This document shows positions 1 to 64,000 of a stretch of DNA of 64,000 nucleotides, piece after piece. Under the pieces are notes generated by a model. The model was given only the letters and a program-made list of their open reading frames with translations, was not told where the DNA came from and ran no database searches. Within the stretch, counting starts at the first letter, position 1, and the number at the start of each line of letters is the position of its first letter. The DNA comes from Amphiscolops sp. MND2022 (lineage: Eukaryota): NCBI GenBank assembly GCA_964187785.1, contig OZ076415.1, forward strand, positions 68,262,001 to 68,326,000, written 5' to 3'. The position numbers were made by a program, and so were the translations under genes.

Positions 1-356
1 AAGGAAGTTTCAGGAAATGCAAACTAGTCTAAATTCTCAGATATTGGATGTTATAAACACTGCAATTGACACTAGGGTGCTTCCCAGCATCGAAAATGCT
101 GTTAGGAGACAGAATTCAGCGAAAAACACAAGTTTAGACCTTCGGTCAGATGGACTGCATGAAGATACTGCCGCCCCAGGAAATTCTCAGAAGGACCTTC
201 GGTCAAATAGACTGCATCCAGAAAATACCAGCAAATCGTACCAGGATGCTCAGAATGAGTTTCCGAGGTTAATTTCAATCAAAAATAACCAAACAAATCA
301 TCGCAGAGAGAATTCATGTGATTCTCAAGTTAGTGACGATGAATATGGTTATGACA
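1..356 (+). mobile_element. 3' end of an LTR carrying an ORF (LTR-A); 5' part outside the window
   Basis: ORF 17..379 resembles the ORF in LTR-D (LNSQILDVINTAIDTRVLPSI vs VSSQIQRAINEAISDQILPQ). Ends TATGACA at 356, like the other LTR ends here. TSD cannot be checked. Confidence 0.6.
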
Positions 357-734
357 GTGCTGAAACCCTAAAACGCTAGCATAGGGCACATTGGTGAATA
401 GTGCCCACGGAGAACCACAGCTCGAGGGCTGGATGGACTGTTGCATTTATTTGTTGTTACTTTACATTGTTGTAGTACTTAGATTTCGTATGCTCGAGAG
501 GTGCCTTGTTTGAAATTTACCTAATCTCTGTATGTCATTAAATTGACCTTTCGGTGTTAATGAATCCAGTTTTTAGGAGCTAATTAGGCGGTGGTCTTGA
601 GGACGAAGGCAAGCAATATACCCTTTAATTGTTTTTTGTAGCAATAACAGACTAGATTAAGGCTGGTGAGCGTCCCAAAAGACACCCCCCCAGGGACAGG
701 TACCATGCGGGTAAAAATGAGGTAGTATACAGGG

Positions 735-2199
735 TGTTGGAGTCACAGCGCTGCGATGGAGCCGTGGAGCAACTTTAAGCAAGCAGAAGGCAGCAGAACC
801 CACCTAAACTTGAAAAAAAACTTATTTTGTTTTGTACTTCATTTTAAGTTTTGTAACTATTTCATATTTTTCTCACTTTAAAACCTTATAAGTTGATCTT
901 TGTTCCAAATTGGTGATTTACATGTTGCTTTATTACGAAGATTTAAAATTTTAGATTATGTCACCTTTAAATGATCTAACTTTGGAGATACTACATCTCT
1001 ACCATTGTCATTGTGAAGTAATTAACACTTTGCTTACTACCATTATTCGGCATCATGATGTTTAAGGACTGCTGCATATACGCCATGATGCATTTTTCTA
1101 CAATATCATGCGGTATTATACAATTTAAAGACTAACGTCTATACGGCAATATGTGTTTTATGATGAAAGTAATTATGCGACATCCTACGGTTTACCAAAC
1201 AACGTATAGGCTTCACTGTGCGTTGTTGCTTAGAATAATAACGTCATGTAGCTTTATTGTTATGTGCTTTCAAATTACATTCGGAATACCTTTCAGTGCG
1301 GTGTGCTATGATGTGTTTGTAGGGTCCTGCAGACCTGTTAGTCAAATTTTGAATGTCAAGAAAAATGCTATAAATATATATGTATTGACGTCTTCATGAC
1401 GTAATTCTATTTTTGTGTATGACTACCTTCAAAAAAGAGCGTCATGTTTTCAGTTTTGAGACCAAACGTGCGCTAGGAAAATCATTCTTTCACGAATCTA
1501 TCGTCTCCAAGTGCATTTGCCCGATAGATGAATTCTTTTCAACATTTCATTTCTTCAATGGATCTTTGATTTGCTCTAAACAACTGTGCAGAATTCAACT
1601 TTATTCCACCACAAAACTCCATTTTCTCTTGAGGAAAAGTGGGAAACAAGCGGAATAGACGGTCTAGAAAACTAGAAACACTATCTCCAGAGAGGGAAGT
1701 GAACAATACCCAAGTCGAAACGCCTAATACAGGTAACGAGACTGTCACTAATTTTAATGTTAATGTTCAAGAAGGTTTAGGTGAGGGCAATTCTGAAAAT
1801 CAACTAACTGAGCCCTGTCAGATTAGCAACGAAATACAAGTTTGGACTTAAAAATTTGAACAGAAAAACAAGGACAGGATCATGAAAATGAGAAGAAATG
1901 GACAATAAGTTAGAAACCATTCTAAAAGAACTTAGAAGTAACAAAAATGCATTAACAACCTCGCATTCTAGGTCTGAAACGATAGAAACACTCTCAACCT
2001 TCGAGATCCAAGACAGATAGGTCTTATAGGAGTTCGCGCATCAAACGCTGAAAATTCAGACTCTGAAAACGTAGATTTTCCTCTCGGGCCCACTGAAATA
2101 AAAATATCAGACATGGTGCTAAACCTTTGTATAGAAGCGAGTTAGATCTAGATCCTACAATAGTTTCAAATGAGGACTCAGAGGAAGAGGATTATCACA
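735..2199 (+). mobile_element. Solo LTR (LTR-B), 1465 bp, with decayed ORF in its 3' third
   Basis: TG at 735 and CA at 2198-2199, flanked by CAGGG (730-734 and 2200-2204). Start motif TGCGATG..CCGT.G.GCAAC and catcctacggt shared with LTR-C. ORF remnant MGNKRNRRSRKLETLSPERE...EEEDYH (1639-2198) with stops and frameshifts. Confidence 0.85.
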
Positions 2200-2800
2200 C
2201 AGGGACTGTCAGTCCCGGACATAATGTTTTCGTACTAGTCCCTGTTTGTTCGAGTACTAGTCCCGTTTCTGCAAAAATCAGCAAAACACCTCAAAACTTA
2301 CTTTTGTCTCTGTAGTTCAGAAGTACGCAGTTGGTTCAACAAGTCTCTGCTGTGTTGTTTACTAAGTTATGCTAATTCTTTTTCTCTGTGTTAATGGTCT
2401 GCTACTCGAGGAAACTGGGGCTTTGCAAATTCCAAATTTGGGTTTGTGCAAACGAAAAGTCCAAGAAAATGTTCTGCTTGCGTTACTTTTCATATTTCAC
2501 GTTATTTTAGATAGGTAAGATTGATAATTTGTGAAAGTTGGACTCAGCGGGGTTCTCACCTCAGACTACCATTTGCCACCGGTGGAAACCAGTTTGCCGC
2601 TTTCAACACTGGTCCAACTGTGTCCATCGGTGGTCTCAACGCTATGGTTTTCATCGGAAACCCACTGAAAAAAAGTCAATTTTACAACCGAGCTAGTTTT
2701 ACAACACAGTTAAAAATGAGAAGTACTAGTCCCACATACTGAAGTACATAGTTCCGGCCCCTTCAACAGTCTACTCCTATTTAATTTCAGAGCAGTACTG
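2200..2800. repeat. Unclassified repeat with GTACTAGTCCC motifs (target of LTR-B); related segment near 6790-6900
   Basis: gaagtacatagttccggccccttcaacagtct (about 2741-2772) matches gaagtacatagtcccgccccttataacagtct (about 6840-6872). Confidence 0.4.
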
Positions 2801-2860
2801 ACATCTGATGGACTCAGAATGAGATTGAATGGATTGTATTTGAGGACTCTTGTTGGTACC

Positions 2861-5800
2861 TGTCATGAGTACTCTCTAGGTCTTCATTTCTGTTTGGAAA
2901 CCTATGACACGCATCTCTAGAGTTGCTCCTAAACCTGTGATCCAAGCCTTCTTCGGATCTGCATTCCAGTCTTCAAGCCGGGACTTCCCATCTTCTCTCA
3001 GGCATGTGTCCTTGTCCGGATTTTAGAGTAGCTTGTCTCTGGGGCAATATTTGATCACTAATTGCCTCATTTATGGCTCTCTGAATCTGGGAACTTACTG
3101 TGCTCATGAGATCACTCATTTCCATGGTAATTCTTTGATTTAGCTCTTCTGACAACCTGTTAAACTCACTGTCTGAATATGCTTCTCTCCAACTTCGACC
3201 TTTTTGGGCGTAAGTCTTATTTTCTGTTTTATGAGAATTAGATTGAGAATTGCTATTTTTATTCGGCAACATGTTATTACTGGGACTTTCAGGCCTTCTA
3301 CCATAATTATTAGGTTTCGTTCTCGTCCCTTTCTAAATGATTTCCACCTTACATTACATCGAGATTCTCGATATCAGACAACATATCTGCTTCCCTAAAC
3401 TTTCTTGCTTTCTTTTGCTTTCTTGTAGTAGGCATCAAGAAACCCGATAGTAACGATTAAATTATTTTATCGGAAAGTTATTGTGATAATAATGTATTGT
3501 TATATCTACGTCTGACTCATTCTGGAATAATGGTTTTGCAGGATGTTTTAAGTCCTTCATTTCTGGAGCTCTAAGACAATAATCGTCGCTTTCAGAGTCT
3601 GGGTTTTCGTTGTTAGATGCGTGAACTCCTATAGACTTGTCCATTTTGGATCCCGAAGTTTGTGGATCTTGTATTTCGTTAACATCTGACCTTGGATTTG
3701 TCACCATTGATACACTTTTGTTGGATTTTATCTCTTTCAGAATTGCCTCTAATTTGTTATCCATTTCTGCTCTCATCTTTTCTATTCTCTCAGTATTTGT
3801 TTGTTCAACAATTTGTGTCCAAATTTGTATCTCATCACTAATTTGGCTAGACTCTTTCATTAATTCAAATTAGAATTAGTTAAAGTTCTATTACCTGTTT
3901 CTGGTGAATCAACCCTAGTTCCACTGGTTCCTCCTTCGGTTTCTCCTTTTTCCCATTTCGCTCAGTGGAAAACAAGTTTTGTTTGCTGCGGAAGAATTTG
4001 AATTATCTTTTCAAATTGGATATCCAAATATGGAAAGACAATGAAAACTGAAGAAATGTTAACAAAGCCTGAGAGGGTTGTAGAAATTATAACAATTCCT
4101 CTTGACGGGAGTGGTTTTGTTCCGAACCTTGCTTTTTACGGATTCTCTTTTCAAAAATCACAAAAGTGTGACAAGCATTTTTACAAATATCATAGAATTG
4201 TGAAAAAAACCAAAAATAGAATAGCGTCAGCTTTACGTAATTCTATTTATATCGCTTCCACAATGATGCAAATAAAATTAAATAGTTCAAAGACCCTAGA
4301 AAAACACTGTAGAATGACATTTTTAACACCGTAAATGCTGTGATGATGTATAACTACATGACAATCGGATACTGCACTTTTGGCTGAATAACGTATAATA
4401 CCGCATATTCGTTATATCTTGAACCGTAGGATGGCGTATGACGCATATGAACATTCTTATCAAAAAAGGACAAAAATATATTTACAGTACAAGTCAATCC
4501 GTATGATAGCTTGCAGATTTTTTAAGAAAAGCGTTTGGTGACGTATGTCCGTCACGGTACAAACCGCATGACCATGTATGATGATATTGATGAAAATGTA
4601 TGTTACCGCGAATTCTGATCATCTAAAAACGCATATTGACGCATTATTAAAAAACGTATGATGACGCATATTCTAAAGATTAATTTACGCCCAATGGCGT
4701 ATATTCGTAAGACCAATTTATGTATAATGACGCTTTTTTGGTACTTGCAAAACACTCATTGATGCTTATTCGTTGTTCTAATTGTAGAATGACTACGCAT
4801 AATGGAAATTCAAAGTCACAGATTGATCATTCTAATGTAATCTTTTGCACGTGTTATATTTATGAATGAGGTTTCTATGAGCAAGGCAACTTTGGAGGAC
4901 CTAGAAACAGGCCCAAAAATGGATTTATTGCGAAAAATAAACAAAAGTTTACATGACAATGCAAAAGCATCCACAAGATGAATTTTAATGAAGTTTGAAG
5001 TGTTTTTTCATTGAGATTCTTCGAGCGTTCCTTTTTCATAGTTGCACTACGGAATCATCGCATCTAGACAGATGCGACAGTTATGTTTTAATCAACGTTT
5101 TTAACACTTTCAAGTTCGGAGAAAATTGCCTTAAGCACAAGGAGTCAGAAGTATATATATTCCTTGAGGCATGACATTCAAAGTTTTTAGAGATCATGAG
5201 ATCAACATTTTAACAACCATCAATTCCCAGCATCACAAGATTGCCATATATCAAAGTAGTGAAGGTATTTGAGCTGTTATGGACACAAACATTTCAAAAT
5301 GTTTACGTATTAAGATCATATGAATACAAATAACATCAACACTTCAAAGTTTTACCGCGCTCTAGCACCCTAAAAGTGCATTCCTTAGCAGCCACGTGCT
5401 CACACGTGTGGTTAGAGGGTCATCCAAGTCAACGTGATTTTACAATATTACATGAAATTAGCCTGATCCGGCCACTTTATACATGAATATTGTATGACAT
5501 CTATCTAACAAAACATACAAACTTATCGATTAAAATTAACCATCGATAATTAGCAACTAAAAGCAACTAATATGTGCGAAAATAATGGTTGACCATCAAA
5601 AGTACTAAAATTATCAGTATCAACTAATTACAAGAGTAATTAGTATTACTGCAGCATATTACAAGAAAATAGCCGGAACCGCCCAATTGACCGCTGTTCC
5701 TTTTATGTATTGCACAGAAGCGTCAAAAGGCTTTACTCGGCCATTAGCATTAAAGTACTCAATTAACATAGCTAATGGTGAAATATGGTTGGTTCGAACA

Positions 5801-6153
5801 ACGTGCGCAAGTAACGTCGCCGGAATAGCACTTTGTCTCATTCGAATTCGTTTCCTTTACTGTTGATCAGTTGTATTCAAAGTTCTATTGCTTCACGTAT
5901 TTAGTACTGCTTTGCCAATTTGACCCTCAACATGAACATTTCCATTTGAATGTTAACAGACTAATAACAAAGCAAACTAGAACATGTTGGTACTACAAAA
6001 GAGTAATTAACAATGTGAAAATGAGCTAGGGTTCTGTCTAATTAAATGTGTGTCTGTGTCTTAATTTAGAAAGTTCGTGATGTACCGGGTGCGATTTCTT
6101 GTCCTTCAGCCGTAGTACTATTGTCGTGCCGTCATAGGCGGCAGGCTGCGACA
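2861..6153 (-). mobile_element. Solo LTR (LTR-D), about 1690 bp after removing nested LTR-C
   Basis: TG at 2861 and CA at 6152-6153, flanked by GTACC (2856-2860 and 6154-6158). Minus-strand start TGTCGCA is the same as LTR-C. ORF 3272->2862 (SSQIQRAINEAISDQILPQ...DLESTHD) has one internal stop. Confidence 0.8.
3482..5079 (-). mobile_element. Solo LTR (LTR-C), 1598 bp, nested inside LTR-D
   Basis: TG at 3482 and CA at 5078-5079, flanked by GTTAT (3477-3481 and 5080-5084). ORF remnant MGKRRNRR...SQISDEIQIWTQIVEQ...KMRAEMDNKLEAILKEIK...HYYH is homologous to those in LTR-B and LTR-E. Confidence 0.85.
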
Positions 6154-7526
6154 GTACCGCGTATTTCGAAGCAGCAAATTGGGCAGTTTACCAATAAGTT
6201 TACCAAATCATCAAATTTCATTTCCCCAAATGATTTTCTTTTGGTTTTTTCAAAATTATGTGAGAAAAAGCTCTCTTGAGCTCGAATGGTTCCCATTTGT
6301 GCGTTTTTCGGCCATGTGCGACATTTCGGGAAAAATTTTAAATTGAACCCAAGTGTCTCACTTTTGCTGTTTTGTTTTTTCTTCAGTCAAGAAAAAGCCC
6401 TTTTAAGCACTAAGGTTGTTTTTCGGCGGTATACAATTCTCTATCCTCGATTAGTTTTCGATAAAAATTTTTGGAAAATGTTCCAATGCAAAAACGAAGA
6501 TTTATTCTTTGGGATTTTCTTGATAAACAGATGCATGTTCCTTATCATTAAGTTAAATAACTGGGCTGGAATAAATTTAGGCAGCCTTGGAGAGAATACC
6601 AAGAACGAGATAAAAAGGTAAATAACCCCAGGGGCGGGATACTACCCTAGTCTATTCCTTGTAACCCTGGTTGAACTTCACGACGCGGGGTCTCAAAACA
6701 ATTAGCATGATTTTTTCCAGGAATGTAAACTGGAATAATCTTATCTAACACTTTTTGGCTACATGTAATTACAAGGTCCCCTAAGACCTAATAGCAGTAC
6801 AACACAGCCAAAAATGGGAAGTACTTGCTGCAAGTACCGAAGTACATAGTCCCGCCCCTTTTATAACAGTCTTTCCCCCACTTTATCTGGGAGCACTAAT
6901 ACCAGCTGCACTCCTAGACTGAGATTTTTCAAATAGGCTAATACGAACACCAAAGCCTTGCAGTACCCTGAACTAAGTAATTGCTAATTTCTATTTACGA
7001 TGTAAATGTTGCAAAAAACGTAGTGAATAAAAAGAATTGAGGTAGACTGTTTTGATTGGATGAATTGAGTAAGAAGCTACTATACTGTCCCTATTCAAAG
7101 GGGTGGGGGCTGACTATTAAGCCTTTTATCAGTTTTTTTTAATTTTTTCAATTTTATACCACTTTAGACATATCAAAGGTTTTGAGTTTCTTTTAATAGA
7201 AAGACATATCTTTTCTTGGTTGTATTAAATTTCTAAACCGCTCAATGCATGTTTTCCCTGGCTTTTTGAAACTAATTATATGCGGGTCTCATTTCATTTT
7301 TCATTGAATGTTATGCGATAGTCACAAAGAGAAATGCCTTGGACACATATAAATCAAGGATGTTTGTTGATGAAATCAGCTGTTCATTGTACTTTAAAAC
7401 TAGTCTGACTCTATTCAATTTTTAGCCAGCGCTTTTCGAAGAAAAGAGCCGACTATAACAGTGGCTTTTTAAATATATCTGCAAACTTTCTATGGTTATG
7501 GTTACTTAGTTAGCTTAGCAACTTCT

Positions 7527-8135
7527 AACAAGACGGGAACGTCTAAAATCGGCGCTATATCTAAGGCTCAAAAAGCGCAATGTTGTTGAACCTGTAAAAG
7601 GGGGGGCCCTTCGGGCCTTTTGAAAATCCAGTTTGTTGCAAAATATCAAATAAATTAAAGGGGGACCCTTTGGAGACAAAAAAAATCGAAAATTTTTCAA
7701 GAAAAAATCGAATTTTTTTTCAATTTTCGAAACAAAAACGAAACATGAGAATTTTGAACAGTCTCATAGTGCCGAAATACGCAAAAGGGAAGACGCTTTG
7801 GGCTTTTGGGCACTTTAGTTTGCTCCAAAATATCATAAAAAACTTGAAGGTGGGACCCTTTCAAGGCAAAAAAAAATTCGAAAAAAAGTCGCACAGTGCC
7901 GAAAAAAATTGAATGAGGGATCCTTCAGTCTCGTCCGTTTTCGCAAATGCTCGAAAAACTTTCCGGCTAAAGCAAGGAATCGAACTCGTGACCGCTGGGT
8001 TCACCGTAAACCGAGTAAAGTCTGTACTTAAAAGTGGTACATACACAATGAGGTCTGTGGTCTGACGAAAAAAAAGAAAACAAACTAGCCACTGTAATGG
8101 TCGGGCTCTTTTCACTAGAAAACGCCGACTAAAAA
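7527..8135 (+). repeat. Modular interspersed repeat family X (GTCGGCGC subterminal repeat, AAGGGGGACCC units, terminal hairpin)
   Basis: Starts ...aaatcggcgctatatctaaggctcaaaa and ends gtcgggctcttttcactagaaaacgccgactaaaa. Same ends at 31830, 51253 and 63445. B-box-like GAGTTCGATTCC on the minus strand at about 7976-7988. Confidence 0.75.
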
Positions 8136-11100
8136 CCACTTGGCCTAAAGGTTGAGCTGGATTTCTGAGAAGGTCTGAGACGCGGTCAAAGAAGCAGGCG
8201 TATTTTTTTGCACTTTAGACGTGTCCGAAGTAATAATTATCATTTTTTAAATTCAATTTTTGATGTTTCCATTTGGGATAAAAAGCTTTTCGAGTCTTAT
8301 GCCTTTACCTTCAAGTATTTTTCGGCACAGTAATTTTGCAATTATTAACAATAGTGAAATTACAATTTTGCAAAATTATTCACAATAGTGTTTTTTTTGC
8401 ATATTCAAAAGGATGATTGTTAAACATTGTTAAAAACAGCTTGTTAAACATGGCTGTGTGATTTGAGGGTGAAAGTGTGTCTCGATAACTACCCGGGGTG
8501 ATTCTCCATGCAAGCCGACTACCACCACGCAAAAATCTTAGCAGTGATCGTGCCACGATTCGTACTACGATTAGCGTGATATAGTAGTAAGATTGTGCTA
8601 CGAAGCGTATGATAACCTTCGTACAAAGTGTCACGTTAGAAACTCAAAAGAATCATTCCTACACTTTCTAGCGTACTTAGGCGAATACCATAAGTATAAT
8701 CCACCAGTTTGGTTGACCTGTTCGAACATTTGAAAAATTCGAAGTTTGGCAGGCTCAACTGGTAGCTAAAATCTGCCGCGAAGACGGTAAACGACGAGAA
8801 AACCTCCCCCAACCGAGAGAGTGTAGATGAACTGCAGAAAAACCCCGAAAAAAGGCACCAAAGACATTCGTGACGGTGTACAGTGAAAAAACGTCACGCC
8901 GGAAGGCTATTCCCCGAAGAATACCGAAACGTGTCAGAAAAGACTCACAACTGTCATACAGACTACGTTCAAAATCCGGAATTCGCTGAAATTTGGTACC
9001 AGGTGCGATATTTGTGAATATTCTACGTTGTTAGTACAGATATTCAAAGATATGGTGATGTTGGACCTGCTAGGTCCCAATTTCACATCAAATTTTGTCA
9101 ACAGAATGTATTTAAGCTAATTGCCGTTTTTGGACCTCGGAAGTTTGTAGGAAGTCGCAGGAAACTTAGAAATAGTTTTGACGTGCTGTGTGAATGCTTT
9201 TTACGGAGCTCTAAATGTGGGGAGCCTCCTTGTCGGTTGAAAGTCCCCTTATGAGACCCTTTGATGGAGAAAAACTAGACTCTAGGGTTGTGGTAAGGCC
9301 ATGGTCTCCTGTCTCAGCAACCTGGGGAATGTGCCGGCTCTAGAACGTACGCTGCTAGCTTGACGTTACAATGCAAACTAGCAGTATGATTTTGAAATAA
9401 ATCAAACTTCTTAAAATGGTTTCCAAACAGCGGAGACGGCCCCACAATTCAAAGCTGTCACTCCATGAAGAGTTCGTCTACCGTGTTAAATCATAGCAAT
9501 TGACCGCGCTATACTCTCAAGTGCCTAATTGCTAAAATATACTTCTGAATAAGTTCACTTATTTTGGACAAGTTCAAATTTCAAGATGATTTACAATTGA
9601 ATTTTGATGTGCTCAAAGTAAATAAAAAGACTTTTGCAACATAAAGGTGACTTTTAATGAGATGAATATGTTGTGCAATATCATTGTAAGGCTCTATTGT
9701 TTACCGTAAGAGAAATCTTAGGAAAATGCAGTTCCGTAGAGCTATTCGTACTAAGAGCCATAAAACGAGCTCCATGATTTATTCGATTTTGCTACGATCT
9801 TACTACGATAAGATAATCGTGCCGTGAGGTTCAACATGTGCAGCAGTCACCAATCTGTTTTCGAATACATGACCCGCACAAGTTCTTTACAGAGACCTCT
9901 CAATTGTTTGAAGGTCAGAGGTTTTCGAATTAAAAAGAAATAAAAAAACGATTTTAACGGCCAATTTTCACCTGAAAATTAGTAAATTTCATTTTCTGCA
10001 AATCTGGTATTCACTATTGAACTGGTGGGAAATTGAGAAAAATAGCCCTTGATTAGAACGGTTCATTCTCAGAGAAACACTACCAGGTTTCTATGAATCG
10101 CAGTAATCAAAAATGCTAAATAGTTCCAGTCGGCTTCAATTTCAAAGATTTTTGAAGAAAAATTTCTCGTGAAAAACTAAGGAAAAAGCTCAGAAAACTT
10201 CAGGTTGTTTGCTTTTGTTCACCCTCCAACCTTCTCAAAAACAAAATTTTGAAGGTCACTTTTCGAAGTAAAATTTTGCAAGCCCAGACTCATTACTGTT
10301 TTGTTATAAAATTTGTTTCATCGAAACTTTCCTTGCGTGAGAATTCGTAGCCAATATATCTTTAATTGACAATTCATGAAGTGACTTTTCGTCGTTTTGT
10401 TTTTTTTGCATTCTTTGCGGTCGAAGTTTTACAAAAGTTCTATAACATACCTTATCTAAATAACACTAAAATGTTTCAAAGGGTCGTCCTCTGAAATTTC
10501 TAAGCATCTGAAAAATCTAAATAATAATTTTCACTTTCAGCCTCCCTATTCGCAATTTTTCAATTGGGCATTTGCACTTTTAAAATAGCTGTAGAGCTTA
10601 AAAAATGGGTTCCACCCAAAATTTTCAATGAACAGCAATCAATGAGTTGAAGTTTTTTAAAAATATTTGCAAAAACTTCCACTTCGCAATTGAACTTCGT
10701 TTTTTTTCATGTAATTAGTAATTAGTAAAGAAGATTCCTAGTTTGGTAGTCCCATAACCGATGTAGAAAGAACCTTCTGCACTGATTTTGGTAAAAGTGT
10801 TGGAAAGTGTCGTTGGCAAAAATTATTGATTGACCGCTTTGAAAAGAAATAATCAAGTCACCAATCCGGTGCATTCTGTTTCTTTTCAATTTCCGTTGAA
10901 TAAGGTGACATTTTTGAAAGTGATACCATATAATGTCATAATCTCTTCTTCAAATCCTTCTTAGACTCTTTCCCGAATTGATATGTGATGTAAGTCATCT
11001 TTTTTTCCTCGTATGGATCAGATGCTTAAAATTTAATGCAGGGAATCAACCGAGACACCCGTGGAAATAGGAGGAAGATATTCCGAAAATGTGTTTTTCA

Positions 11101-12559
11101 AATGTTTTTTCAAATATTTCATTGGTTATAGAGAACTTGGGAATTGGATCTTTTCTGTTAATCACCCCCGTTTCAGTTGAACGGTCAAGTGAAATTATCA
11201 TTGAATTGATAGCAACAACCAATCAAATTGCACTATTTTACAACTCTAACTGCCACTGAAACTGATCGCTGATACTGGGGGGAATTAAAATTTTCGCGCT
11301 TACTGCGGGGGAATTAACATAAGATCCGAAATTTTTGAGGATAGTTCACAATCCCATAACCCAAGTGGAACTGAGCCAACTCACTTAAAAAAAGCTTTCC
11401 AATGCAGTCCATTTGGGAGTTGGCAGTTAGTTAGACTGGGAGTTGGCGCCATTTCTTGGGATGAGAGCGCCACACCGGCTTCGCGGGCACGGCTTCGCCT
11501 GGCCTTTCAAATGCCGGTCGAACTCTCAGCTGAAGCTTCATTGAAAAAGCTTCTATATGCGTTTTCAACGGTAGCAAACTGTGTTACTAGATACGTGTTA
11601 CGAGTTTGCTTGACTAATTCACACGTCCTTCACGTTACAGATTTCAGGTTGAAAAGTTTTTTTGACAGGTTTCCACTTTTCTCTAATTCCGCTCAATGAT
11701 CTTAATCCGCAATTTGTTATTACACTGTGCCTCAAAATCCGCAATTAACTCGATGCACTGTTTGACTGGAATATGGTTCGCTCTCGTTTTACGGAAAATA
11801 CACCTTACACTTGATGATAAATTCCACTTTTGCGGCATATGTATCGTAATGGTGTTAAGGAGCAAAGGCTAATTTTCTGAAAAACTTATTTTGCAATTTC
11901 TCACATTTTTCTAGTACTTTTTTGCCTGTGGTTCGAACAACAAACTATACTGACACAAATAACAACTCGCCTCAGAGAGTGCAATAGATTCTCGATAAGA
12001 AAGACAAATTTTTGTTTTCCTGTATGCTTTTTTTATTGTGAAATGAATTGCTGTCCTCGTTTGAGAACGAAATCACTGTCGAGTTTTTGGCAGCCCGGAT
12101 CTGTGAATTCACACGGCTCCTGTACAAATAGTTTCTTATATGAATCAATAACATCTGCGGTCGCCATGATTTGGACTCTCATAAAATTGAATAAAATCTT
12201 CTGAACAAAATACTAACTTCAAAACTTTTACAGCAAAATTTATTAATTTTTGTTGATTACAGGTATTTTTCTTTGAAAATTCCAAAGTCAACATCGAAGT
12301 ATTTGGAAACTATGCCTTTCTACTGAATTTTCCCCTCGCTTAGCCAGTTCAAATTCCAACAGTTTCGAGCCCTGAAAACTTTTTTTTGAAACTCACTCAA
12401 AAATTTTTAAATGAAACTCACTTAAGCAAGACAGTGCAGAAAAAAACCTGACTGCATTGGGTTAAGATAGGGCAAAAACTTCAGTTTCGAGAAAACTCAT
12501 ATAAGTATAGTGCAGAAAGGACTCAAGCTTTCAAAAAATACGTACCTCTGAGTACCTCC

Positions 12560-13218
12560 TCAATCACTTTTTAAAATACCATTCTGGTATCAACTGTGTC
12601 TTCTAATTTTTATTTCCATTATCCGATAAAGAATTTCAACACTGTCTTTGCACTGTAAACTTGTTTTCACTTGAGAGAATTTGGGAATAGACGTAATAGA
12701 AGGTCCAGAAAAATAGAAACTCCGTCCCCGGAAAGGGGAACAAACGACACTCAAGTAGAAACCCAAACCCAGGTTATATGACTTCAATATTGAATTCGAA
12801 GATCAAGGGAATTTAGGAGAAAACAACCTGGGTTCGCAAATGACTGAACCTAATCCAATTAGTAACGAAATCCCAGGGTAGACCCAAATTTCGCGAGCAA
12901 AAGAACAACGGCAGGATCGGGAAAATGAGACAAGAGATGGAAGATAAATTTGAAGCAATTCTTGAGGAAGTAAGATCCGACGAGAGCACTTCAACAATGA
13001 TAAATCCTGTGTCTGAAATCAACGAAATACAAAATTAACAACCAAGGGGATCTAAAAATGAAAATTCTCTGAGAGGTCACGCACCAGACAACGAAAATAT
13101 TGATTCAAAAATGAAGATTATCCTCTTAGGGCTTCAGTAAAGCCATTGTTTCTAAATGAACTAGATATTAACGATACTGTAATCATAAATGAAAACCCTA
13201 ATGGAGAGGAATATCACA
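12560..13218 (+). mobile_element. 5'-truncated LTR (LTR-E), same family as LTR-B and LTR-C
   Basis: Translates in pieces to GNRRNRRSRKIETPSPER...KMRQEMEDKFEAILEEVR...ENPNGEEYH and ends TATCACA at 13218. No matching TSD found; left boundary approximate. Confidence 0.7.
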
Positions 13219-13578
13219 GTGTGCATAATGGAGTTTATGAAATTCATTTATTTTCTTTCTTTGTTGGTCAACAATTTTGCTGTCGATTATTAGCACCAGC
13301 TGTCACCTTTTGATACTGATATAAATTTTGCGTGTTTTCATGTTCGCGTTTTACCGGGCGAAAAAAAAGTGGGCTTAATTGGTGATTCGGAAAAGCTACC
13401 TTCAAAGAGTCCCCTTTTTGGCCTCATTGAATTACCCAGGAGGCAAAATGAACACTTTGGAGTGATTGATACCAAGTGTGAATGGGGAAAAGCGCGTTGG
13501 TAATAATGCGTGATCAAAAGTTCTTGGAGCATTTTCGGGAAAGCCAAGATTTCTCTAATCCCGGAGCGAATCAGTTGG

Positions 13579-13650
13579 TGACGTCATAGGGAAATAAAGA
13601 GTAACGGAAGTAGCTGAGACTCTTTTACAACACTTCCTGAGTCAGGAAGT
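13579..13650. promoter_or_regulatory. Cluster of CRE/ETS/AP-1-like motifs at the start of the triplicated unit
   Basis: TGACGTCA at 13579, CGGAAGT at 13605, palindrome ACTTCCTGAGTCAGGAAGT at 13632-13650. Motif match only. Confidence 0.3.
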
Positions 13651-16600
13651 AAGAAACAACATCAAAAAAGTTTCTTTGACATTCATTTCATTCTTTCATC
13701 GATTAATTTATTGACCTCAAATTTTCACTTCTCCAGTATACAGCTTGAATATACCTCGAATAGTGAGTGATACAGGTCAAAAAATTGCTAAAGTTCAAAT
13801 GAGCGAAATTTTTGTTTCATGGCTTGATAAAATCACTCTCGATCTCTAAAATTCAATTCTAGCATTTAATAATCGTGTACTTTGGTCAATGGAAACATTT
13901 CCAAGAAGCCTCAAAATTTCCATGAGTAAGAAAATAATAGAAATCTGCCAATATGATTGTTTTCTTAGTATCTGAGAAAATGATTAGGAACAACCATTCA
14001 TGTATTATACCTGCATGTATACAAGTACGAAAGATGAAAACATTCAAATAGATAAAAATAGGCGAAACAATGCTGTATTTTTTTTTCTCTTTAAATAAAG
14101 CAGTTTCCAAAAAAAAATTCATCGCAAAAATTTCACTCCGAAGGTCGTTCTCGCGTTACAACCACCACAAAAGTTTTCCATAATCTGTCAAAACCTTGGG
14201 ATATATCACCCTAACATTCCTGCTTTTTCACAGGAGAAGAAAAGGTCGATGAAAAGAGTCGCTAACAGTACGAGGTTTTTTGCCCAAAAGAGCGCTTGCC
14301 GCAATATTGTTTCAACAACTCAACTCTGTAAATATTCCCGCATCAATTTTATTGCGACATTTTTCGTTCAATATTCATAGCTCTATCTATCCTGCATAAA
14401 TTTGCAAGAAGCCAAAGGTAAAGACTGTTTTGACATGTCCTTTTCAGCTGAATTGCGCAATATGTTAGCTCACTGTAATTGCGCGTTGGCAAAATATAAG
14501 TAAAATCACACCAAACTTCACGTCCGAAAACAGCAAATTAGACACATTTATGACCAAAATTGTATCAGACGCAATGCCAGAGTCATTTTCCTCTGAAATT
14601 GTAAAATCTTAAGGTTTTCAGATATACCCAAAGTGCAAATCATAAACTTTACAATCTCCCCCCAAAATACTTGATCGTGATAATGATGCCTGGAATTTAT
14701 CCCTTCTAAACTTCTATATCCTCCCATGGGCGTGATTTTTGCTGGTCAGAATTTTCGAGAGTGGACTGAGGGTGGTTGGGTTGTCTTATATATATTTGCG
14801 AATACAGACTTAACGATGATCATTTTCATTTATTAAAAAATTCAAAGGGCATGAAAGATGGAAATTTGTGTCGAAATGAGGCAAATAAGATAAGAAAAGT
14901 TAACAGAAGTTTCCGATCCCAGCCGGCGCTGAGTCAGGAAGTAAGAAACAACATCAAAAAAGTTTCTTTGACATTCATTTCATTCTTTCATCGATTAATT
15001 TATTGACCTCAAATTTTCACTTCTCCAGTATACAGCTTGAATATACCTCGAATAGTGAGTGATACAGGTCAAAAAATTGCTAAAGTTCAAATGAGCGAAA
15101 TTTTTGTTTCATGGCTTGATAAAATCACTCTCGATCTCTAAAATTCAATTCTAGCATTTAATAATCGTGTACTTTGGTCAATGGAAACATTTCCAAGAAG
15201 CCTCAAAATTTCCATGAGTAAGAAAATAATAGAAATCTGCCAATATGATTGTTTTCTTAGTATCTGAGAAAATGATTAGGAACAACCATTCATGTATTAT
15301 ACCTGCATGTATACAAGTACGAAAGATGAAAACATTCAAATAGATAAAAATAAGCGAAACAATGCTGTATTTATTTTTCTCTTTAAATAAAGCAGTTTCC
15401 AAAAAAAATTCATCGCAAAAATTTCACTCCGAAGGTCGTTCTCGCGTTACAACCACCACAAAAGTTTTCCATAATCTGTCAAAACCTTGGGATATATCAC
15501 CCTAACATTCCTGCTTTTTCATAGGAGAAGAAAAGGTCGATGAAAAGAGTCGCTAACAGTACGAGGTTTTTTGCCCAAAAGAGCGCTTGCCGCAATATTG
15601 TTTCAACAACTCTGTAAATATTCCCGCATCAATTTTATTGCGACATTTTTCGTTCAATATTCATAGCTCTATCTATCCTGCATAAATTTGCAAGAAGCCA
15701 AAGGTAAAGACTGTTTTGACATGTCCTTTTCAGCTGAATTGCGCAATATGTTAGCTCACTGTAATTGCGCGTTGGCAAAATATAAGTAAAATCACACCAA
15801 ACTTCACGTCCGAAAACAGCAAATTAGACACATATCTGACCAAAATTGTATCAGACGCAATGCCAGAGTAATTTTCCTCTGAAATTGTAAAATCTTAAGG
15901 TTTTCAGATATACCCAAAGTGCAAATCATAAACTTTACAATCTCCCCCCAAAATACTTGATCGTGATAATGATGCCTGGAATTTATCCCTTCTAAACTTC
16001 TATATCCTCCCATGGGCGTGATTTTTGCTGGTCAGAATTTTCGAGAGTGGACTGAGGGTGGTTGGGTTGTCTTATATATATTTGCGAATACAGACTTAAC
16101 GATGATCATTTTCATTAATTAAAAAATTCAAAGGGCATGAAAGATGGAAATTTGTGTCGAAATGAGGCAAATAAGATAAGAAAAGTTAACAGAAGTTTCC
16201 GATCCCAGCCGGCGCTGAGTCAGGAAGTAAGAAACAACATCAAAAAAGTTTCTTTGACATTCATTTCATTCTTTCATCGATTAATTTATTGACCTCAAAT
16301 TTTCACTTCTCCAGTATACAGCTTGAATATACCTCGAATAGTGAGTGATACAGGTCAAAAAATTGCTAAAGTTCAAATGAGCGAAATTTTTGTTTCATGG
16401 CTTGATAAAATCACTCTCGATCTCTAAAATTCAATTCTAGCATTTAATAATCGTGTACTTTGGTCAATGGAAACATTTCCAAGAAGCCTCAAAATTTCCA
16501 TGAGTAAGAAAATAATAGAAATCTGCCAATATGATTGTTTTCTTAGTATCTGAGAAAATGATTAGGAACAACCATTCATGTATTATACCTGCATGTATAC

Positions 16601-17503
16601 AAGTACGAAAGATGAAAACATTCAAATAGATAAAAATAAGCGAAACAATGCTGTATTTATTTTTCTCTTTAAATAAAGCAGTTTCCAAAAAAATTCATCG
16701 CAAAAATTTCACTCCGAAGGTCGTTCTCGCGTTACAACCACCACAAAAGTTTTCCATAATCTGTCAAAACCTTGGGATATATCACCCTAACATTCCTGCT
16801 TTTTCATAGGAGAAGAAAAGGTCGATGAAAAGAGTCGCTAACAGTACGAGGTTTTTTGCCCAAAAGAGCGCTTGCCGCAATATTGATTCAACAACTCTGT
16901 AAATATTCCCGCATCAATTTTATTGCGACATTTTTCGTTCAATATTCATAGCTCTATCTATCCTGCATAAATTTGCAAGAAGCCAAAGGTAAAGACTGTT
17001 TTGACATGTCCTTTTCAGCTGAATTGCGCAATATGTTAGCTCACTGTAATTGCGCGTTGGCAAAATATAAGTAAAATCACACCAAACTTCACGTCCGAAA
17101 ACAGCAAATTAGAAACATTTATGACCAAAATTGTATCAGACGCAATGCCAGAGTCATTTTCCTCTGAAATTGTAAAATCTTAAGGTTTTCAGATATACCC
17201 AAAGTGCAAATCATAAACTTTACAATCTCCCCCCAAAATACTTGATCGTGATAATGATGCCTGGAATTTATCCCTTCTAAACTTCTATATCCTCCCATGG
17301 GCGTGATTTTTGCTGGTCAGAATTTTCGAGAGTGGACTGAGGGTGGTTGGGTTGTCTTATATATATTTGCGAATACAGACTTAACGATGATCATTTTCAT
17401 TTATTAAAAAATTCAAAGGGCATGAAAGATGGAAATTTGTGTCGAAATGAGGCAAATAAGATAAGAAAAGTTAACAGAAGTTTCCGATCCCAGCCGGCGC
17501 TGA
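13637..17503. repeat. Tandem triplication of a ~1.29-kb unit (13637-14928, 14929-16214, 16215-17499)
   Basis: Each unit starts CTGAGTCAGGAAGTAAG and ends GATCCCAGCCGGCG. The array ends in a fourth CTGA. Copies differ by a few substitutions and small indels. Confidence 0.97.
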
Positions 17504-18618
17504 TGACCGATTAGAGAATATATACACTTGGTCCAATCTACAAATGGTAATAAGGGAAAAAAGCGGTGAAATGGCGCAAAAAATGACTGAGGTTTTTTTT
17601 TGCGAATCAGAAGGAAATATTTTCAACAGAAGACATTGCCTGTTAAAATGAGTCTAATGAAATTCAGAAAAAGTGATACATGATATTAAGATTAATACCA
17701 AAAAAAGATATAACAAGATGCCCGCTAAGCCCCGGGTCATTTCCGCGTAGAACTATTACGGCAACAATTTGTTTAAAGGCTCGACCGTATCCAGTTATCT
17801 ACGAAACTGCAAAAGAGTTTGAAAAGTTTGAAACAATTGACCTGCTAAAGAAATCTGCACTATTTTGTACAAGAGTATGATAGGTAGCTAGTTATGTTTT
17901 TAAACCACGTGGAAACTCAAACCGGTTAGCGTGAAGCTATGGTTTTGAAAGGTTTTACTCAAAATCACCAAGAAGGTCTGACTGATCAGCGTAGCACTTT
18001 TTGTTTTCTCCGCCAAAGTGTTTTTTTTGTCAGGACCATATAAAACTTAGCTAGGAATGTAGGACTTGCTCAAGGCCAAACAATGATGAGTTGAGAAAAG
18101 TTCGAACCTAATTCCGCAGCAATAAAGGCCCAAACCCCTAACCACCTAACCAAGGTTCTTCGAAATTGAACGTTTTTTACACCATTCGGTTTACTTTTTG
18201 CAATTTTTGGATTGAGTTTTTCTTTGGTAAAAGAGCTAATTGAGAGGTTAAGTTTTTGTTTATCAATTTTTTGGTTTTTCATTCCCACGGACACAAACGA
18301 AAATTGTTCAAAAAACACGAAATTGTTAATTCTTGCCTTTTTGCCCTTTATGGTCAATTAAGGCTTTTTCAAATAGCAAATTTTTGCAAAAAATCAAAAC
18401 CTAAAATCAAAACAAAATTGTAGGAAAAACTGGCGAAAATTAAATGTTCCTTTTTTGCATTTTGGCTTTTTTGGGCATACTGTGGACTAGTCGACAGTTT
18501 TTGAAGAGCTCTTCAATTTTCAAACAGAGTTAGAATAAAGATTTTGTTTCTCATCTGGCAAAGAAAGAAATAGCATCTGATTCCTCAGTGTTTCGTAATT
18601 TTATTGATAACTCTAGAT

Positions 18619-18785
18619 GAGAAAAAGTGCATTCCTTGCAAGGATCTTGCAAGATCCTCGCTTTTAATGCAATCATTGAAAATTCTTGTGACTAATGTAT
18701 TCTTTGCAACAATCTTACAAGGAATTGTGATCCTTGCAAGATCTTCCAAGAAGCACTTTCTTTGAAAAAAAAACGCATTTCCACC
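18619..18785. mobile_element. Short degenerate relative of the CTTGCAAG-repeat MITE
   Basis: gcattccttgcaaggatcttgcaagatcc matches the TIR of the element at 46532-47371. Confidence 0.55.
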
Positions 18786-19652
18786 AATAATTGATAAAAA
18801 TCGTCTTTATGTATTCAGGATCTGTTTAGACCACCAAAAATTTTGCCCAGGGAAAATTTCAGTATCGTTTAGAAGCTAGAATGTCACTTGATTGTACCAG
18901 TTACGCTGAGCGAAAAGTTTCTGATGAAATATTTAATTTGCTGAAATGTCTATTACGTCATTGGGCGAGACAATTTGGCGGCGTGTAGACAGAAAAATGA
19001 CTGGTTTTGTCTGACTCTTGACACTGAAAGCAATGAATTCAAACATTGTCTGTTACTCTAGGCAGCAAAAAGACGATCAAATGGTGAAAATAGGTTCTAT
19101 GTTTCCATGCAGAAGTCTCAGATTTGCTTGTCAGTTTGTCAAATTCAATCATTTCTACTGTGCTTCCTTCCCAAGGTTCCGAAATATTGATAGTGGGAGA
19201 ATGTTCAAAGAAAAATACCGTAGAGAAGAGAGTGAAAGGAAAGAAAATGAACCCCACGGACTTATATTGAACTACTCGGAATACATTTTACCCTACAACA
19301 TAGGAGCTATAGTATAAATTATAGATGAAAAATGTATTTTTATGAATGGATCCTTCCATGGAAATATCTTTTTCATCTATAATTTACGTCTTGAAAAATT
19401 ATCACCAATAAATAAACGTATCGAATATCATTGCCACTGTGAGAATTTTCAAAGATTTTAAATACTTTTATCTCTATGTGAAAAAAACAAGCCCTGGATA
19501 AATTTGGAAACTGGATTCCAAGCGAAACTGGAATTCTGAATGGTTTCGAAAGCATGACATACGTGAACCTCTCATGTACTTACTTCTTGAAATTTGAAAC
19601 CATTACTGCGAAGTTTTTGACAACAGATTTAGTCGATAACTTGACGACACCG

Positions 19653-22600
19653 GTTGAAGGATTTTGCAAAAACATCGAAAACATTCATGCAAAAAATCAC
19701 CAGTTGAAGTATTTTGCAAAAACATCGAAAACATTCATGCAAAAAGTCACCATTTGAAGAATTTTGCAGAAACATCGAAAAGATTCATGCAAAAAGTCAC
19801 CAGGTGAAGGATTTCGAAAAAACATCGAAAACATTCATTCAAAAAGTCACCAGTTGGAGGATTTCGAAAAAACATCTAAAACATTCATGCAAAAAATTAC
19901 CTGTTGAAGGATTTTGCAAAAACATCGAAAACATTCATGCAAAAAGTCACCAGTTGAAGGATTTTGCAGAAACATCGAAAACATTCATGCAAAAAGTCAC
20001 CAGGTGAAGGATTTACCAAAAACATCAAAAACATTCATGCAAAAAGTCACCAGTTGAAGGATTTTGCAAAAACATCGAAAAGATTCATGCAAAAAGTCAC
20101 CAGTTGAAGGATTTTGCAAAAAACTCAAAAACATTCATGCAAAAAGTCACCAGTTGAAGGATTTTGCAAAAACATCGAAAACATTCATGCAAAAAGTCAC
20201 CAGTTGAAGGATTTTGCAAAAACATCGAAAACATTCATGCAAAAAATTACCTGTTGAAGGATTTTGCAAAAACATCGAAAACCTTCATGCAAAAAGTCAC
20301 CAGTTGAAGGATTTTGCAGAAACATCGAAAACATTCATGCAAAAAGTCACCAGCTGAAGGATTTTGCAAAAACATCGAAAACATTCATTTAAAAAGTCAC
20401 CAGTTGGAGGATTTCGAAAAAAACATCTAAAACATTCATGCAAAAAAGTCACCAGTTGAAGGATTTTGCAAAAACATCGAAAACATTCATGCAAAAAGTC
20501 ACCATTTGAAGAATTTTGCAGAAACATTGAAAAGATTCATGCAAAAAGTCACCAGGTGAAGGAGTTCGAAAAAACATCGAAAACATTCATTCAAAAAGTC
20601 ACCAGTTGGAGGATTTCGAAAAAACATCTAAAACATTCATGCAAAAAAATACCTGTTGAAGGATTTTGCAAAAACATCGAAAACATTCATGCAAAAAGTC
20701 ACCAGTTGAAGGATTTTGCAGAAACATCGAAAACATTCATGCAAAAAGTCACCAGGTGAAGGATTTACCAAAAACATCGAAAACATTCATGCAAAAAGTC
20801 ACCAGTTGAAGGATTTTGCAAAAACATCGAAAACATTCATGCAAAAAGTCACCAGTTGAAGGATTTTGCAAAAAACTCGAAAACATTCATGCAAAAAGTC
20901 ACCAGTTGAAGGATTTTGCAAAAACATCGAAAACATTCATGCAAAAAGTCACCAGTTGAAGGATTTTGCAAAAACATCGAAAACATTCATGCAAAAAAGT
21001 ACCTGTTGAAGGATTTTGCAAAAACATCGAAAACCTTCATGCTAAAAGTCACCAGTTGAAGGATTTTGCAGAAACATCGAAAACATTCATGCAAAAAGTC
21101 ACCAGCTGAAGGATTTTGCAAAAACATCGAAAACATTCATTTAAAAAGTCACCAGTTGGAGGATTTCGAAAAAACATCTAAAACATTCATGCAAAAAAGT
21201 CACCAGTTGAAGGATTTTGCAAAAACATCGAAAACATTCATGCAAAAAGTCACCATTTGAAGAACTTTGCAGAAACATTGAAAAGATTCATGCAAAAAGT
21301 CACCAGGTGAAGGAGTTCGAAAAAACATCGAAAACATTCATTCAAAAAGTCACCAGTTGGAGGATTTCGAAAAAACATCGAAAACATTCATGCAAAAAAT
21401 TACCTGTTGAAGATTTTGCAAAAACATCGAAAACATTCATGCAAAAAGTCACCAGTTGAAGGATTTTGCAAAAACATCAAAAACATTCATGCAAAAAGTC
21501 ACCAGTTGAAGGATTTTGCAAAAACATCGAAAACATTCATGCAAAAAGTCACCAGTTGAAGGATTTTGCAGAAACATCGAAAACATTCATGCAAAAAATC
21601 ACCAGGTGAAGGATTTACCAAAAACATCGAAAACATTCATGCAAAAAGTCACCAGTTGAAGGGTTTTGCAGAAACATCGAAAACATTCATCCAAAAAGTC
21701 ACCAGGTGAAGGATTTTGCAAAAACATCGAAAACATTCATGCAAAAGTCACCAGTTGAAGGATTTTGCGGAAACATCGAAAACATTCATGCAAAAAGTCA
21801 CCATTTGAAGAATTTTGCAAAAACATTGAAAACATTCATGCAAAAAGTCACCAGTTTAAGGATTTTGCAAAAACATCGAAAACATTCATGCAAAAAATTA
21901 CCTGTTGAAGGATTTTGCAGAAACATCGAAAACCTTCATGCAAAAAGTCACAAGGTGAAGGAGTTCGAAAAAACATCAAAAACGTTCATTCAAAAAGTCA
22001 CCAGTTGGGGGATTTCGAAAAAACATCGAAAACATTCATGCAAAAAATTACCTGTTGAAGGTTTTTGCAAAAACATCGAAAACATTCATGTAAAAAGACA
22101 CCAGTTGAAGTATTTTGCAAAAACATCGAAAACATTCATGCAAAAAGTCACCAGTTGAAGGATTTTGCAAAAACATCGAAAACATTCATGCAAAAAGTCA
22201 CCAGTTGAAGGATTTTGCAGAAACATCGAAAACATTCATGCAAAAAGTCACCAGGTGAAGGATTTTGCAAAAACATCGAAAACATTCATGCAAAAAGTCA
22301 CCAGTTGAAGGATTTTGCAGAAACATCGAAAACATTCATGCAAAAAGTCACCATTTGAAGAATTTTGCAAAAACATTGAAAACATTCATGCAAAAAGTCA
22401 CCAGGTGAAGGATTTTGCAAAAACATCGAAAACATTCATGCAAAAAGTCACCAGTTGAAGGATTTTGCAGAAACATCGAAAACTTTCATGCAAAAAGTCA
22501 CCATTTGAAGAACTTTGCAAAAACATTGAAAACATTCATGCAAAAAGTCACCAGTTGAAGGATTTTGCAAAAACATCGAAAACATTCATACAAAAAGTCA

Positions 22601-25341
22601 CCATTCGAAGAATTTTGCAAAAACATTGAAAACATTCATGCAAAAAGTCACCAGTTGAAGGATTTTGCAAAAACATCGAAAACATTCATACAAAAAGTCA
22701 CCAGTTGAAGGATTTTGCAAAAACGTCGAAAACATTCATTCAAAAAGTCACCAGTTGGAGGATTTCGAAAAAACATTGAAAACATTCATGCAAAAATTCG
22801 CCAGTTGAAGGATTTTGCAAAAACATCGAAAAGATTCATACACAAAGTCACCATTTGAAGAATTTTGCAAAAACATCGAAAACATTCATGCAAAAAGTCA
22901 CCAGTTGAAAGATTTTGCAGAAACATCGAAAACATTCATGCAAAAAGTCACCATTTGAAGAATTTTGCAAAAATATTGAAAACATTCATGCAAAAAGTCA
23001 CCAGTTGAAGGACTTTGCAAAAACATTGAAAACATTCATACAAAAAGTCACCATTTGAAGAATTTTGCAAAAACATTGAAAACATTCATGCAAAAAGTCA
23101 CCATTTGAAGAATTTTGCAAAAACATTGAAAACATTCATGCAAAAAGTCACCAGTTGAAGGATTTTGCAAAAACATCGAAAACATTCATACAAAAAGTCA
23201 CCAGTTGAAGGATTTTGCAAAAACATCAAAAACATTCATTCAAAAAGTCACCAGTTGGAGGATTTCGAAAAAACATCGAAAACATTCATGCAAAAATTCG
23301 CCAGTTGAAGGATTTTGCAAAAACATTGAAAACATTCATGCAAAAAGTCACCAGTTGAAGGATTTTGCAAAAACATCGAAAACATTCATGCAAAAAATTA
23401 CCTGTTGAAGGATTTTGCAAAAACATCGAAAACTTTCATGCAAAAAGTCACCAGGTGAAGGAGTTCGAAAAAACATCGAATACGTTCATTCAAAAAGTCA
23501 CCAGTTGGGGGATTTCGAAAAAACATCGAAAACATTCATGCAAAAAATTACCTGTTGAAGGTTTTTGCAAAAACATTGAAAACATTCATGCAAAAAGTCA
23601 CCAGTTGAAGTATTTTGCAAAAACATCGAAAACATTCATGCAAAAAGTCACCAGTTGAAGGATTTTGCAAAAACATCGAAAACATTCATGCAAAAAGTCA
23701 CCATTTGAAGGATTTTACAGAAACATCGAAAACATTCATGCAAAAAGTCACCAGGTGAAGGATTTTGCAAAAACATCGAAAACATTCATGCAAAAAGTCA
23801 CCAGTTGAAGGATTTTGCAGAAACATCGAAAACATTCATGCAAAAAGTCACCATTTGAAGAATTTTGCAAAAACATTGAAAACATTCATGCAAAAAATCA
23901 CCAGGTGAAGGATTTTGCAAAAACATCGAAAACTTTCATGCAAAAAGTCACCAGTTGAAGGATTTTGCAGAAACATCGAAAACTTTCATGCAAAAAGTCA
24001 CCATTTGAAGAATTTTGCAAAAACATTGAAAACATTCATGCAAAAAGTCACCAGTTGAAGGATTTTGCAAAAACATCGAAAACATTCATACAAAAAGTCA
24101 CCATTTGAAGAATTTTGCAAAAACATTGAAAACATTCATGCAAAAAGTCACCAGTTGAAGGATTTTGCAAAAACATTGAAAACATTCATGCAAAAAGTCA
24201 CAAGGTGAAGGATTTTGCAAAAACATCGAAAACATTCATACAAAAAGTCACCAGTTGAAGGATTTTGCAGAAACATCGAAAACATTCATGCAAAAAGTCA
24301 CCATTTGAAGAATTTTGCAAAAACATTGAAAACATTCATGCAAAAAGTCACTAGTTGAAGGATTTTGCAAAAACATCGAGAACATTCATACAAAAAGTCA
24401 CCAGTTGAAGGGTTTTGCAAAAACATCGAAAACATTCATTCAAAAAGTCACCAGTTGGAGGATTTCGAAAAAACATCGAAAACATTCATGCAAAAATTCG
24501 CCAGTTAAAGGATTTTGCAAAAACATTGAAAAGATTCATACACAAAGTCACCAGTTGGAGGATTTTTCAAAAACATCGAAAACATTCATACAAAAAGTCA
24601 CCAGTTGAAGTATTTTGCAAAAACATCGAAAACATTCATACAAAAAGTCACCAGTTGAAGGATTTTGCAAAAACATCGAAAACATTCATTCAAAAAGTCA
24701 CCAGTTGGAGGATTTCGAAAAAACATCGAAAACATTCATGCAAAAATTCGCCAGTTGAAGGAGTTTGCAAAAACATCGAAAAGATTCATACACAAAGTCA
24801 CCAGTTGAAGGATTTTGCAGAAACATCGAAAACATTCATACAAAAAGTCACCAGTTGAAGGATTTTGCAGAAACATCGAAAAGATTCATGCAAAAAGTCA
24901 CCAGGTGAAGGATTTTGCAAAAACATCGAAAACATTCAAACAAAAAGTCACCAGTTGGAAGATTTTTCACAAACATCGAAAACATTCATGCAAAAAGTTA
25001 CCTGTTGAAGGATTTTGCAGAAACATCGAAAAGATTCATGCAAAAAGTCACCAGTTGAAGGATTTTGCAAAAACATCGAAAACATTCATTCAAAAAGTCA
25101 CCAGTTGGAGGATTTCGAAAAAACATCGAAAACATTCATGCAAAAAGTCACCAGTTGAAGGATTTTGCAAAAACATCGAAAACATTCATTCAAAAAGTCA
25201 CCAGTTGAAGGATTTCGAAAAAAACATCGAAAACATTCATTCAAAAATTCGCCAGTTGAAGGGGTTTGCAAAAACATCGAAAATATTCATTCAAAAAGTC
25301 ACCAGGTGAAGGATTTTGCAGAAACATCGAAAACATTCATG
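19653..25341 (+). repeat. 50-bp satellite, about 114 monomers (GTTGAAGGATTTTGCAAAAACATCGAAAACATTCATGCAAAAAGTCACCA)
   Basis: Exact 50-bp periodicity (caaaaagtca at 22141 and 22191). Variant monomers recur at 751-752 and 1500 bp spacings. Confidence 0.99.
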
Positions 25342-25388
25342 GTTTAAAAAAGGCATCATGATCTGATCTTTACTTGAAAGTGTTTCAG

Positions 25389-25702
25389 GCTGGAGACACA
25401 AGTCGTCGAAGGAAAAGCTGCAAATCACGATTCTCATGATTTTCGGCACTCCGTTGTGGCTGCTGGCGTTTCTGCTTCTGCCCCCCACCAAGACCGTGGA
25501 CCGCTACCTGCAGATTCCTCTGCTGAAGTTCGTGGCCAACATCGTCATGTACCTCGTGTTCATCTTCATCTCCTCTTGGAACCAGATCAAACTCATCTCG
25601 CCCGTGACCGAGGACCTCAGCACCGACCCCTTCCGCCACGGGTCCCCCATCAAGTGGTTCGAGGTGTACATCTTCTTCTGGATGATTGGCAGCATGTTCC
25701 AG
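25389..25702 (+). CDS. TRPC: TRPC-family channel, internal exon (pre-S1 to S2)
   Basis: Acceptor tgtttcag at 25388, donor CAG|gtacgc at 25703. Encodes WRHKSSKEKLQ...YLQIPLLKFVANIVMYLVF, matching the TRPC pre-S1 P..KF...SY pattern. Strongly GC3-rich. Confidence 0.9.
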
Positions 25703-25753
25703 GTACGCACACCACACCCACACTACATGTGAGAGGGCAAGCCTCACTAATTT

Positions 25754-25850
25754 AGTGTCAAACAACCCCCTTGTTTTCATTTGAGTTCAAGGTTAGGTTA
25801 GGCTAACCTAACCTTGAACTCAAATGAAAACAAACAGGTTGTTTGACACT
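25754..25850. repeat. 97-bp near-perfect palindrome with a TTAGG/CCTAA core
   Basis: Arms AGTGTCAAACAACC...TTGTTTTCATTTGAGTTCAAGGTTAGGTTAG and its reverse complement, with a 1-nt loop at 25802 and one 3-nt internal mismatch. Confidence 0.95.
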
Positions 25851-27288
25851 CTTTCAATGCTGTTTACCAATAGAAGTGTATGAATCAGAAAAATAAGAGT
25901 GACCATTTGCCACATGGTCTAGATATATTACAATGTTATCAGCTTCATCAGTTTTGCCAACTCTTCATTAAGTCGAGCTCAGCTATAACACTGCATATAC
26001 TTCAAAACACACCTCTGGACTTAATTTGGACAAGACTGGTGTTCTATTCTACAGTTTTCCAGGCTAAGAGAAATGATTAGATTAAAGTAAAGTTATATTG
26101 CTAGCAACTCTACTCTTCTATAACAAACATAATAATATAGCTTTTTGATTTAAGGGTCCTTTTGAGTTTGTTTGTCAACAACTCCTAGTTTTCTAGACAG
26201 TGGATAAACCGAAACTCGGTAGAGATCAGGAACCGGATTGAACCGTATATGACAACTGGAACGTCTATGTTTTGCCCTGTTTGGTTTTTCAAGTCAAACA
26301 ACGACATAAATGTCTACAATATGCGTAGAAAGCATACCTACAAGGGTTTAACACCAACATACAAAACAACAATGCGAAACAGAAGTCGCTAGAAAACACA
26401 TTCCCAAGTGCAAATAACTGGCTGATGTATCTTCAACCTAATACCAAACAATCTTACAGAATTAACAAGGAATCAAATTTAAACTTACGTTAATAAAATA
26501 ATTCTACTGTATCTTCGACAGAGATTTCGTCCTCAAATGAGGACAGCGAATTTTTGCGCAATCAAAAAAATTACGAAACGCAAAAAGCATGGAGGAAAAC
26601 GAAAGTTTGTCTTTCTTATCGACAATCTATCGGAACAGAAAACCGATTTGAGGTGCGGCTATTATTCGTGGGGAATTGAAAAGTTTTTGCCAAAATATTG
26701 TCGATTTTTCGATTTTTTGGAGAACTGTCGAGGGTATGTAGTACATAATAAAGAGCTCTTCAAAAATGTTTTTCTAAATTGTACAAGTTTTGTTCAATGC
26801 TTAACTGGTTCACAAGGGCACAACTAGTAGAGGCAAAAGTCATATTTGTGTCTTCAATCGGGTGTGTAAATTTATCATTAGATGAAATTAAAGTTCTTCT
26901 TCTTCTTTCTTCTTTTTGAACCCCGGACGTTATATAAGCTCAAAGAGTTTAAAAGGAAATCTGAAAAACGCCAGTGCCAAAAACTATCCAAAACGAGTAC
27001 GCTTTGGGCTGGAAAAATAATTTTCTAGAATGAAAACATCAAAAAATCCTAAAAAATTAAAAGAGGACACACGGATTTAATGTAGTTTTGTGAAGACTGA
27101 AAACTAAAATAAAACTTTTTAGAAGCGTTGGAATTCCGCTTTGAATTAACACAATGCTTTTAACACAATGCTTTGAACACCACGAGAATTTTGTGAAATC
27201 AGGAGGAGATCAAAGAAGTTTCAGAAAAGAGGAGGAAAATGGTTCCCACTGAAAAGTTTGTGAAAAATGAAGGATTGTTTGGTTTCAG

Positions 27289-27518
27289 GAGATCAAGGAA
27301 ATGGTGAACCAGGGCTTCCGGATCTACCTGACGGACGTGTGGAACTTCCTGGACTTCCTCATAGCCGTCATGTTCCTGATCGCGTCCACGGCCAGACTGA
27401 ACGACGCTCTGCAGGTGTTTGAGTACGAAGCCATCGAGAGACGCCACTGGGACTTCTACGACAACCTGCTCGTCTACGAGGCCTCGCTCTGCATGGGCAC
27501 TCTAGTCGCCGTCAACAG
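27289..27518 (+). CDS. TRPC: TRPC-family channel, exon encoding S2-S4
   Basis: Acceptor ggtttcag, phase 0. EIKEMVNQGFRIYLTDVWNFLDF matches TRP EIKQ...YL.D.WN.LDF. Ends EASLCMGTLVAVN(R) before CAG|gcatgt. Confidence 0.9.
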
Positions 27519-28284
27519 GCATGTTGCATGATAGTAGCATCATTCACTTAGAATTTTTCAAAAAAACATGAAAACATTGGAAGTTCTCCTCGGAAGTAAT
27601 AAAAAAAGCGTGTCAGTGAAATGACATAAAGGTTAACTTCGAAAAAAGTTGGAAAAAATTGACGGTGATCAAGTGATTTTTTTAGATTTTTCCCCAGCAG
27701 TGCCTGAAAAAACTTGATTGCAGTGAATTGACCCGTGAACTGCAAATAGTGTTTAGTGTTTTTCGTGTATTTTCCTATAGTGCATCGGTATTGTGCATCG
27801 GTATTGTGAGCAAAAAACTATAGTGTACGGTACAGTGTGTCGACTGTAAAAAATCAATTTTTAAAAAATGAGAGTTCACTCAGAAAACGTGTCTGAGTTC
27901 CACTGATTCAGAATTTGTCGGATAGGATAAGATCTCCAGAATTATTTTTCTGAACCCTTTGTTCCAGTTCTTTTATCGCCAGCAAAAGTCAAAAGGTTCA
28001 ATTCATTTCTTTCACCCTTCTTTACTCATTTCGAAAGCAAATTAAGTTGCTTCATTTTCTCTCTCGTGTAAATTGTGTATTTCGAGTAAATTGTGTAAAT
28101 GGAAAGTTCGTGTAACGATACACGAAAATTCGTGTATTTCGGTACAGTACATATATCAACGTCAATTCACTGCTTGAATGGTTTGAAATGTTAACAAAAC
28201 TGATCAAAAATCATTTGGCATTCAAATTTCTCTTTATAATACTCACAATAACTAGTTCTCACAGGATGACGTTTTTGCCACTAG

Positions 28285-29785
28285 GATTCTTCACTTCTTC
28301 CGGGCGAGTCGGCTGCTTGGCAAACTGCAGATGAGTCTTGGCTCTTCGTTTGGGGAAATCACCAAATTCATGGCTCTTTTCCTCATCATGTACATATCAT
28401 TCGCGTCAGCTATTAATTCCCTGTATTGGAAGGACCAGTTCACAGTCATTAACGCATGTAGGAACAGGGACAATGTCACCGATGGCCACAAAAACTGTCC
28501 GGATTACATTAACCAGAAGGTCAAGAAGGATGAGTTCCAGTTTATAACCATCGGGGGATGTCTTTATCAACTTTATTGGACGCTTTTTGGCTACTCCGAT
28601 ATTGTGTTTGCTTCTAAAGTGTACAAAGACTGGACCCTTCATACGTTTGTCGGCTCAATTTTGTTCATTCTTTTCAACTTCGTAGCCGTGGTTGTTCTTC
28701 TAAACGTGCTTATCGGTATGATCACAAAAACGCTAGACAACATTGAAGAAAATATTGACACAGAATGGAAATTTGCAAGGTCAAATATATACGCAGAGTA
28801 CATTGGTGATAATAGCTCTCTGCCTTCGCCATTCAACATTTTCCCATCTTTGCGCAAAATGATGCTGCTTTTTGCAAAGTTCTGGGAACTTTGCACGGGA
28901 AGTGACAAAATGATGCATTATGCCAAACCCAACTTACGAAGTGACCAAAAAAAGCGGCAAGAACATGAAAATCGTCTGCCAGATATCATGCGTGCCATGA
29001 AAGACCAGTACATGCGAAACCAGATGAAGGAAGCCGAGGCCGGGGAAGTTACTTTGGAAGATCTGGACTCTCTGAAAAACGATGTTTCTGGTCTGAAGTT
29101 TGAAGTGCTGAGTTACGTCCGGTGCGTTCCAAGCACCTTAGATGCCATGTGTAAGCGGCAGTTTCAACAATTACAGGAAATCGAATTTTTGCAAAACCGG
29201 CAAAGAGAGCAATGGAATGAAATGCTAGCCCACGAAGAAAGAATGCAGGAAATCAAAAAGTTGCACAGTGCCGAAATTGAAAGACTGCAGCAAAAACAAG
29301 ATGAGAGTTTTGCTATCACGAGGGATCATCATTCTCAAAAACTAGAGGAAGCGACAATGTTTCAGACAAAGCAGGCTCATGACAATCAAGTTGAGGCGAA
29401 AGAAAAAATCAGCCAGGCGAAAATAGAACAGATTAACAGAGTTAATGATATCTACAAAAGACAGGACGATCATTTCAAGCATCTTCGTGAAGAACAGGAT
29501 TTGATCAAAAGCATTCAAAAAGAGAATGCACACACAGCCAATGAAAACTGCACGATATTGAAAGAGTTGATTGAGAACCAAGACAGAAAGATAACGAGAT
29601 TCAAGTGTGAACAAGATGAGAAGAACTGTGAAATGGAGCGGAAACAGGTGGAGATGGTTGAACAACTTAAACGTGAGAATGAACAGAAACACTTGATACA
29701 GTGTGAAGAGATGCGTGAACTTCATTCGCGGCAAGAACATCATTTGAAGACACTACATTGTGAACAGGCACGTCAAAAAGAATAA
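28285..29785 (+). CDS. TRPC: TRPC-family channel, exon with S4-S5 linker, pore, S6, TRP box and coiled coil (stop at 29785, or spliced at 29767)
   Basis: RILHFFRASRLLGKLQMSLG linker, pore YQLYWTLFG, S6 VVVLLNVLIGMI, TRP box EWKFAR, LPSPFNIFPS, then a long E/Q/K-rich helix. Confidence 0.93.
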
Positions 29786-30126
29786 TATTATCGAATGCTG
29801 ATCCTAAACAAAAAGTCGAAGAAACTTTGAACTAGGATAGGTAGGGAACCATAGCTAACCAAAACCAGCTTTCCAACCAGGCTGATTATAGCCTGGACTA
29901 TCGTGCCACCCTCCATTTCATACGATTTTTTTTCGATCTCGATCTTTTTATGATCAAGCTGGAGTCACAAATGGCCCAGAAAATGGTAAATTTGATTTCA
30001 TAATTTTCTATGACCCATACAATCGTAAGTGTTCCCAGTTTGGCATATTTAAGGAATACTCAAAAAATTCATTACCACTGAGTTAAATGACTGCGTTACG
30101 CCATATACCTACATTATGCCAACAAC

Positions 30127-30474
30127 CTTCCAGGGCTCCCCTCCCATACAAAAACGGATTGGATTGACAATAGTCTTATATAATACTCACTGTATAATTC
30201 TAGGATAAAAATAGTATGACCATTCAAGCTGCATGGTAAACAGTATCACCATAGACTGGAAATAACTGTGGTTATAGGACGTCCATAGTCCGAATCACAA
30301 AAGGTTCAACCTATGATCAGCCTGATTCCATGAATGGCATAGTTATGCATGCCTTCATGGTTATCTTGCTTACCATACAGTTTGGATGATCATCCTATGT
30401 TTATCCTAGAAATATACTGAATTTATTATAGCTGACTATCATCAGTCTCTTTTTGTATGGGAAGTCCGGGGAAG
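30127..30474. mobile_element. Possible small MITE
   Basis: Imperfect inverted ends CTTCC...TCCCATACAAAAA. No TSD verified. Confidence 0.35.
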
Positions 30475-31293
30475 CGCGAAAACTTCAAAAGTCAGTCAAT
30501 ATGTGTATGAGGTCGAAATGATTAGAGACGATGTTTGGTGTAAACTAGTCAACTACTGTCATTACCGATGGTGTCAACTGGTTAATGTACGAGGCTGTGT
30601 CAACTGGTGTAACGACTTATCAATGCGTCTAATGTGTGACAAGTGTAAATCTTCAATGTTTGGGCCCAAAATTGACCCAAAAATGGCTAAAAAACGGCCA
30701 CTTTTCGACTTTTTTGATTTTTGCAAAAAGTGTCCATACGATTCGAACGAAACTTTCTACAGTCATTTTCTACACCATAGTATGGGCCTATGTGTGCAAT
30801 TTCAATTAATTCGTCTGACTGGGATTGGAGCGAGTCAGAAGGAAAAAGACCTAAGCCGACTCCTTCACCTCATATGCGGCTCTGGTTTTACTTCTTGCTG
30901 AACTCCTAGTTCACTGAGAACGTAAAAAATGTCCTAAAATGTACTTTTTGACTCCTGTTTCAGTTTTGTAGAGGAACAAACTTCAGGAGAAATCACAAAA
31001 TCAATTTATTTCCTTTTTACAGCTGTAACTTATATAATCAACAAGAAAACTACAAATTCTGAATGAAAATATACCCTCCGAAGAAAATAATTCAACAGGT
31101 GAAGAATATATCGGAATTTAACAAGTTGATAGGCGAAGAAAACGAAAATATTGTTCTTCTTCTTGCAAAATTTTACGGACGGTTCTATTGGAAACTTGGT
31201 AATTTATGGCCGCCTGTGTAAAACTCGTACAATGGGCAAATGTTTTGGAATGAATTGCAGTATAAAAATTTTGACATGCCTTAACCGGAACAG

Positions 31294-31813
31294 GTTTCTC
31301 TGATGAAATCAATGGAGTGTGAGTACAGAAACAGCTTGAACGAACAAGTTGGATGTTTGAAACAGTTTTATGAATTCAAAATGGGCGAATATTTGATCGC
31401 ACAACAGACGATAATATCTGAACAGAGTAAATTTATCCGAGAACTTGTCAGTGGAATGCAAGATTACGTTAACAAAATTTCGACAGACCACGCGGAGAAA
31501 ATTCTGGAATCGCAGAAAACCATTCCTGCACTGTTCCGAAACGAGACCAAAATAGTTTGCCAGAGTATGCAAGAGTTGTACAACAGCAAAACTGGGTCTT
31601 TGCCTTCGACACCTCTTATGCCCAGAGATCCCTCAATGCCAAGTCGATTGCCGAAACCCACTTTCAGAACTCCTGTGCCTGTCAATCAAGTGCGCCCTCT
31701 ATCGTCGCATTACGACACTCGTTCGGTGACAGGACTGTCCAATTACAGCTCGACTAGTTCTCTCAACAGCATCGGGGAAACTTCTGTCGACACCGGCGTC
31801 TCATCATTCATAG
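31294..31813 (+). CDS. Probable further exon of the TRPC gene (coiled coil then S/P/T-rich tail)
   Basis: Branch-like ccttaac, then aacag acceptor at 31293. Phase 0 matches donor CAG|gcacgt at 29768. Open 31294-31884. The 3' boundary is uncertain because the ORF runs into a family X repeat at about 31830. Confidence 0.55.
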
Positions 31814-31829
31814 GCAGGTCTTCCCAAGA

Positions 31830-32187
31830 AAAAAACGAGCCGGGACCGGCCCAAGTCGGCGCCATATGTAAGGCTCAAAAATAGCAAAAGGACTTCAAAA
31901 TGTCAAAGCATTGGTGAATTTGGAACCTTTTATGCAAAAATTGGAAAAAAGTCTCAAAATGCCGAAAAAAATCTAAAGGGGGGACCTTTTGGTCCCGTCC
32001 GGTAGTGTATGTAACGCGGGAAACCTTTTTGGTTCAGTTCCTTGGGCCAACAGATACAATTTGGCGTCTTCTCAAAATTTTGCAGAACTTTTGGTAGAAC
32101 TATTTTGGTCACTTCAGGTGGTCTTAAAAAACTCCGACGAAAAGCCATGACTATAGTCGGCTCTTTTCAGGAAAAGCGCCGACTAAC
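31830..32187 (+). repeat. Family X repeat copy
   Basis: cccaagtcggcgccatatgtaaggctcaaaa ... gtcggctcttttcaggaaaagcgccgactaa. Confidence 0.75.
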
Positions 32188-32959
32188 AAGTTTTTCCCAT
32201 GAACGAATTCTCAAAATCGATCGAACAGGACTGTAGGAAACATTTTTATAACGGTCTTGTCGAGATTCGAGATCTGTTTATCAACATCTTGCATTTTACA
32301 TATCGATGTTACGCTCTTGAAACTGATTCAAACCGGAATTCTTGGCTCATTCAAAAATTCCTCCGAAAAACCTTGTTGAACCATTCAGTGGAAATCTAGC
32401 TAGTTAGTTGGGTCTGAGTTCGTTCTTCGGTTTGAGTTAAGCTGTGAACGTGCCAATGCTCAGTTCCACTGAAAAGTCTAAACTTTTTCTCGATTCAGCC
32501 AGCATGCGTCAAAATTGATTTGTGATCCGCCTTTATTCTTCTCCATTACATCTTCTTACTTTCAATAAAGAGAAATGAAGTGAACTTACAATGACTTTTC
32601 TGCATCACAATTGAGGCAAAAAGAAAAACTTAGTGGACTCGTTTGTAGCTAATGGAGTCAAACTTTTTTTAAAAATCAACATAGACTCGAATAGGAAACA
32701 TTATTCGTTAATATATCTACAACTTACTGTTCTCGAGCTGATGAGCTGATCAGCTATGTATATACTTTTCTCAACTGCATTCAAAATGTCCAAATAAGGA
32801 TTTTCGATATTCCTCGAGAGTTTTCGCAAAATTTTCGGGAAGCATCATGTTGTAAACAATTTTCGCTCGATTGGAAACATTGGTATTTGAAAATGATCAA
32901 CACAGAACGAATTTTTGTGAAAATTCAAGAGTTAGTGAGAATTTAAATGACCATATTAG

Positions 32960-33232
32960 GAAACCCTGCCGACAGGTATCGGTAACCTAACGTCCCACGC
33001 CATCAACAATAACAACAACATCAATGCCCGCGAGAATCACGTGCCAGCCAAAATGACCCCGGCTGTGAACAAAACCAACACTTATTCCAGTTCTTCGTGG
33101 TTGCCCAGATTCAACAAAGTCAAGGGTCCCACGTCTACAGGGGGGTCTGGGAAAAGTACGATTCCCAAGGTCTCTGCCCGTCTCTTACCTCAGAACTCAG
33201 CGGCACCAGCCAACCAGCACAACGGGCTCTAG
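32960..33232 (+). CDS. Possible terminal exon (N/S/T/P-rich)
   Basis: Open frame ETLPTGIGNLTSHAINNNNN...QHNGL* with coding-like codon usage. Candidate acceptors at 32959 or 32975. Link to TRPC is inference. Confidence 0.35.
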   Translation, partial: ETLPTGIGNLTSHAINNNNNINARENHVPAKMTPAVNKTNTYSSSSWLPRFNKVKGPTSTGGSGKSTIPKVSARLLPQNSAAPANQHNGL

Positions 33233-35066
33233 TCGCCTCGGGAGAAGCAGTCAAAATTAGCAGTGTACACTGCGGTCAAATCTCAATTGTTAATATTCAG
33301 AATCTAGCCAATAACTTAATGCTCATCGCCGTAGTTTCAATTTAATTTAATTTTCATACCTCCTTCTCGTTTTGGCTTTCGGCCGAAGGAGAATCGATTA
33401 TTGGCATCAAGTTCACGATACCAAAAAACCATCTGAAAAATAAATCTAAAAAACGTCTGAAAATTTCAGCGGTTCATTTAGAGTTCAAATAAGACAAAGC
33501 CTCTCAGATTCGCCCATGAACTATTAACGGCAAAACACTCACGATTTGGCTCTTTCTGTTGCCATTTTAGCGCAAAAAGAAAATTAAGTTTTGGAAGAAT
33601 CCTTTTGGAAAAGCCAATTTGATAGGAAATTGATAGGACTGACAGAGTTGAGAAAATCCGTCCTACTTTGGTCAGATTACTAAAGTGTAAAAACAGCTAT
33701 AATGTTACACTATTGGAAAAGCCTCGGACAAAATCTTCCTCAAGTAACATTAAATGGGACCCCGGTTTTTCGAGTATTCCGCAGAAAATGCGAGTAACAG
33801 CGGAAAGTAACGAAATACGTTTCTCATTCATAGTTTAAGTTTCTTCATGCAAATTAACTCGAACAAGTTTTGTTCTGAAGCAGCAAACAATTAGAGCAAA
33901 GTTGTATTTCCACCAAAAAGCTGACACACTCCAGGACGGACCCACGTGCAAAATGTAATTCGAGACCAGTTTGAAATTGTATGGAGATGTTAAAGATTGA
34001 AAAACAGCCTAGCTATAGTGTACGTAAATATTCTAGGCAACAAGATTAGCTTCAAAAAACTTTTTTGGCCAAGCTTTCGGATTCGAAAATTATGAAACTT
34101 GACTTTTCTTGCATCACACCAGCATTAAGTTTTCCTGCTGTCCTCACAGAGCGTTCGCAGGCTGAACACTTGATTCTACTTCGTTAAAAAGTTGTACACT
34201 ACTAATGACATGGATTTTAATGGTATTATTTTTGTTTTCTCGGATAATCATCGTCAGCATCTCACCATATTCGAATAGTGAAGAACCAAATATCGTGATA
34301 TAATCTTTTTTTTCGAATGTTGGATAAATGTCCATAGTTTTTGTTACATCCTTGCGAACCATAGCTAATCTGACATGATCATCTTTATCACCGCAATTCC
34401 AAAAAGAATAAGAAGGATTCCTCAAACTTCATAACAGATCACATGAAAGCGGAAAACTTTGTAACCTATACATCCGATACCTCTTTTCAAACTACGAAAA
34501 ACAAACGAAAAGCCATTGAACAACATTAATAGTCACTGAAATTGAAGTAAGGGAGCCTCCACAAGTCTCTCGGAAAGAATTTTTGATTAAACGAATTATA
34601 GTACAGACGAATTACGCTTTCAAATTGAAAGCACTAACTGGTCGTTATTATGAACCATTTTGTGCAGACGACTTGTACACTGTTTTTGTTAGCATTATTG
34701 TGCATTATAGCAAATCGCGAATGTGTTCCGAAAACGTTAACCTTTTAAACGAAATTGATAAGAGCAAAATATCATTTTATCAAAAATGTGTCACACAGGA
34801 AAAAAACCTCTTTACGACCAAATCGAATTAGATTCAGACGTTGGAAATCTCTCACGCAAGAAAACATTAAGCAAATGATTGATGAAATTCACCTTTTAGC
34901 GGAAAACCTGTCTAAATTCAGTTTTCAAGTGTCTTGAAGTTCCTGAGATACACTATGGTACCAAAAAGCTAAGTACAGCTGAATTTTTTGAATTTTTTTC
35001 AAGTCAAAAAAAAATGAAAACATTTGTGAACAATTTCAATCAGTTACCGGAAGTTGTGCTTCGAAA

Positions 35067-36974
35067 ATGGTTAAACCGCTTGATTCATTTTTGGTTTGCA
35101 AAATTGTTACTCTTCGCGAGATTGGGTTATCTTACAATCAAATCAAAGAGAAATTGGGTTTGAAGTCACGATCAACAGCACAGTCAGCTTACAAGCGCTT
35201 TTTGAAAACCAGTTCTTATTCTCCAAAAAAACCACCAGGAAGACCGGAAAAACTTAGCAAAAAAGACAAAAGATTAATTATAAGAAGCGTCAAAAACGAT
35301 CCCAAAACTACATTACAAAGAATCAGGGTAAAGTATAATTCTTTTGCAACCTCAAAAAGTGTCTCAAGATCTACAATTCGGCGAGTTCTGAAGAAGTATG
35401 GGCTAGTTTCTAGAGTGGCGGCTAAAAAATTTCAGCTCAATAAAAAACAACGAACAACGAGGAAAAAATGGTGCTTGCGAATGTCCAAGAAGCCGCTCGG
35501 TTTTTTGTCCAGCCTTGCGCTCACTGAAAAAAGTACATAGTAAAAAATTTTCAATTTTGGGAAGGAAAATCATACACAGAGTCCAACACAGAGTCCGCAA
35601 ATAGACGAAAATTTTCAGCAAAAAAATCGGAAATTTTCGAAAAAAATCTCAAAGTTTCGGAATTTTCCTAATTTTTTTATCGCAACACCAAACGGCCCCT
35701 CCTACAAACTTTTCGGCACTGTGAGACAATTTTTTCTCAACACCAAAGGGTCTCCCTTCGAAATTTTTCGGTACTGTGAGACAAAAAAATCAAAAATTTA
35801 GAAAAAAAATCGAAATTTTCGAAAAAAATCTTCGAAATTTTCCCAATTTTTTTCACAACATTTCACAATAAGAATGCATTCTTTTATTTTTGAAACCTTC
35901 CAATTACGGCCTTGAACTGAAACAAAATCCATGCATGAATTTTGGAATTTTTTTCAAAATTTCGATTTTTCGAATATTTCATTTTTTTTGTTTCACAGGG
36001 CCGAAAAAAATTCACAGGGTGACCCTTTTCTTCTGTTTGCGAAATCGTCTAAAAACACGGGACAGCCCTGGGGTGGAACCCACAATCTTTGGTGTCAAAA
36101 GTGAGAATTCAACCGGCTGCGCCAAATCTACTTGAATTCGAACAGTTAAAAGCGGCGACTAAAAAAAATAAATGTCATTGTAATAGTCGGGCACTTTTTG
36201 ATATAAGCGCCGACTAAGAACCGTAAACAATCGGGGAACAGCGTAAGTCGGTGACCTGCTTAAGCCTCAAATTTATCGACAAAGTGTTTCAACTTTTTCT
36301 GACTTTTTCTTTTGTTTTTTATTATCGCAGATTTTTGTAGTACTCTACTTTTGCTATTCTTTTTCTCATGAAGTTTTACATAATAATCTTGGCTGGATGG
36401 AAAAGGATTCTGGGAAAATGTGGTTTTCACTGATGAAACTCGTGTGCGTCTGAACAGTGACGGTATTGTAAGAGTTTTCCGAGAAAAAGGATCGCGTTTC
36501 CACTCAAAAAATATTCAAGGGCAGAACACTGATAAACGCTCGCTTATGTTCTGGGGAGCTATTCGATCGGATGGCAGGAAGATGCTAATTAGATGCCCGG
36601 CAACACTCAATAGCAGCGGCTATGTCGAAATTCTTGAAAAGTATGACAGAAATTTGCACCTACCGGACATTGTTTTCCAGCACGATAATGCCCCAATTCA
36701 CAGAAGCAGAGAGGTTTCCAACTATCTAAGTGAAAAGAAGTGGGATGTGCTCGAATGGCCTCCGTATAGTCCTGATTTGAACCCCATGGAAAATATTTGG
36801 GCTATACTGAAGAAATCCCTGCAAGGACAAACTCTAACGTGGGAAAATTTGGAAGAAACAGTGATTGATATTTGGAACAATATCAGTCCCGAAATTATCC
36901 GAAAAATGTACGCATCTTATGAGAGTCGCCTCGTAAAAACTATAAAAAACGATGGAAATATGATAAGTTATTAG
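35067..36974 (+). CDS. Tc1 transposase, 333 aa when 35067-35499 is joined to 36406-36974
   Basis: HTH region with GRPEK. Joined sequence reads KKPLGFWENVVFTDE. Catalytic TDE, HDNAPIH, DLNPME with 34 residues between D and E. No stops in either half. Confidence 0.9.
35500..36405. other. 906-bp insertion in the Tc1 transposase with GT..AG ends, containing nested family X pieces
   Basis: CTCG|gttttttgtccagcc ... ggctggatggaaaag|GATTCTGG. GG on both sides. Imperfect inverted ends TTTT...TCCAGCC. Confidence 0.85.
36061..36130 (-). pseudogene. tRNA-like (SINE-head-like) cassette
   Basis: Minus strand TTTGGCGCAGCCGGTT (A-box-like) ... TTGACAC ... GTGGGTTCCACCCC (B-box-like). Stems are degenerate. 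Confidence 0.5.
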
Positions 36975-37239
36975 TGTGTTTGTCTCCTAATTTGATTATA
37001 TTTTTTTTCTGTTTAAATTTCAAATTTTCCTCTCAGTTTTTAAAAATTCAACAGGTGTACGTAGCTTTCTGGTACCATAGTGTACCATTACCGACCAAAA
37101 ATGATTGACAACCTAAAAAATTACCAATTTTCAAATTGGATGACTACTTCGGAAAGAAACGAAAAATATTACCTTTTCCAGAATTTCCTCATGCATCGAC
37201 ATCAATCACTTTTCCATTCATAATACTTTTTGAGTGAAA

Positions 37240-38185
37240 ATCTTCGAAGGAATTGAATTCAAATAAACCTCTGGGTCCATCTGACATTCCACCCTTGGTC
37301 TTGAAAATTATGAGAACATCAATTCGAAACTACTACAGATTTTATAATTGCTTTCAAATTTGAAATTTCCTTCTGAAAGCATTTTAAAGAAAATCTTGTA
37401 ACACCAAAAATCGAGAAATCGAGAGTGGCGATAAAGAAGATCCATAAAATGTAGACGTTTATCGAGCACATCAGCTTTACGAAAAATCTTTCAAAAAGAA
37501 TTGAAAGAGCAAACTACTGAATATCTTATCAGAATATCTCATATGTCAATTTGTCCAGTCAATTGGGTTAAAGGAAGAAAATGTTTACATCTGATGCTCT
37601 AAATCTTCTTGCCGGAATATACGAGAATGAAAAGTAGCAGCTGCTTGCCTTGTTCTTTCAAAGGCGGATTCATGTTTTTTGAAAAACTTTGCACCACAAG
37701 TAGAGAAACTTAGTTTTGGCAATGTTTCATTCTCAGTGATATGAAATTTATAACATATCGGACCCAGAAAGATTGTCTTTAAACAGTTTGCTCAGATTGG
37801 ATAATTTTGTGTCAAGGTGTTCCAAACAGACATTGTAAAGGCCTGTTGTTCATTATTATCTCAACTCAATGCATTTGCTTGCATCTGAACCAATAAATAT
37901 TGTTCAATAGGCAGATGATACATTTTGAATCGTTGCCTTTGAAGGCATAGAAGTCAGAAACACTCAATTGGAAAGTGAAATCAGTAAATCAATTGAGCAA
38001 ACGTACTGACATTTTTTGAAAGTCATAATCTGAAAATAAAATCTACTACATCTGAACTTACCATTTTCTCCAAAACTCGAAAAATCAGGAAACAAAATGT
38101 GAACTAACTATTGCAATTGAGAAATCTAGACACATCAAAACAGTGAAATATCTGGGCATCCTGTGAGATGAAAATCTCACTAACA
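37240..38185 (+). pseudogene. Decayed non-LTR (LINE) reverse transcriptase fragment
   Basis: Ordered remnants NSNKPLGPSDIP, GDKEDP, CLVLSKADS, GVP, LLFII, Q*ADDT (about 37905) and VKYLGIL*DENL, with many stops and frameshifts. Confidence 0.8.
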
Positions 38186-39196
38186 AGCGGGAGTTATGAT
38201 TTTCTCACGAATTTTGCATGCAGCATAAAAACTTTAATTCCATTTCCAGCATATACAAGAAATGAAACTACTTTATATCTATTGGAATTACGAAAACGAA
38301 AGAGCAGAAAAAAAACTCACTCTAGGCCTACGTGTCAGTACTGACTTCGTAAAACACACGTTTCTCAACCGCACGTGTCTTGCGCTATACATTACGTCGT
38401 GACATAAGAAAACAAGGCTACTAAGAGAAACTGAAGATGGATCTGAAAAAAAAGGATCTGCAAAAGTACGCAGCAGAAGTGGATTATTCAGCAAAAGTAA
38501 CTAAAACATGTTGGCGTTAGTTCAGATTCAACTAATCGTACCCTTGATAACTGAATTACTTATTATTGTGCGTTGCGTTCTTTTACTTTTGGCAAACATC
38601 TTGTTTTAAAAGTTAAAAACTTCTCTTGGAAATGATTTTTAGTTTTCATTTTATGATGGGAATTTAGTTATTTCTAATGATAAAGAATCATAAATCACCT
38701 TGAATATCATTGACAGAAAGTTAACAAAATTATCTACTGACAACAGTGGAAGGTTTCAGCAACTGAGCGCTATTTCTCTCCAGTTTTGCCAAAACAGCTG
38801 GGTTTTTAGTCGGCTCTTGCTTAAAAAGAGCAGACAATTGTAGAGGGTTTTTTTGAAAAACCGACGAAGTGACAGACTTTATCACTTTCTCCCAGCTCTG
38901 TTCTTTTTGTAAAACATCATGTTTGTCCCCGTTTGGCGTCGTAATGATGCATACGAGCTTTCTTAGACCATGCATAGCATTTAACACGTACATATATTCG
39001 GATGTAACTTTTTGAAAGTTCGGATATTACGTTTGCATTTCTCATATAACGTTATCGATTCCGTCAAATATAAATCTTTAGGGTTAGGTTGTCAGTACTA
39101 TGAGATTTTTTTGATTGTTGAAAAATCTTTATTCAAGTGATACTAAACCCAACCCCGAGTTTACTTTTGTGTCTTCTTTTGGCTTTGTGAAACTAG

Positions 39197-40044
39197 TGTA
39201 ACGGCTGCTTGATCCCTTCTGTTGACCAAACGTTACGCCGCCCTGAATTCGGTGCACGGCACTGCGGATCGTTACCGAACACTGCTTGCTTCTTAGATTA
39301 AAAGGACTGTATCTTGACTTAGTAGGATCCAATGATCCCGAATTGCACTTCTTCCTTGTCTCTTAACACGTCCAACTCTCCACAAGTTGAGAGTAACTAA
39401 CTTAGTCGCCCTAAGTCTTTGGCGAAAAGTCGAAAAGAGGTGAAGAAATGAATTGAGAATATGTGTGCTCCTGAGACCCGATTTTAACACAGCTTTCCAA
39501 TCAATTTGTGCCTATCTAACAATGGTATACATATCGTTTTCAATTACTCGATAAATATGAGTCAAAATATGAAGTATAAATAAATGACATTTAAGTGAAT
39601 TATTAAAGTTATTGGCTATGTAAACAAACCATAGTGTGGGTATAGCATGTTAGTTAGGTGGGCTCTAAAGCGTGTTTACACAATGTAAATAACATAAATT
39701 TCAACAGAGTTGCATTCTAATGTGGTCATATAGGTAAATAACAAAGTTTACATTTTCGGCTCAATGACCTTGAATATCACACATGTGAGGGGTAAAGGGG
39801 GTTATAATGGGGTAATGACCTTGAAACTTAGCCGGTGTGTTCGTGTTAGGTGCTTGCATATGTGTAACAAGTTTCAAGGCTATATGACTAACAGTCTTCG
39901 AGAAAACCCATTGGGGGGTTAGAGATTTGTGATGATTGGATTTTCTTCAAATTTTCATTTAAGTTTTTTAGAGTTTAAGTTCTTGTTTCTCAACCAACGC
40001 GTTCTGAATCGAGTTTTTTTCCTTGCTGATGACTGGCGCCAACA
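39197..40044 (-). repeat. BEL/Pao 3' LTR (848 bp)
   Basis: TGTAACGGCTGC...GGCGCCAACA. Roughly 20 differences from the other LTR by eye. The pol ORF ends inside it. Confidence 0.97.
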
Positions 40045-43000
40045 TTGCCGGCCCTGTTTTTCTCCCGAAAAACACTTTCATAGAACAGGGGTGCCAGTTT
40101 CACTACTGGTCTTCCGAGTTTGCCATCTTTCGTCACCACTGTCGCAGATCTAACTCTGCCGTCGCTTCCTTCTTGTACTTCCAGCACTCTCGCCATCTTG
40201 TAGTTGGACCGTTTCACATTTTCATCCACGACCCAAACCAAATCATTCTTTTTCAGTGGTCTCACGTCATCTTTGTTCCATTTATTACGCACAGTCCATT
40301 CCGGCAGATATTTTTTAGTCCATCTAGTCCAGATCATATCTGAATAAGCGTGCGACACTCGAAATACTCGTCGCAAATCTGTGTAACATTGAGCAACTGG
40401 TAGGAATGGTGTGGCCAAATTAGCTCTTCCCAATAAGAAGTGGTTCGGTGTCAAAGCTTCCAGGTCATCCGGATCGTCACTAACACTAGTCAGTGGTCTA
40501 GCATTCAAAGTCTGTTCTACTAAACACATAGTTGTTATAAGGACGTCGTCTGTCAAGGATCGTCCATCCAATACAGCTATCATCGCTTTTTTACAACTTC
40601 GAACCAATCGTTCCCAGATTCCTCCAAAATGAGGGGCTCCTGGAGGGTTGAATTTCCATTTGATGTTCTTTTGAGCTAGCGACGTCTCAATGTCTGACTG
40701 ATTCCATGCATTTATACAATCTCTCATTTCTTTGGCTGCACCCACGAAGTTTGTCCCATTGTCGCTCAGAATTGTAGCAGGTTTACCTCTACGGGCAATA
40801 AACCGTGTGATAGCAGTTAAGCAGGTCTCTGCTTCCAAAGATTGAACGACTTCAATGTGTACTGCTCTGGTCTTACGCATAAACTTCACTTCAAAGGGAC
40901 CAAAATAGTCAACTCCAGTGTTGGTAAAGGGGAATACTCGTTCCTGCAATCTCTCTCGCTGTAAATCAGCCATAAATGATTGAGACACTCCAGCTCGTTG
41001 CTTTGTACATTTAACACATTTCGCTTTGATGTTCCTCAAAGCGTTTCGCAATCCAATAATCCAGTATTCTTGCCTCAGAACACTTCTGACGTATTCTGTG
41101 CCTTCATGAAAGTTCGTTCGATGAGCTTGATGACTACATAGTGCTTGGCTGACAACAAGATCGGATGTTTGACCTCATAACTTGATCTTGAATGCTGCAG
41201 TCGGCCATGTAGTCGCAGCAATCCATTTTCGTCCAGAAACGGCGATAACTTATTCAACTGATCTGAAGCCGACAACGACTGTCCTTTAGAGATCTTCTCG
41301 TAGGCATCATGAAAACTTTCTTTCTGACAACGTTTCAAAATTGCCAGCTTTGCCGCATTGAGTTCTTCAACGGTCAGAATTTCTCCAGAACTCTTCTTTC
41401 TTCCACCTTAAACAGTATGAAAACACTCGAATCATCCTCTTGAAAGACCTGAATCTTTCCCATTCGAATGCAGGTTCCAATACAGCTGCTTCCATGACTG
41501 GTTCAGGCTCTTCTCGAATGCTAAATTGCAACCTCTCAGGCGCCTTAGGCCAGGCGTCTTCTGTCTCGGTGAGCCACGCCGGCCCTGTGAGCCATTCACT
41601 TTCCTTTAGGGCTTCAACTGTCATTCCTCGAGTTCCAATGTCAGCAGGATTCATTTTTCCTTCAACATGCCGCCATTGATCGATAGTTGAATTTTCGAGG
41701 ATCTCTGCGACTCTGTTCGCTACAAAGACAGGTTGCTTGTTGTTGCTTGCGTGAAGCCATTGTAGGACCGTTGTTGAATCTGTCCAGTGTACGATTTGGT
41801 CTACTTCAATATCATGCTCTTCTGAAATGAGTTCACGCAGTCTTACTCCAAAGACTGCTGCCTGCATCTCCAACTTGGCCACTGTCATGTTCCAAATTGG
41901 AGCTACTCTACATTCTCCTATGACAAAGGTCACTTCGCCATTGTCTTGTTTTCTCAAATAAGCAACCATACACATTGCTTCCAATCAAGCGTCTGAGAAG
42001 ATATGTAGATCAACTTTGTTCACTCCAGACTCGAAGTATGTTCTTTTAAGTACCATTTGATTCACCTGAATCATCTCTGATGCCCATTTCTCGAATGCAT
42101 GTCGATTTTCTTCATTCAGTTCTTTATCCCACGACTGTCCGTTCTCCTTCCATATAGGTTTTAGTAGCAGTCGCATTCTGATAGTAAAAGGAGACACTAT
42201 TCCCAGAGGGTCGAACACAGCTGAAACGTGGGATATCACTGCTCTCTGCGTTATCTTCACCGGTATCTCCTTCTGCATGCCTCTGCAGACTTCCAGATTG
42301 TCTGCGTCAACGTTCCATTGCAGTCCCAAGATTGATGGAGAAGTCGGCTCAGCTTCAAAAATTTTACTAGAGGACGGTGACTTGTCTGCTTGGTCGATAG
42401 ATGTCATAGTCTGTTCGCAGTTGCTAATCCATTTTGTTAAGTGAAAGCCTTCCTTTGCCAACATAGCTCGCAACAGTTTGTAGATTTCAATAGCCTGCTC
42501 AGCGCTGGGAACAGACTTGACAAAGTCATCCATATAGAAGTTTCGCATTATCAGTTGAGTAATTTGTGAGAACTCGTGTGCGTTATCTTTGGCAACTTGT
42601 TGCAGAGCATAATTAGCGCAAGTTGGCGAACTTTTGGCTCCGAAGATATGTCTTCCATATTCATACACCTTAATGAGTTCATTTGGATTGTCTCTCCATA
42701 GAAATCTCAACACTTTACAATCTTCCAGCGGTACTTTCACTTGTAGGAACATCGCCTCAATGTCAGCAGTGATGGCGATCTTTTGTTCTCTAAACCTGAA
42801 GATTATTCCGATCAGATTCTGTAGTAGGTCCGGCCCTGTCAAGAGGTTATCGTTCAAGGAAATTCCACGGAATTTGGATACTGCGTTGCACACTCGCCTC
42901 ACTTTTCCTGGTTTGTTTGGGTTTTCTACTGGATGATGTGGAACATACCATTGTCTTTCCAATTTTGTAGCTTCTAATTCTTCTTGCTTCAGGATTCTGA

Positions 43001-44417
43001 CGAATCCCTTTTCAACATCTACTTTGATAGAGTCTTGGTAGAGTTTCTTCAACTCTGGTTTCTTTTCAAATCTATACTCCAACGATTTCATTTGGCTTAA
43101 TGCAGAAGAGTAATTGTTTGGCAAGAAGGAGTCATTTCTTTTCCAGAGAAATCCAACTTCGTATCTTTCACCATCAAACTTCGTGGTTTGTTCCAGCATC
43201 AGCAACGCTTTCTCGTCGTCCTTGGACCTTCCCGATACATCACAGCGGGATGCGTAGGATTCAATGTCCCACCAAGTTTTAATCTGTTCTGCCAGCACAT
43301 CATCTTCGGAAGCTGTTACGCAAGATGCAGTCATCTGCGCAGTCTTTTGTTGTGGAAGTGGTCCACAGAGAGTCCATCCAAGTTTCGTTTTCACTGCCCA
43401 AGGCTCACCATTCGTGCAGCTTTTATACTCTACAGGCCGATGTATATGGTAGCAATTTCGTCCCAATATCATTTTTACATCCTTGAGTTTCAATGTTTCT
43501 TCGCTTAGAACCGACAAATGGGGATAGGCAAGTTTGAGCTCCTGATAGTTGTAGACCTTTGTTCCGGCGTCTATGTTTGGATGAGTGTAAACTGTCATGT
43601 GGTGTGTGTCGCCCATTGCCTTGCCACGAATTCCCACAGTGAATCGTTCACATTTCACATCATTTGTCCCATGTATTCCAGCCACACTCAGGTCAGTTTC
43701 TTCCCCGTGAGCATTTAACTTGTTGGCTAATTCCTTGTCTATGAACGATAGACTTGCTCCAGAGTCACACAACGCCACGGTTGATTCTTGCTTTTTTCCA
43801 ATTTGGATGATGACAGGTATAACTGGCAGAATTCCACTGCTCTTTAATGAGCAAAATGCAGAGTTCGCCTCCGCCTTCTGTTGTGGGTCTTCCGTTCCGC
43901 TTCCTTTCTGCCGTTCATTTGTCTCGCGGTGTAGCAGTCGATGGTGCCGCCTGTTACAACCTTTGACTCCACACGCTTTGTATGTGCAGTCCTTCACTAC
44001 ATGTTTCCCAGCCAAACAACAAAAACAGAGTTTCAACTCCTTGACTTTCTCATATCGTGCTAGACAAGTCATCTTCAGAAACTTCTCGCATTTCCACAAA
44101 GGATGTTTACCATCTTTCAATGGACAATCATGACCAGTCTTCTTGTCGGCACTGTCGTCAGCAAAGGTTGAGAACGTAGAGTTCTTTGGCTTGTCTTTAC
44201 TTGCCCATTTCGATTTGTCGGTGTTGGGATTGCCTGTCATGAGAACATCTTCCTGCACCGCTGCTATCTCTTGCAACCATGCGCTGAACGCTTCCAGCCC
44301 CATATAGTAGTTGGCGTTTTGTCTCGTGTACGTCAACCATTTTGTTTTCATGTTCAATGGCAGTTTTCTAGTTGCACTATTGAGGACACCTTCTGACTGC
44401 AAATCGTACGCTTTCAC
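39990..44417 (-). pseudogene. BEL/Pao gag C-terminus and pol, broken by one stop, frameshifts and deletions
   Basis: Zn knuckles CFCCLAGKHVVKDC, protease ALCDSGAS, RT ADIEAMFLQV and YMDD, RNase H LHIFSDA*LEA, integrase GVDYFGPF, SDNGTNF, GGIWERLV. Confidence 0.96.
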
Positions 44418-44438
44418 TGGTGGAAAAGTGTAAATTCG

Positions 44439-46251
44439 TCATAGTTGTGCGTTAACTACAACTTGTGGTCTCCCAAAGGGCGCGACCAAGGTATTCCAAG
44501 CAATATCATACATGTCTCCAGTGTAGCCTAGTCCAGCTATTACTTCCTTTGCCTTTCCTGTGACCAGCGTTTTGAGGTGATTCATCTTCAGACTGGTGTC
44601 AATATTCGCAGCATGGACAGTCGAGAGGAACAACCCTGACCACTCGGGCCATTCCAATGGGTCACCTGAGAATTCTGCTAACTTCAGTTTCGGTAGACTG
44701 GCTGGTAGACTCATGTTTTCGATTCTTGTGTGTCCGAAATGACTATGTGGGGGTGCAGTGAGGCTTACGGGGGGTGCAACATGTGGCGGTACCGTATCAT
44801 TTCTCATCTTGTTGTTCGTTGTTGTTTGATTTGGAGGTAACATGGTTCCAAACTGAACATGTTGTGTTGCACCCCTTTAGCGTTACAGGAGCTACCTTCG
44901 GGACAAAGAGATTGCCCGAGTTGCCCACGTTTGCTACTGTTGACTGTGCCATCTTAGCAGCTGGTAGAAACAACTTCGTTGTATGTGGCAATGCACCAGA
45001 TTGTCGTTGAATAGGATTGCTGGCTAGTGCGATTCTGGATGTCTCATTTTCATTCTTCGTCAACTTGTCATCAACTTCGATTTGATCAAGCCAAGAAGGT
45101 ACCTTTTCAAACGGATCGCTTTGGATGGGTACTGGCGATACGCTCCGAAAACTTGTATTTGCTCGGCTACTTCCCGCTCGAGCTATTTCTATTTCCTTTT
45201 CAGAGATTCGTTTTGCCCTCTCTTTTTCTTCTTCGAGTTTAGCAATCTCTGATTCTTCCGCTAGTATCCTCATGTTCATCTCCTCTTGTTTCTTTCGGAT
45301 CTCTACTTCGCGTTTCTTGGCAGCTAGTTGTTCATCGATTTCTTCTTGTTTCTTCATTACTTCCATTTCGAGGAGCATCACTCGCTTTGTAGTAGTTGAC
45401 TTTGAACTAACTGATGTTCTTTTGCCCTTTGAATGTGCCTTGCTTGCACACTGATCTCTTTCTTCAGGTAGCGAATTCACCTCATTAACACAACGATTCT
45501 CAAACGAATAGATTCTATCGGTTACTTGTGCAATTTCCTCATTCGCATTCTTCTGAGGAGAAGTGTCACGGGACTTTAGTTGTTGCTCTTGCCAATTCAC
45601 CCTGGCACGGGCCGTTATTCCCTCCATACGATGCAACTCACTGTAGATTGAAGTATCTCCACTGTGTTTCAACAACTCATCCATCTCGGCCACAATTTCG
45701 TCTCTCCGTTTGAGGGTTTCTTCGTTTGTTTCCACCAATGCTTTGTAATCCTCTGAGTTGCAAAGAGTATCTCGATTTTTATTGATTTCATCTTCGTTTT
45801 TCTGAAGCATTTCATCACATTTCTCTTTGGAGTTTTGAAGTTGTAGGAACTCCTTCAACTGCCCTTCATTCTTTAGGCTCCTCATCATTGTGAGCATCTG
45901 ACTAATGTTTTTATGTCGTGTTTCCAAGGAATCTGATTCATTCCGATATCTGCAGAATCGGTCGCCTTTATTATCCGCCCATTCTGGCTGATACTTGACT
46001 TTCAAGAGTGCTGTGTTCGCACCGACGAGTCTCTTCCATCTAGGCAGTAGGTCTTGTCGGCTCGGTAGAAGGTCTGCGAGTTTTTCCTTCGTTACGTCTG
46101 CTTTGCGCAGCTCAGCATGTATTTCATCCAATTTTGCCTCGAAGCTTTGAATTGCTCTCATGTTGCTCTCCCATTGTGGTTTGTCGATAGAACTCTTCAA
46201 ATAGTTGTCAATTCTTTTGTAATCAATTCTCACAGATTCAGCCATTTTCAA
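44439..46251 (-). pseudogene. BEL/Pao gag N-terminal region (long coiled coil, then DUF1759-type domain), frameshifted
   Basis: 484-aa E/K-rich ORF 46251->44797, followed by LPKLKLAEFSGDPLEWPEW in ORF 44843->44439. Confidence 0.88.
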
Positions 46252-46500
46252 CTAGCCCAAAACCCCAGAGTACACTAGCTAACCACAGGAGTCCAAACTC
46301 TGCTGTGAATACAATTCCCAACAAGCCGATGAAGTAGCCCAAAAACCCCAGAGTACACAATAGCCCAAACTCCCAGAGTAGTACACTGTAAACCAAAGTT
46401 TCCAGTAAAAACACTTCGAATACAATCTTTCAGCGCCTGCAGAAGTAGCCCAAGCCCCAGAGTACACAATTCACCCAGGAGAGCCCAGATGAGACCACTT
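46250..46500. repeat. Degenerate direct repeats in the BEL 5' leader (AGCCCAAAACCCCAGAGTACAC, about 4 copies)
   Basis: Motif recurs at about 46254, 46336, 46363 and 46447. Confidence 0.7.
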
Positions 46501-46531
46501 TGCAGCACACACAGTTGTGTATAGATCACCA

Positions 46532-47371
46532 CCCTGGTTGAAAAAAAATGCGTTCCTTGCAAGGATCTTGCAAGATTTTCTTTCAAGGTCTTGCAAGATA
46601 ATGCATTTTTCTGCAAGACATCTTGCAAGAATTTTGCAAGGAAAAAAATTTCCTTGCAAGATTCTTTCAAGGAGAAAAATTTCGTGGAATGTTCTCGACA
46701 ATTTTTATTATTTTTTATATTCATTGTGTTTAACTTCAAGTTGACTACTGCATCGTGACTATTAGATTCTGCCACAGAACGGGGTTTGTTTACTAGAGGA
46801 TTCAACCACCAAAAAGATGCAAACTCTAGAAAATATCTCTAAAAGTGTGATCTTAGTGAAGTTATTTAAAAAGTAGTAGTACATTTCAGTGACGCAACAT
46901 TTAAAATACAGTTTCGGAGTATTCTGAAACTTTTTTCTAACCAATTGTGTTATGTACCAGTTAATGATTTGAAATTAGACTGTGCATAATATTTCGATTG
47001 AAATTACTTTTCAATTTGTTAAATTACCCTTCTGAAATAATAGTTATTAACGTGTTTGACATTATACTCAAATCACGACTACGTTAACATAATTTCTCAG
47101 TATGAAGTACATTGAACTCAAGAATCTTGCAAGGAAAGCATTTCCTTGCAAGATCTTTCAACGAAAAACATTTCCTGCAAGATCTTGCAAGGAAAAAATT
47201 ACCTTGCAAGATCTTGCAAGGAAAAAATTTCCTTACAAGATCTTGCAAGGAACAAATTTCCTTGCAAGATCTTGCAAGGAACAAATTTCCTTGCAAGATC
47301 TTACAAGTAATTGCATTTTTACAAGGATCTTGCAAGATCCTTGCAAGGAACGCATTTTTCCTCAACCAGGG
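46532..47371. mobile_element. 840-bp foldback MITE with CTTGCAAG-repeat arms, nested in the BEL leader
   Basis: TIR CCCTGGTTGA...AAAAATGCGTTCCTTGCAAGGATCTTGCAAGAT at both ends, flanked by CACCA (46527-46531 and 47372-47376). Confidence 0.9.
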
Positions 47372-47514
47372 CACCAGTCGTCGTTCACTGTACACGTTCG
47401 TTCCCTTGTTCGCACAGTGCTGTTCTGGCTGTGTAGCAATCAGATGATCATCCAGTTGTCCGCCCAATTGAATATGTGCGCCCCCAAGCGATGATGTCCG
47501 CCCAATCGATGATG

Positions 47515-47531
47515 TCCGGGTCGGCGGACCA
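47515..47531 (-). promoter_or_regulatory. Primer-binding site of the BEL element
   Basis: TGGTCCGCCGACCCGGA, 2 nt from the LTR end. The TGGTCC...CCGGA pattern suggests a tRNA-Tyr-type primer (inference). Confidence 0.8.
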
Positions 47532-47533
47532 AA

Positions 47534-48384
47534 TGTAACGGCTGCTTGATCCCTCCTGTTGACCAAACTTTACGCCGCCCTGAATTCGGTGCTCGGCACT
47601 GCGGATCGTTACCGAACACTGCTTGCTTCTTAGATTAAAAGGACTGTATCTTGACTTAGTAGGATCCAATGATCCCGAATTGCACTTCTTCCTTGTCTCT
47701 TAACACGTCCAACTCTCCTCAAGTTGAGAGTAACTAACTTAGTCGCCCTAAGTCTTTGGCGAAAAGTCGAAAAGAGGTGAAGAAATGAATTGAGAATATG
47801 TGTGCTCCTGAGACCCGATTTTAACACAGCTTTCCAATCAATTTGTGCCTATCTAACAATGGTATACATATCGTTTTCAATTACTCGATAAATATGAGTC
47901 AAAAGATGGAGTATAAATAAATGACATTTAAGTGAATTATTAAAGTTATTGGCTATGTAAACAAACCATAGTGTGGGTATAGCATGTTGGTTAGGTGGGC
48001 TCTAAAGCATGTTTACACAATGTAAATATCATAAATTTCAACAGAGTTGCATTCTAATGTGGTCATATAGGTAAATAACAAAGTTTACATTTTCGGCTCA
48101 ATGACCTTGAATATCACACATGTGAGGGGTAAAGGGGGTTATAATGGGGTAATGACCTTGAAACTTAGCCGGTGTGTTCGTGTTATGTGCTTGCATATGT
48201 GTAACAAGTTTCAAGGCTCTATGACTAACAGTCTTCGAGAAAACCCATTTGGGGGGGTTTAAAGATTTGTGATGATTGGATTTTCTTCAAATTTTCATCT
48301 AAGTTTTTCAGAGTTTAAATTCTTGTTTCTCAACCAACACGTTCTGAATCGAGTTTTTTTGCCTAAAAATGACTGGCGCCAACA
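47534..48384 (-). repeat. BEL/Pao 5' LTR (851 bp)
   Basis: Near-identical to 39197-40044. Confidence 0.97.
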
Positions 48385-51252
48385 ACTAGTTTTCGCATTT
48401 TTCTCATATCTGCAAAGGGAGCCCCCTTCAATTTTCTGACACTTTGCTACAGAATGGATGTTACAAATCCCAAAGGGTCGCCCCTTTCACATTTTTTGGC
48501 ACTATGAGATTGTTCAATATTCCTATTTTTGTCTGTATATAAGTTTTCTTAATACATATCCAATATTTTTTACCAATACAATCTGAATTTTTTGAAGAGC
48601 GGCGTTTTTTGGTAAAATGTGATTTTTTTTTCTAATTTGTTCTAACCAAAGCCCCCTTTCAATTTTTATAAGAAACTAAAAGTTTTGAAAGCATAGAGGA
48701 CTCCTTGGTGTTTTCGGCACTGTGCGACATACCGGTGACATTTTTTGAAACATTTTTGTGAACTTTTTGTGGGTTTCTTAGTCCAGGTTAGAATTCGAAG
48801 GTACAAACGCATCACATGATACAGATTTCTGATTGAGCGTCTATTTAAATCGTGAAGAGCACAATAATTATATAATTTTGTTCATAGAATTTTTTCTTCT
48901 TTCGAATGCGAATTTGCACATCAACGCTTCATCGAATTACAGCTGCTTGACGATCAGCACGCGACATGAAATTAAAATGGATTGACTTCAAGCGGACGTT
49001 AAGAGGAAGCAATCAAAAAATGTCTGGTGTATGTATCTGAGAGGTTCGGGCAAAATGCTGATGTACTTATCTCCCGACTTTTTGGCTAAGAGGGTCAATA
49101 TGACATGCATTGTGGCATTTAACGAATCATGTATCCCTTTGACTGCGTTACGTTTACACCGCAATTGTTACGTAAATCCAAAGTGCAACTTTTGTGTCAA
49201 AGCCTTTGCAAACATTTTACAGCTCATTTTGTGAAAGACAAAATGAAACAAAATAAGTTTTACGGGTTTGGTTTGTTGGTAATCATGATTTTGAATGACT
49301 CACGTCCATACTTGTTGCATGCTGGATAATTTTTCATGAAATCTGGAAAATTCAGGAAGCTTTTGGTGGTAAATGTAGTAGAATTACACTGCGTTTTCCA
49401 CTACTGCAATTAAATTTGAAAACATTCCCCACTTCCTTACAGGCACGATCACATTGTATTCACACTTTGATTTCTCAACTTCTCATCTGATGTAATCGCC
49501 GCTTCTCAAGGCTCAAGGAAAACACTGAAGATGACGCAGTTTACGTCATGAATGAAGTCAATTTTCATGGCTGTAAAACTGATAACATCTTCGTTGCATT
49601 TGAAAACAGAACTATTTCGTAAAGAAACCGACAAAACTTCAAGGCTTCCAAATGCCGCCACATTTAAGATGCTCTCGTCCAAGCAGCTCGATAAAAGTCG
49701 ATTACGATAGGCATATGAAAGTTTCTGTTCAATTTTCAGAGAATCATGAAAAAAGTTGTTGGCCACTTTAAAGAACATGCAGAAAGACTTAAACCTAAAA
49801 ATCACTGGTTTCGTTTTGAAGTTGCTATTATAGATAAAGCAATGAGATGTTGTTAAAAGTTGAACTTCTAATGTTATGTTCCCATTTTCACCTTCATGTC
49901 TCATTCTCGACATGTCATCAATGATTATGGCTTTTTATGACATTACATTCAAATCTTGGCTAATCATTCATAACATTCGATTCATGGCTCATCATCCATG
50001 GCCATTTTCGTTACATTTGAATCATGGCTAATCATCCAAGATGATGACCATGATACGAACCGATGATTCATCTATAAAGATTCATGACACAAAGCGACTC
50101 ATTTTAAAATCCATTAAAGTTAGTAAGTCTGTGATAATTCATGCATTCCACTAAAAACCAATCGGATAATTCGACTGGAACGAATTTTATTTGCGAAAAA
50201 GTTTCCTGCAAAATACGGGGAAAAACAAAATATAAAATCTACCAAGTTTTCGAATGATTCGAATTAAACTTGTTAAATCAGTTTCATAACGTTGTAATTA
50301 AATAAAACAAATTTTGGTACAATTTAACATAACGTGTTTCACTTTTGGACGTAGCAAATTTCCTTTTCTAGTGTTGTAAAAAACGAGAGTTTAGGCCTTT
50401 TCAACACTAAGGTCATGTGTTTTCATCCATGTCCATGTGATTGATAAGTGAGAGCAATGTGGTTGCGGATCTCACCGAACGAATCGATCCAAGTATTTAA
50501 AGGTTTCAGATAAATTTCTATAATGCTACATTAACACGCTTTGGGCTTGTTGCCACCAAAAATCCTGGATGAAGAACAAAAAATCCACCTCCATCAATGT
50601 ATTCAAGGGACCACTGATGGATTTTTAACAGAAAATGTTTTTAGTTTTTCTTTCAAGTGCAAAATCTGTTATTCAAACTTGCATGTAATGCTTGCAGCCT
50701 TCGACAATTTACGCCTGAATTAGCTTTGCTTCAAGTTGTTTTTTTTCCGGTTTCTGCATGGTTGGTGCCAAAAGGCGTCCTCAATGGTGCTCGGCAAAAA
50801 CAAGTCGGCACCCCGCTCAAGGTTCAAATTGAGTAGAGTGTTTGTGACAACTATTGTGAAGCATTTCAATTATCATACTGAATCAAAAACACCCGAAGCG
50901 GTACCCTTGAGACTCGAAAACAGCCTTTTTGTGTAATCTAGAAACATCAGGAAAACATTTTTGTTGGAAAAAATTCAAACGGGTACCCAGGAGACTTGAA
51001 AACTGATTTTTTTCTGATCTCGAAACATAAAAACCCCATTAAAAAAATTTTGTTTCCTGAAGTAAATGCCGAAAAACTAAAAAAAACATCTGTGGATTAC
51101 ACTGGAGTTGCGGGCTATCCTGGTTTTCGGGCTTGAGGGCTATCAAAGAGCTTGTTTGGGGCCCTCGATGTTTCCGCGGTTTTTACATCAAAATTATTGA
51201 TGGGCCAGGCACTATTGATGCCCGAAGGTATCATTGCACCATAGTCGAGGTG

Positions 51253-51905
51253 TTTTTAGTCGGCGCATTTTAGTAGAAAATGTGCCCGACTATTACAGTG
51301 GGTAGTTTTTTTTTAGACACGAAAGTTCCACTTTTCTTTCTGTGTCTTTTCTTTTTGTTCTTTGTTCAGTTCATTTCTTCAACAACTTGGCGAACCTAAG
51401 AAGCGCGTCCAAAACGAAAAAGAAAACAAAACAAACAGAACCTCGACAACACACTAACGATCTCCCCTAAGCCTCCCCTCCCACACTTTTTTCGGCACTA
51501 TGCGACTTTTTTTGAAACTTTTTAGATTGCACCAAAGGGTCCCCCCTTTATTTGTTTCGATATTTTAAAACACAATGGATGTCAGAAAATTCCAAAGGGT
51601 CCCCCCTTTTACATTTTTCGGCACTGTGACACTGTTCAAAAATCACATTTTAAAATTTATTCTGGGCAATTTTTTTCAGTCCTTAAAGGGTCCCCCCTTC
51701 AATTTTTTCTTATTTTGCAACCAGCTGGAGTTTCACAAAGCCCAAAGGGTCCCCCTTTTTACATTTTTCGACACTGTGACACTGTTCAATTCATTTTTTT
51801 TCATATTTTGCCACCAGCTGGAGTTTCACAAAACCCAAAGAGTCCCCCCCTTTTACAATTTTGAGCCTTAGATATAGCGCCGACTTTGGCCGTTCTCGGC
51901 TTGTT
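51253..51905 (-). repeat. Family X repeat copy (opposite orientation)
   Basis: Hairpin AGTCGGCGCATTTTAGTAGAAAATGTGCCCGACT, five CAAAGGGTCCCCCC-type units, then gagccttagatatagcgccgactttggccgttctcggcttgtt. Confidence 0.8.
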
Positions 51906-51909
51906 AACG

Positions 51910-52110
51910 TATGCAGACAGTCTCTTTCCCAATGGCTTGATATTAGAGCAGGACAGGGCAACACCCCACAGAACTGTGCGCATATATTCATGAATCTCAA
52001 CTTGCAAATACACAAGAAATTCAAGTTCGTTTGATAGAGTCAATTTCAAGACGTTTGGAAAGATGCCTACCTGCAGAAAACAGATTTATGGACAACTAAC
52101 TCATTTCGTT
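51910..52110 (+). pseudogene. Internally deleted Tc1-family transposase fragment
   Basis: LFPNGLILEQDRATPH (QDNA..H-like), then RLIESISRRLERCL..* (C-terminal SM.RRL motif). Confidence 0.65.
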
Positions 52111-52838
52111 TCATAACAGACTGAAAACCATTCCTTTCTTTATATCTTTTGTTAATATTCATACTTTTGTTGCTCCATAAAGTTTCCAATACCTACCGCC
52201 ACTTTTTTGGTCTGAGCTATAAAACAAGTCTGTGGTGGGGAGAACTGGAATGAGTCAGTTTAAAAGTGACATTTGTTTGATTGTGCTTAACGTATTGTTT
52301 TTTTCAAGGTCGGTCTCCTTTTGAATAGTGAAAAACTAAATCAACCAATTAGTTTGTATGCAATCTTAGAATGACCTTACATGACAAAAAAGACAGTGTT
52401 CTCATTGATAAAAGCTGGAGGGATAATAAATTTAGACATCTTCTTACAAACATAAGAACCTAATTACTCTAATTTTCCTCTTGTTTTGACAGATCTCATT
52501 GTACATGGAAGCAGCTGTGGTATCAACGATATTCTTATTTGAACGCTTTTTACAAAGTCCTAACGTATCTTATCTTTCATACAAAGTGAATATGAACAAA
52601 AATGAGCCATGAACAAAAATGAGCATCGAATATCATGATTGTTTGAGAAATAATAATTGCTACAGTTTTAGACACGGCAGACGTGAATTAGGTTGTTTTG
52701 CTTGTGGTATAAAAAGTTTATCAAACATTACCGACACAGTCCCAAGAGAAAGGTGCATCTGAAATGAGATTGCGAGACTTGTTAGGGGACTGAATGCAAA
52801 GTTCGGAATTGTCGGTTTGGGAGGACATCCCAGAATTG

Positions 52839-54854
52839 GCATAGAGACAACTCATGTCAAGCGACAACTCATATCAAATCGAGAAGGCGACACCTCATAT
52901 CAAGCGACAACTCATATCAATTGTGAAAAAGCGACAACTCACATCAATATTGAAGTGAAAAACAAACAAAATCTAATTAGGTTAAATAAAAACAACAAAT
53001 GCAGTTTAAAATTCAAAATTGTTCGCTAGACCTTCTAGCAATGGGAGTATGCGGTTGTTCTGATAATTGCTCAAGATGGTTTTGAGCCTTTCGTTGGATG
53101 TAGCATACTTTGCGTCTTTGCGCGGCTGTTCTCCAGCTTGTATACGAGCAATTTTCACTTCTGTCCAATTTTGGTCTTTCCTTAGAAACGACAGAAATTT
53201 GCCCAATGTAGGATGAGAATCCCATACCATGTTGAAATGCTCTGTGCCAACCTTCCACAGAGTTATTCGTCTTCTGGGATCCAGTCAAGGCTTTCTCATA
53301 CTAGTTCCATAATTGTAAATCAAACAAAGGCTTGGTTCGCCGTCCCAACCTCCCAGTTGCTCCCAGCCAGGTGTTCTCGTAATACTCGAAGAACGGCATT
53401 TAAGGGGTATCAGGCGGTAACGTTTCCAGAATTTTACAAAAAGCGCGATGAACATCCTCGGATGAGATCAAAGCGAGAGCCACAGCATATTTCACTACAT
53501 TTCTGATCTCGGCATTCTCCTTGTGAAGGCCGGCAAGTCCTAGATCTAGAATCTTCCTCCAATTCTTCCAAATTGCTTGTGCAAAAATGAAAGAAGCATC
53601 TTTTAACTTCTGTTGTGGGGAAACGTTTCGGAAAGAATTATTTGCGGCCAGCTCGAAATCTGTTATTACTCTCCTTGGGGATAAATCCGGATTAAGTTCT
53701 TTGAGTACTGTGAACGCCTTTTAATATTAAGCTGCGCTCTTACATGTCAGCAACATGAAACCTAAGGACACTGTGTGTTCATTGTAAACAGCATGCACGG
53801 AGTATATCTGATAGAAAAGTTTGTGGGAAACTTTGAATGTTCTATCAGCATGCAATTCCTGCCTTGTCACCAGAATGCCAAGATTGGTCTATGTGGCAAA
53901 AATTAACACCCTATCTTCTTCAGCAGGGCCAGAGTCGTAAGCGAGAAATTGATCACCTTTCTCTGTGACTTGTAGTTCTACCGGAAATGCAATGTTAGAT
54001 TCAATGTTAAAAGGGTTTAAGGTTTCCCCGTTGCGCTGCCGTTCGATAACTCTCACCATTGATCAGTATGAAGGCCAAACTACTGTCAATTGCTGATGTC
54101 GGTGCTTGTATAATTGCACGTGGGGCTCTGAACTAACTTGTGCTCGATCTTTGATTTCTTTTTTGACTCTAAAAAAACATAAAGATAAAAACGCATGCTC
54201 AGACAAAATTGCCCGGCAAACTGTTTTTATATCCCTCGTCTGAAACTTTCAGGAAGTGTTGTTTGAAAATTCAATTGAACCCGAAATTTTTTAATTTCTC
54301 ATTGAAAACCCTCAAACACCTAACTGACAAAAGCACGTAGAAAATTTTCCGTTCTCAGTCATTTTAAAGTATTTCTGAAACTTAAAATAGCACGTTAAAA
54401 ATTACTTCATCTCTTTCGTTCTTTTTGGTACTACGGTATGAGTATGACTTGTTTTAACAATGACGTTAGCGCTAGTTCCGTCAGTCAATTCAACACTTTT
54501 GAACTGGAATGGCTTCAGAAAAATGGCGCAGGGACTATATATACACCTTGCCAATTTTCTACCTTTTCGCGCAATCACCACTTCCGGATATTCATAGAGG
54601 TTAGTTAATTCAACGTGTTTTTGGTGTAATAGTGTTAGTAGCTACTAATGTGTGATCAAATTGACTTAGACGCTCTTTGAGCGATGAGTTAATTGATTGC
54701 AAATTAGCATCAGTTAGCACCTGATACCTGATATGAGTTTTCGATTTCAAAACATGATATGAGTGGTCGCTTGATATGAGTTGACGCTTTTTCAAATTGA
54801 TATGAGTTGTCGCTTGATATGAGTTGGCGCTTGATATGAGATGTCGCGGTACGC
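52839..54854 (-). mobile_element. Mutator (MULE) element with tandem-repeat TIRs and decayed transposase
   Basis: Inverted arrays of AAGCGACAACTCATATC. 9-bp TSD CCAGAATTG / CCGGAATTG (52830-52838 and 54855-54863). Minus-strand motifs HADRTFK, LFYQIYSVH, ITDFELA, FFEYYENTW, KTNNSVEGWHRAF, with stops and frameshifts. Confidence 0.92.
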
Positions 54855-55220
54855 CCGGAATTGAATCTGAATTTTACGGCGTGCTAATTCGAAAGTGGCT
54901 CAGTCAATAAGAATGCGAGATTTACAATTTAGAAATTTCAGGTACGACATACCAGGCTCTGAAAGTAGATAATGCTTTGCTTGATTGCTTCCTTTGTCTA
55001 GATTGCTTAATTTTTTACATGCTGCATGTAAACATGCAGGCTAGTTTTATAGAAAACATGGAAAATTCCGGGAGCCTGCATGGAAACATTTTGTGGGATT
55101 ACAACGCAGCCTTCACTATTTGATATAAAACACTTCCACTTCTTCACCGCCGCGGTCACTTTGTTTTCACGCGTAAGTCTCAAGTAGGTACATTATGTAA
55201 TGGGAGCGGCTCACTATGCA

Positions 55221-55546
55221 GACGGTCACTAAGCCGACCAAACAAATTCATTTTCAGTGCGTGACTAAATTCATTCTGAACGCGCGAATAAATTCGTTCT
55301 CAAATTTGATTGGTTAAAATTATAAGCGAATAATAGTACATGTAAACGAAATAGCGCCACTCTAACATCAACGATAACGTAGTCATTTTTGGTCGCATAC
55401 GTCTAGTGCCCTAAATGCACGGCCGTGCCTTAATGTTGCTACTTGGCGAAGGGAGCGAAGCGAACGAGCCATTAAACCGATATGCCAACCTCTTCAAAGA
55501 AATCACTTTATTTATTGGATTTATTTAGCCGGCTTAGTGAACCGTC
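55221..55546. mobile_element. Possible small inverted-repeat element
   Basis: GACGGTCACTAAGCCG on the left; reverse complement GACGGTTCACTAAGCCG on the right. Confidence 0.4.
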
Positions 55547-58500
55547 GGCACTGTTCACCGCCCCTTATGTAATCACCGTTAGTCAAATAGCACGCTGAAT
55601 TTGACGCTACTTTGAAACTTATAATGTGAGTGTGGTTTATTTGCATTGAAAGCGTGGTAAAATTGCTGAAGGTCTCAGTTACTTTCAAAATTAGAGCGGC
55701 GTCCTAATGAAACCTGCAAAACTTTGCGGCGCAGAATTCAGGGTGCATCTTATATGCAGCTTCACAAAATTAAATTGAATCAGTGAAATTTTAATGCATG
55801 GAAGTTTCCTTGAGTATTGTATGAAATCATGGAGTATTAGCTTAGTAACCTTCAAAAGCCTGTAAAAAGTTCAAGCAGTTCCAACAACGGTTGAAATAAA
55901 CCAAATGACATTGATTGGATGTATTTGATAGAAAATCTATTGTTACAATCATGAAAAGTGCTGGAATTTGTCGAAGTGTCCAATTTTAGCTAAAATGAAG
56001 TATGTTGTGTAGTCGAGACATCTTCCTAGATGAAATAATTGTTTTGTTGGTATAAAAAAGTATGAATATATTTCTGCAAGAGTAGTTAGTATATGCTGAA
56101 TATAAGCTATTTTAATTTGAACTGCTGTCTTGTGAACTAAATGCATGATGATATTCGTTGTAAAGTGTAAAAACATATTTGTACTAATTATATTTAATGA
56201 TCTGACATTTCCCAATTTGTACGTTTTCTTCTTTCGCGTCAGTTAGCCACGTTGATGATCGTCGGTGCCAACTTTGGTATCAGCATCGCTAAGAGGAAGG
56301 AAATGAAAAGAAATAGACTCAGAATTGAAATCCAGGTCGGAAGTTGAAATTCACTTTTCTGGGGATGAGATCTGGAGTCATTGAGCGCATTCTTTTGAAA
56401 CTCGCTTGATTTACTGTTAATTTTACCGTTAATCGCGCGATTTACTGTTGATTAGGAAACTTTCGAAAGTTAAAATGAAGCTTTTTTTCCGAAAATGCCT
56501 GAGACAAAAACGTAAGAAAGCGACTCATCTCAAAGTACCAGTGAAGTGACAGGTAGTCGTCGGTTTTGGAGTCGAAATTTCTTTTCCTACTGAGAATTAT
56601 TTTGGGGTTTTCAAGGAAAAGATCAGAAGTGAGTCTCAAGATCCTGAAAGACACAGAGATCAACTAAAGAGATCTTTGAACTATTAGCAAATCTGTTCTC
56701 AAAAATCGACAGTCTCTGATCTTTGTTGTTCATCAACTGGGAGATTAACTAACCACCATTGAAAACACCAACTCAAGCACAGACACTGAGGCTGACAGAA
56801 CTGTGAATGCAGCCCTGCATGAAAGTTGCAACAATTTAATCACAGATCACAGTTTTAGGAATATTCCAAACCAAAACTTGCATGAAATGAGCTCTTTTCA
56901 AACATATTTATTCCAACATGAAGTTTCAAAATTAGAAATCAAGCAAATTAAAGAACTTTTTTCAAGAATTTACTCTTTTTGCTGAGGATGAACAAAAATG
57001 TTTTTGTTTTTTGCTGTCTTTAGACAAACTTTTCGAAATTACTGTTCTAGACATGGGCCGTGCTTTGAAGACATGAATGTGTACATGATCATTCACGGAA
57101 ACACATTGCACTTTAGTGTGCTGGCAAATACAAAGAAATTCAGACAAATGCCAAAGCTATAGTATACGAATCAGTTTTTGAGAAAAAATAAAGTATAAAA
57201 GATGTGTAATAGAGCATCAGTTGCTAGAATTTTGATAGCGATGCAAGCAAACTTTTTCAAAACATGGGTTCAATATTACTTGAACTTCCCTCGATAAAAA
57301 GAAGTTGTACCATAAATGCTAGCGTAAAATTCGTAGCACGAACTCAATAAGTTGGAAAACTTTGTGAATGTTAGATCAAAAGTGACATATACAAGTCACT
57401 GTTTTGTGTGCAAGACATTAAGTGTGAACATCAAGAATTTTCCACACAGTTCTAGGAAAAACGACTGCTTTTAAGTAGCAGATTTTGCTTTGAAATAAAA
57501 TTTCCTTGGAACTTAATTGGGAAAAGGAGTGAACAAACAAACACAAGTGGAGTTGGGGTAAAATTTCGACATGCGATCCGCAGTGGAGCCTTGCTCAAAG
57601 CCCTCAATTTAATTGCTTCTTTTTTACCTTCCTTTTTTTCTTTTTTTTTCTGGCTGAACTGTTTTGCAACCTTGCAGGGTGTATGCATAATACATGTAAC
57701 ATGACTGTTACATGAAAAATTGTCTAAGAACCATCGAGGCGAAGTAGTTTTTACCTGAAGGCTTTGGACTTACTAAAAAAAGAGGCAAGAATTGTTTTTA
57801 GCTCAATGTGTGTAACATGCATCAAGGTTGACTCCCTTTTTATCCGGCCTTTTTGACCATGATCGAACAACTTTTTTTTCAGGCTGGTTCAAGTCATGTT
57901 TTCCCTAGCGGGCGGTTTCACTCAACACCTTGTACTAGATCACCTACGGGAGAAAGAAAGTAAAGGGGTGGGGTTATTAATTTTCCAGCAAATAAACAAG
58001 CAAATAAACAACGTTTTTCATGTTCTTGAATGCATCAAAGGCATTCCGTTGAAAAAACAAAGTCCATGGTCTATGACTAAAGGTGAAACATTTTATGAAA
58101 TTTATGGCGCTATAAGGCCTTTCTCGACGAGCTCCAAAAAAGATGACGGACGTTGAAAAGTATCTAAAAAACTCCTAATATTATTTTCAGCTGGTATCAA
58201 ATAAAACGCTGACAGATTCTGTGAAATAAAAACTTTTTAATCAGCAACGGTTTTAATCGTGGATAAGGTTCAAACATTAATCTGGGCATTTCCTGGAAAA
58301 TGACCCCACCAATGTATTACAATGCGCCACAATATGTCTTGAGAAAATTTGCACGAGAAAATCAGGGCAAGTAAGATTCGTGAAATCATATGGTATCAGA
58401 TCAAAGGAATAATGAAAAAGTGTATGTTCGATTGCAAAGTAAGCATTATGAAGTCTGCAAAAACGCCCTTTGACTTTAACGCTTTTAGGAAATAGCGAAA

Positions 58501-58619
58501 ACATCTTGAATACCTTTATAGAACCCTTTACTTTTTTCTACTCTTTAATCTCTACCATTCAGAGTTTTCCCAAGCATGACGTCAGCGCTATTCGAAGGGG
58601 GGCGGGGGATTGAAAATGT

Positions 58620-58720
58620 GTGAAGGAATCTGCAACTATAGACCACAAAATTCTGTATTGGTGCTCCCTTGCACAAAATTGAACAAGTAAACATTGGCAC
58701 GGTTCACAACTAACTTTATC
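58620..58720 (+). pseudogene. Possible highly decayed LINE RT remnant
   Basis: Single motif SATIDHKIL resembles AFDTIDHKIL. Weak support. Confidence 0.3.
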
Positions 58721-59046
58721 TACAAGCCACCTTGATAAATGAGCTTCAATTTTTTGCAAGTTTCTTTGATGTTGTCAATGCAAGGGGTATTCATAGCACA
58801 GAATTTTGCGATATAAAATGCAAAATGACGAAATCAATGAAGATTTGCGTAATTAGTTTAGAAATCGATGAAATAACTGGCAGTAACCCGGCTATGATTA
58901 CATTATAAAAAGATAAACTGAGGATAAAACATACAAATTCGTCGATACCTGTTGCTTGTTTGTTCCATTACGGCCCTGTTGAAACTACCGAGAAGAATAT
59001 TTATCTTCGATGATAAGATGATTTTTTACTCGGCGGCAGAATTTAA

Positions 59047-59531
59047 TGTTTCTCACTGAAGTTCTTTTCCCTATGCTTTGAAAAACATCACACTTTTTCA
59101 AAATACATAGATTATGAAAGTTTGTAAAAATTGGGTACATTTCTGTTTCTCACTGAAGTTCTTTTCGCTATGCTTTGAAAAACATCACACTTTTTCAAAA
59201 TACATAGATTATGAAAGTTTGTAAAAATTGGGTACATTTCTGTTTCTCACTGAAGTTCTTTTCGCTATGCTTTGAAAAACATCACACTTTTTCAAAATAC
59301 ATAGATTATGAAAGTTTGTAAAAATTGGGTACATTTCTGTTTCTCACTGAAGTTCTTTTCGCTATGCTTTGAAAAACATCACACTTTTTCAAAATACATA
59401 GATTATGAAAGTTTGTAAAAATTGGGTACATTTCTGTTTCTCACTGAAGTTCTTTTCGCTATGCTTTGAAAAACATCACACTTTTTCAAAATACATAGAT
59501 TATGAAAGTTTGTAAAAATTGGGTACATTTC
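59047..59531. repeat. Five tandem copies of a 97-bp unit
   Basis: Units start at 59047, 59144, 59241, 59338 and 59435. The only difference seen is one substitution in copy 1. Confidence 0.98.
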
Positions 59532-59581
59532 AGTTACAAAAATATGTTAGAATTGGACTTTTTCACGTCCGAATTTTAGAT

Positions 59582-60058
59582 CGTTCATTTCACCCCATAT
59601 CATTTCACCCCACATTCATTTCACACCATATTGTAATTATGCAAAAGCGTCTCACCTTAATTAACCAATTAACGAGTAAACTTTGATGCCTACTATTTTT
59701 GGGTTAGCTTTGATTTGATTGTCAGTTTCTGAACGTAGGAAAATGGAATAGGAAATTTTTTGAAGATTCACTGCATCCATAATTGAAGATTTTCATTGAA
59801 AGAGAAACATGATTTTTCAGCGCCTTGTTCAGAAGTATTACCATTCCAAGATGTGAAAATTTTAGGTTCCGCCGATTTTGTGGTTTAATTAGCAAGCATT
59901 GTTTGCTTATCTAATTTGGTAGTTCAAGACGTTTTTATTTTAGCACTAAGATTGAAATTGGGTGGCAATAGTCATTAATCTGAGACGCATTTGATAATTT
60001 AAATGTGGGGTGGAATGAACGTGGGGTGAAATGAACGTGGGGTGAAATGATACTAACC
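59582..60058. mobile_element. Foldback MITE (Mutator-like) with 16-bp tandem-repeat arms
   Basis: CATTTCACCCCA units on the left, GTGGGGTGAAATGAAC units on the right ending TACTAACC. Flanked by TTTTAGAT (59574-59581 and 60059-60066). Confidence 0.8.
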
Positions 60059-61014
60059 TTTTAGATGCCCGGATTACCAAAGAACTAAAAAACAAAAAAA
60101 ATGATTAGCTTGTGTGTCGTTCGCAATGATGTTTTCTGTGTATGATACAGCTATTATAGGAAGCATTCATGAGAAATCGGTTTGAACATATGAACATATG
60201 AAAGTATTTCCTTTCTCATACCTTCGACCCGTTGAAAAATCTAAAGTTTCAATTCATGAATTCTTCTAAAATTACAGTCTCTTTTCTTGCGCCCTCTCCA
60301 ACAATCAAACTTTTCAAAGAAAAACTCACATTAAAGTTTCAAACTATTTGCGAATTATACAACTTGAAGCAAATATTAGGGTTGAACACGAAGTTACGAA
60401 TCTGCAGAATTACGATGATTCTTAGCCCGCGTCAGGTATAAACACTTCGCACTTTGTACTTTACACCTCATTCACCCTCGTGCCCTTCCAAGAGGTGAAA
60501 CCAAAGTCAGGGAAACTTCGTCAAGGCTATAACTTTCTGTTTTATCACATTTTTAGTCAAGAAGTGAGTCTCAAGTTCCTGTCTGAGTTTCAATTACAAG
60601 TCAAGTCCCTTTCTTTTCAATATCCGCCTTTTTGTGACGCTGAAACCAAAAGTGTCACTGAAATACATGAAACTAGTTAATTGACGCGGGAAAGCAAAAA
60701 CACAAAGAAGCTAAAAAGCTTCAAAAAAATCATAACAAATCAAATAAAGAATATTATTCTTGATAGAGCACTTTCAATTGAATTATTCCAATATTTTTTG
60801 CACCGAACGGTTTCCTCTGGGGCTTGAATACGTTTCAGGGGGAAAGGAAATGCACTGCAAATTGCGAGAATCCCTTTCCGTACAGTGATCAGAGTATAAA
60901 TCATGGGACTTAATTATTATTTTCTGCCCACTTATAATGGGGGAAGAAAATCATATTCGGTGTTGCGTTTTTTTGCCTCCAAATTCTGCCAAACCTTCAC
61001 GATCTCCATCCACT

Positions 61015-61100
61015 TCAATTGACTATTTTAGGTACTTGACTACTTTAGTTACTTGTCTATTTTAGTTACTCAACTATTTCAGTTACTTGTTACTCCATTG
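61015..61100. repeat. Short degenerate ~20-bp tandem repeat
   Basis: gactattttaggtactt / gactactttagttactt / gtctatttttagttact / caactatttcagttactt. Confidence 0.6.
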
Positions 61101-61111
61101 AGTAAATTTTA

Positions 61112-61183
61112 GCAGCTATGACGCAGTTTGAAGTGCGTCTGCCTGACAGACACGAGGTCGTGGGTTCGAACCAGTGCTGATGC
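61112..61183 (+). pseudogene. tRNA-like sequence (pseudogene or SINE head)
   Basis: GCAGCTATGACGCAGTTTG (A-box-like), loop CTGACAG, GAGGTCGTGGGTTCGAACC (B-box). Acceptor and T stems do not pair well, so not called a functional tRNA. Confidence 0.6.
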
Positions 61184-62381
61184 GTTACATTTTTAGCGAA
61201 AATTATTCCGGTGCTTAGCGGACGTCTTGTTGTGAATGTACTGTGACTGAAGCTAGATAACGAAACTTCATTATTAGGAGCCGGAATAGTACTTTATAGC
61301 ACTGACATCACTCATAGCATTTTTGTAACATATATGCAAAGCAACAGTGTGTTCACGTGCTTTACCTACTATTTTTCAGTTCCGAATCAACACCAAACGA
61401 TGTAGGTTGTCTGTGGTGCGTTGATTAAGATAAAGACGGAAGAAAGTTTGTGCTGACAAGCAAGCAGCAAGCTCGGTGATTCGTCGATAGTCAGCATGTC
61501 AGCCCAGCTGCTTGAAAAACGAGTGTGTGTCAATATCATTTCGCTGTTTGTTTGATTTGCATTTCTGATTACTAGACACAGGAATTTTATGGATTAATAA
61601 GTGCCTGAATATGTCATATTAAATGCATTTAAGATACCTCAAATATGCGGAAAAATATGCGTTTATGCGGACATAAATTTCAACTAGAAGTCGTCACTAC
61701 AAAAACAAAACATCATTTTTGACAAATTAGACTCGGTTAAGTTTGTTCTTCGGTCAGTCAATACTCCAGCGGAAAACTTCCTGCCACAGCCAAATCTTGA
61801 ACACCCCAATTTAATAATCGTTCAGTTTTTTTCGACGTATTTCTTTAAAATCAGCAGGCCTTCGTTTTTTTCCATCAAACTTCTGAATTTTGCGACATCT
61901 ACCGGGTCACCCGTCTTTTCCTCTACATTTCGTCGTAGCATATTAATAACTTGAATTGCTGGTTGCTTTTTCTCCGATTTTACCGATAGCCTCCAAAACA
62001 ACTGCAAAATTCTTGTTGATTCCATAAGTTTGTCTGATGGTAGTGGGATTTTCCAACCCGGCCTTTGCCAAGGGTATCGCCGAATTTTAGTCGTTTCCGA
62101 AGCATTTAATGACATCAAACAATGGTTCAAGTCTGGTAATTTACTAGTTTTAATATTGAAAATCAATACATGGCAAGCCTGGTTTCAAGGCAGTAGGTTT
62201 CACAACAATACGATCCCAACAATATAAACAGCCGTATTCCTGAGAAAAAGACGCAATTATGTGCTTTTATGTGGTCAGTCAACTAAATATGTGAACACAT
62301 ATGTGGCCACATGATTGGATGCGAAAATGAGATTGCATATTAAATATGTGAACACATATTATTCCTGTCTCTACTGATAAC

Positions 62382-63057
62382 CAGAAATTTCGTTGTCGGA
62401 AATTTCGTCGTCGGAAATTTCGTCGTCGGAAATTTCGTCGTCAGAAATTTCGCCGCCAGAAATTTCGTCGTCGGAAATTTCGTCGTCAGAATTTTCGTCG
62501 TCAGAATTTTCGTCGTCGGTGATTAGGTTCTTCGAAACGTTGCGCTTTCTCTAGTCTATTAGGAATCGACCTATTATTGAGTCTCAATAATTATCCTAAT
62601 AAGTATCTTAATAATTATCGATAATTGTGCAATTACTCAATTATTGCTATCATCGACTACTTTTAGTAATGGTTTCGAGAGAAAGTTTTGGATCATTTTA
62701 CTCATCTCCCACCCCAGATCTTACAAAATTTCTCCATGCGTGCTTCCCCACCTCTCAACACGAAGTTGTTTCGACACTTAAAGCAAGAATTAGCAGAAGT
62801 TTTGATAATTTTGTGACAAAAAAGCAGAATTCCACCCCCTGGAACAAGCTTAAATTGTATTGTAAAGCCCTGGTAAGATCCACCGGTAGGTCTGAAAATA
62901 CTGAAAATATACCATTGCGCAATAAGCGTCTTGATGAATTAAATGATGATCAATTAATTGAATAATTTAAATGATATCTTTTCGTGAACGCTGTTAATTT
63001 TAATAAATACGGCGAAATTTCTGACGACGAAATTTCTGGCGACGAAATTTCCGCTCC
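62382..63057. mobile_element. Foldback element with 15-bp tandem-repeat arms and possible MULE transposase C-terminal remnant
   Basis: About 9 copies of GGAAATTTCGTCGTC on the left and 3 inverted copies on the right ending CCGCTCC. Internal RESFGSFYSSPTPDLTKFL weakly resembles the MULE ESF.S..Y..HP....FL region. No TSD found. Confidence 0.65.
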
Positions 63058-63444
63058 TGCATTTCTAGTGTTCACTGTCAATATAATAATAAGTTTTTAC
63101 ATATTTTTTTATATACTTTGCGGTTTCAACGTGAACCAATCAAAATTTAGAGGTCTATAATTGATTCATTTATTCTTCCCGCTGTTCCTTTCAAAAACTC
63201 TCACGGGTCCACCGCAAATCTCACAGCATAGCAGGGAGGACTATGATAACGCCCATTAGAATGAAGTTTTGTTGGAACAATCCTTTTTTTCACGTTTCGA
63301 TGGTAGTTATGTTCGAATTAACTGTTTTTAGAGACTCAAAAAATGAAGCTGTTGACGAATGCGTGACATATTGTTAAAAATCAGATTGTTAACAAAGTTT
63401 GTATATGGGCCATGTGCAGCCACTTTGAGAGTTGTAAAAGTCTC

Positions 63445-63986
63445 TTTTTAGTCGGCGCATTTTAGTAGAAAATGAGCCCGACTCTTACAGTGAGTAGTTT
63501 TTTAGACACGAAAGGTCCACTTTTTTGTTCATTTGTTCAACAACGTCAAACCTCAACAGCTTCAAACCTCAACAACTCCAACCTCAGAAGCGCGTCCAAA
63601 ACGAAAAGAAAAAACAAAACAGACGTCCAGAACCTCGAAAACACTAAGGATCCCCCATAGCCCCACTTTTTCTCGGCACTATGAGACTTTTTGAAACTTT
63701 TTGGATCGCACCAAGGGTCCCCCTTCATTTGTTTCGATATTTTGCAACGCAATGGATGTCAAAAAATTGCAAAGGGCCCCCCTTTTACATTTTTCGGCAC
63801 TGTGACACTGTTCAAAAATCTAATTTTAAAAATTTTTTTGGGAAATTTTTTCATGTCTCCAAAGGGTCCCCCTTCAATTTTTTTTTCATTTTTTGCAACC
63901 AGTTGGAGTTTCACAAAGCCCGAAGGGTCCCCCTTTTAATTTTGAGCCTTAGATATGTCGTCGACTTTGGCCGTTCTCGGCTTGTT
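63445..63986 (-). repeat. Family X repeat copy
   Basis: Same hairpin start and gagccttagatat...cgactttggccgttctcggcttgtt end as 51253-51905. Confidence 0.8.
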
Positions 63987-64000
63987 TGTTTCCTCTCACC

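Follow-up and report, generated by a model that had tools for sequence, protein, structure and literature searches.

Can a long terminal repeat (LTR) encode the start of a retrotransposon's own Gag protein, so that the reading frame leaves the repeat at its terminal CA and continues through the primer-binding site into gag? This question is raised by five repeats in a 64,000-nucleotide stretch of the Amphiscolops sp. MND2022 genome (assembly GCA_964187785.1, contig OZ076415.1, positions 68,262,001 to 68,326,000, forward strand; hereafter the window, i.e. the whole stretch that was analysed). The original prediction was that these repeats are LTRs of two families, each with an open reading frame (ORF) or its remnant leaving the terminal CA in the same codon phase, that in intact elements the last A of the LTR and the TG of the primer site would form an in-frame ATG, and that every solo or 3′ LTR would be a promoter plus an open-ended ORF reading into host DNA, a possible source of chimeric proteins.

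The first step is to ask whether the repeats are as described, and they are: all five ends read exactly as had been claimed, and the observation is confirmed (Table 1). The family motifs are also real, with family 1 reading MG.RRNRR...KMR.EM.DK.EAIL.E and family 2 reading SQI..AI...I..LP. Two points need correction. The end at 2861 belongs to family 2 and the end at 3482 to family 1, the letters C and D having been swapped relative to the original list of ends. Furthermore, the ORFs of B, C and E are riddled with stops and frameshifts and D keeps only part of its frame, leaving A as the only intact copy, i.e. four of the five window copies are decayed.

Table 1. Features of the window (coordinates within the 64,000-nt stretch; TSD, target-site duplication; a slash marks the end of an LTR)
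Feature	Position	Strand	Description
LTR-A	1-356	+	Last 356 bp of a young family-2 LTR, cut by the window start; intact ORF (open frame of 229 aa at this locus) leaving the LTR at ...GGT TAT GAC A/ and reading 7 codons into the flank (stop at 377-379); about 40 genomic copies at 91-99% identity, nearly all ending at base 356, many in pairs about 14.9 kb apart
Left TSD of LTR-B	730-734		CAGGG; right copy at 2200-2204
LTR-B	735-2199	+	Complete solo LTR of family 1 (1465 bp, TGTTGG...ATCACA), ending TAT CAC A; aligns to positions 1-1441 of the LTR of the complete element L074; the genome-wide copies listed end at 2199; ORF remnant broken by stops and frameshifts
Promoter-like block of LTR-B	1369-1415	+	Conserved TATAAA box followed by two TGACGT half-sites, about 270 nt upstream of the ORF start (~1640); inverted match to 4211-4252 in LTR-D; function inferred only
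Gag N-terminal region of LTR-B	1640-2199	+	Decayed LTR-coded region, corresponding to LTR positions 883-1441 of L074
LTR-C, 3′ segment	2861-3481	-	Coding part of a family-2 solo LTR (whole LTR 2861-6153, split by LTR-D); ATG (MPTTRKQK...) at about 3432, compared with family-2 ORFs starting MPSTRKQKAKE; ends CAT GAC A at 2861, as do genomic copies; ORF broken; right TSD copy GGTAC at 2856-2860
LTR-D	3482-5079	-	Complete solo LTR of family 1 (1598 bp) inserted into LTR-C, ending TAT CAC A at 3482; aligns to the L079-type LTR over 1.6 kb; TSD ATAAC at 5080-5084 and 3477-3481; last 132 codons of the ORF still open (3462-3860), MGKRRNRR start remnant at 3956
LTR-C, 5′ segment	5085-6153	-	U3 side of the family-2 solo LTR, starting TGTCGCAGCC at 6153; left TSD copy GGTAC at 6154-6158; without LTR-D, LTR-C is about 1.69 kb; most genomic matches start sharply at the position corresponding to window 6152-6158 (query 743-749), several contiguous with matches to the 3′ segment, and the TG dinucleotide at 6153 fixes the start
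LTR-E	12625-13218	+	Last ~600 bp of an old family-1 LTR, the only recognisable part, ending TAT CAC A at 13218; ORF heavily broken

These ends are true LTR ends. In the genome, copies of each type stop sharply at exactly these bases with unrelated flanks (in most copies, in the case of B), and homology among twenty 5′ junction loci begins sharply at one base. In some copies of B the end is followed by TGGTGAC..., with a first-look count of 1743 candidates. It could be argued that the repeats are not LTRs at all but fragments of some other repeat, such as the 5′ ends of a non-LTR element, or exons of a multigene family, since matches to LTR-B begin at variable query positions, which superficially recalls 5′-truncated LINEs. 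However, these variable starts are simply loss of alignment in the fast-evolving U3, and this reading is refuted by the TG...CA termini (B, C and D begin TGT and end ACA), by the perfect 5-bp TSDs of B, C, D and a complete element, by the identical copies at both ends of a gag-pol element and by the tRNA primer site directly after the upstream copy.

The parent elements belong to two sister lineages of Ty3/gypsy-like elements of about 15.9 kb, with LTRs of 1.44-1.69 kb. The complete family-1 element that was characterized (L074/L075) is 15,902 bp long, with 1441-bp LTRs (TGTCGG...CACA) that are 99.2% identical, the TSD ATTCA and a primer-binding site directly after CA. A Pfam search of its ORFs found zf-CCHC in Gag, gag-asp_proteas (137-225) followed by RVT_1 (535-689) in ORF2, and RT_RNaseH/RT_RNaseH_2 followed by Integrase_H2C2 and rve in ORF3, with no other Pfam family scoring in the pol ORFs. 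The gene order is gag, protease, reverse transcriptase, RNase H and integrase, followed by about 7 kb carrying antisense ORFs. The sequence before the 3′ LTR, ...AAAAGTGCGGGAC/TG, is purine-rich but interrupted, and would make only a weak polypurine tract.

The next question is what happens at the junction, and here all three conditions that had been named beforehand as capable of refuting the reading were examined, without any of them doing so. The first concerned a spacer between CA and the primer site. Full-length copies read CACA/TGGTGACAGGAG with no spacer, and a family-2-type copy reads GACA/TGTTGACAGGAG. The 12-nt site TGGTGACAGGAG is the exact complement of the 3′ end (the last 9 nt plus an added CCA) of 48 copies of an 82-nt class II tRNA gene on one contig of the same genome (C11), whereas a reversed-pattern control gave 0 hits; the anticodon loops, read by eye, give TAG or AAG (Leu).

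The second condition concerned the frame relative to gag. In the complete element the ATG lies at position 883 of the 1441-bp LTR, so that the frame begins 559 nt (186 codons) before the LTR's end in family 1, and about 650 nt (about 215 codons) before it in family 2. It crosses the junction as ...CAC A/TG GTG ACA GGA G..., and the primer-binding site itself therefore encodes Met-Val-Thr-Gly. In four of thirteen examined copies one open frame of 563-583 codons runs from the LTR-internal ATG (MGNKRNRRSRR...) through ...EEDYH/MVTGANRQ... to the end of a Gag with a CCHC knuckle, which from that ATG is 555-560 aa long (555-563 aa across the several copies that show this frame). A database search returned 2169 related proteins, many of them full-length (555-565 aa) at 97, 80 or 62% identity, and all seven that were retrieved keep the same start and junction.

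The same arrangement is seen in LTR pairs of the window's own genome, where 5′ copies are open for 552-615 aa and 3′ copies for 196-272 aa. Specifically, family-1 5′ copies are open for 552-591 aa and 3′ copies for 196-262 aa. In family 2, the upstream copy is open for 583-615 aa in 21 of the 44 LTR pairs listed (mostly 14.6-15.7 kb apart), and the downstream copies are open for 147-266 aa, mostly 223-266, including sublineages only 55-60% identical. A family-2 junction reads GACA/TGTTGACAGGAGCCAAC, giving ...GYD/MLTGAN..., followed by a Gag (38-52% identical) and a protease (56%) homologous to those of family 1. The identical codon phase of the two families is thus not an independent coincidence but reflects common descent, as both use the same tRNA-Leu primer site (the anticodon being read by eye, as above) and have homologous Gag and protease.

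The third condition was a dN/dS near 1 across the LTR ORF. The LTR-coded part gave values of 0.10-0.28 between subfamilies and 0.15-0.26 among close intact copies, compared with 0.83-1.8 in shifted frames and 0.02-0.05 in internal gag. The values between subfamilies are approximate, because synonymous sites are saturated (dS 1.1 to above 2), but purifying selection acts in that frame only. At the nucleotide level, the coding part of the LTR is 59-64% identical with 2-4% gaps, while the non-coding LTR is 45-56% identical with 14-28% gaps. Chance is also excluded as the cause of the open frame: a shuffled 186-codon LTR segment has 12.5 stops on average (0 of 20,000 shuffles were open; Poisson P about 4e-6), and the other five frames of the real sequence have 5-25 stops.

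These results bear directly on an alternative in which Gag is translated from the junction ATG, or further downstream, and the long upstream frame is untranslated leader that merely happens to be open. The junction ATG is indeed invariant (M187) and in frame, but any LTR element with CA/TGG has it, so its invariance says nothing about its use as a start. The upstream frame, in contrast, is open for 186-215 codons in hundreds of diverged copies, is under selection, and nearly lacks the indels that are common elsewhere in the LTR. Its start motif MGN[KR]R[NS]RR[ST]RR is conserved in all seven aligned subfamily representatives, and the ATG context is kept, with G at +4 in all five subfamilies compared at the DNA level and a purine at -3 in four (C in the fifth). 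This alternative is therefore very unlikely.

A related possibility, which is compatible with the main explanation, is that two Gag isoforms are made, a long one from the LTR ATG and a short one from the junction Met, by leaky scanning or from a second downstream transcription start, which would be analogous to glyco-Gag and Gag of murine leukaemia virus. The LTR-coded part is far less constrained than core Gag (37-66% against 73-88% amino-acid identity, in addition to its higher dN/dS) and is predicted to be mostly disordered, as expected of an optional extension. However, the context of the upstream ATG disfavours leaky scanning over 186 codons, and no data bear on the two isoforms; this possibility is unlikely.

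The interpretation in the original prediction, that the ORF runs through the LTR/primer-site junction into gag, is thus supported, and we hold it with high confidence. The sequence analysis demonstrates the LTR structure and TSDs, the primer site without spacer, the start of the gag frame inside the LTR and its continuation into a CCHC Gag, and the selection on the LTR-coded part; about one third of Gag is duplicated in every LTR and stays behind in every solo LTR. What the RNA and protein do is inferred from sequence alone, as no RNA runs are indexed for this organism: that transcription starts just downstream of a conserved TATA/TGACGT block about 270-300 nt upstream of the ATG (the block is conserved in three of four diverged subfamilies), that the coding stretch would then lie in R/U5 and be present in the genomic RNA, that translation starts at the LTR ATG, that the product carries an N-terminal Gag extension, and that, as both LTRs carry the segment after reverse transcription, a 3′ or solo LTR is a promoter plus an ORF that runs a few to about 75 codons into flanking DNA. 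The conserved block and the selection on the frame are the only indirect evidence that the LTR start codon is in the mRNA and is used. AATAAA/ATTAAA hexamers are not conserved in position among subfamilies, so the R/U5 boundary cannot be placed, and in some subfamilies a hexamer lies inside the ORF and would have to be ignored in the 5′ LTR.

With respect to what such an extension may do, an AlphaFold model predicts one long helix at residues 61-105 (pLDDT about 90) with disorder at 1-60 and 107-226, although overall confidence is low (mean pLDDT 49). No globular helical matrix fold is seen in this model, the extension has no Pfam hits, and a language-model comparison gave no look-alike above chance. 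In family 1 it starts M-G-N-[KR]-R-[NS]-R-R, with an invariant Gly2 in a sequence that fits a PROSITE-type myristoylation pattern and is followed by a basic cluster, and it may therefore act like a retroviral matrix or membrane-targeting and assembly region. Family 2 starts MPSTRKQKAKE, with a basic cluster but no Gly2, and the LTR-coded domains of the two families show no detectable homology to each other, so a common matrix-like function is only weakly supported.

The remaining claim of the original prediction, that solo LTRs are sources of chimeric proteins, is structurally possible, but no evidence bears on it. In its broader form, the LTR ORF would also work as a free-standing gene, with solo and 3′ LTRs expressing the Gag N-terminal fragment fused to a flank-encoded tail or, after splicing, to host exons, and the product regulating the element in trans or creating new host proteins. 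The 3′ LTR of the complete element does carry the same TATA block and ATG, with an ORF of 186+14 codons (the last 14 read into the flank), 120 of the 150 best family-1 matches and most family-2 matches have no stop inside the LTR-coded stretch, and gene callers already report many such short proteins. On the other hand, there is no transcript evidence, read-outs are short (a few to about 75 codons of flank), most of the window copies are decayed, and the purifying selection is fully explained by the Gag role. The free-standing gene is therefore unlikely. Equally improbable on present evidence, but of considerable interest if true, is that the thousands of solo and 3′ LTRs are self-contained expression units (a TATA/CRE-like promoter, a start codon in good context and a 186-215-codon ORF) releasing free Gag N-terminal fragments with short flank-encoded tails, which contain the long predicted helix and, in family 1, a myristoylation-type basic N-terminus. 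These could act in trans on full-length Gag, as a copy-number control analogous to the truncated Gag p22 of Ty1, and occasionally splice into host exons to make chimeric proteins.

LTRs are normally treated as non-coding promoter and terminator modules, whereas here one third of Gag is LTR-encoded and is kept so by selection in two deeply diverged lineages with thousands of copies. U5 (as inferred), the integrase end (CA) and the tRNA primer site all serve a second role as coding sequence. Each insertion carries the first 186-215 Gag codons twice, and each solo LTR keeps a putative promoter with an open-ended ORF. Annotation pipelines that mask LTRs or call genes naively will mis-annotate such sequences, and many short orphan proteins in public databases are such LTR ORFs. 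The system also offers a natural test of how far a retroelement can move coding sequence into its LTR, and of how the 5′ copy of any poly(A) signal is bypassed.

Parts of this arrangement have counterparts in other elements. Giant plant Ty3/gypsy elements such as Ogre are also very large and have coding capacity beyond gag-pol, but the Ogre extra ORF is internal, between the LTR and gag, and the elements described here also carry antisense ORFs in their 3′ region. Retroviral LTRs can contain coding sequence (MMTV sag in U3; nef, bel or tax ends overlapping the 3′ LTR), but those ORFs sit in U3 and are read from the 3′ end of the genome as separate accessory genes, while the ORF here lies downstream of the TATA block, runs to the last base of the LTR and is the 5′ end of gag itself, continuous with it; it is not a separate accessory gene of the MMTV sag type, confined to U3 and not joined to gag. 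Glyco-Gag of murine leukaemia virus is likewise an in-frame N-terminal extension of Gag encoded upstream of the conventional Gag region, but it is encoded in the leader downstream of the LTR and primer site and uses a CUG start.

In Ty1 and Ty2 of Saccharomyces cerevisiae (Ty1/copia), the GAG start codon lies in U5 of the 5′ LTR, downstream of the transcription start, the primer-binding site lies inside the gag coding sequence and the frame crosses the junction. However, Ty1 has only about a dozen codons in a 334-bp LTR and uses initiator Met rather than Leu tRNA, compared with 186-215 codons in a 1.44-1.69-kb LTR of a Ty3/gypsy-like animal element. The closest described case that was found is Tca5 of Candida albicans (Ty5-like, Ty1/copia), in which about 101 codons lie in the LTR, described as an ‘unusually deep inset’, and the primer site directly follows the LTR (PMC4139406). 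Tca5 is a low-copy fungal element with few solo LTRs and an unknown start site in vivo, whereas here the inset is twice as deep, is conserved under measured selection across deeply diverged lineages and is present in thousands of LTR copies of an animal genome. The arrangement therefore remains an extension, albeit an extreme one, of the Ty1/Tca5 principle, and not a new kind of element.

The window (C7:68262001-68326000) belongs to a 1.07-Gb animal assembly and contains, apart from the LTRs, other mobile elements such as a Tc1-like transposase and a large gag-pol element, while no tRNA genes were found within it. The gag-pol element lies in a GC-richer block (44% against 36%), has a 484-aa coiled-coil-rich ORF upstream of gag, and was taken to be BEL/Pao-like from the integrase and RT motifs only. 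The original prediction had described five LTRs of two families whose ORF leaves the terminal CA in the same codon phase, and this observation held, since all five ends are present as written. The family letters it gave for the ends at 2861 and 3482 were, however, swapped: the GAC ends (356, 2861) are family 2, and the CAC ends (2199, 3482, 13218) are family 1. Genome searches show that these are real element termini. More specifically, all of the listed copies of LTR-B (out of 1743 first-look candidates) that reach the 3′ end of the LTR stop at window base 2199 (within a few bases), copies of the repeat at 2861-3481 stop at 2861, and copies of LTR-A stop at 356. Most of the copies whose flanks were read have unrelated downstream sequence.

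The boundaries of LTR-B were obtained by mapping a complete LTR onto the window. LTR-D is a family-1 LTR that sits inside the family-2 LTR-C, whose multi-copy homology begins and ends sharply, and B, C and D are therefore solo LTRs in a nested pile. LTR-A is cut by the window start, and only the last ~600 bp of LTR-E are recognisable, its 5′ boundary and TSD not having been found when they were looked for. Only A has an intact ORF; D keeps 132 codons, and B, C and E are badly broken. A direct repeat of about 70 bp at 79-80% identity lies just outside both ends of solo LTR-C, which may therefore have inserted into, or next to, another repeated element. Coordinates of these and other features are collected in the table.

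Coordinates of the LTRs and of other features in the window, in the rest of the genome and in public contigs
Sequence	Coordinates	Strand	Feature
Window	end at 356		LTR-A, family 2
Window	735-2199		LTR-B, family 1, flanked by CAGGG on both sides
Window	6153 to 2861		LTR-C, family 2, flanked by GGTAC
Window	5079 to 3482	minus	LTR-D, family 1, flanked by ATAAC on both sides
Window	end at 13218		LTR-E, family 1
Window	2700-2772 and 6798-6872		direct repeat outside both ends of LTR-C
Window	13637-16578		three tandem copies of a unit of about 1290 bp at 99-100% identity, starting about 420 bp downstream of LTR-E
Window	21706-25309		long A-rich stretch (AT skew +0.3) made of tandem units, translating to a repeated motif of about 37 aa (…KHRKHSCKK.PVEGFC.NIENIHAKSH.LKDFAKTSKTFIQKVTSW…) that is open over 147-164 codons in several pieces
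Window	35067-36974		Tc1-like transposase
Window	39990-46251	minus	BEL/Pao-like gag-pol element
L074 (family-1 element)	16740-20563	minus	antisense ORFs
L031 (family-1 element)	7919-8988		antisense ORFs
Contig C11	6,004,600-6,078,858	all on one strand	cluster of 48 tRNA genes
Contig C11	32448478 and 32463035		family-1 pair with long open frames in both LTR copies
Contig C12	26840871-26843876		head-to-tail array of partial LTRs
L080 (public contig)	790-3529		head-to-tail array of partial LTRs

In family 1, some genomic copies of the LTR are followed by TGGTGACAGGAGCC... instead of unrelated DNA. Twenty loci holding this junction share homology that begins at a single upstream base, which defines a 1.44-1.47-kb LTR starting TGTCGGAGCC. 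In four of thirteen examined copies, one uninterrupted frame runs from an ATG 186 codons before the LTR end (MGNKRNRRSRR...), passes through ...EEDYH/MVTGANRQ... (the slash marking the junction) and reaches the end of a zinc-knuckle Gag, while the other copies have the same frame, broken at scattered points. A protein search with this Gag returned 2169 relatives, many of which are full-length (555-565 aa) at 97, about 80 and about 62% identity, and all seven that were retrieved have the same start and junction.

A contig of a public assembly (ERZ25074608 was the assembly used) holds a complete family-1 element (L074/L075). No 3′ LTR was found within 10 kb in L031 or L074, but these elements are simply longer, and the LTR was found at +14.46 kb. 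The complete element is 15,902 bp long, with 1441-bp LTRs differing at 12 positions and the TSD ATTCA; TGG follows CA directly, the ATG is at LTR position 883, and TATAAA is at 586, followed by TGACGT half-sites. Its gag encodes 555 aa and is followed by two pol ORFs with protease, RVT_1, RNase H, Integrase_H2C2 and rve. Between integrase and the 3′ LTR lie about 7 kb with three antisense ORFs (361, 173 and 420 aa), which have no Pfam match and are conserved at about 95% between two copies. In the 3′ LTR the same LTR-internal ORF reads 14 codons into host DNA before a stop.

The primer site is real. The tRNA was predicted from the site and searched for in the genome, and the pattern hit 48 tandemly clustered, near-identical 82-nt class II tRNA genes on contig C11, spaced a few hundred bases apart, with no hits for the reversed control. 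Their 3′ end plus CCA is the exact complement of TGGTGACAGGAG, and their anticodon loops, read by eye, give TAG, AAG or CAA-like, that is, Leu. Among subfamilies only these 11-12 bases are conserved after the LTR, which fits a short primer site, and in the protein they are the invariant residues M187-V188-T189-G190.

For family 2, the genome was searched with the LTR-A peptide and the open-frame lengths reported for the matches were used. Among 44 same-strand pairs of matches that were picked out, mostly 14.6-15.7 kb apart, the upstream (5′) copy is open for 583-615 aa in 21, whereas the downstream copies are open for 147-266 aa, mostly 223-266, and the pattern also holds in sublineages only 55-60% identical to LTR-A. 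Representatives of the LTR ORF start MPSTRKQKAKE... and have about 215 codons before ...GYD, and the window's copy C has the same start at about 3432. One public contig, which is itself rearranged and is the only one in which the family-2 junction was read, shows GACA/TGTTGACAGGAGCCAAC, giving ...GYD/MLTGAN..., followed by regions 38-52% (Gag) and 56% (protease) identical to family 1. The same test on family 1 in the window's genome gives 552-591 aa for 5′ copies and 196-262 aa for 3′ copies, with one exception, a pair on contig C11 in which the downstream copy is also open for 641 aa (against 565 aa upstream), which may be two elements in tandem sharing an LTR. Partial LTRs, including the ORF, also occur as head-to-tail arrays (three copies with a 1221-bp period on contig C12, and a 1154-bp period in a public contig), which is not the usual solo or paired arrangement. 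The two families are thus sister lineages with the same primer tRNA, and the identical exit phase is inherited, not convergent.

Several lines of evidence bear on whether the LTR frame is coding. A shuffled 186-codon segment has 12.5 stops on average, none of 20,000 shuffles was open, and the other five frames of the real LTR have 5-25 stops. Nei-Gojobori estimates for the LTR-coded part give dN/dS of 0.10-0.28 between subfamilies, although synonymous sites are saturated at that distance and these ratios are approximate. For this reason closer pairs and shifted-frame controls were added: among closely related intact copies dN/dS is 0.15-0.26, with dS of 0.05-0.14, and the same alignments read in the two shifted frames give 0.83-1.8, while internal gag gives 0.02-0.05. 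Among young, intact family-1 copies (the gag of L057, L064 and L074), synonymous divergence is two to ten times higher in the LTR-coded part (dS 0.05-0.14) than in internal gag (0.004-0.05), for which possible causes are LTR exchange between lineages or faster mutation of the promoter-proximal region. At the nucleotide level the coding part of the LTR is 59-64% identical and almost gap-free, whereas the rest of the LTR is 45-56% identical with 14-28% gaps, apart from a conserved TATA/TGACGT block. The ATG has G at +4 in all five subfamilies examined and a purine at -3 in four of them. The original prediction, in which the final A of the LTR and the TG of the primer site form an in-frame ATG so that the ORF continues into gag, is therefore supported: the three outcomes it had named as refutations (a spacer between CA and the primer site, an ORF out of frame with gag, and dN/dS near 1) were tested and did not occur.

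What the LTR-coded part may do can only be inferred. The AlphaFold model is poor overall (mean pLDDT 49), but it does give one confident long helix at residues 61-105 within otherwise disordered sequence, and the helical capsid-like region is predicted to begin only after the junction. Family 1 has an invariant Gly2 in a myristoylation-type context, followed by a run of arginines, while family 2 has a basic N-terminus without Gly2. The two domains are not detectably homologous, as neither BLASTP nor profile-profile comparison found anything beyond the junction, and the eye-catching similarity between KMREEMDNKLESILKEI and RKLEEMKSDLNSHILEVI is not statistically supported. There were no Pfam hits and no look-alike above chance in the protein atlas, and an exhaustive search with the family-2 part returned mainly short proteins, which are taken to be LTR ORFs (seven of them were inspected). 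The domain is read here as a fast-evolving N-terminal Gag extension with a basic, possibly membrane-directed tip and an oligomerising helix, functionally comparable to the matrix/p12 region of retroviral Gag, but that function is the weakest part of the account.

With regard to mechanism, the analysis shows that every 3′ or solo LTR carries the ORF open at its end (badly broken as it is in the window's B, C and E). That transcription starts after the TATA block, so that the coding stretch lies in R/U5, is by contrast an inference from sequence alone, as is any expression of the frame, because the four sequencing runs found with the window are of one sample and none is recorded as RNA. From the standard reverse-transcription scheme it follows that minus-strand strong-stop DNA primed by tRNA-Leu copies that stretch, and that it is regenerated in both LTRs. 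Poly(A) hexamers are not positionally conserved and hence do not place the R/U5 boundary.

A coding start inside the LTR is already known from yeasts. Phrase searches for gag starting in the LTR returned only the description of Tca5, with none in animals or in gypsy-type elements, although these searches cover open-access text only and rely on exact phrases. Ty1 and Ty2 place about a dozen Gag codons in U5, with the primer site inside GAG. Tca5 of Candida albicans has an ORF starting at base 382 of a 685-bp LTR, which the review calls an unusually deep inset, with its start site unknown (PMC4139406). The present elements extend this principle, in that the inset is twice as deep as in Tca5, is shown to be under selection, is shared by two old lineages and is present in thousands of copies.

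What the first reader, a model, noticed from the sequence alone, without database searches (positions are those of the whole stretch)
35067..36974. Intact Tc1 transposase split by an insertion that is also a frame-restoring GT-AG intron (introner-like)
Seen: removing 35500-36405 (starts GT, ends AG) gives CTC GGA TTC TGG and a complete 333-aa DD34E transposase (KPLGFWENVVFTDE) with no other lesion. The insert is flanked by GG on both sides and has imperfect inverted ends (TTTTTTGTCCAGCC vs TTTTCCATCCAGCC). Each splice dinucleotide is half duplicated target and half insert end. The insert also contains nested repeat pieces, suggesting some age, while both coding halves stay open. Established: introner elements are DNA transposons that build splice sites from TIR and TSD bases, and C. 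elegans Tc1 and Tc3 have introns. Caveat: the donor GTTTTT and the purine-rich acceptor are weak, so this may be a plain disruptive insertion.
Basis: partly seen in the sequence, partly recalled or inferred. Interest (0 to 1): 0.72.

Follow-up and report, generated by a model that had tools for sequence, protein, structure and literature searches.

The report
Two-exon Tc1 transposon, inherited intron
The 906-base interruption is not a fresh insertion into this copy but an old intron with base-pairing ends, carried by every copy of this young, roughly 100-copy Tc1 jumping-gene family and by a sister family, so it is an intron-containing transposon, not an active intron-making element.

Summary
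The sequence observation holds. Tc1 element 34949-37084; exon 1 35067-35499; 906-nt GT..AG interruption 35500-36405; exon 2 36406-36974. Together they give 333 codons, collinear with uninterrupted relatives.

The interruption was not inserted here. A second copy is 99.3% identical across the whole element. The exon-1 ORF that reads into the insert is identical on 71 contigs. No insert-less form appeared in reads or in the protein collection.

A sister family (70% aa identity) has a 502-nt interruption at the same codon and phase, with homologous 13-17-nt ends and an unalignable interior. Between the two families pN is 0.15-0.17 and pS is 0.73-0.87 (saturated), and the two branches are symmetric. 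More distant relatives lack the interruption. So it was most likely gained once, before the families split, and has been removed from the mRNA ever since.

Its ends form a conserved 13-14-bp RNA helix (chance about 3e-4). That fits an origin from an inverted-repeat transposon, but this is not shown. The "GG duplication" is uninformative, and the ends were not found elsewhere in 121 kb.

This copy is a polymorphic insertion, because an empty site exists. No RNA data exist, so splicing is inferred.

The scan noted this family and its sister before on other pieces of this genome.

The parts
34949..34950 (.). Left TA target-site duplication
   Evidence: TA at both element ends. The empty-site contig in four runs carries a single TA.
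34951..34981 (+). Left terminal inverted repeat of the Tc1 element
   Evidence: Inverted pair I2, 33 nt including the TA, 91% complementary. The same ends occur in copy L001 at a different genomic site.
35067..35499 (+). Transposase exon 1 (144 codons plus the first base of Gly145); DNA-binding HTH domains
   Evidence: Translation. HTH_Tnp_Tc3_2 E 7.7e-14, HTH_32. Exact ORF on 71 contigs.
35500..36405 (+). 906-nt phase-1 GT..AG intron, inherited by the whole family
   Evidence: Present in L001 at 99.2% identity. Read depth equals that of the exons and no insert-less joint was listed. A homologous 502-nt intron sits at the same codon in the sister family.
35501..35514 (+). 5' arm of the terminal inverted repeat / RNA helix
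   Evidence: Pairs with 36391-36404: 14 bp including 3 G.U. Present in both the MFE and centroid folds. Conserved in family B.
35608..36028 (.). Interior repeats: direct repeats 35608-35678 / 35793-35853, 55-nt tandem pair 35675-35784, inverted pair 35745-35839 / 35938-36028; related to an abundant dispersed repeat
   Evidence: Depth peak at 35791-35897.
36391..36404 (+). 3' arm of the terminal inverted repeat / RNA helix; a 13-nt block identical in families A and B
36406..36974 (+). Transposase exon 2 (last two bases of Gly145, 188 codons, TAG); DDE catalytic domain, D154/D238/E273
   Evidence: Translation. DDE_3 E 1e-20. DD34E spacing. Two residues differ from the ORF found on 86 contigs.
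37052..37082 (-). Right terminal inverted repeat
37083..37084 (.). Right TA target-site duplication

Best explanation
This is one recently inserted, still polymorphic copy of a young Tc1/mariner family with on the order of 100 copies. Its DD34E transposase gene has two exons separated by a 906-nt phase-1 GT..AG intron, which lies between the DNA-binding and catalytic domains.

The intron was gained once, in the common ancestor of this family (A) and a sister family (B, 502-nt intron), after they split from intronless relatives. Since then it has been copied passively whenever the transposon moved.

The inferred mechanism: the transposase mRNA is made by removing the intron. The two splice sites are brought together by a conserved 13-14-bp helix formed by the intron's inverted ends, which probably compensates for a weak donor (GTTTTT) and a purine-rich acceptor.

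The inverted ends suggest the intron began as a small TIR transposon that landed in the ancestral transposase gene (about even odds). The interior has since been replaced or filled by common dispersed repeats.

Shown: the structure, its presence in all copies examined, the shared position, the conserved ends, purifying selection on both exons in both lineages, and the empty-site allele.
Inferred: splicing itself, the role of the helix, and the transposon origin.
For: Family-wide presence:
- Copy L001, at another genomic site, is 99.35% identical over all 2136 bp, intron included.
- The exon-1 ORF that reads 13 codons into the intron is identical on 71 contigs, and all listed cluster members end in the same intron-encoded tail.
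- In four sequencing runs the intron has the same contig depth as the exons, about 100 times the flanks, and no 35499->36406 joint was listed.
- No uninterrupted A- or B-type ORF exists among proteins of 144-457 aa.

Age and function:
- Family B has the same exon lengths (433 and 569 nt) and an intron in the same codon and phase.
- Only 13-17 nt at each intron end are homologous between A and B.
- Between A and B, pN is 0.146 / 0.165 and pS is 0.725 / 0.866 for exon 1 / exon 2. Third codon positions are 44-49% identical.
- With an intronless outgroup, branch dN is 0.08-0.10 for A and 0.08-0.09 for B.
- Older B copies, 81-91% identical, also keep the intron and its ends.
- Families C and D (L004, L005), P0141-P0145 and L009 read straight through the site.

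Helix:
- 14 bp in A and 13 bp in B, present in the MFE and centroid folds of both.
- Chance about 3-5e-4.
- All three DNA-level mismatches in A are G.U in the sense RNA. One pair is G.U in A and A-U in B.

Recent activity:
- An empty-site contig with a single TA is present in all four runs.

Context:
- A host TRPC intron in this window also has paired ends.
Against: - There are no RNA data at all, and no run on record as RNA holds the sequence, so splicing is not observed.
- The donor GTTTTT and the acceptor GGAAAAG are poor matches to the usual metazoan consensus, and the helix would bury the donor.
- Intronless relatives such as family C have nearly identical transposon TIRs and could mobilise A and B in trans. 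Recent movement therefore does not by itself prove that A makes its own enzyme.
- Homology between the A and B introns is limited to the ends, so two independent insertions of related TIR elements cannot be strictly excluded.
- Only one joint was left unlisted, and the search for intron ends elsewhere covered just 121 kb.
Confidence: 0.78

Rival explanations
1. Plain disruptive insertion. An unrelated element broke the transposase gene in the ancestor. Families A and B are non-autonomous and are moved in trans by intronless relatives with near-identical TIRs. The GT..AG ends are coincidental and nothing is spliced.
For: - No RNA evidence.
- Weak donor and acceptor.
- Family C has very similar transposon TIRs and no interruption.
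- Within family A the copies are about 99% identical, so open halves need no selection.
Against: - Between A and B the synonymous sites are saturated while pN is only 0.15-0.17, with equal dN on both branches. Non-autonomous elements would not keep both exons under such constraint.
- The exon lengths and the frame-restoring junction are conserved exactly.
- The intron ends are better conserved than the exons.
Confidence: 0.1
2. True introner behaviour. A TIR element with strong target preference inserted independently into families A and B at the same site, which would explain shared ends with unrelated interiors. It may still be mobile elsewhere in the genome.
For: - Only the terminal 13-17 nt are homologous between the A and B introns, as in MITE families that share TIRs.
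- The genome appears to hold other transposon-derived introns with paired ends (notes). One host example in this window has a 7-nt direct repeat at both junctions.
Against: - The same nucleotide, phase and orientation in two families is improbable without extreme site specificity.
- No copy of the end motif lies outside A/B elements in 121 kb.
- No insert-free A or B copy was found.
- An unalignable interior is expected anyway when synonymous sites are saturated.
Confidence: 0.08
3. The interruption is removed from the RNA, but not by the ordinary spliceosome. A helix-guided cut-and-join at the paired ends would do the job instead, as has been suggested for non-conventional introns of some protists.
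For: - The helix places both junctions opposite each other.
- Splice signals are weak.
- Earlier notes on this genome report non-GT donors in introns with paired ends.
Against: - Both families keep GT and AG exactly at the frame-restoring positions.
- The proposed AG is the first AG after a pyrimidine-rich stretch in both families, apart from one in family A only a few bases after that stretch.
- No such mechanism is known in animals.
- No Rfam family matches anywhere in the window.
Confidence: 0.04

Closest known systems
Intron-containing Tc1-family transposons: C. elegans Tc1 and Tc3, Drosophila hydei Minos (from memory, not checked here)
   Same: Autonomous TA-targeting elements with TIRs, whose transposase is read from two exons after removal of one GT..AG intron carried by all copies.
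   Different: - Those introns are short (tens of bases) and sit elsewhere in the gene.
- Here the intron is 906 nt, 42% of the element.
- It lies exactly between the HTH and DDE domains.
- It has conserved inverted ends and weak splice signals.
TLEWI, Tc1-like elements with introns, of pteriomorph bivalves (bioRxiv 10.1101/656579)
   Same: Tc1-like transposase genes that acquired GT..AG introns after the origin of the family, with identical exon-intron structure among copies.
   Different: TLEWI are low-copy, lack TIRs, have DD36E spacing and 2-5 introns, and look domesticated. This family has on the order of 100 copies, intact TIRs, TA duplications, DD34E spacing, one intron, and a polymorphic insertion.
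Introners / MITE-derived introns (Gozashti et al. 2022 PMC9860276, 2025 PMC12130899; review PMC11282704; Amoebophrya introner elements PMC7789003; Fritillaria borealis as summarised in PMC11282704)
   Same: An intervening sequence bounded by terminal inverted repeats that can pair in the RNA and bring the exon ends together, with splice dinucleotides at the junction of element end and target bases.
   Different: - Introners are defined by many similar introns in unrelated genes, and the 2022 screen explicitly discards similar introns that lie in homologous proteins. Here all similar introns lie in paralogous transposase genes and were multiplied by the host transposon.
- There is no clear target-site duplication.
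- There is no presence/absence variation of the intron itself.
P element third intron (retention gives a truncated repressor; from memory, Laski et al. 1986 as cited in 10.1101/656579)
   Same: Transposase output depends on host splicing of an intron. The unspliced message here would encode only the DNA-binding half (157 aa in A, 194 aa in B).
   Different: No evidence here for regulated retention or for a repressor. The intron-encoded tails are not conserved between A and B beyond the first few residues.

Membership tests
Tc1/mariner (IS630-Tc1-mariner) autonomous DNA transposon, DD34E group | Terminal inverted repeats flanked by a duplicated TA | tested here: met
   33-nt inverted pair, 91% complementary. 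TA at both ends and a single TA in the empty-site contig. The same ends with other flanks occur in L001.
Tc1/mariner (IS630-Tc1-mariner) autonomous DNA transposon, DD34E group | Transposase with N-terminal paired HTH DNA-binding domain and C-terminal DDE domain, with 34 residues between the second D and the E | tested here: met
   HTH_Tnp_Tc3_2 and DDE_3 above Pfam cut-offs. D154, D238, E273 with spacing 34.
Tc1/mariner (IS630-Tc1-mariner) autonomous DNA transposon, DD34E group | Multiple copies at different sites, with evidence of recent movement | tested here: met
   Identical ORFs on 71 and 86 contigs. Element depth about 100 times the flanks, and an empty-site allele.
Spliceosomal (U2-type GT-AG) intron | GT..AG boundaries whose removal restores a reading frame collinear with uninterrupted homologues | tested here: met
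Spliceosomal (U2-type GT-AG) intron | Spliced junction observed in RNA | not testable with these tools
   No run on record as RNA holds the sequence. The four runs laid are contigs with even flank coverage, most likely DNA.
Spliceosomal (U2-type GT-AG) intron | Recognisable donor consensus, branch point and pyrimidine tract | tested here: inconclusive
   The donor GTTTTT is weak. A pyrimidine-rich stretch lies 35-55 nt upstream, and the proposed AG is the first usable AG after it in both families. The splice consensus of this animal is not known to me.
Spliceosomal (U2-type GT-AG) intron | Position kept while flanking exons evolve under purifying selection | tested here: met
   Same codon and phase in A and B. 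pN 0.15-0.17 against saturated pS, with symmetric branches.
Introner (transposon that creates introns; Gozashti et al. 2022 criteria) | At least four sequence-similar introns in non-homologous genes | tested here: not met
   All similar introns found lie in paralogous Tc1 transposase genes. The end motifs are absent elsewhere in the 121 kb held. A whole-genome search was not possible.
Introner (transposon that creates introns; Gozashti et al. 2022 criteria) | Terminal inverted repeats at the intron ends | tested here: met
   14-nt arms, 11/14 as DNA, conserved in family B.
Introner (transposon that creates introns; Gozashti et al. 2022 criteria) | Locus-specific target-site duplication overlapping the junctions | tested here: inconclusive
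   Family A shows only G|G at both junctions, which any G|GT..AG|G intron has. Family B shows CTTGG / CTAGG, 4 of 5. With a single insertion site, no locus-specific test is possible.
Introner (transposon that creates introns; Gozashti et al. 2022 criteria) | Presence/absence variation of the intron among otherwise similar gene copies or strains | tested here: not met
   No insert-less joint among the listed joints. No uninterrupted A/B ORF. All listed junction ORFs carry the intron tail.

The most novel reading that the evidence does not exclude
In this animal lineage, introns born from inverted-repeat transposons are recognised largely through pairing of their ends. The Tc1 intron would be such an intron: it has been kept for a long time because its 13-14-bp terminal helix substitutes for weak splice signals. 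It has hitch-hiked on its host transposon to hundreds of copies. When it is retained, the message yields a DNA-binding-only protein that damps transposition.
Probability: 0.25. Interest if true: 0.55.

Novelty: new member of a known kind. Interest (0 to 1): 0.33.

Why it matters
- It corrects an attractive reading. The many near-identical 'introner-like inserts' that the scan flags in Tc1 copies of this genome are one old intron multiplied by its host transposon, not repeated intron-creating events. Screens for introners must discount this kind of hitch-hiking.
- It gives a datable intron gain inside a transposon gene: after the split from intronless relatives and before the split of families A and B.
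- It is a compact natural substrate, with two diverged versions sharing only the paired ends, for testing whether end-pairing helps splicing of weak-signal introns in this animal.

Tried and rejected
- Other copies of the element or the insert in the window: none.
- tRNA genes and Rfam families in the window: none, so the insert is not a SINE or a self-splicing intron by these tests.
- RNA evidence: no RNA run is listed, and the single search and single read-laying run were used.
- Search for the 13-nt intron-end block elsewhere: only chance-level near-matches in the window, and only the A/B introns in the loci. The first and last 80 nt of both introns hit only A/B copies.
- Reading a longer target duplication: B shows CTTGG/CTAGG and A does not, so this was rejected as uninformative.
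- Assigning the inverted ends to a transposon superfamily: no match that I could justify.
- Alternative donors. GT at 35533 would be in frame in A (an 11-codon extension) but has no in-frame counterpart in B. GT at 35540 and its B counterpart are out of frame.
- Interior homology between the A and B introns: it exists only through pieces of an abundant dispersed repeat that occurs in most loci fetched, so it is not evidence of common descent.
- Deriving the host splice consensus: only one host intron could be defined in the window.
I did not build, search or fold the joined 333-aa protein.
- The large representative search, structure prediction and collection DNA scans were not needed.

Full report
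WHAT IS IN THE SEQUENCE

The region holds a complete Tc1/mariner element at 34949-37084. It has 33-nt terminal inverted repeats (91% complementary) and TA at both ends.

The transposase reading frame starts at 35067 and runs to 35499. It resumes at 36406 and ends with TAG at 36972-36974. The 906 nt between these points start with GT and end with AG. 433 + 569 = 1002 nt, which is 333 codons plus stop, with one Gly codon split after its first base.

The first half matches HTH_Tnp_Tc3_2 and the second half matches DDE_3, both above Pfam's cut-offs. The catalytic residues are D154, D238 and E273, with the DD34E spacing.

I aligned the two halves separately against uninterrupted relatives of 331-362 aa. 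The halves abut with exactly one residue between them, the split Gly. An intronless 333-codon element from another assembly (L009) is collinear codon for codon.

THE INSERT WAS NOT INSERTED HERE

There is no second copy in the window, so I looked outside it.

- In four public runs the unique flanks have contig depth 20-76, while the element has about 2,000-9,000. The insert has the same depth as the exons, and none of the listed joints skips 35500-36405. Contig depth is a rough measure, but the contrast is about 100-fold.
- A copy fetched from another assembly (L001), at a different site, is 99.35% identical over all 2136 bp, insert included.
- The ORF that runs from the ATG through exon 1 and 13 codons into the insert is found, residue for residue, on 71 contigs. 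The exon-2 ORF is found on 86 contigs. Every listed member of the exon-1 cluster ends in the same insert-encoded tail.
- A search for proteins of 144-457 aa found no uninterrupted ORF closer than 63% to these exons.

The insert is thus a constituent of the family, which has on the order of 100 copies about 99% alike.

This window's copy is itself recent. All four runs contain a single-copy-depth contig that joins 34951 to the right flank with one TA. That is an empty site without a footprint, so the insertion is absent from, or heterozygous in, the sequenced material.

A SISTER FAMILY DATES THE INSERT AND ARGUES FOR FUNCTION

A second family (B; L002, L003) has closely related transposon ends. 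Its exon lengths are the same, 433 and 569 nt. Its proteins are 76% and 70% identical to A for exons 1 and 2. It carries a 502-nt GT..AG interruption in the same Gly codon and the same phase.

Only the ends of the two interruptions are homologous:
- about 14 nt at the 5' end;
- 15-17 nt at the 3' end, including a 13-nt block that is identical in the two families.

Older B copies, 81-92% identical to B, carry the interruption too, with the ends nearly unchanged.

More distant relatives read straight through the site. These are families C and D (L004, L005), proteins P0007, P0012, P0018 and P0039, the full-length P0141-P0145, and L009.

The simplest history is one gain in the common ancestor of A and B.

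Between A and B, synonymous sites are saturated (pS 0.725 and 0.866; third codon positions 49% and 44% identical). Non-synonymous differences are few (pN 0.146 and 0.165). With L009 as outgroup, the non-synonymous change is shared equally between the branches: 0.08-0.10 on A and 0.08-0.09 on B.

Both lineages have therefore kept a working transposase through a long divergence while carrying the interruption. This requires that the interruption is removed from the message. It is indirect evidence but, to my mind, strong.

THE PAIRED ENDS

In the sense RNA the intron ends form an uninterrupted helix of 14 bp in A and 13 bp in B, starting within three bases of each splice site.
- The helix appears in both the minimum-energy and the centroid folds of both pre-mRNA segments.
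- End pairs drawn from the intron interiors reach this length in about 3-5 of 10,000 trials.
- The three DNA-level mismatches in A are all G.U in the sense strand.
- One pair is G.U in A and A-U in B.

The ends are better conserved than the exons, while the interior is unalignable. That points to constraint on the ends.

Such inverted termini are the expected remnant of a TIR transposon. Pairing of such termini is described for transposon-derived introns in Amoebophrya and for the non-conventional introns covered in the review (PMC7789003, PMC11282704; Fritillaria's non-canonical introns are there traced to MITEs). I therefore consider a transposon origin plausible, at roughly even odds.

It is not shown, for these reasons:
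- The 'GG duplication' is what any G|GT..AG|G intron displays.
- Family B's CTTGG/CTAGG match is weak.
- The end motif occurs nowhere else in the 121 kb I hold.
- I could not assign the ends to a transposon superfamily.

The interiors of both introns contain pieces of an abundant dispersed, partly tandem repeat that also occurs in most loci I fetched. This explains the 'nested repeats' and the difference in intron length.

WHAT REMAINS OPEN

No run on record as RNA holds this sequence, so no spliced read exists.

The donor GTTTTT and the acceptor are weak by usual metazoan standards, and the helix would cover the donor.

Intronless family C has nearly the same transposon ends and might mobilise A in trans. 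The recent insertion is therefore not by itself proof that A feeds itself.

Two independent insertions of related elements at one site cannot be formally excluded, because only the ends are homologous.

The organism is an animal. The best named hit of a TRPC-like exon in the window is the acoel Convolutriloba macropyga, at 42% identity. I did not determine the species or its splice consensus.

COMPARISON WITH WHAT IS KNOWN

Tc1-family transposases with an intron are known. These include Tc1, Tc3 and Minos (from memory) and the bivalve TLEWI elements (10.1101/656579). This one differs in the length of its intron, its paired ends, and its place between the two domains.

Introners are defined by similar introns in unrelated genes, and the screen of Gozashti et al. 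discards similar introns that lie in homologous proteins (PMC9860276). By that test this is not an introner family. It may, however, be a single old transposon-derived intron.

Earlier notes of this scan reached the same conclusion for the 502-nt version (s1-188585). They also list the 887-907-nt version on other pieces of this genome. Other notes report host introns with paired ends and non-GT donors in this genome. I saw one such case in my own window, the TRPC intron at 29768-31293.

VERDICT

This is an intron-containing Tc1 transposon, a new member of a known kind. It has one moderately interesting twist: a conserved terminal helix that may assist splicing.

Noticed in passing
window:29768-31293: A host TRPC-like gene has a 1526-nt GC..AG intron that is absent from the contiguous ORF of a 62-66%-identical relative (P0122). 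It carries the 7-nt direct repeat GAACAGG at both junctions. A 13-nt inverted repeat (92% complementary) spans the donor (29766-29778) and lies 12 nt before the acceptor (31269-31281). It looks like a transposon-derived intron with paired ends.
   Followed up: partly
window:34949-37097 (empty site): All four public runs contain a single-copy-depth contig joining the two flanks of this Tc1 copy with one TA and no footprint. The insertion is therefore polymorphic, or absent from the sequenced material.
   Followed up: partly
window:7526-8137, 48414-48530, 51242-51906, 63445-63986; also L001:4972-6336, L003:4839-6115, L005:5102-5259: An abundant dispersed repeat with internal units of about 100-150 nt occurs in most sequences fetched. 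Pieces of it lie inside both the A and the B introns. Its nature (MITE, satellite or part of an LTR) was not determined.
   Followed up: partly
window:34949-34980: In each run, 12-13 contigs share the first 32 nt of the element's left end and then continue with unrelated sequence. This suggests non-autonomous derivatives or other families using the same terminal repeat.
   Followed up: no
protein P0061 (157 aa, ENA contig): An internally deleted derivative of family A: the N-terminal 96 residues of exon 1 are fused in frame to the last 61 residues of exon 2. The intron and the catalytic core are therefore lost.
   Followed up: no
L007:395-2030: An old B-type copy carries an additional insertion of about 1.6 kb within exon 1, and its intron acceptor has decayed (AG lost).
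   Followed up: no
window:39990-47566 (- strand): A run of long ORFs (810, 484, 353, 205, 176 and 160 aa) lies on the minus strand, most likely the coding region of a retrotransposon. It was not examined.
   Followed up: no
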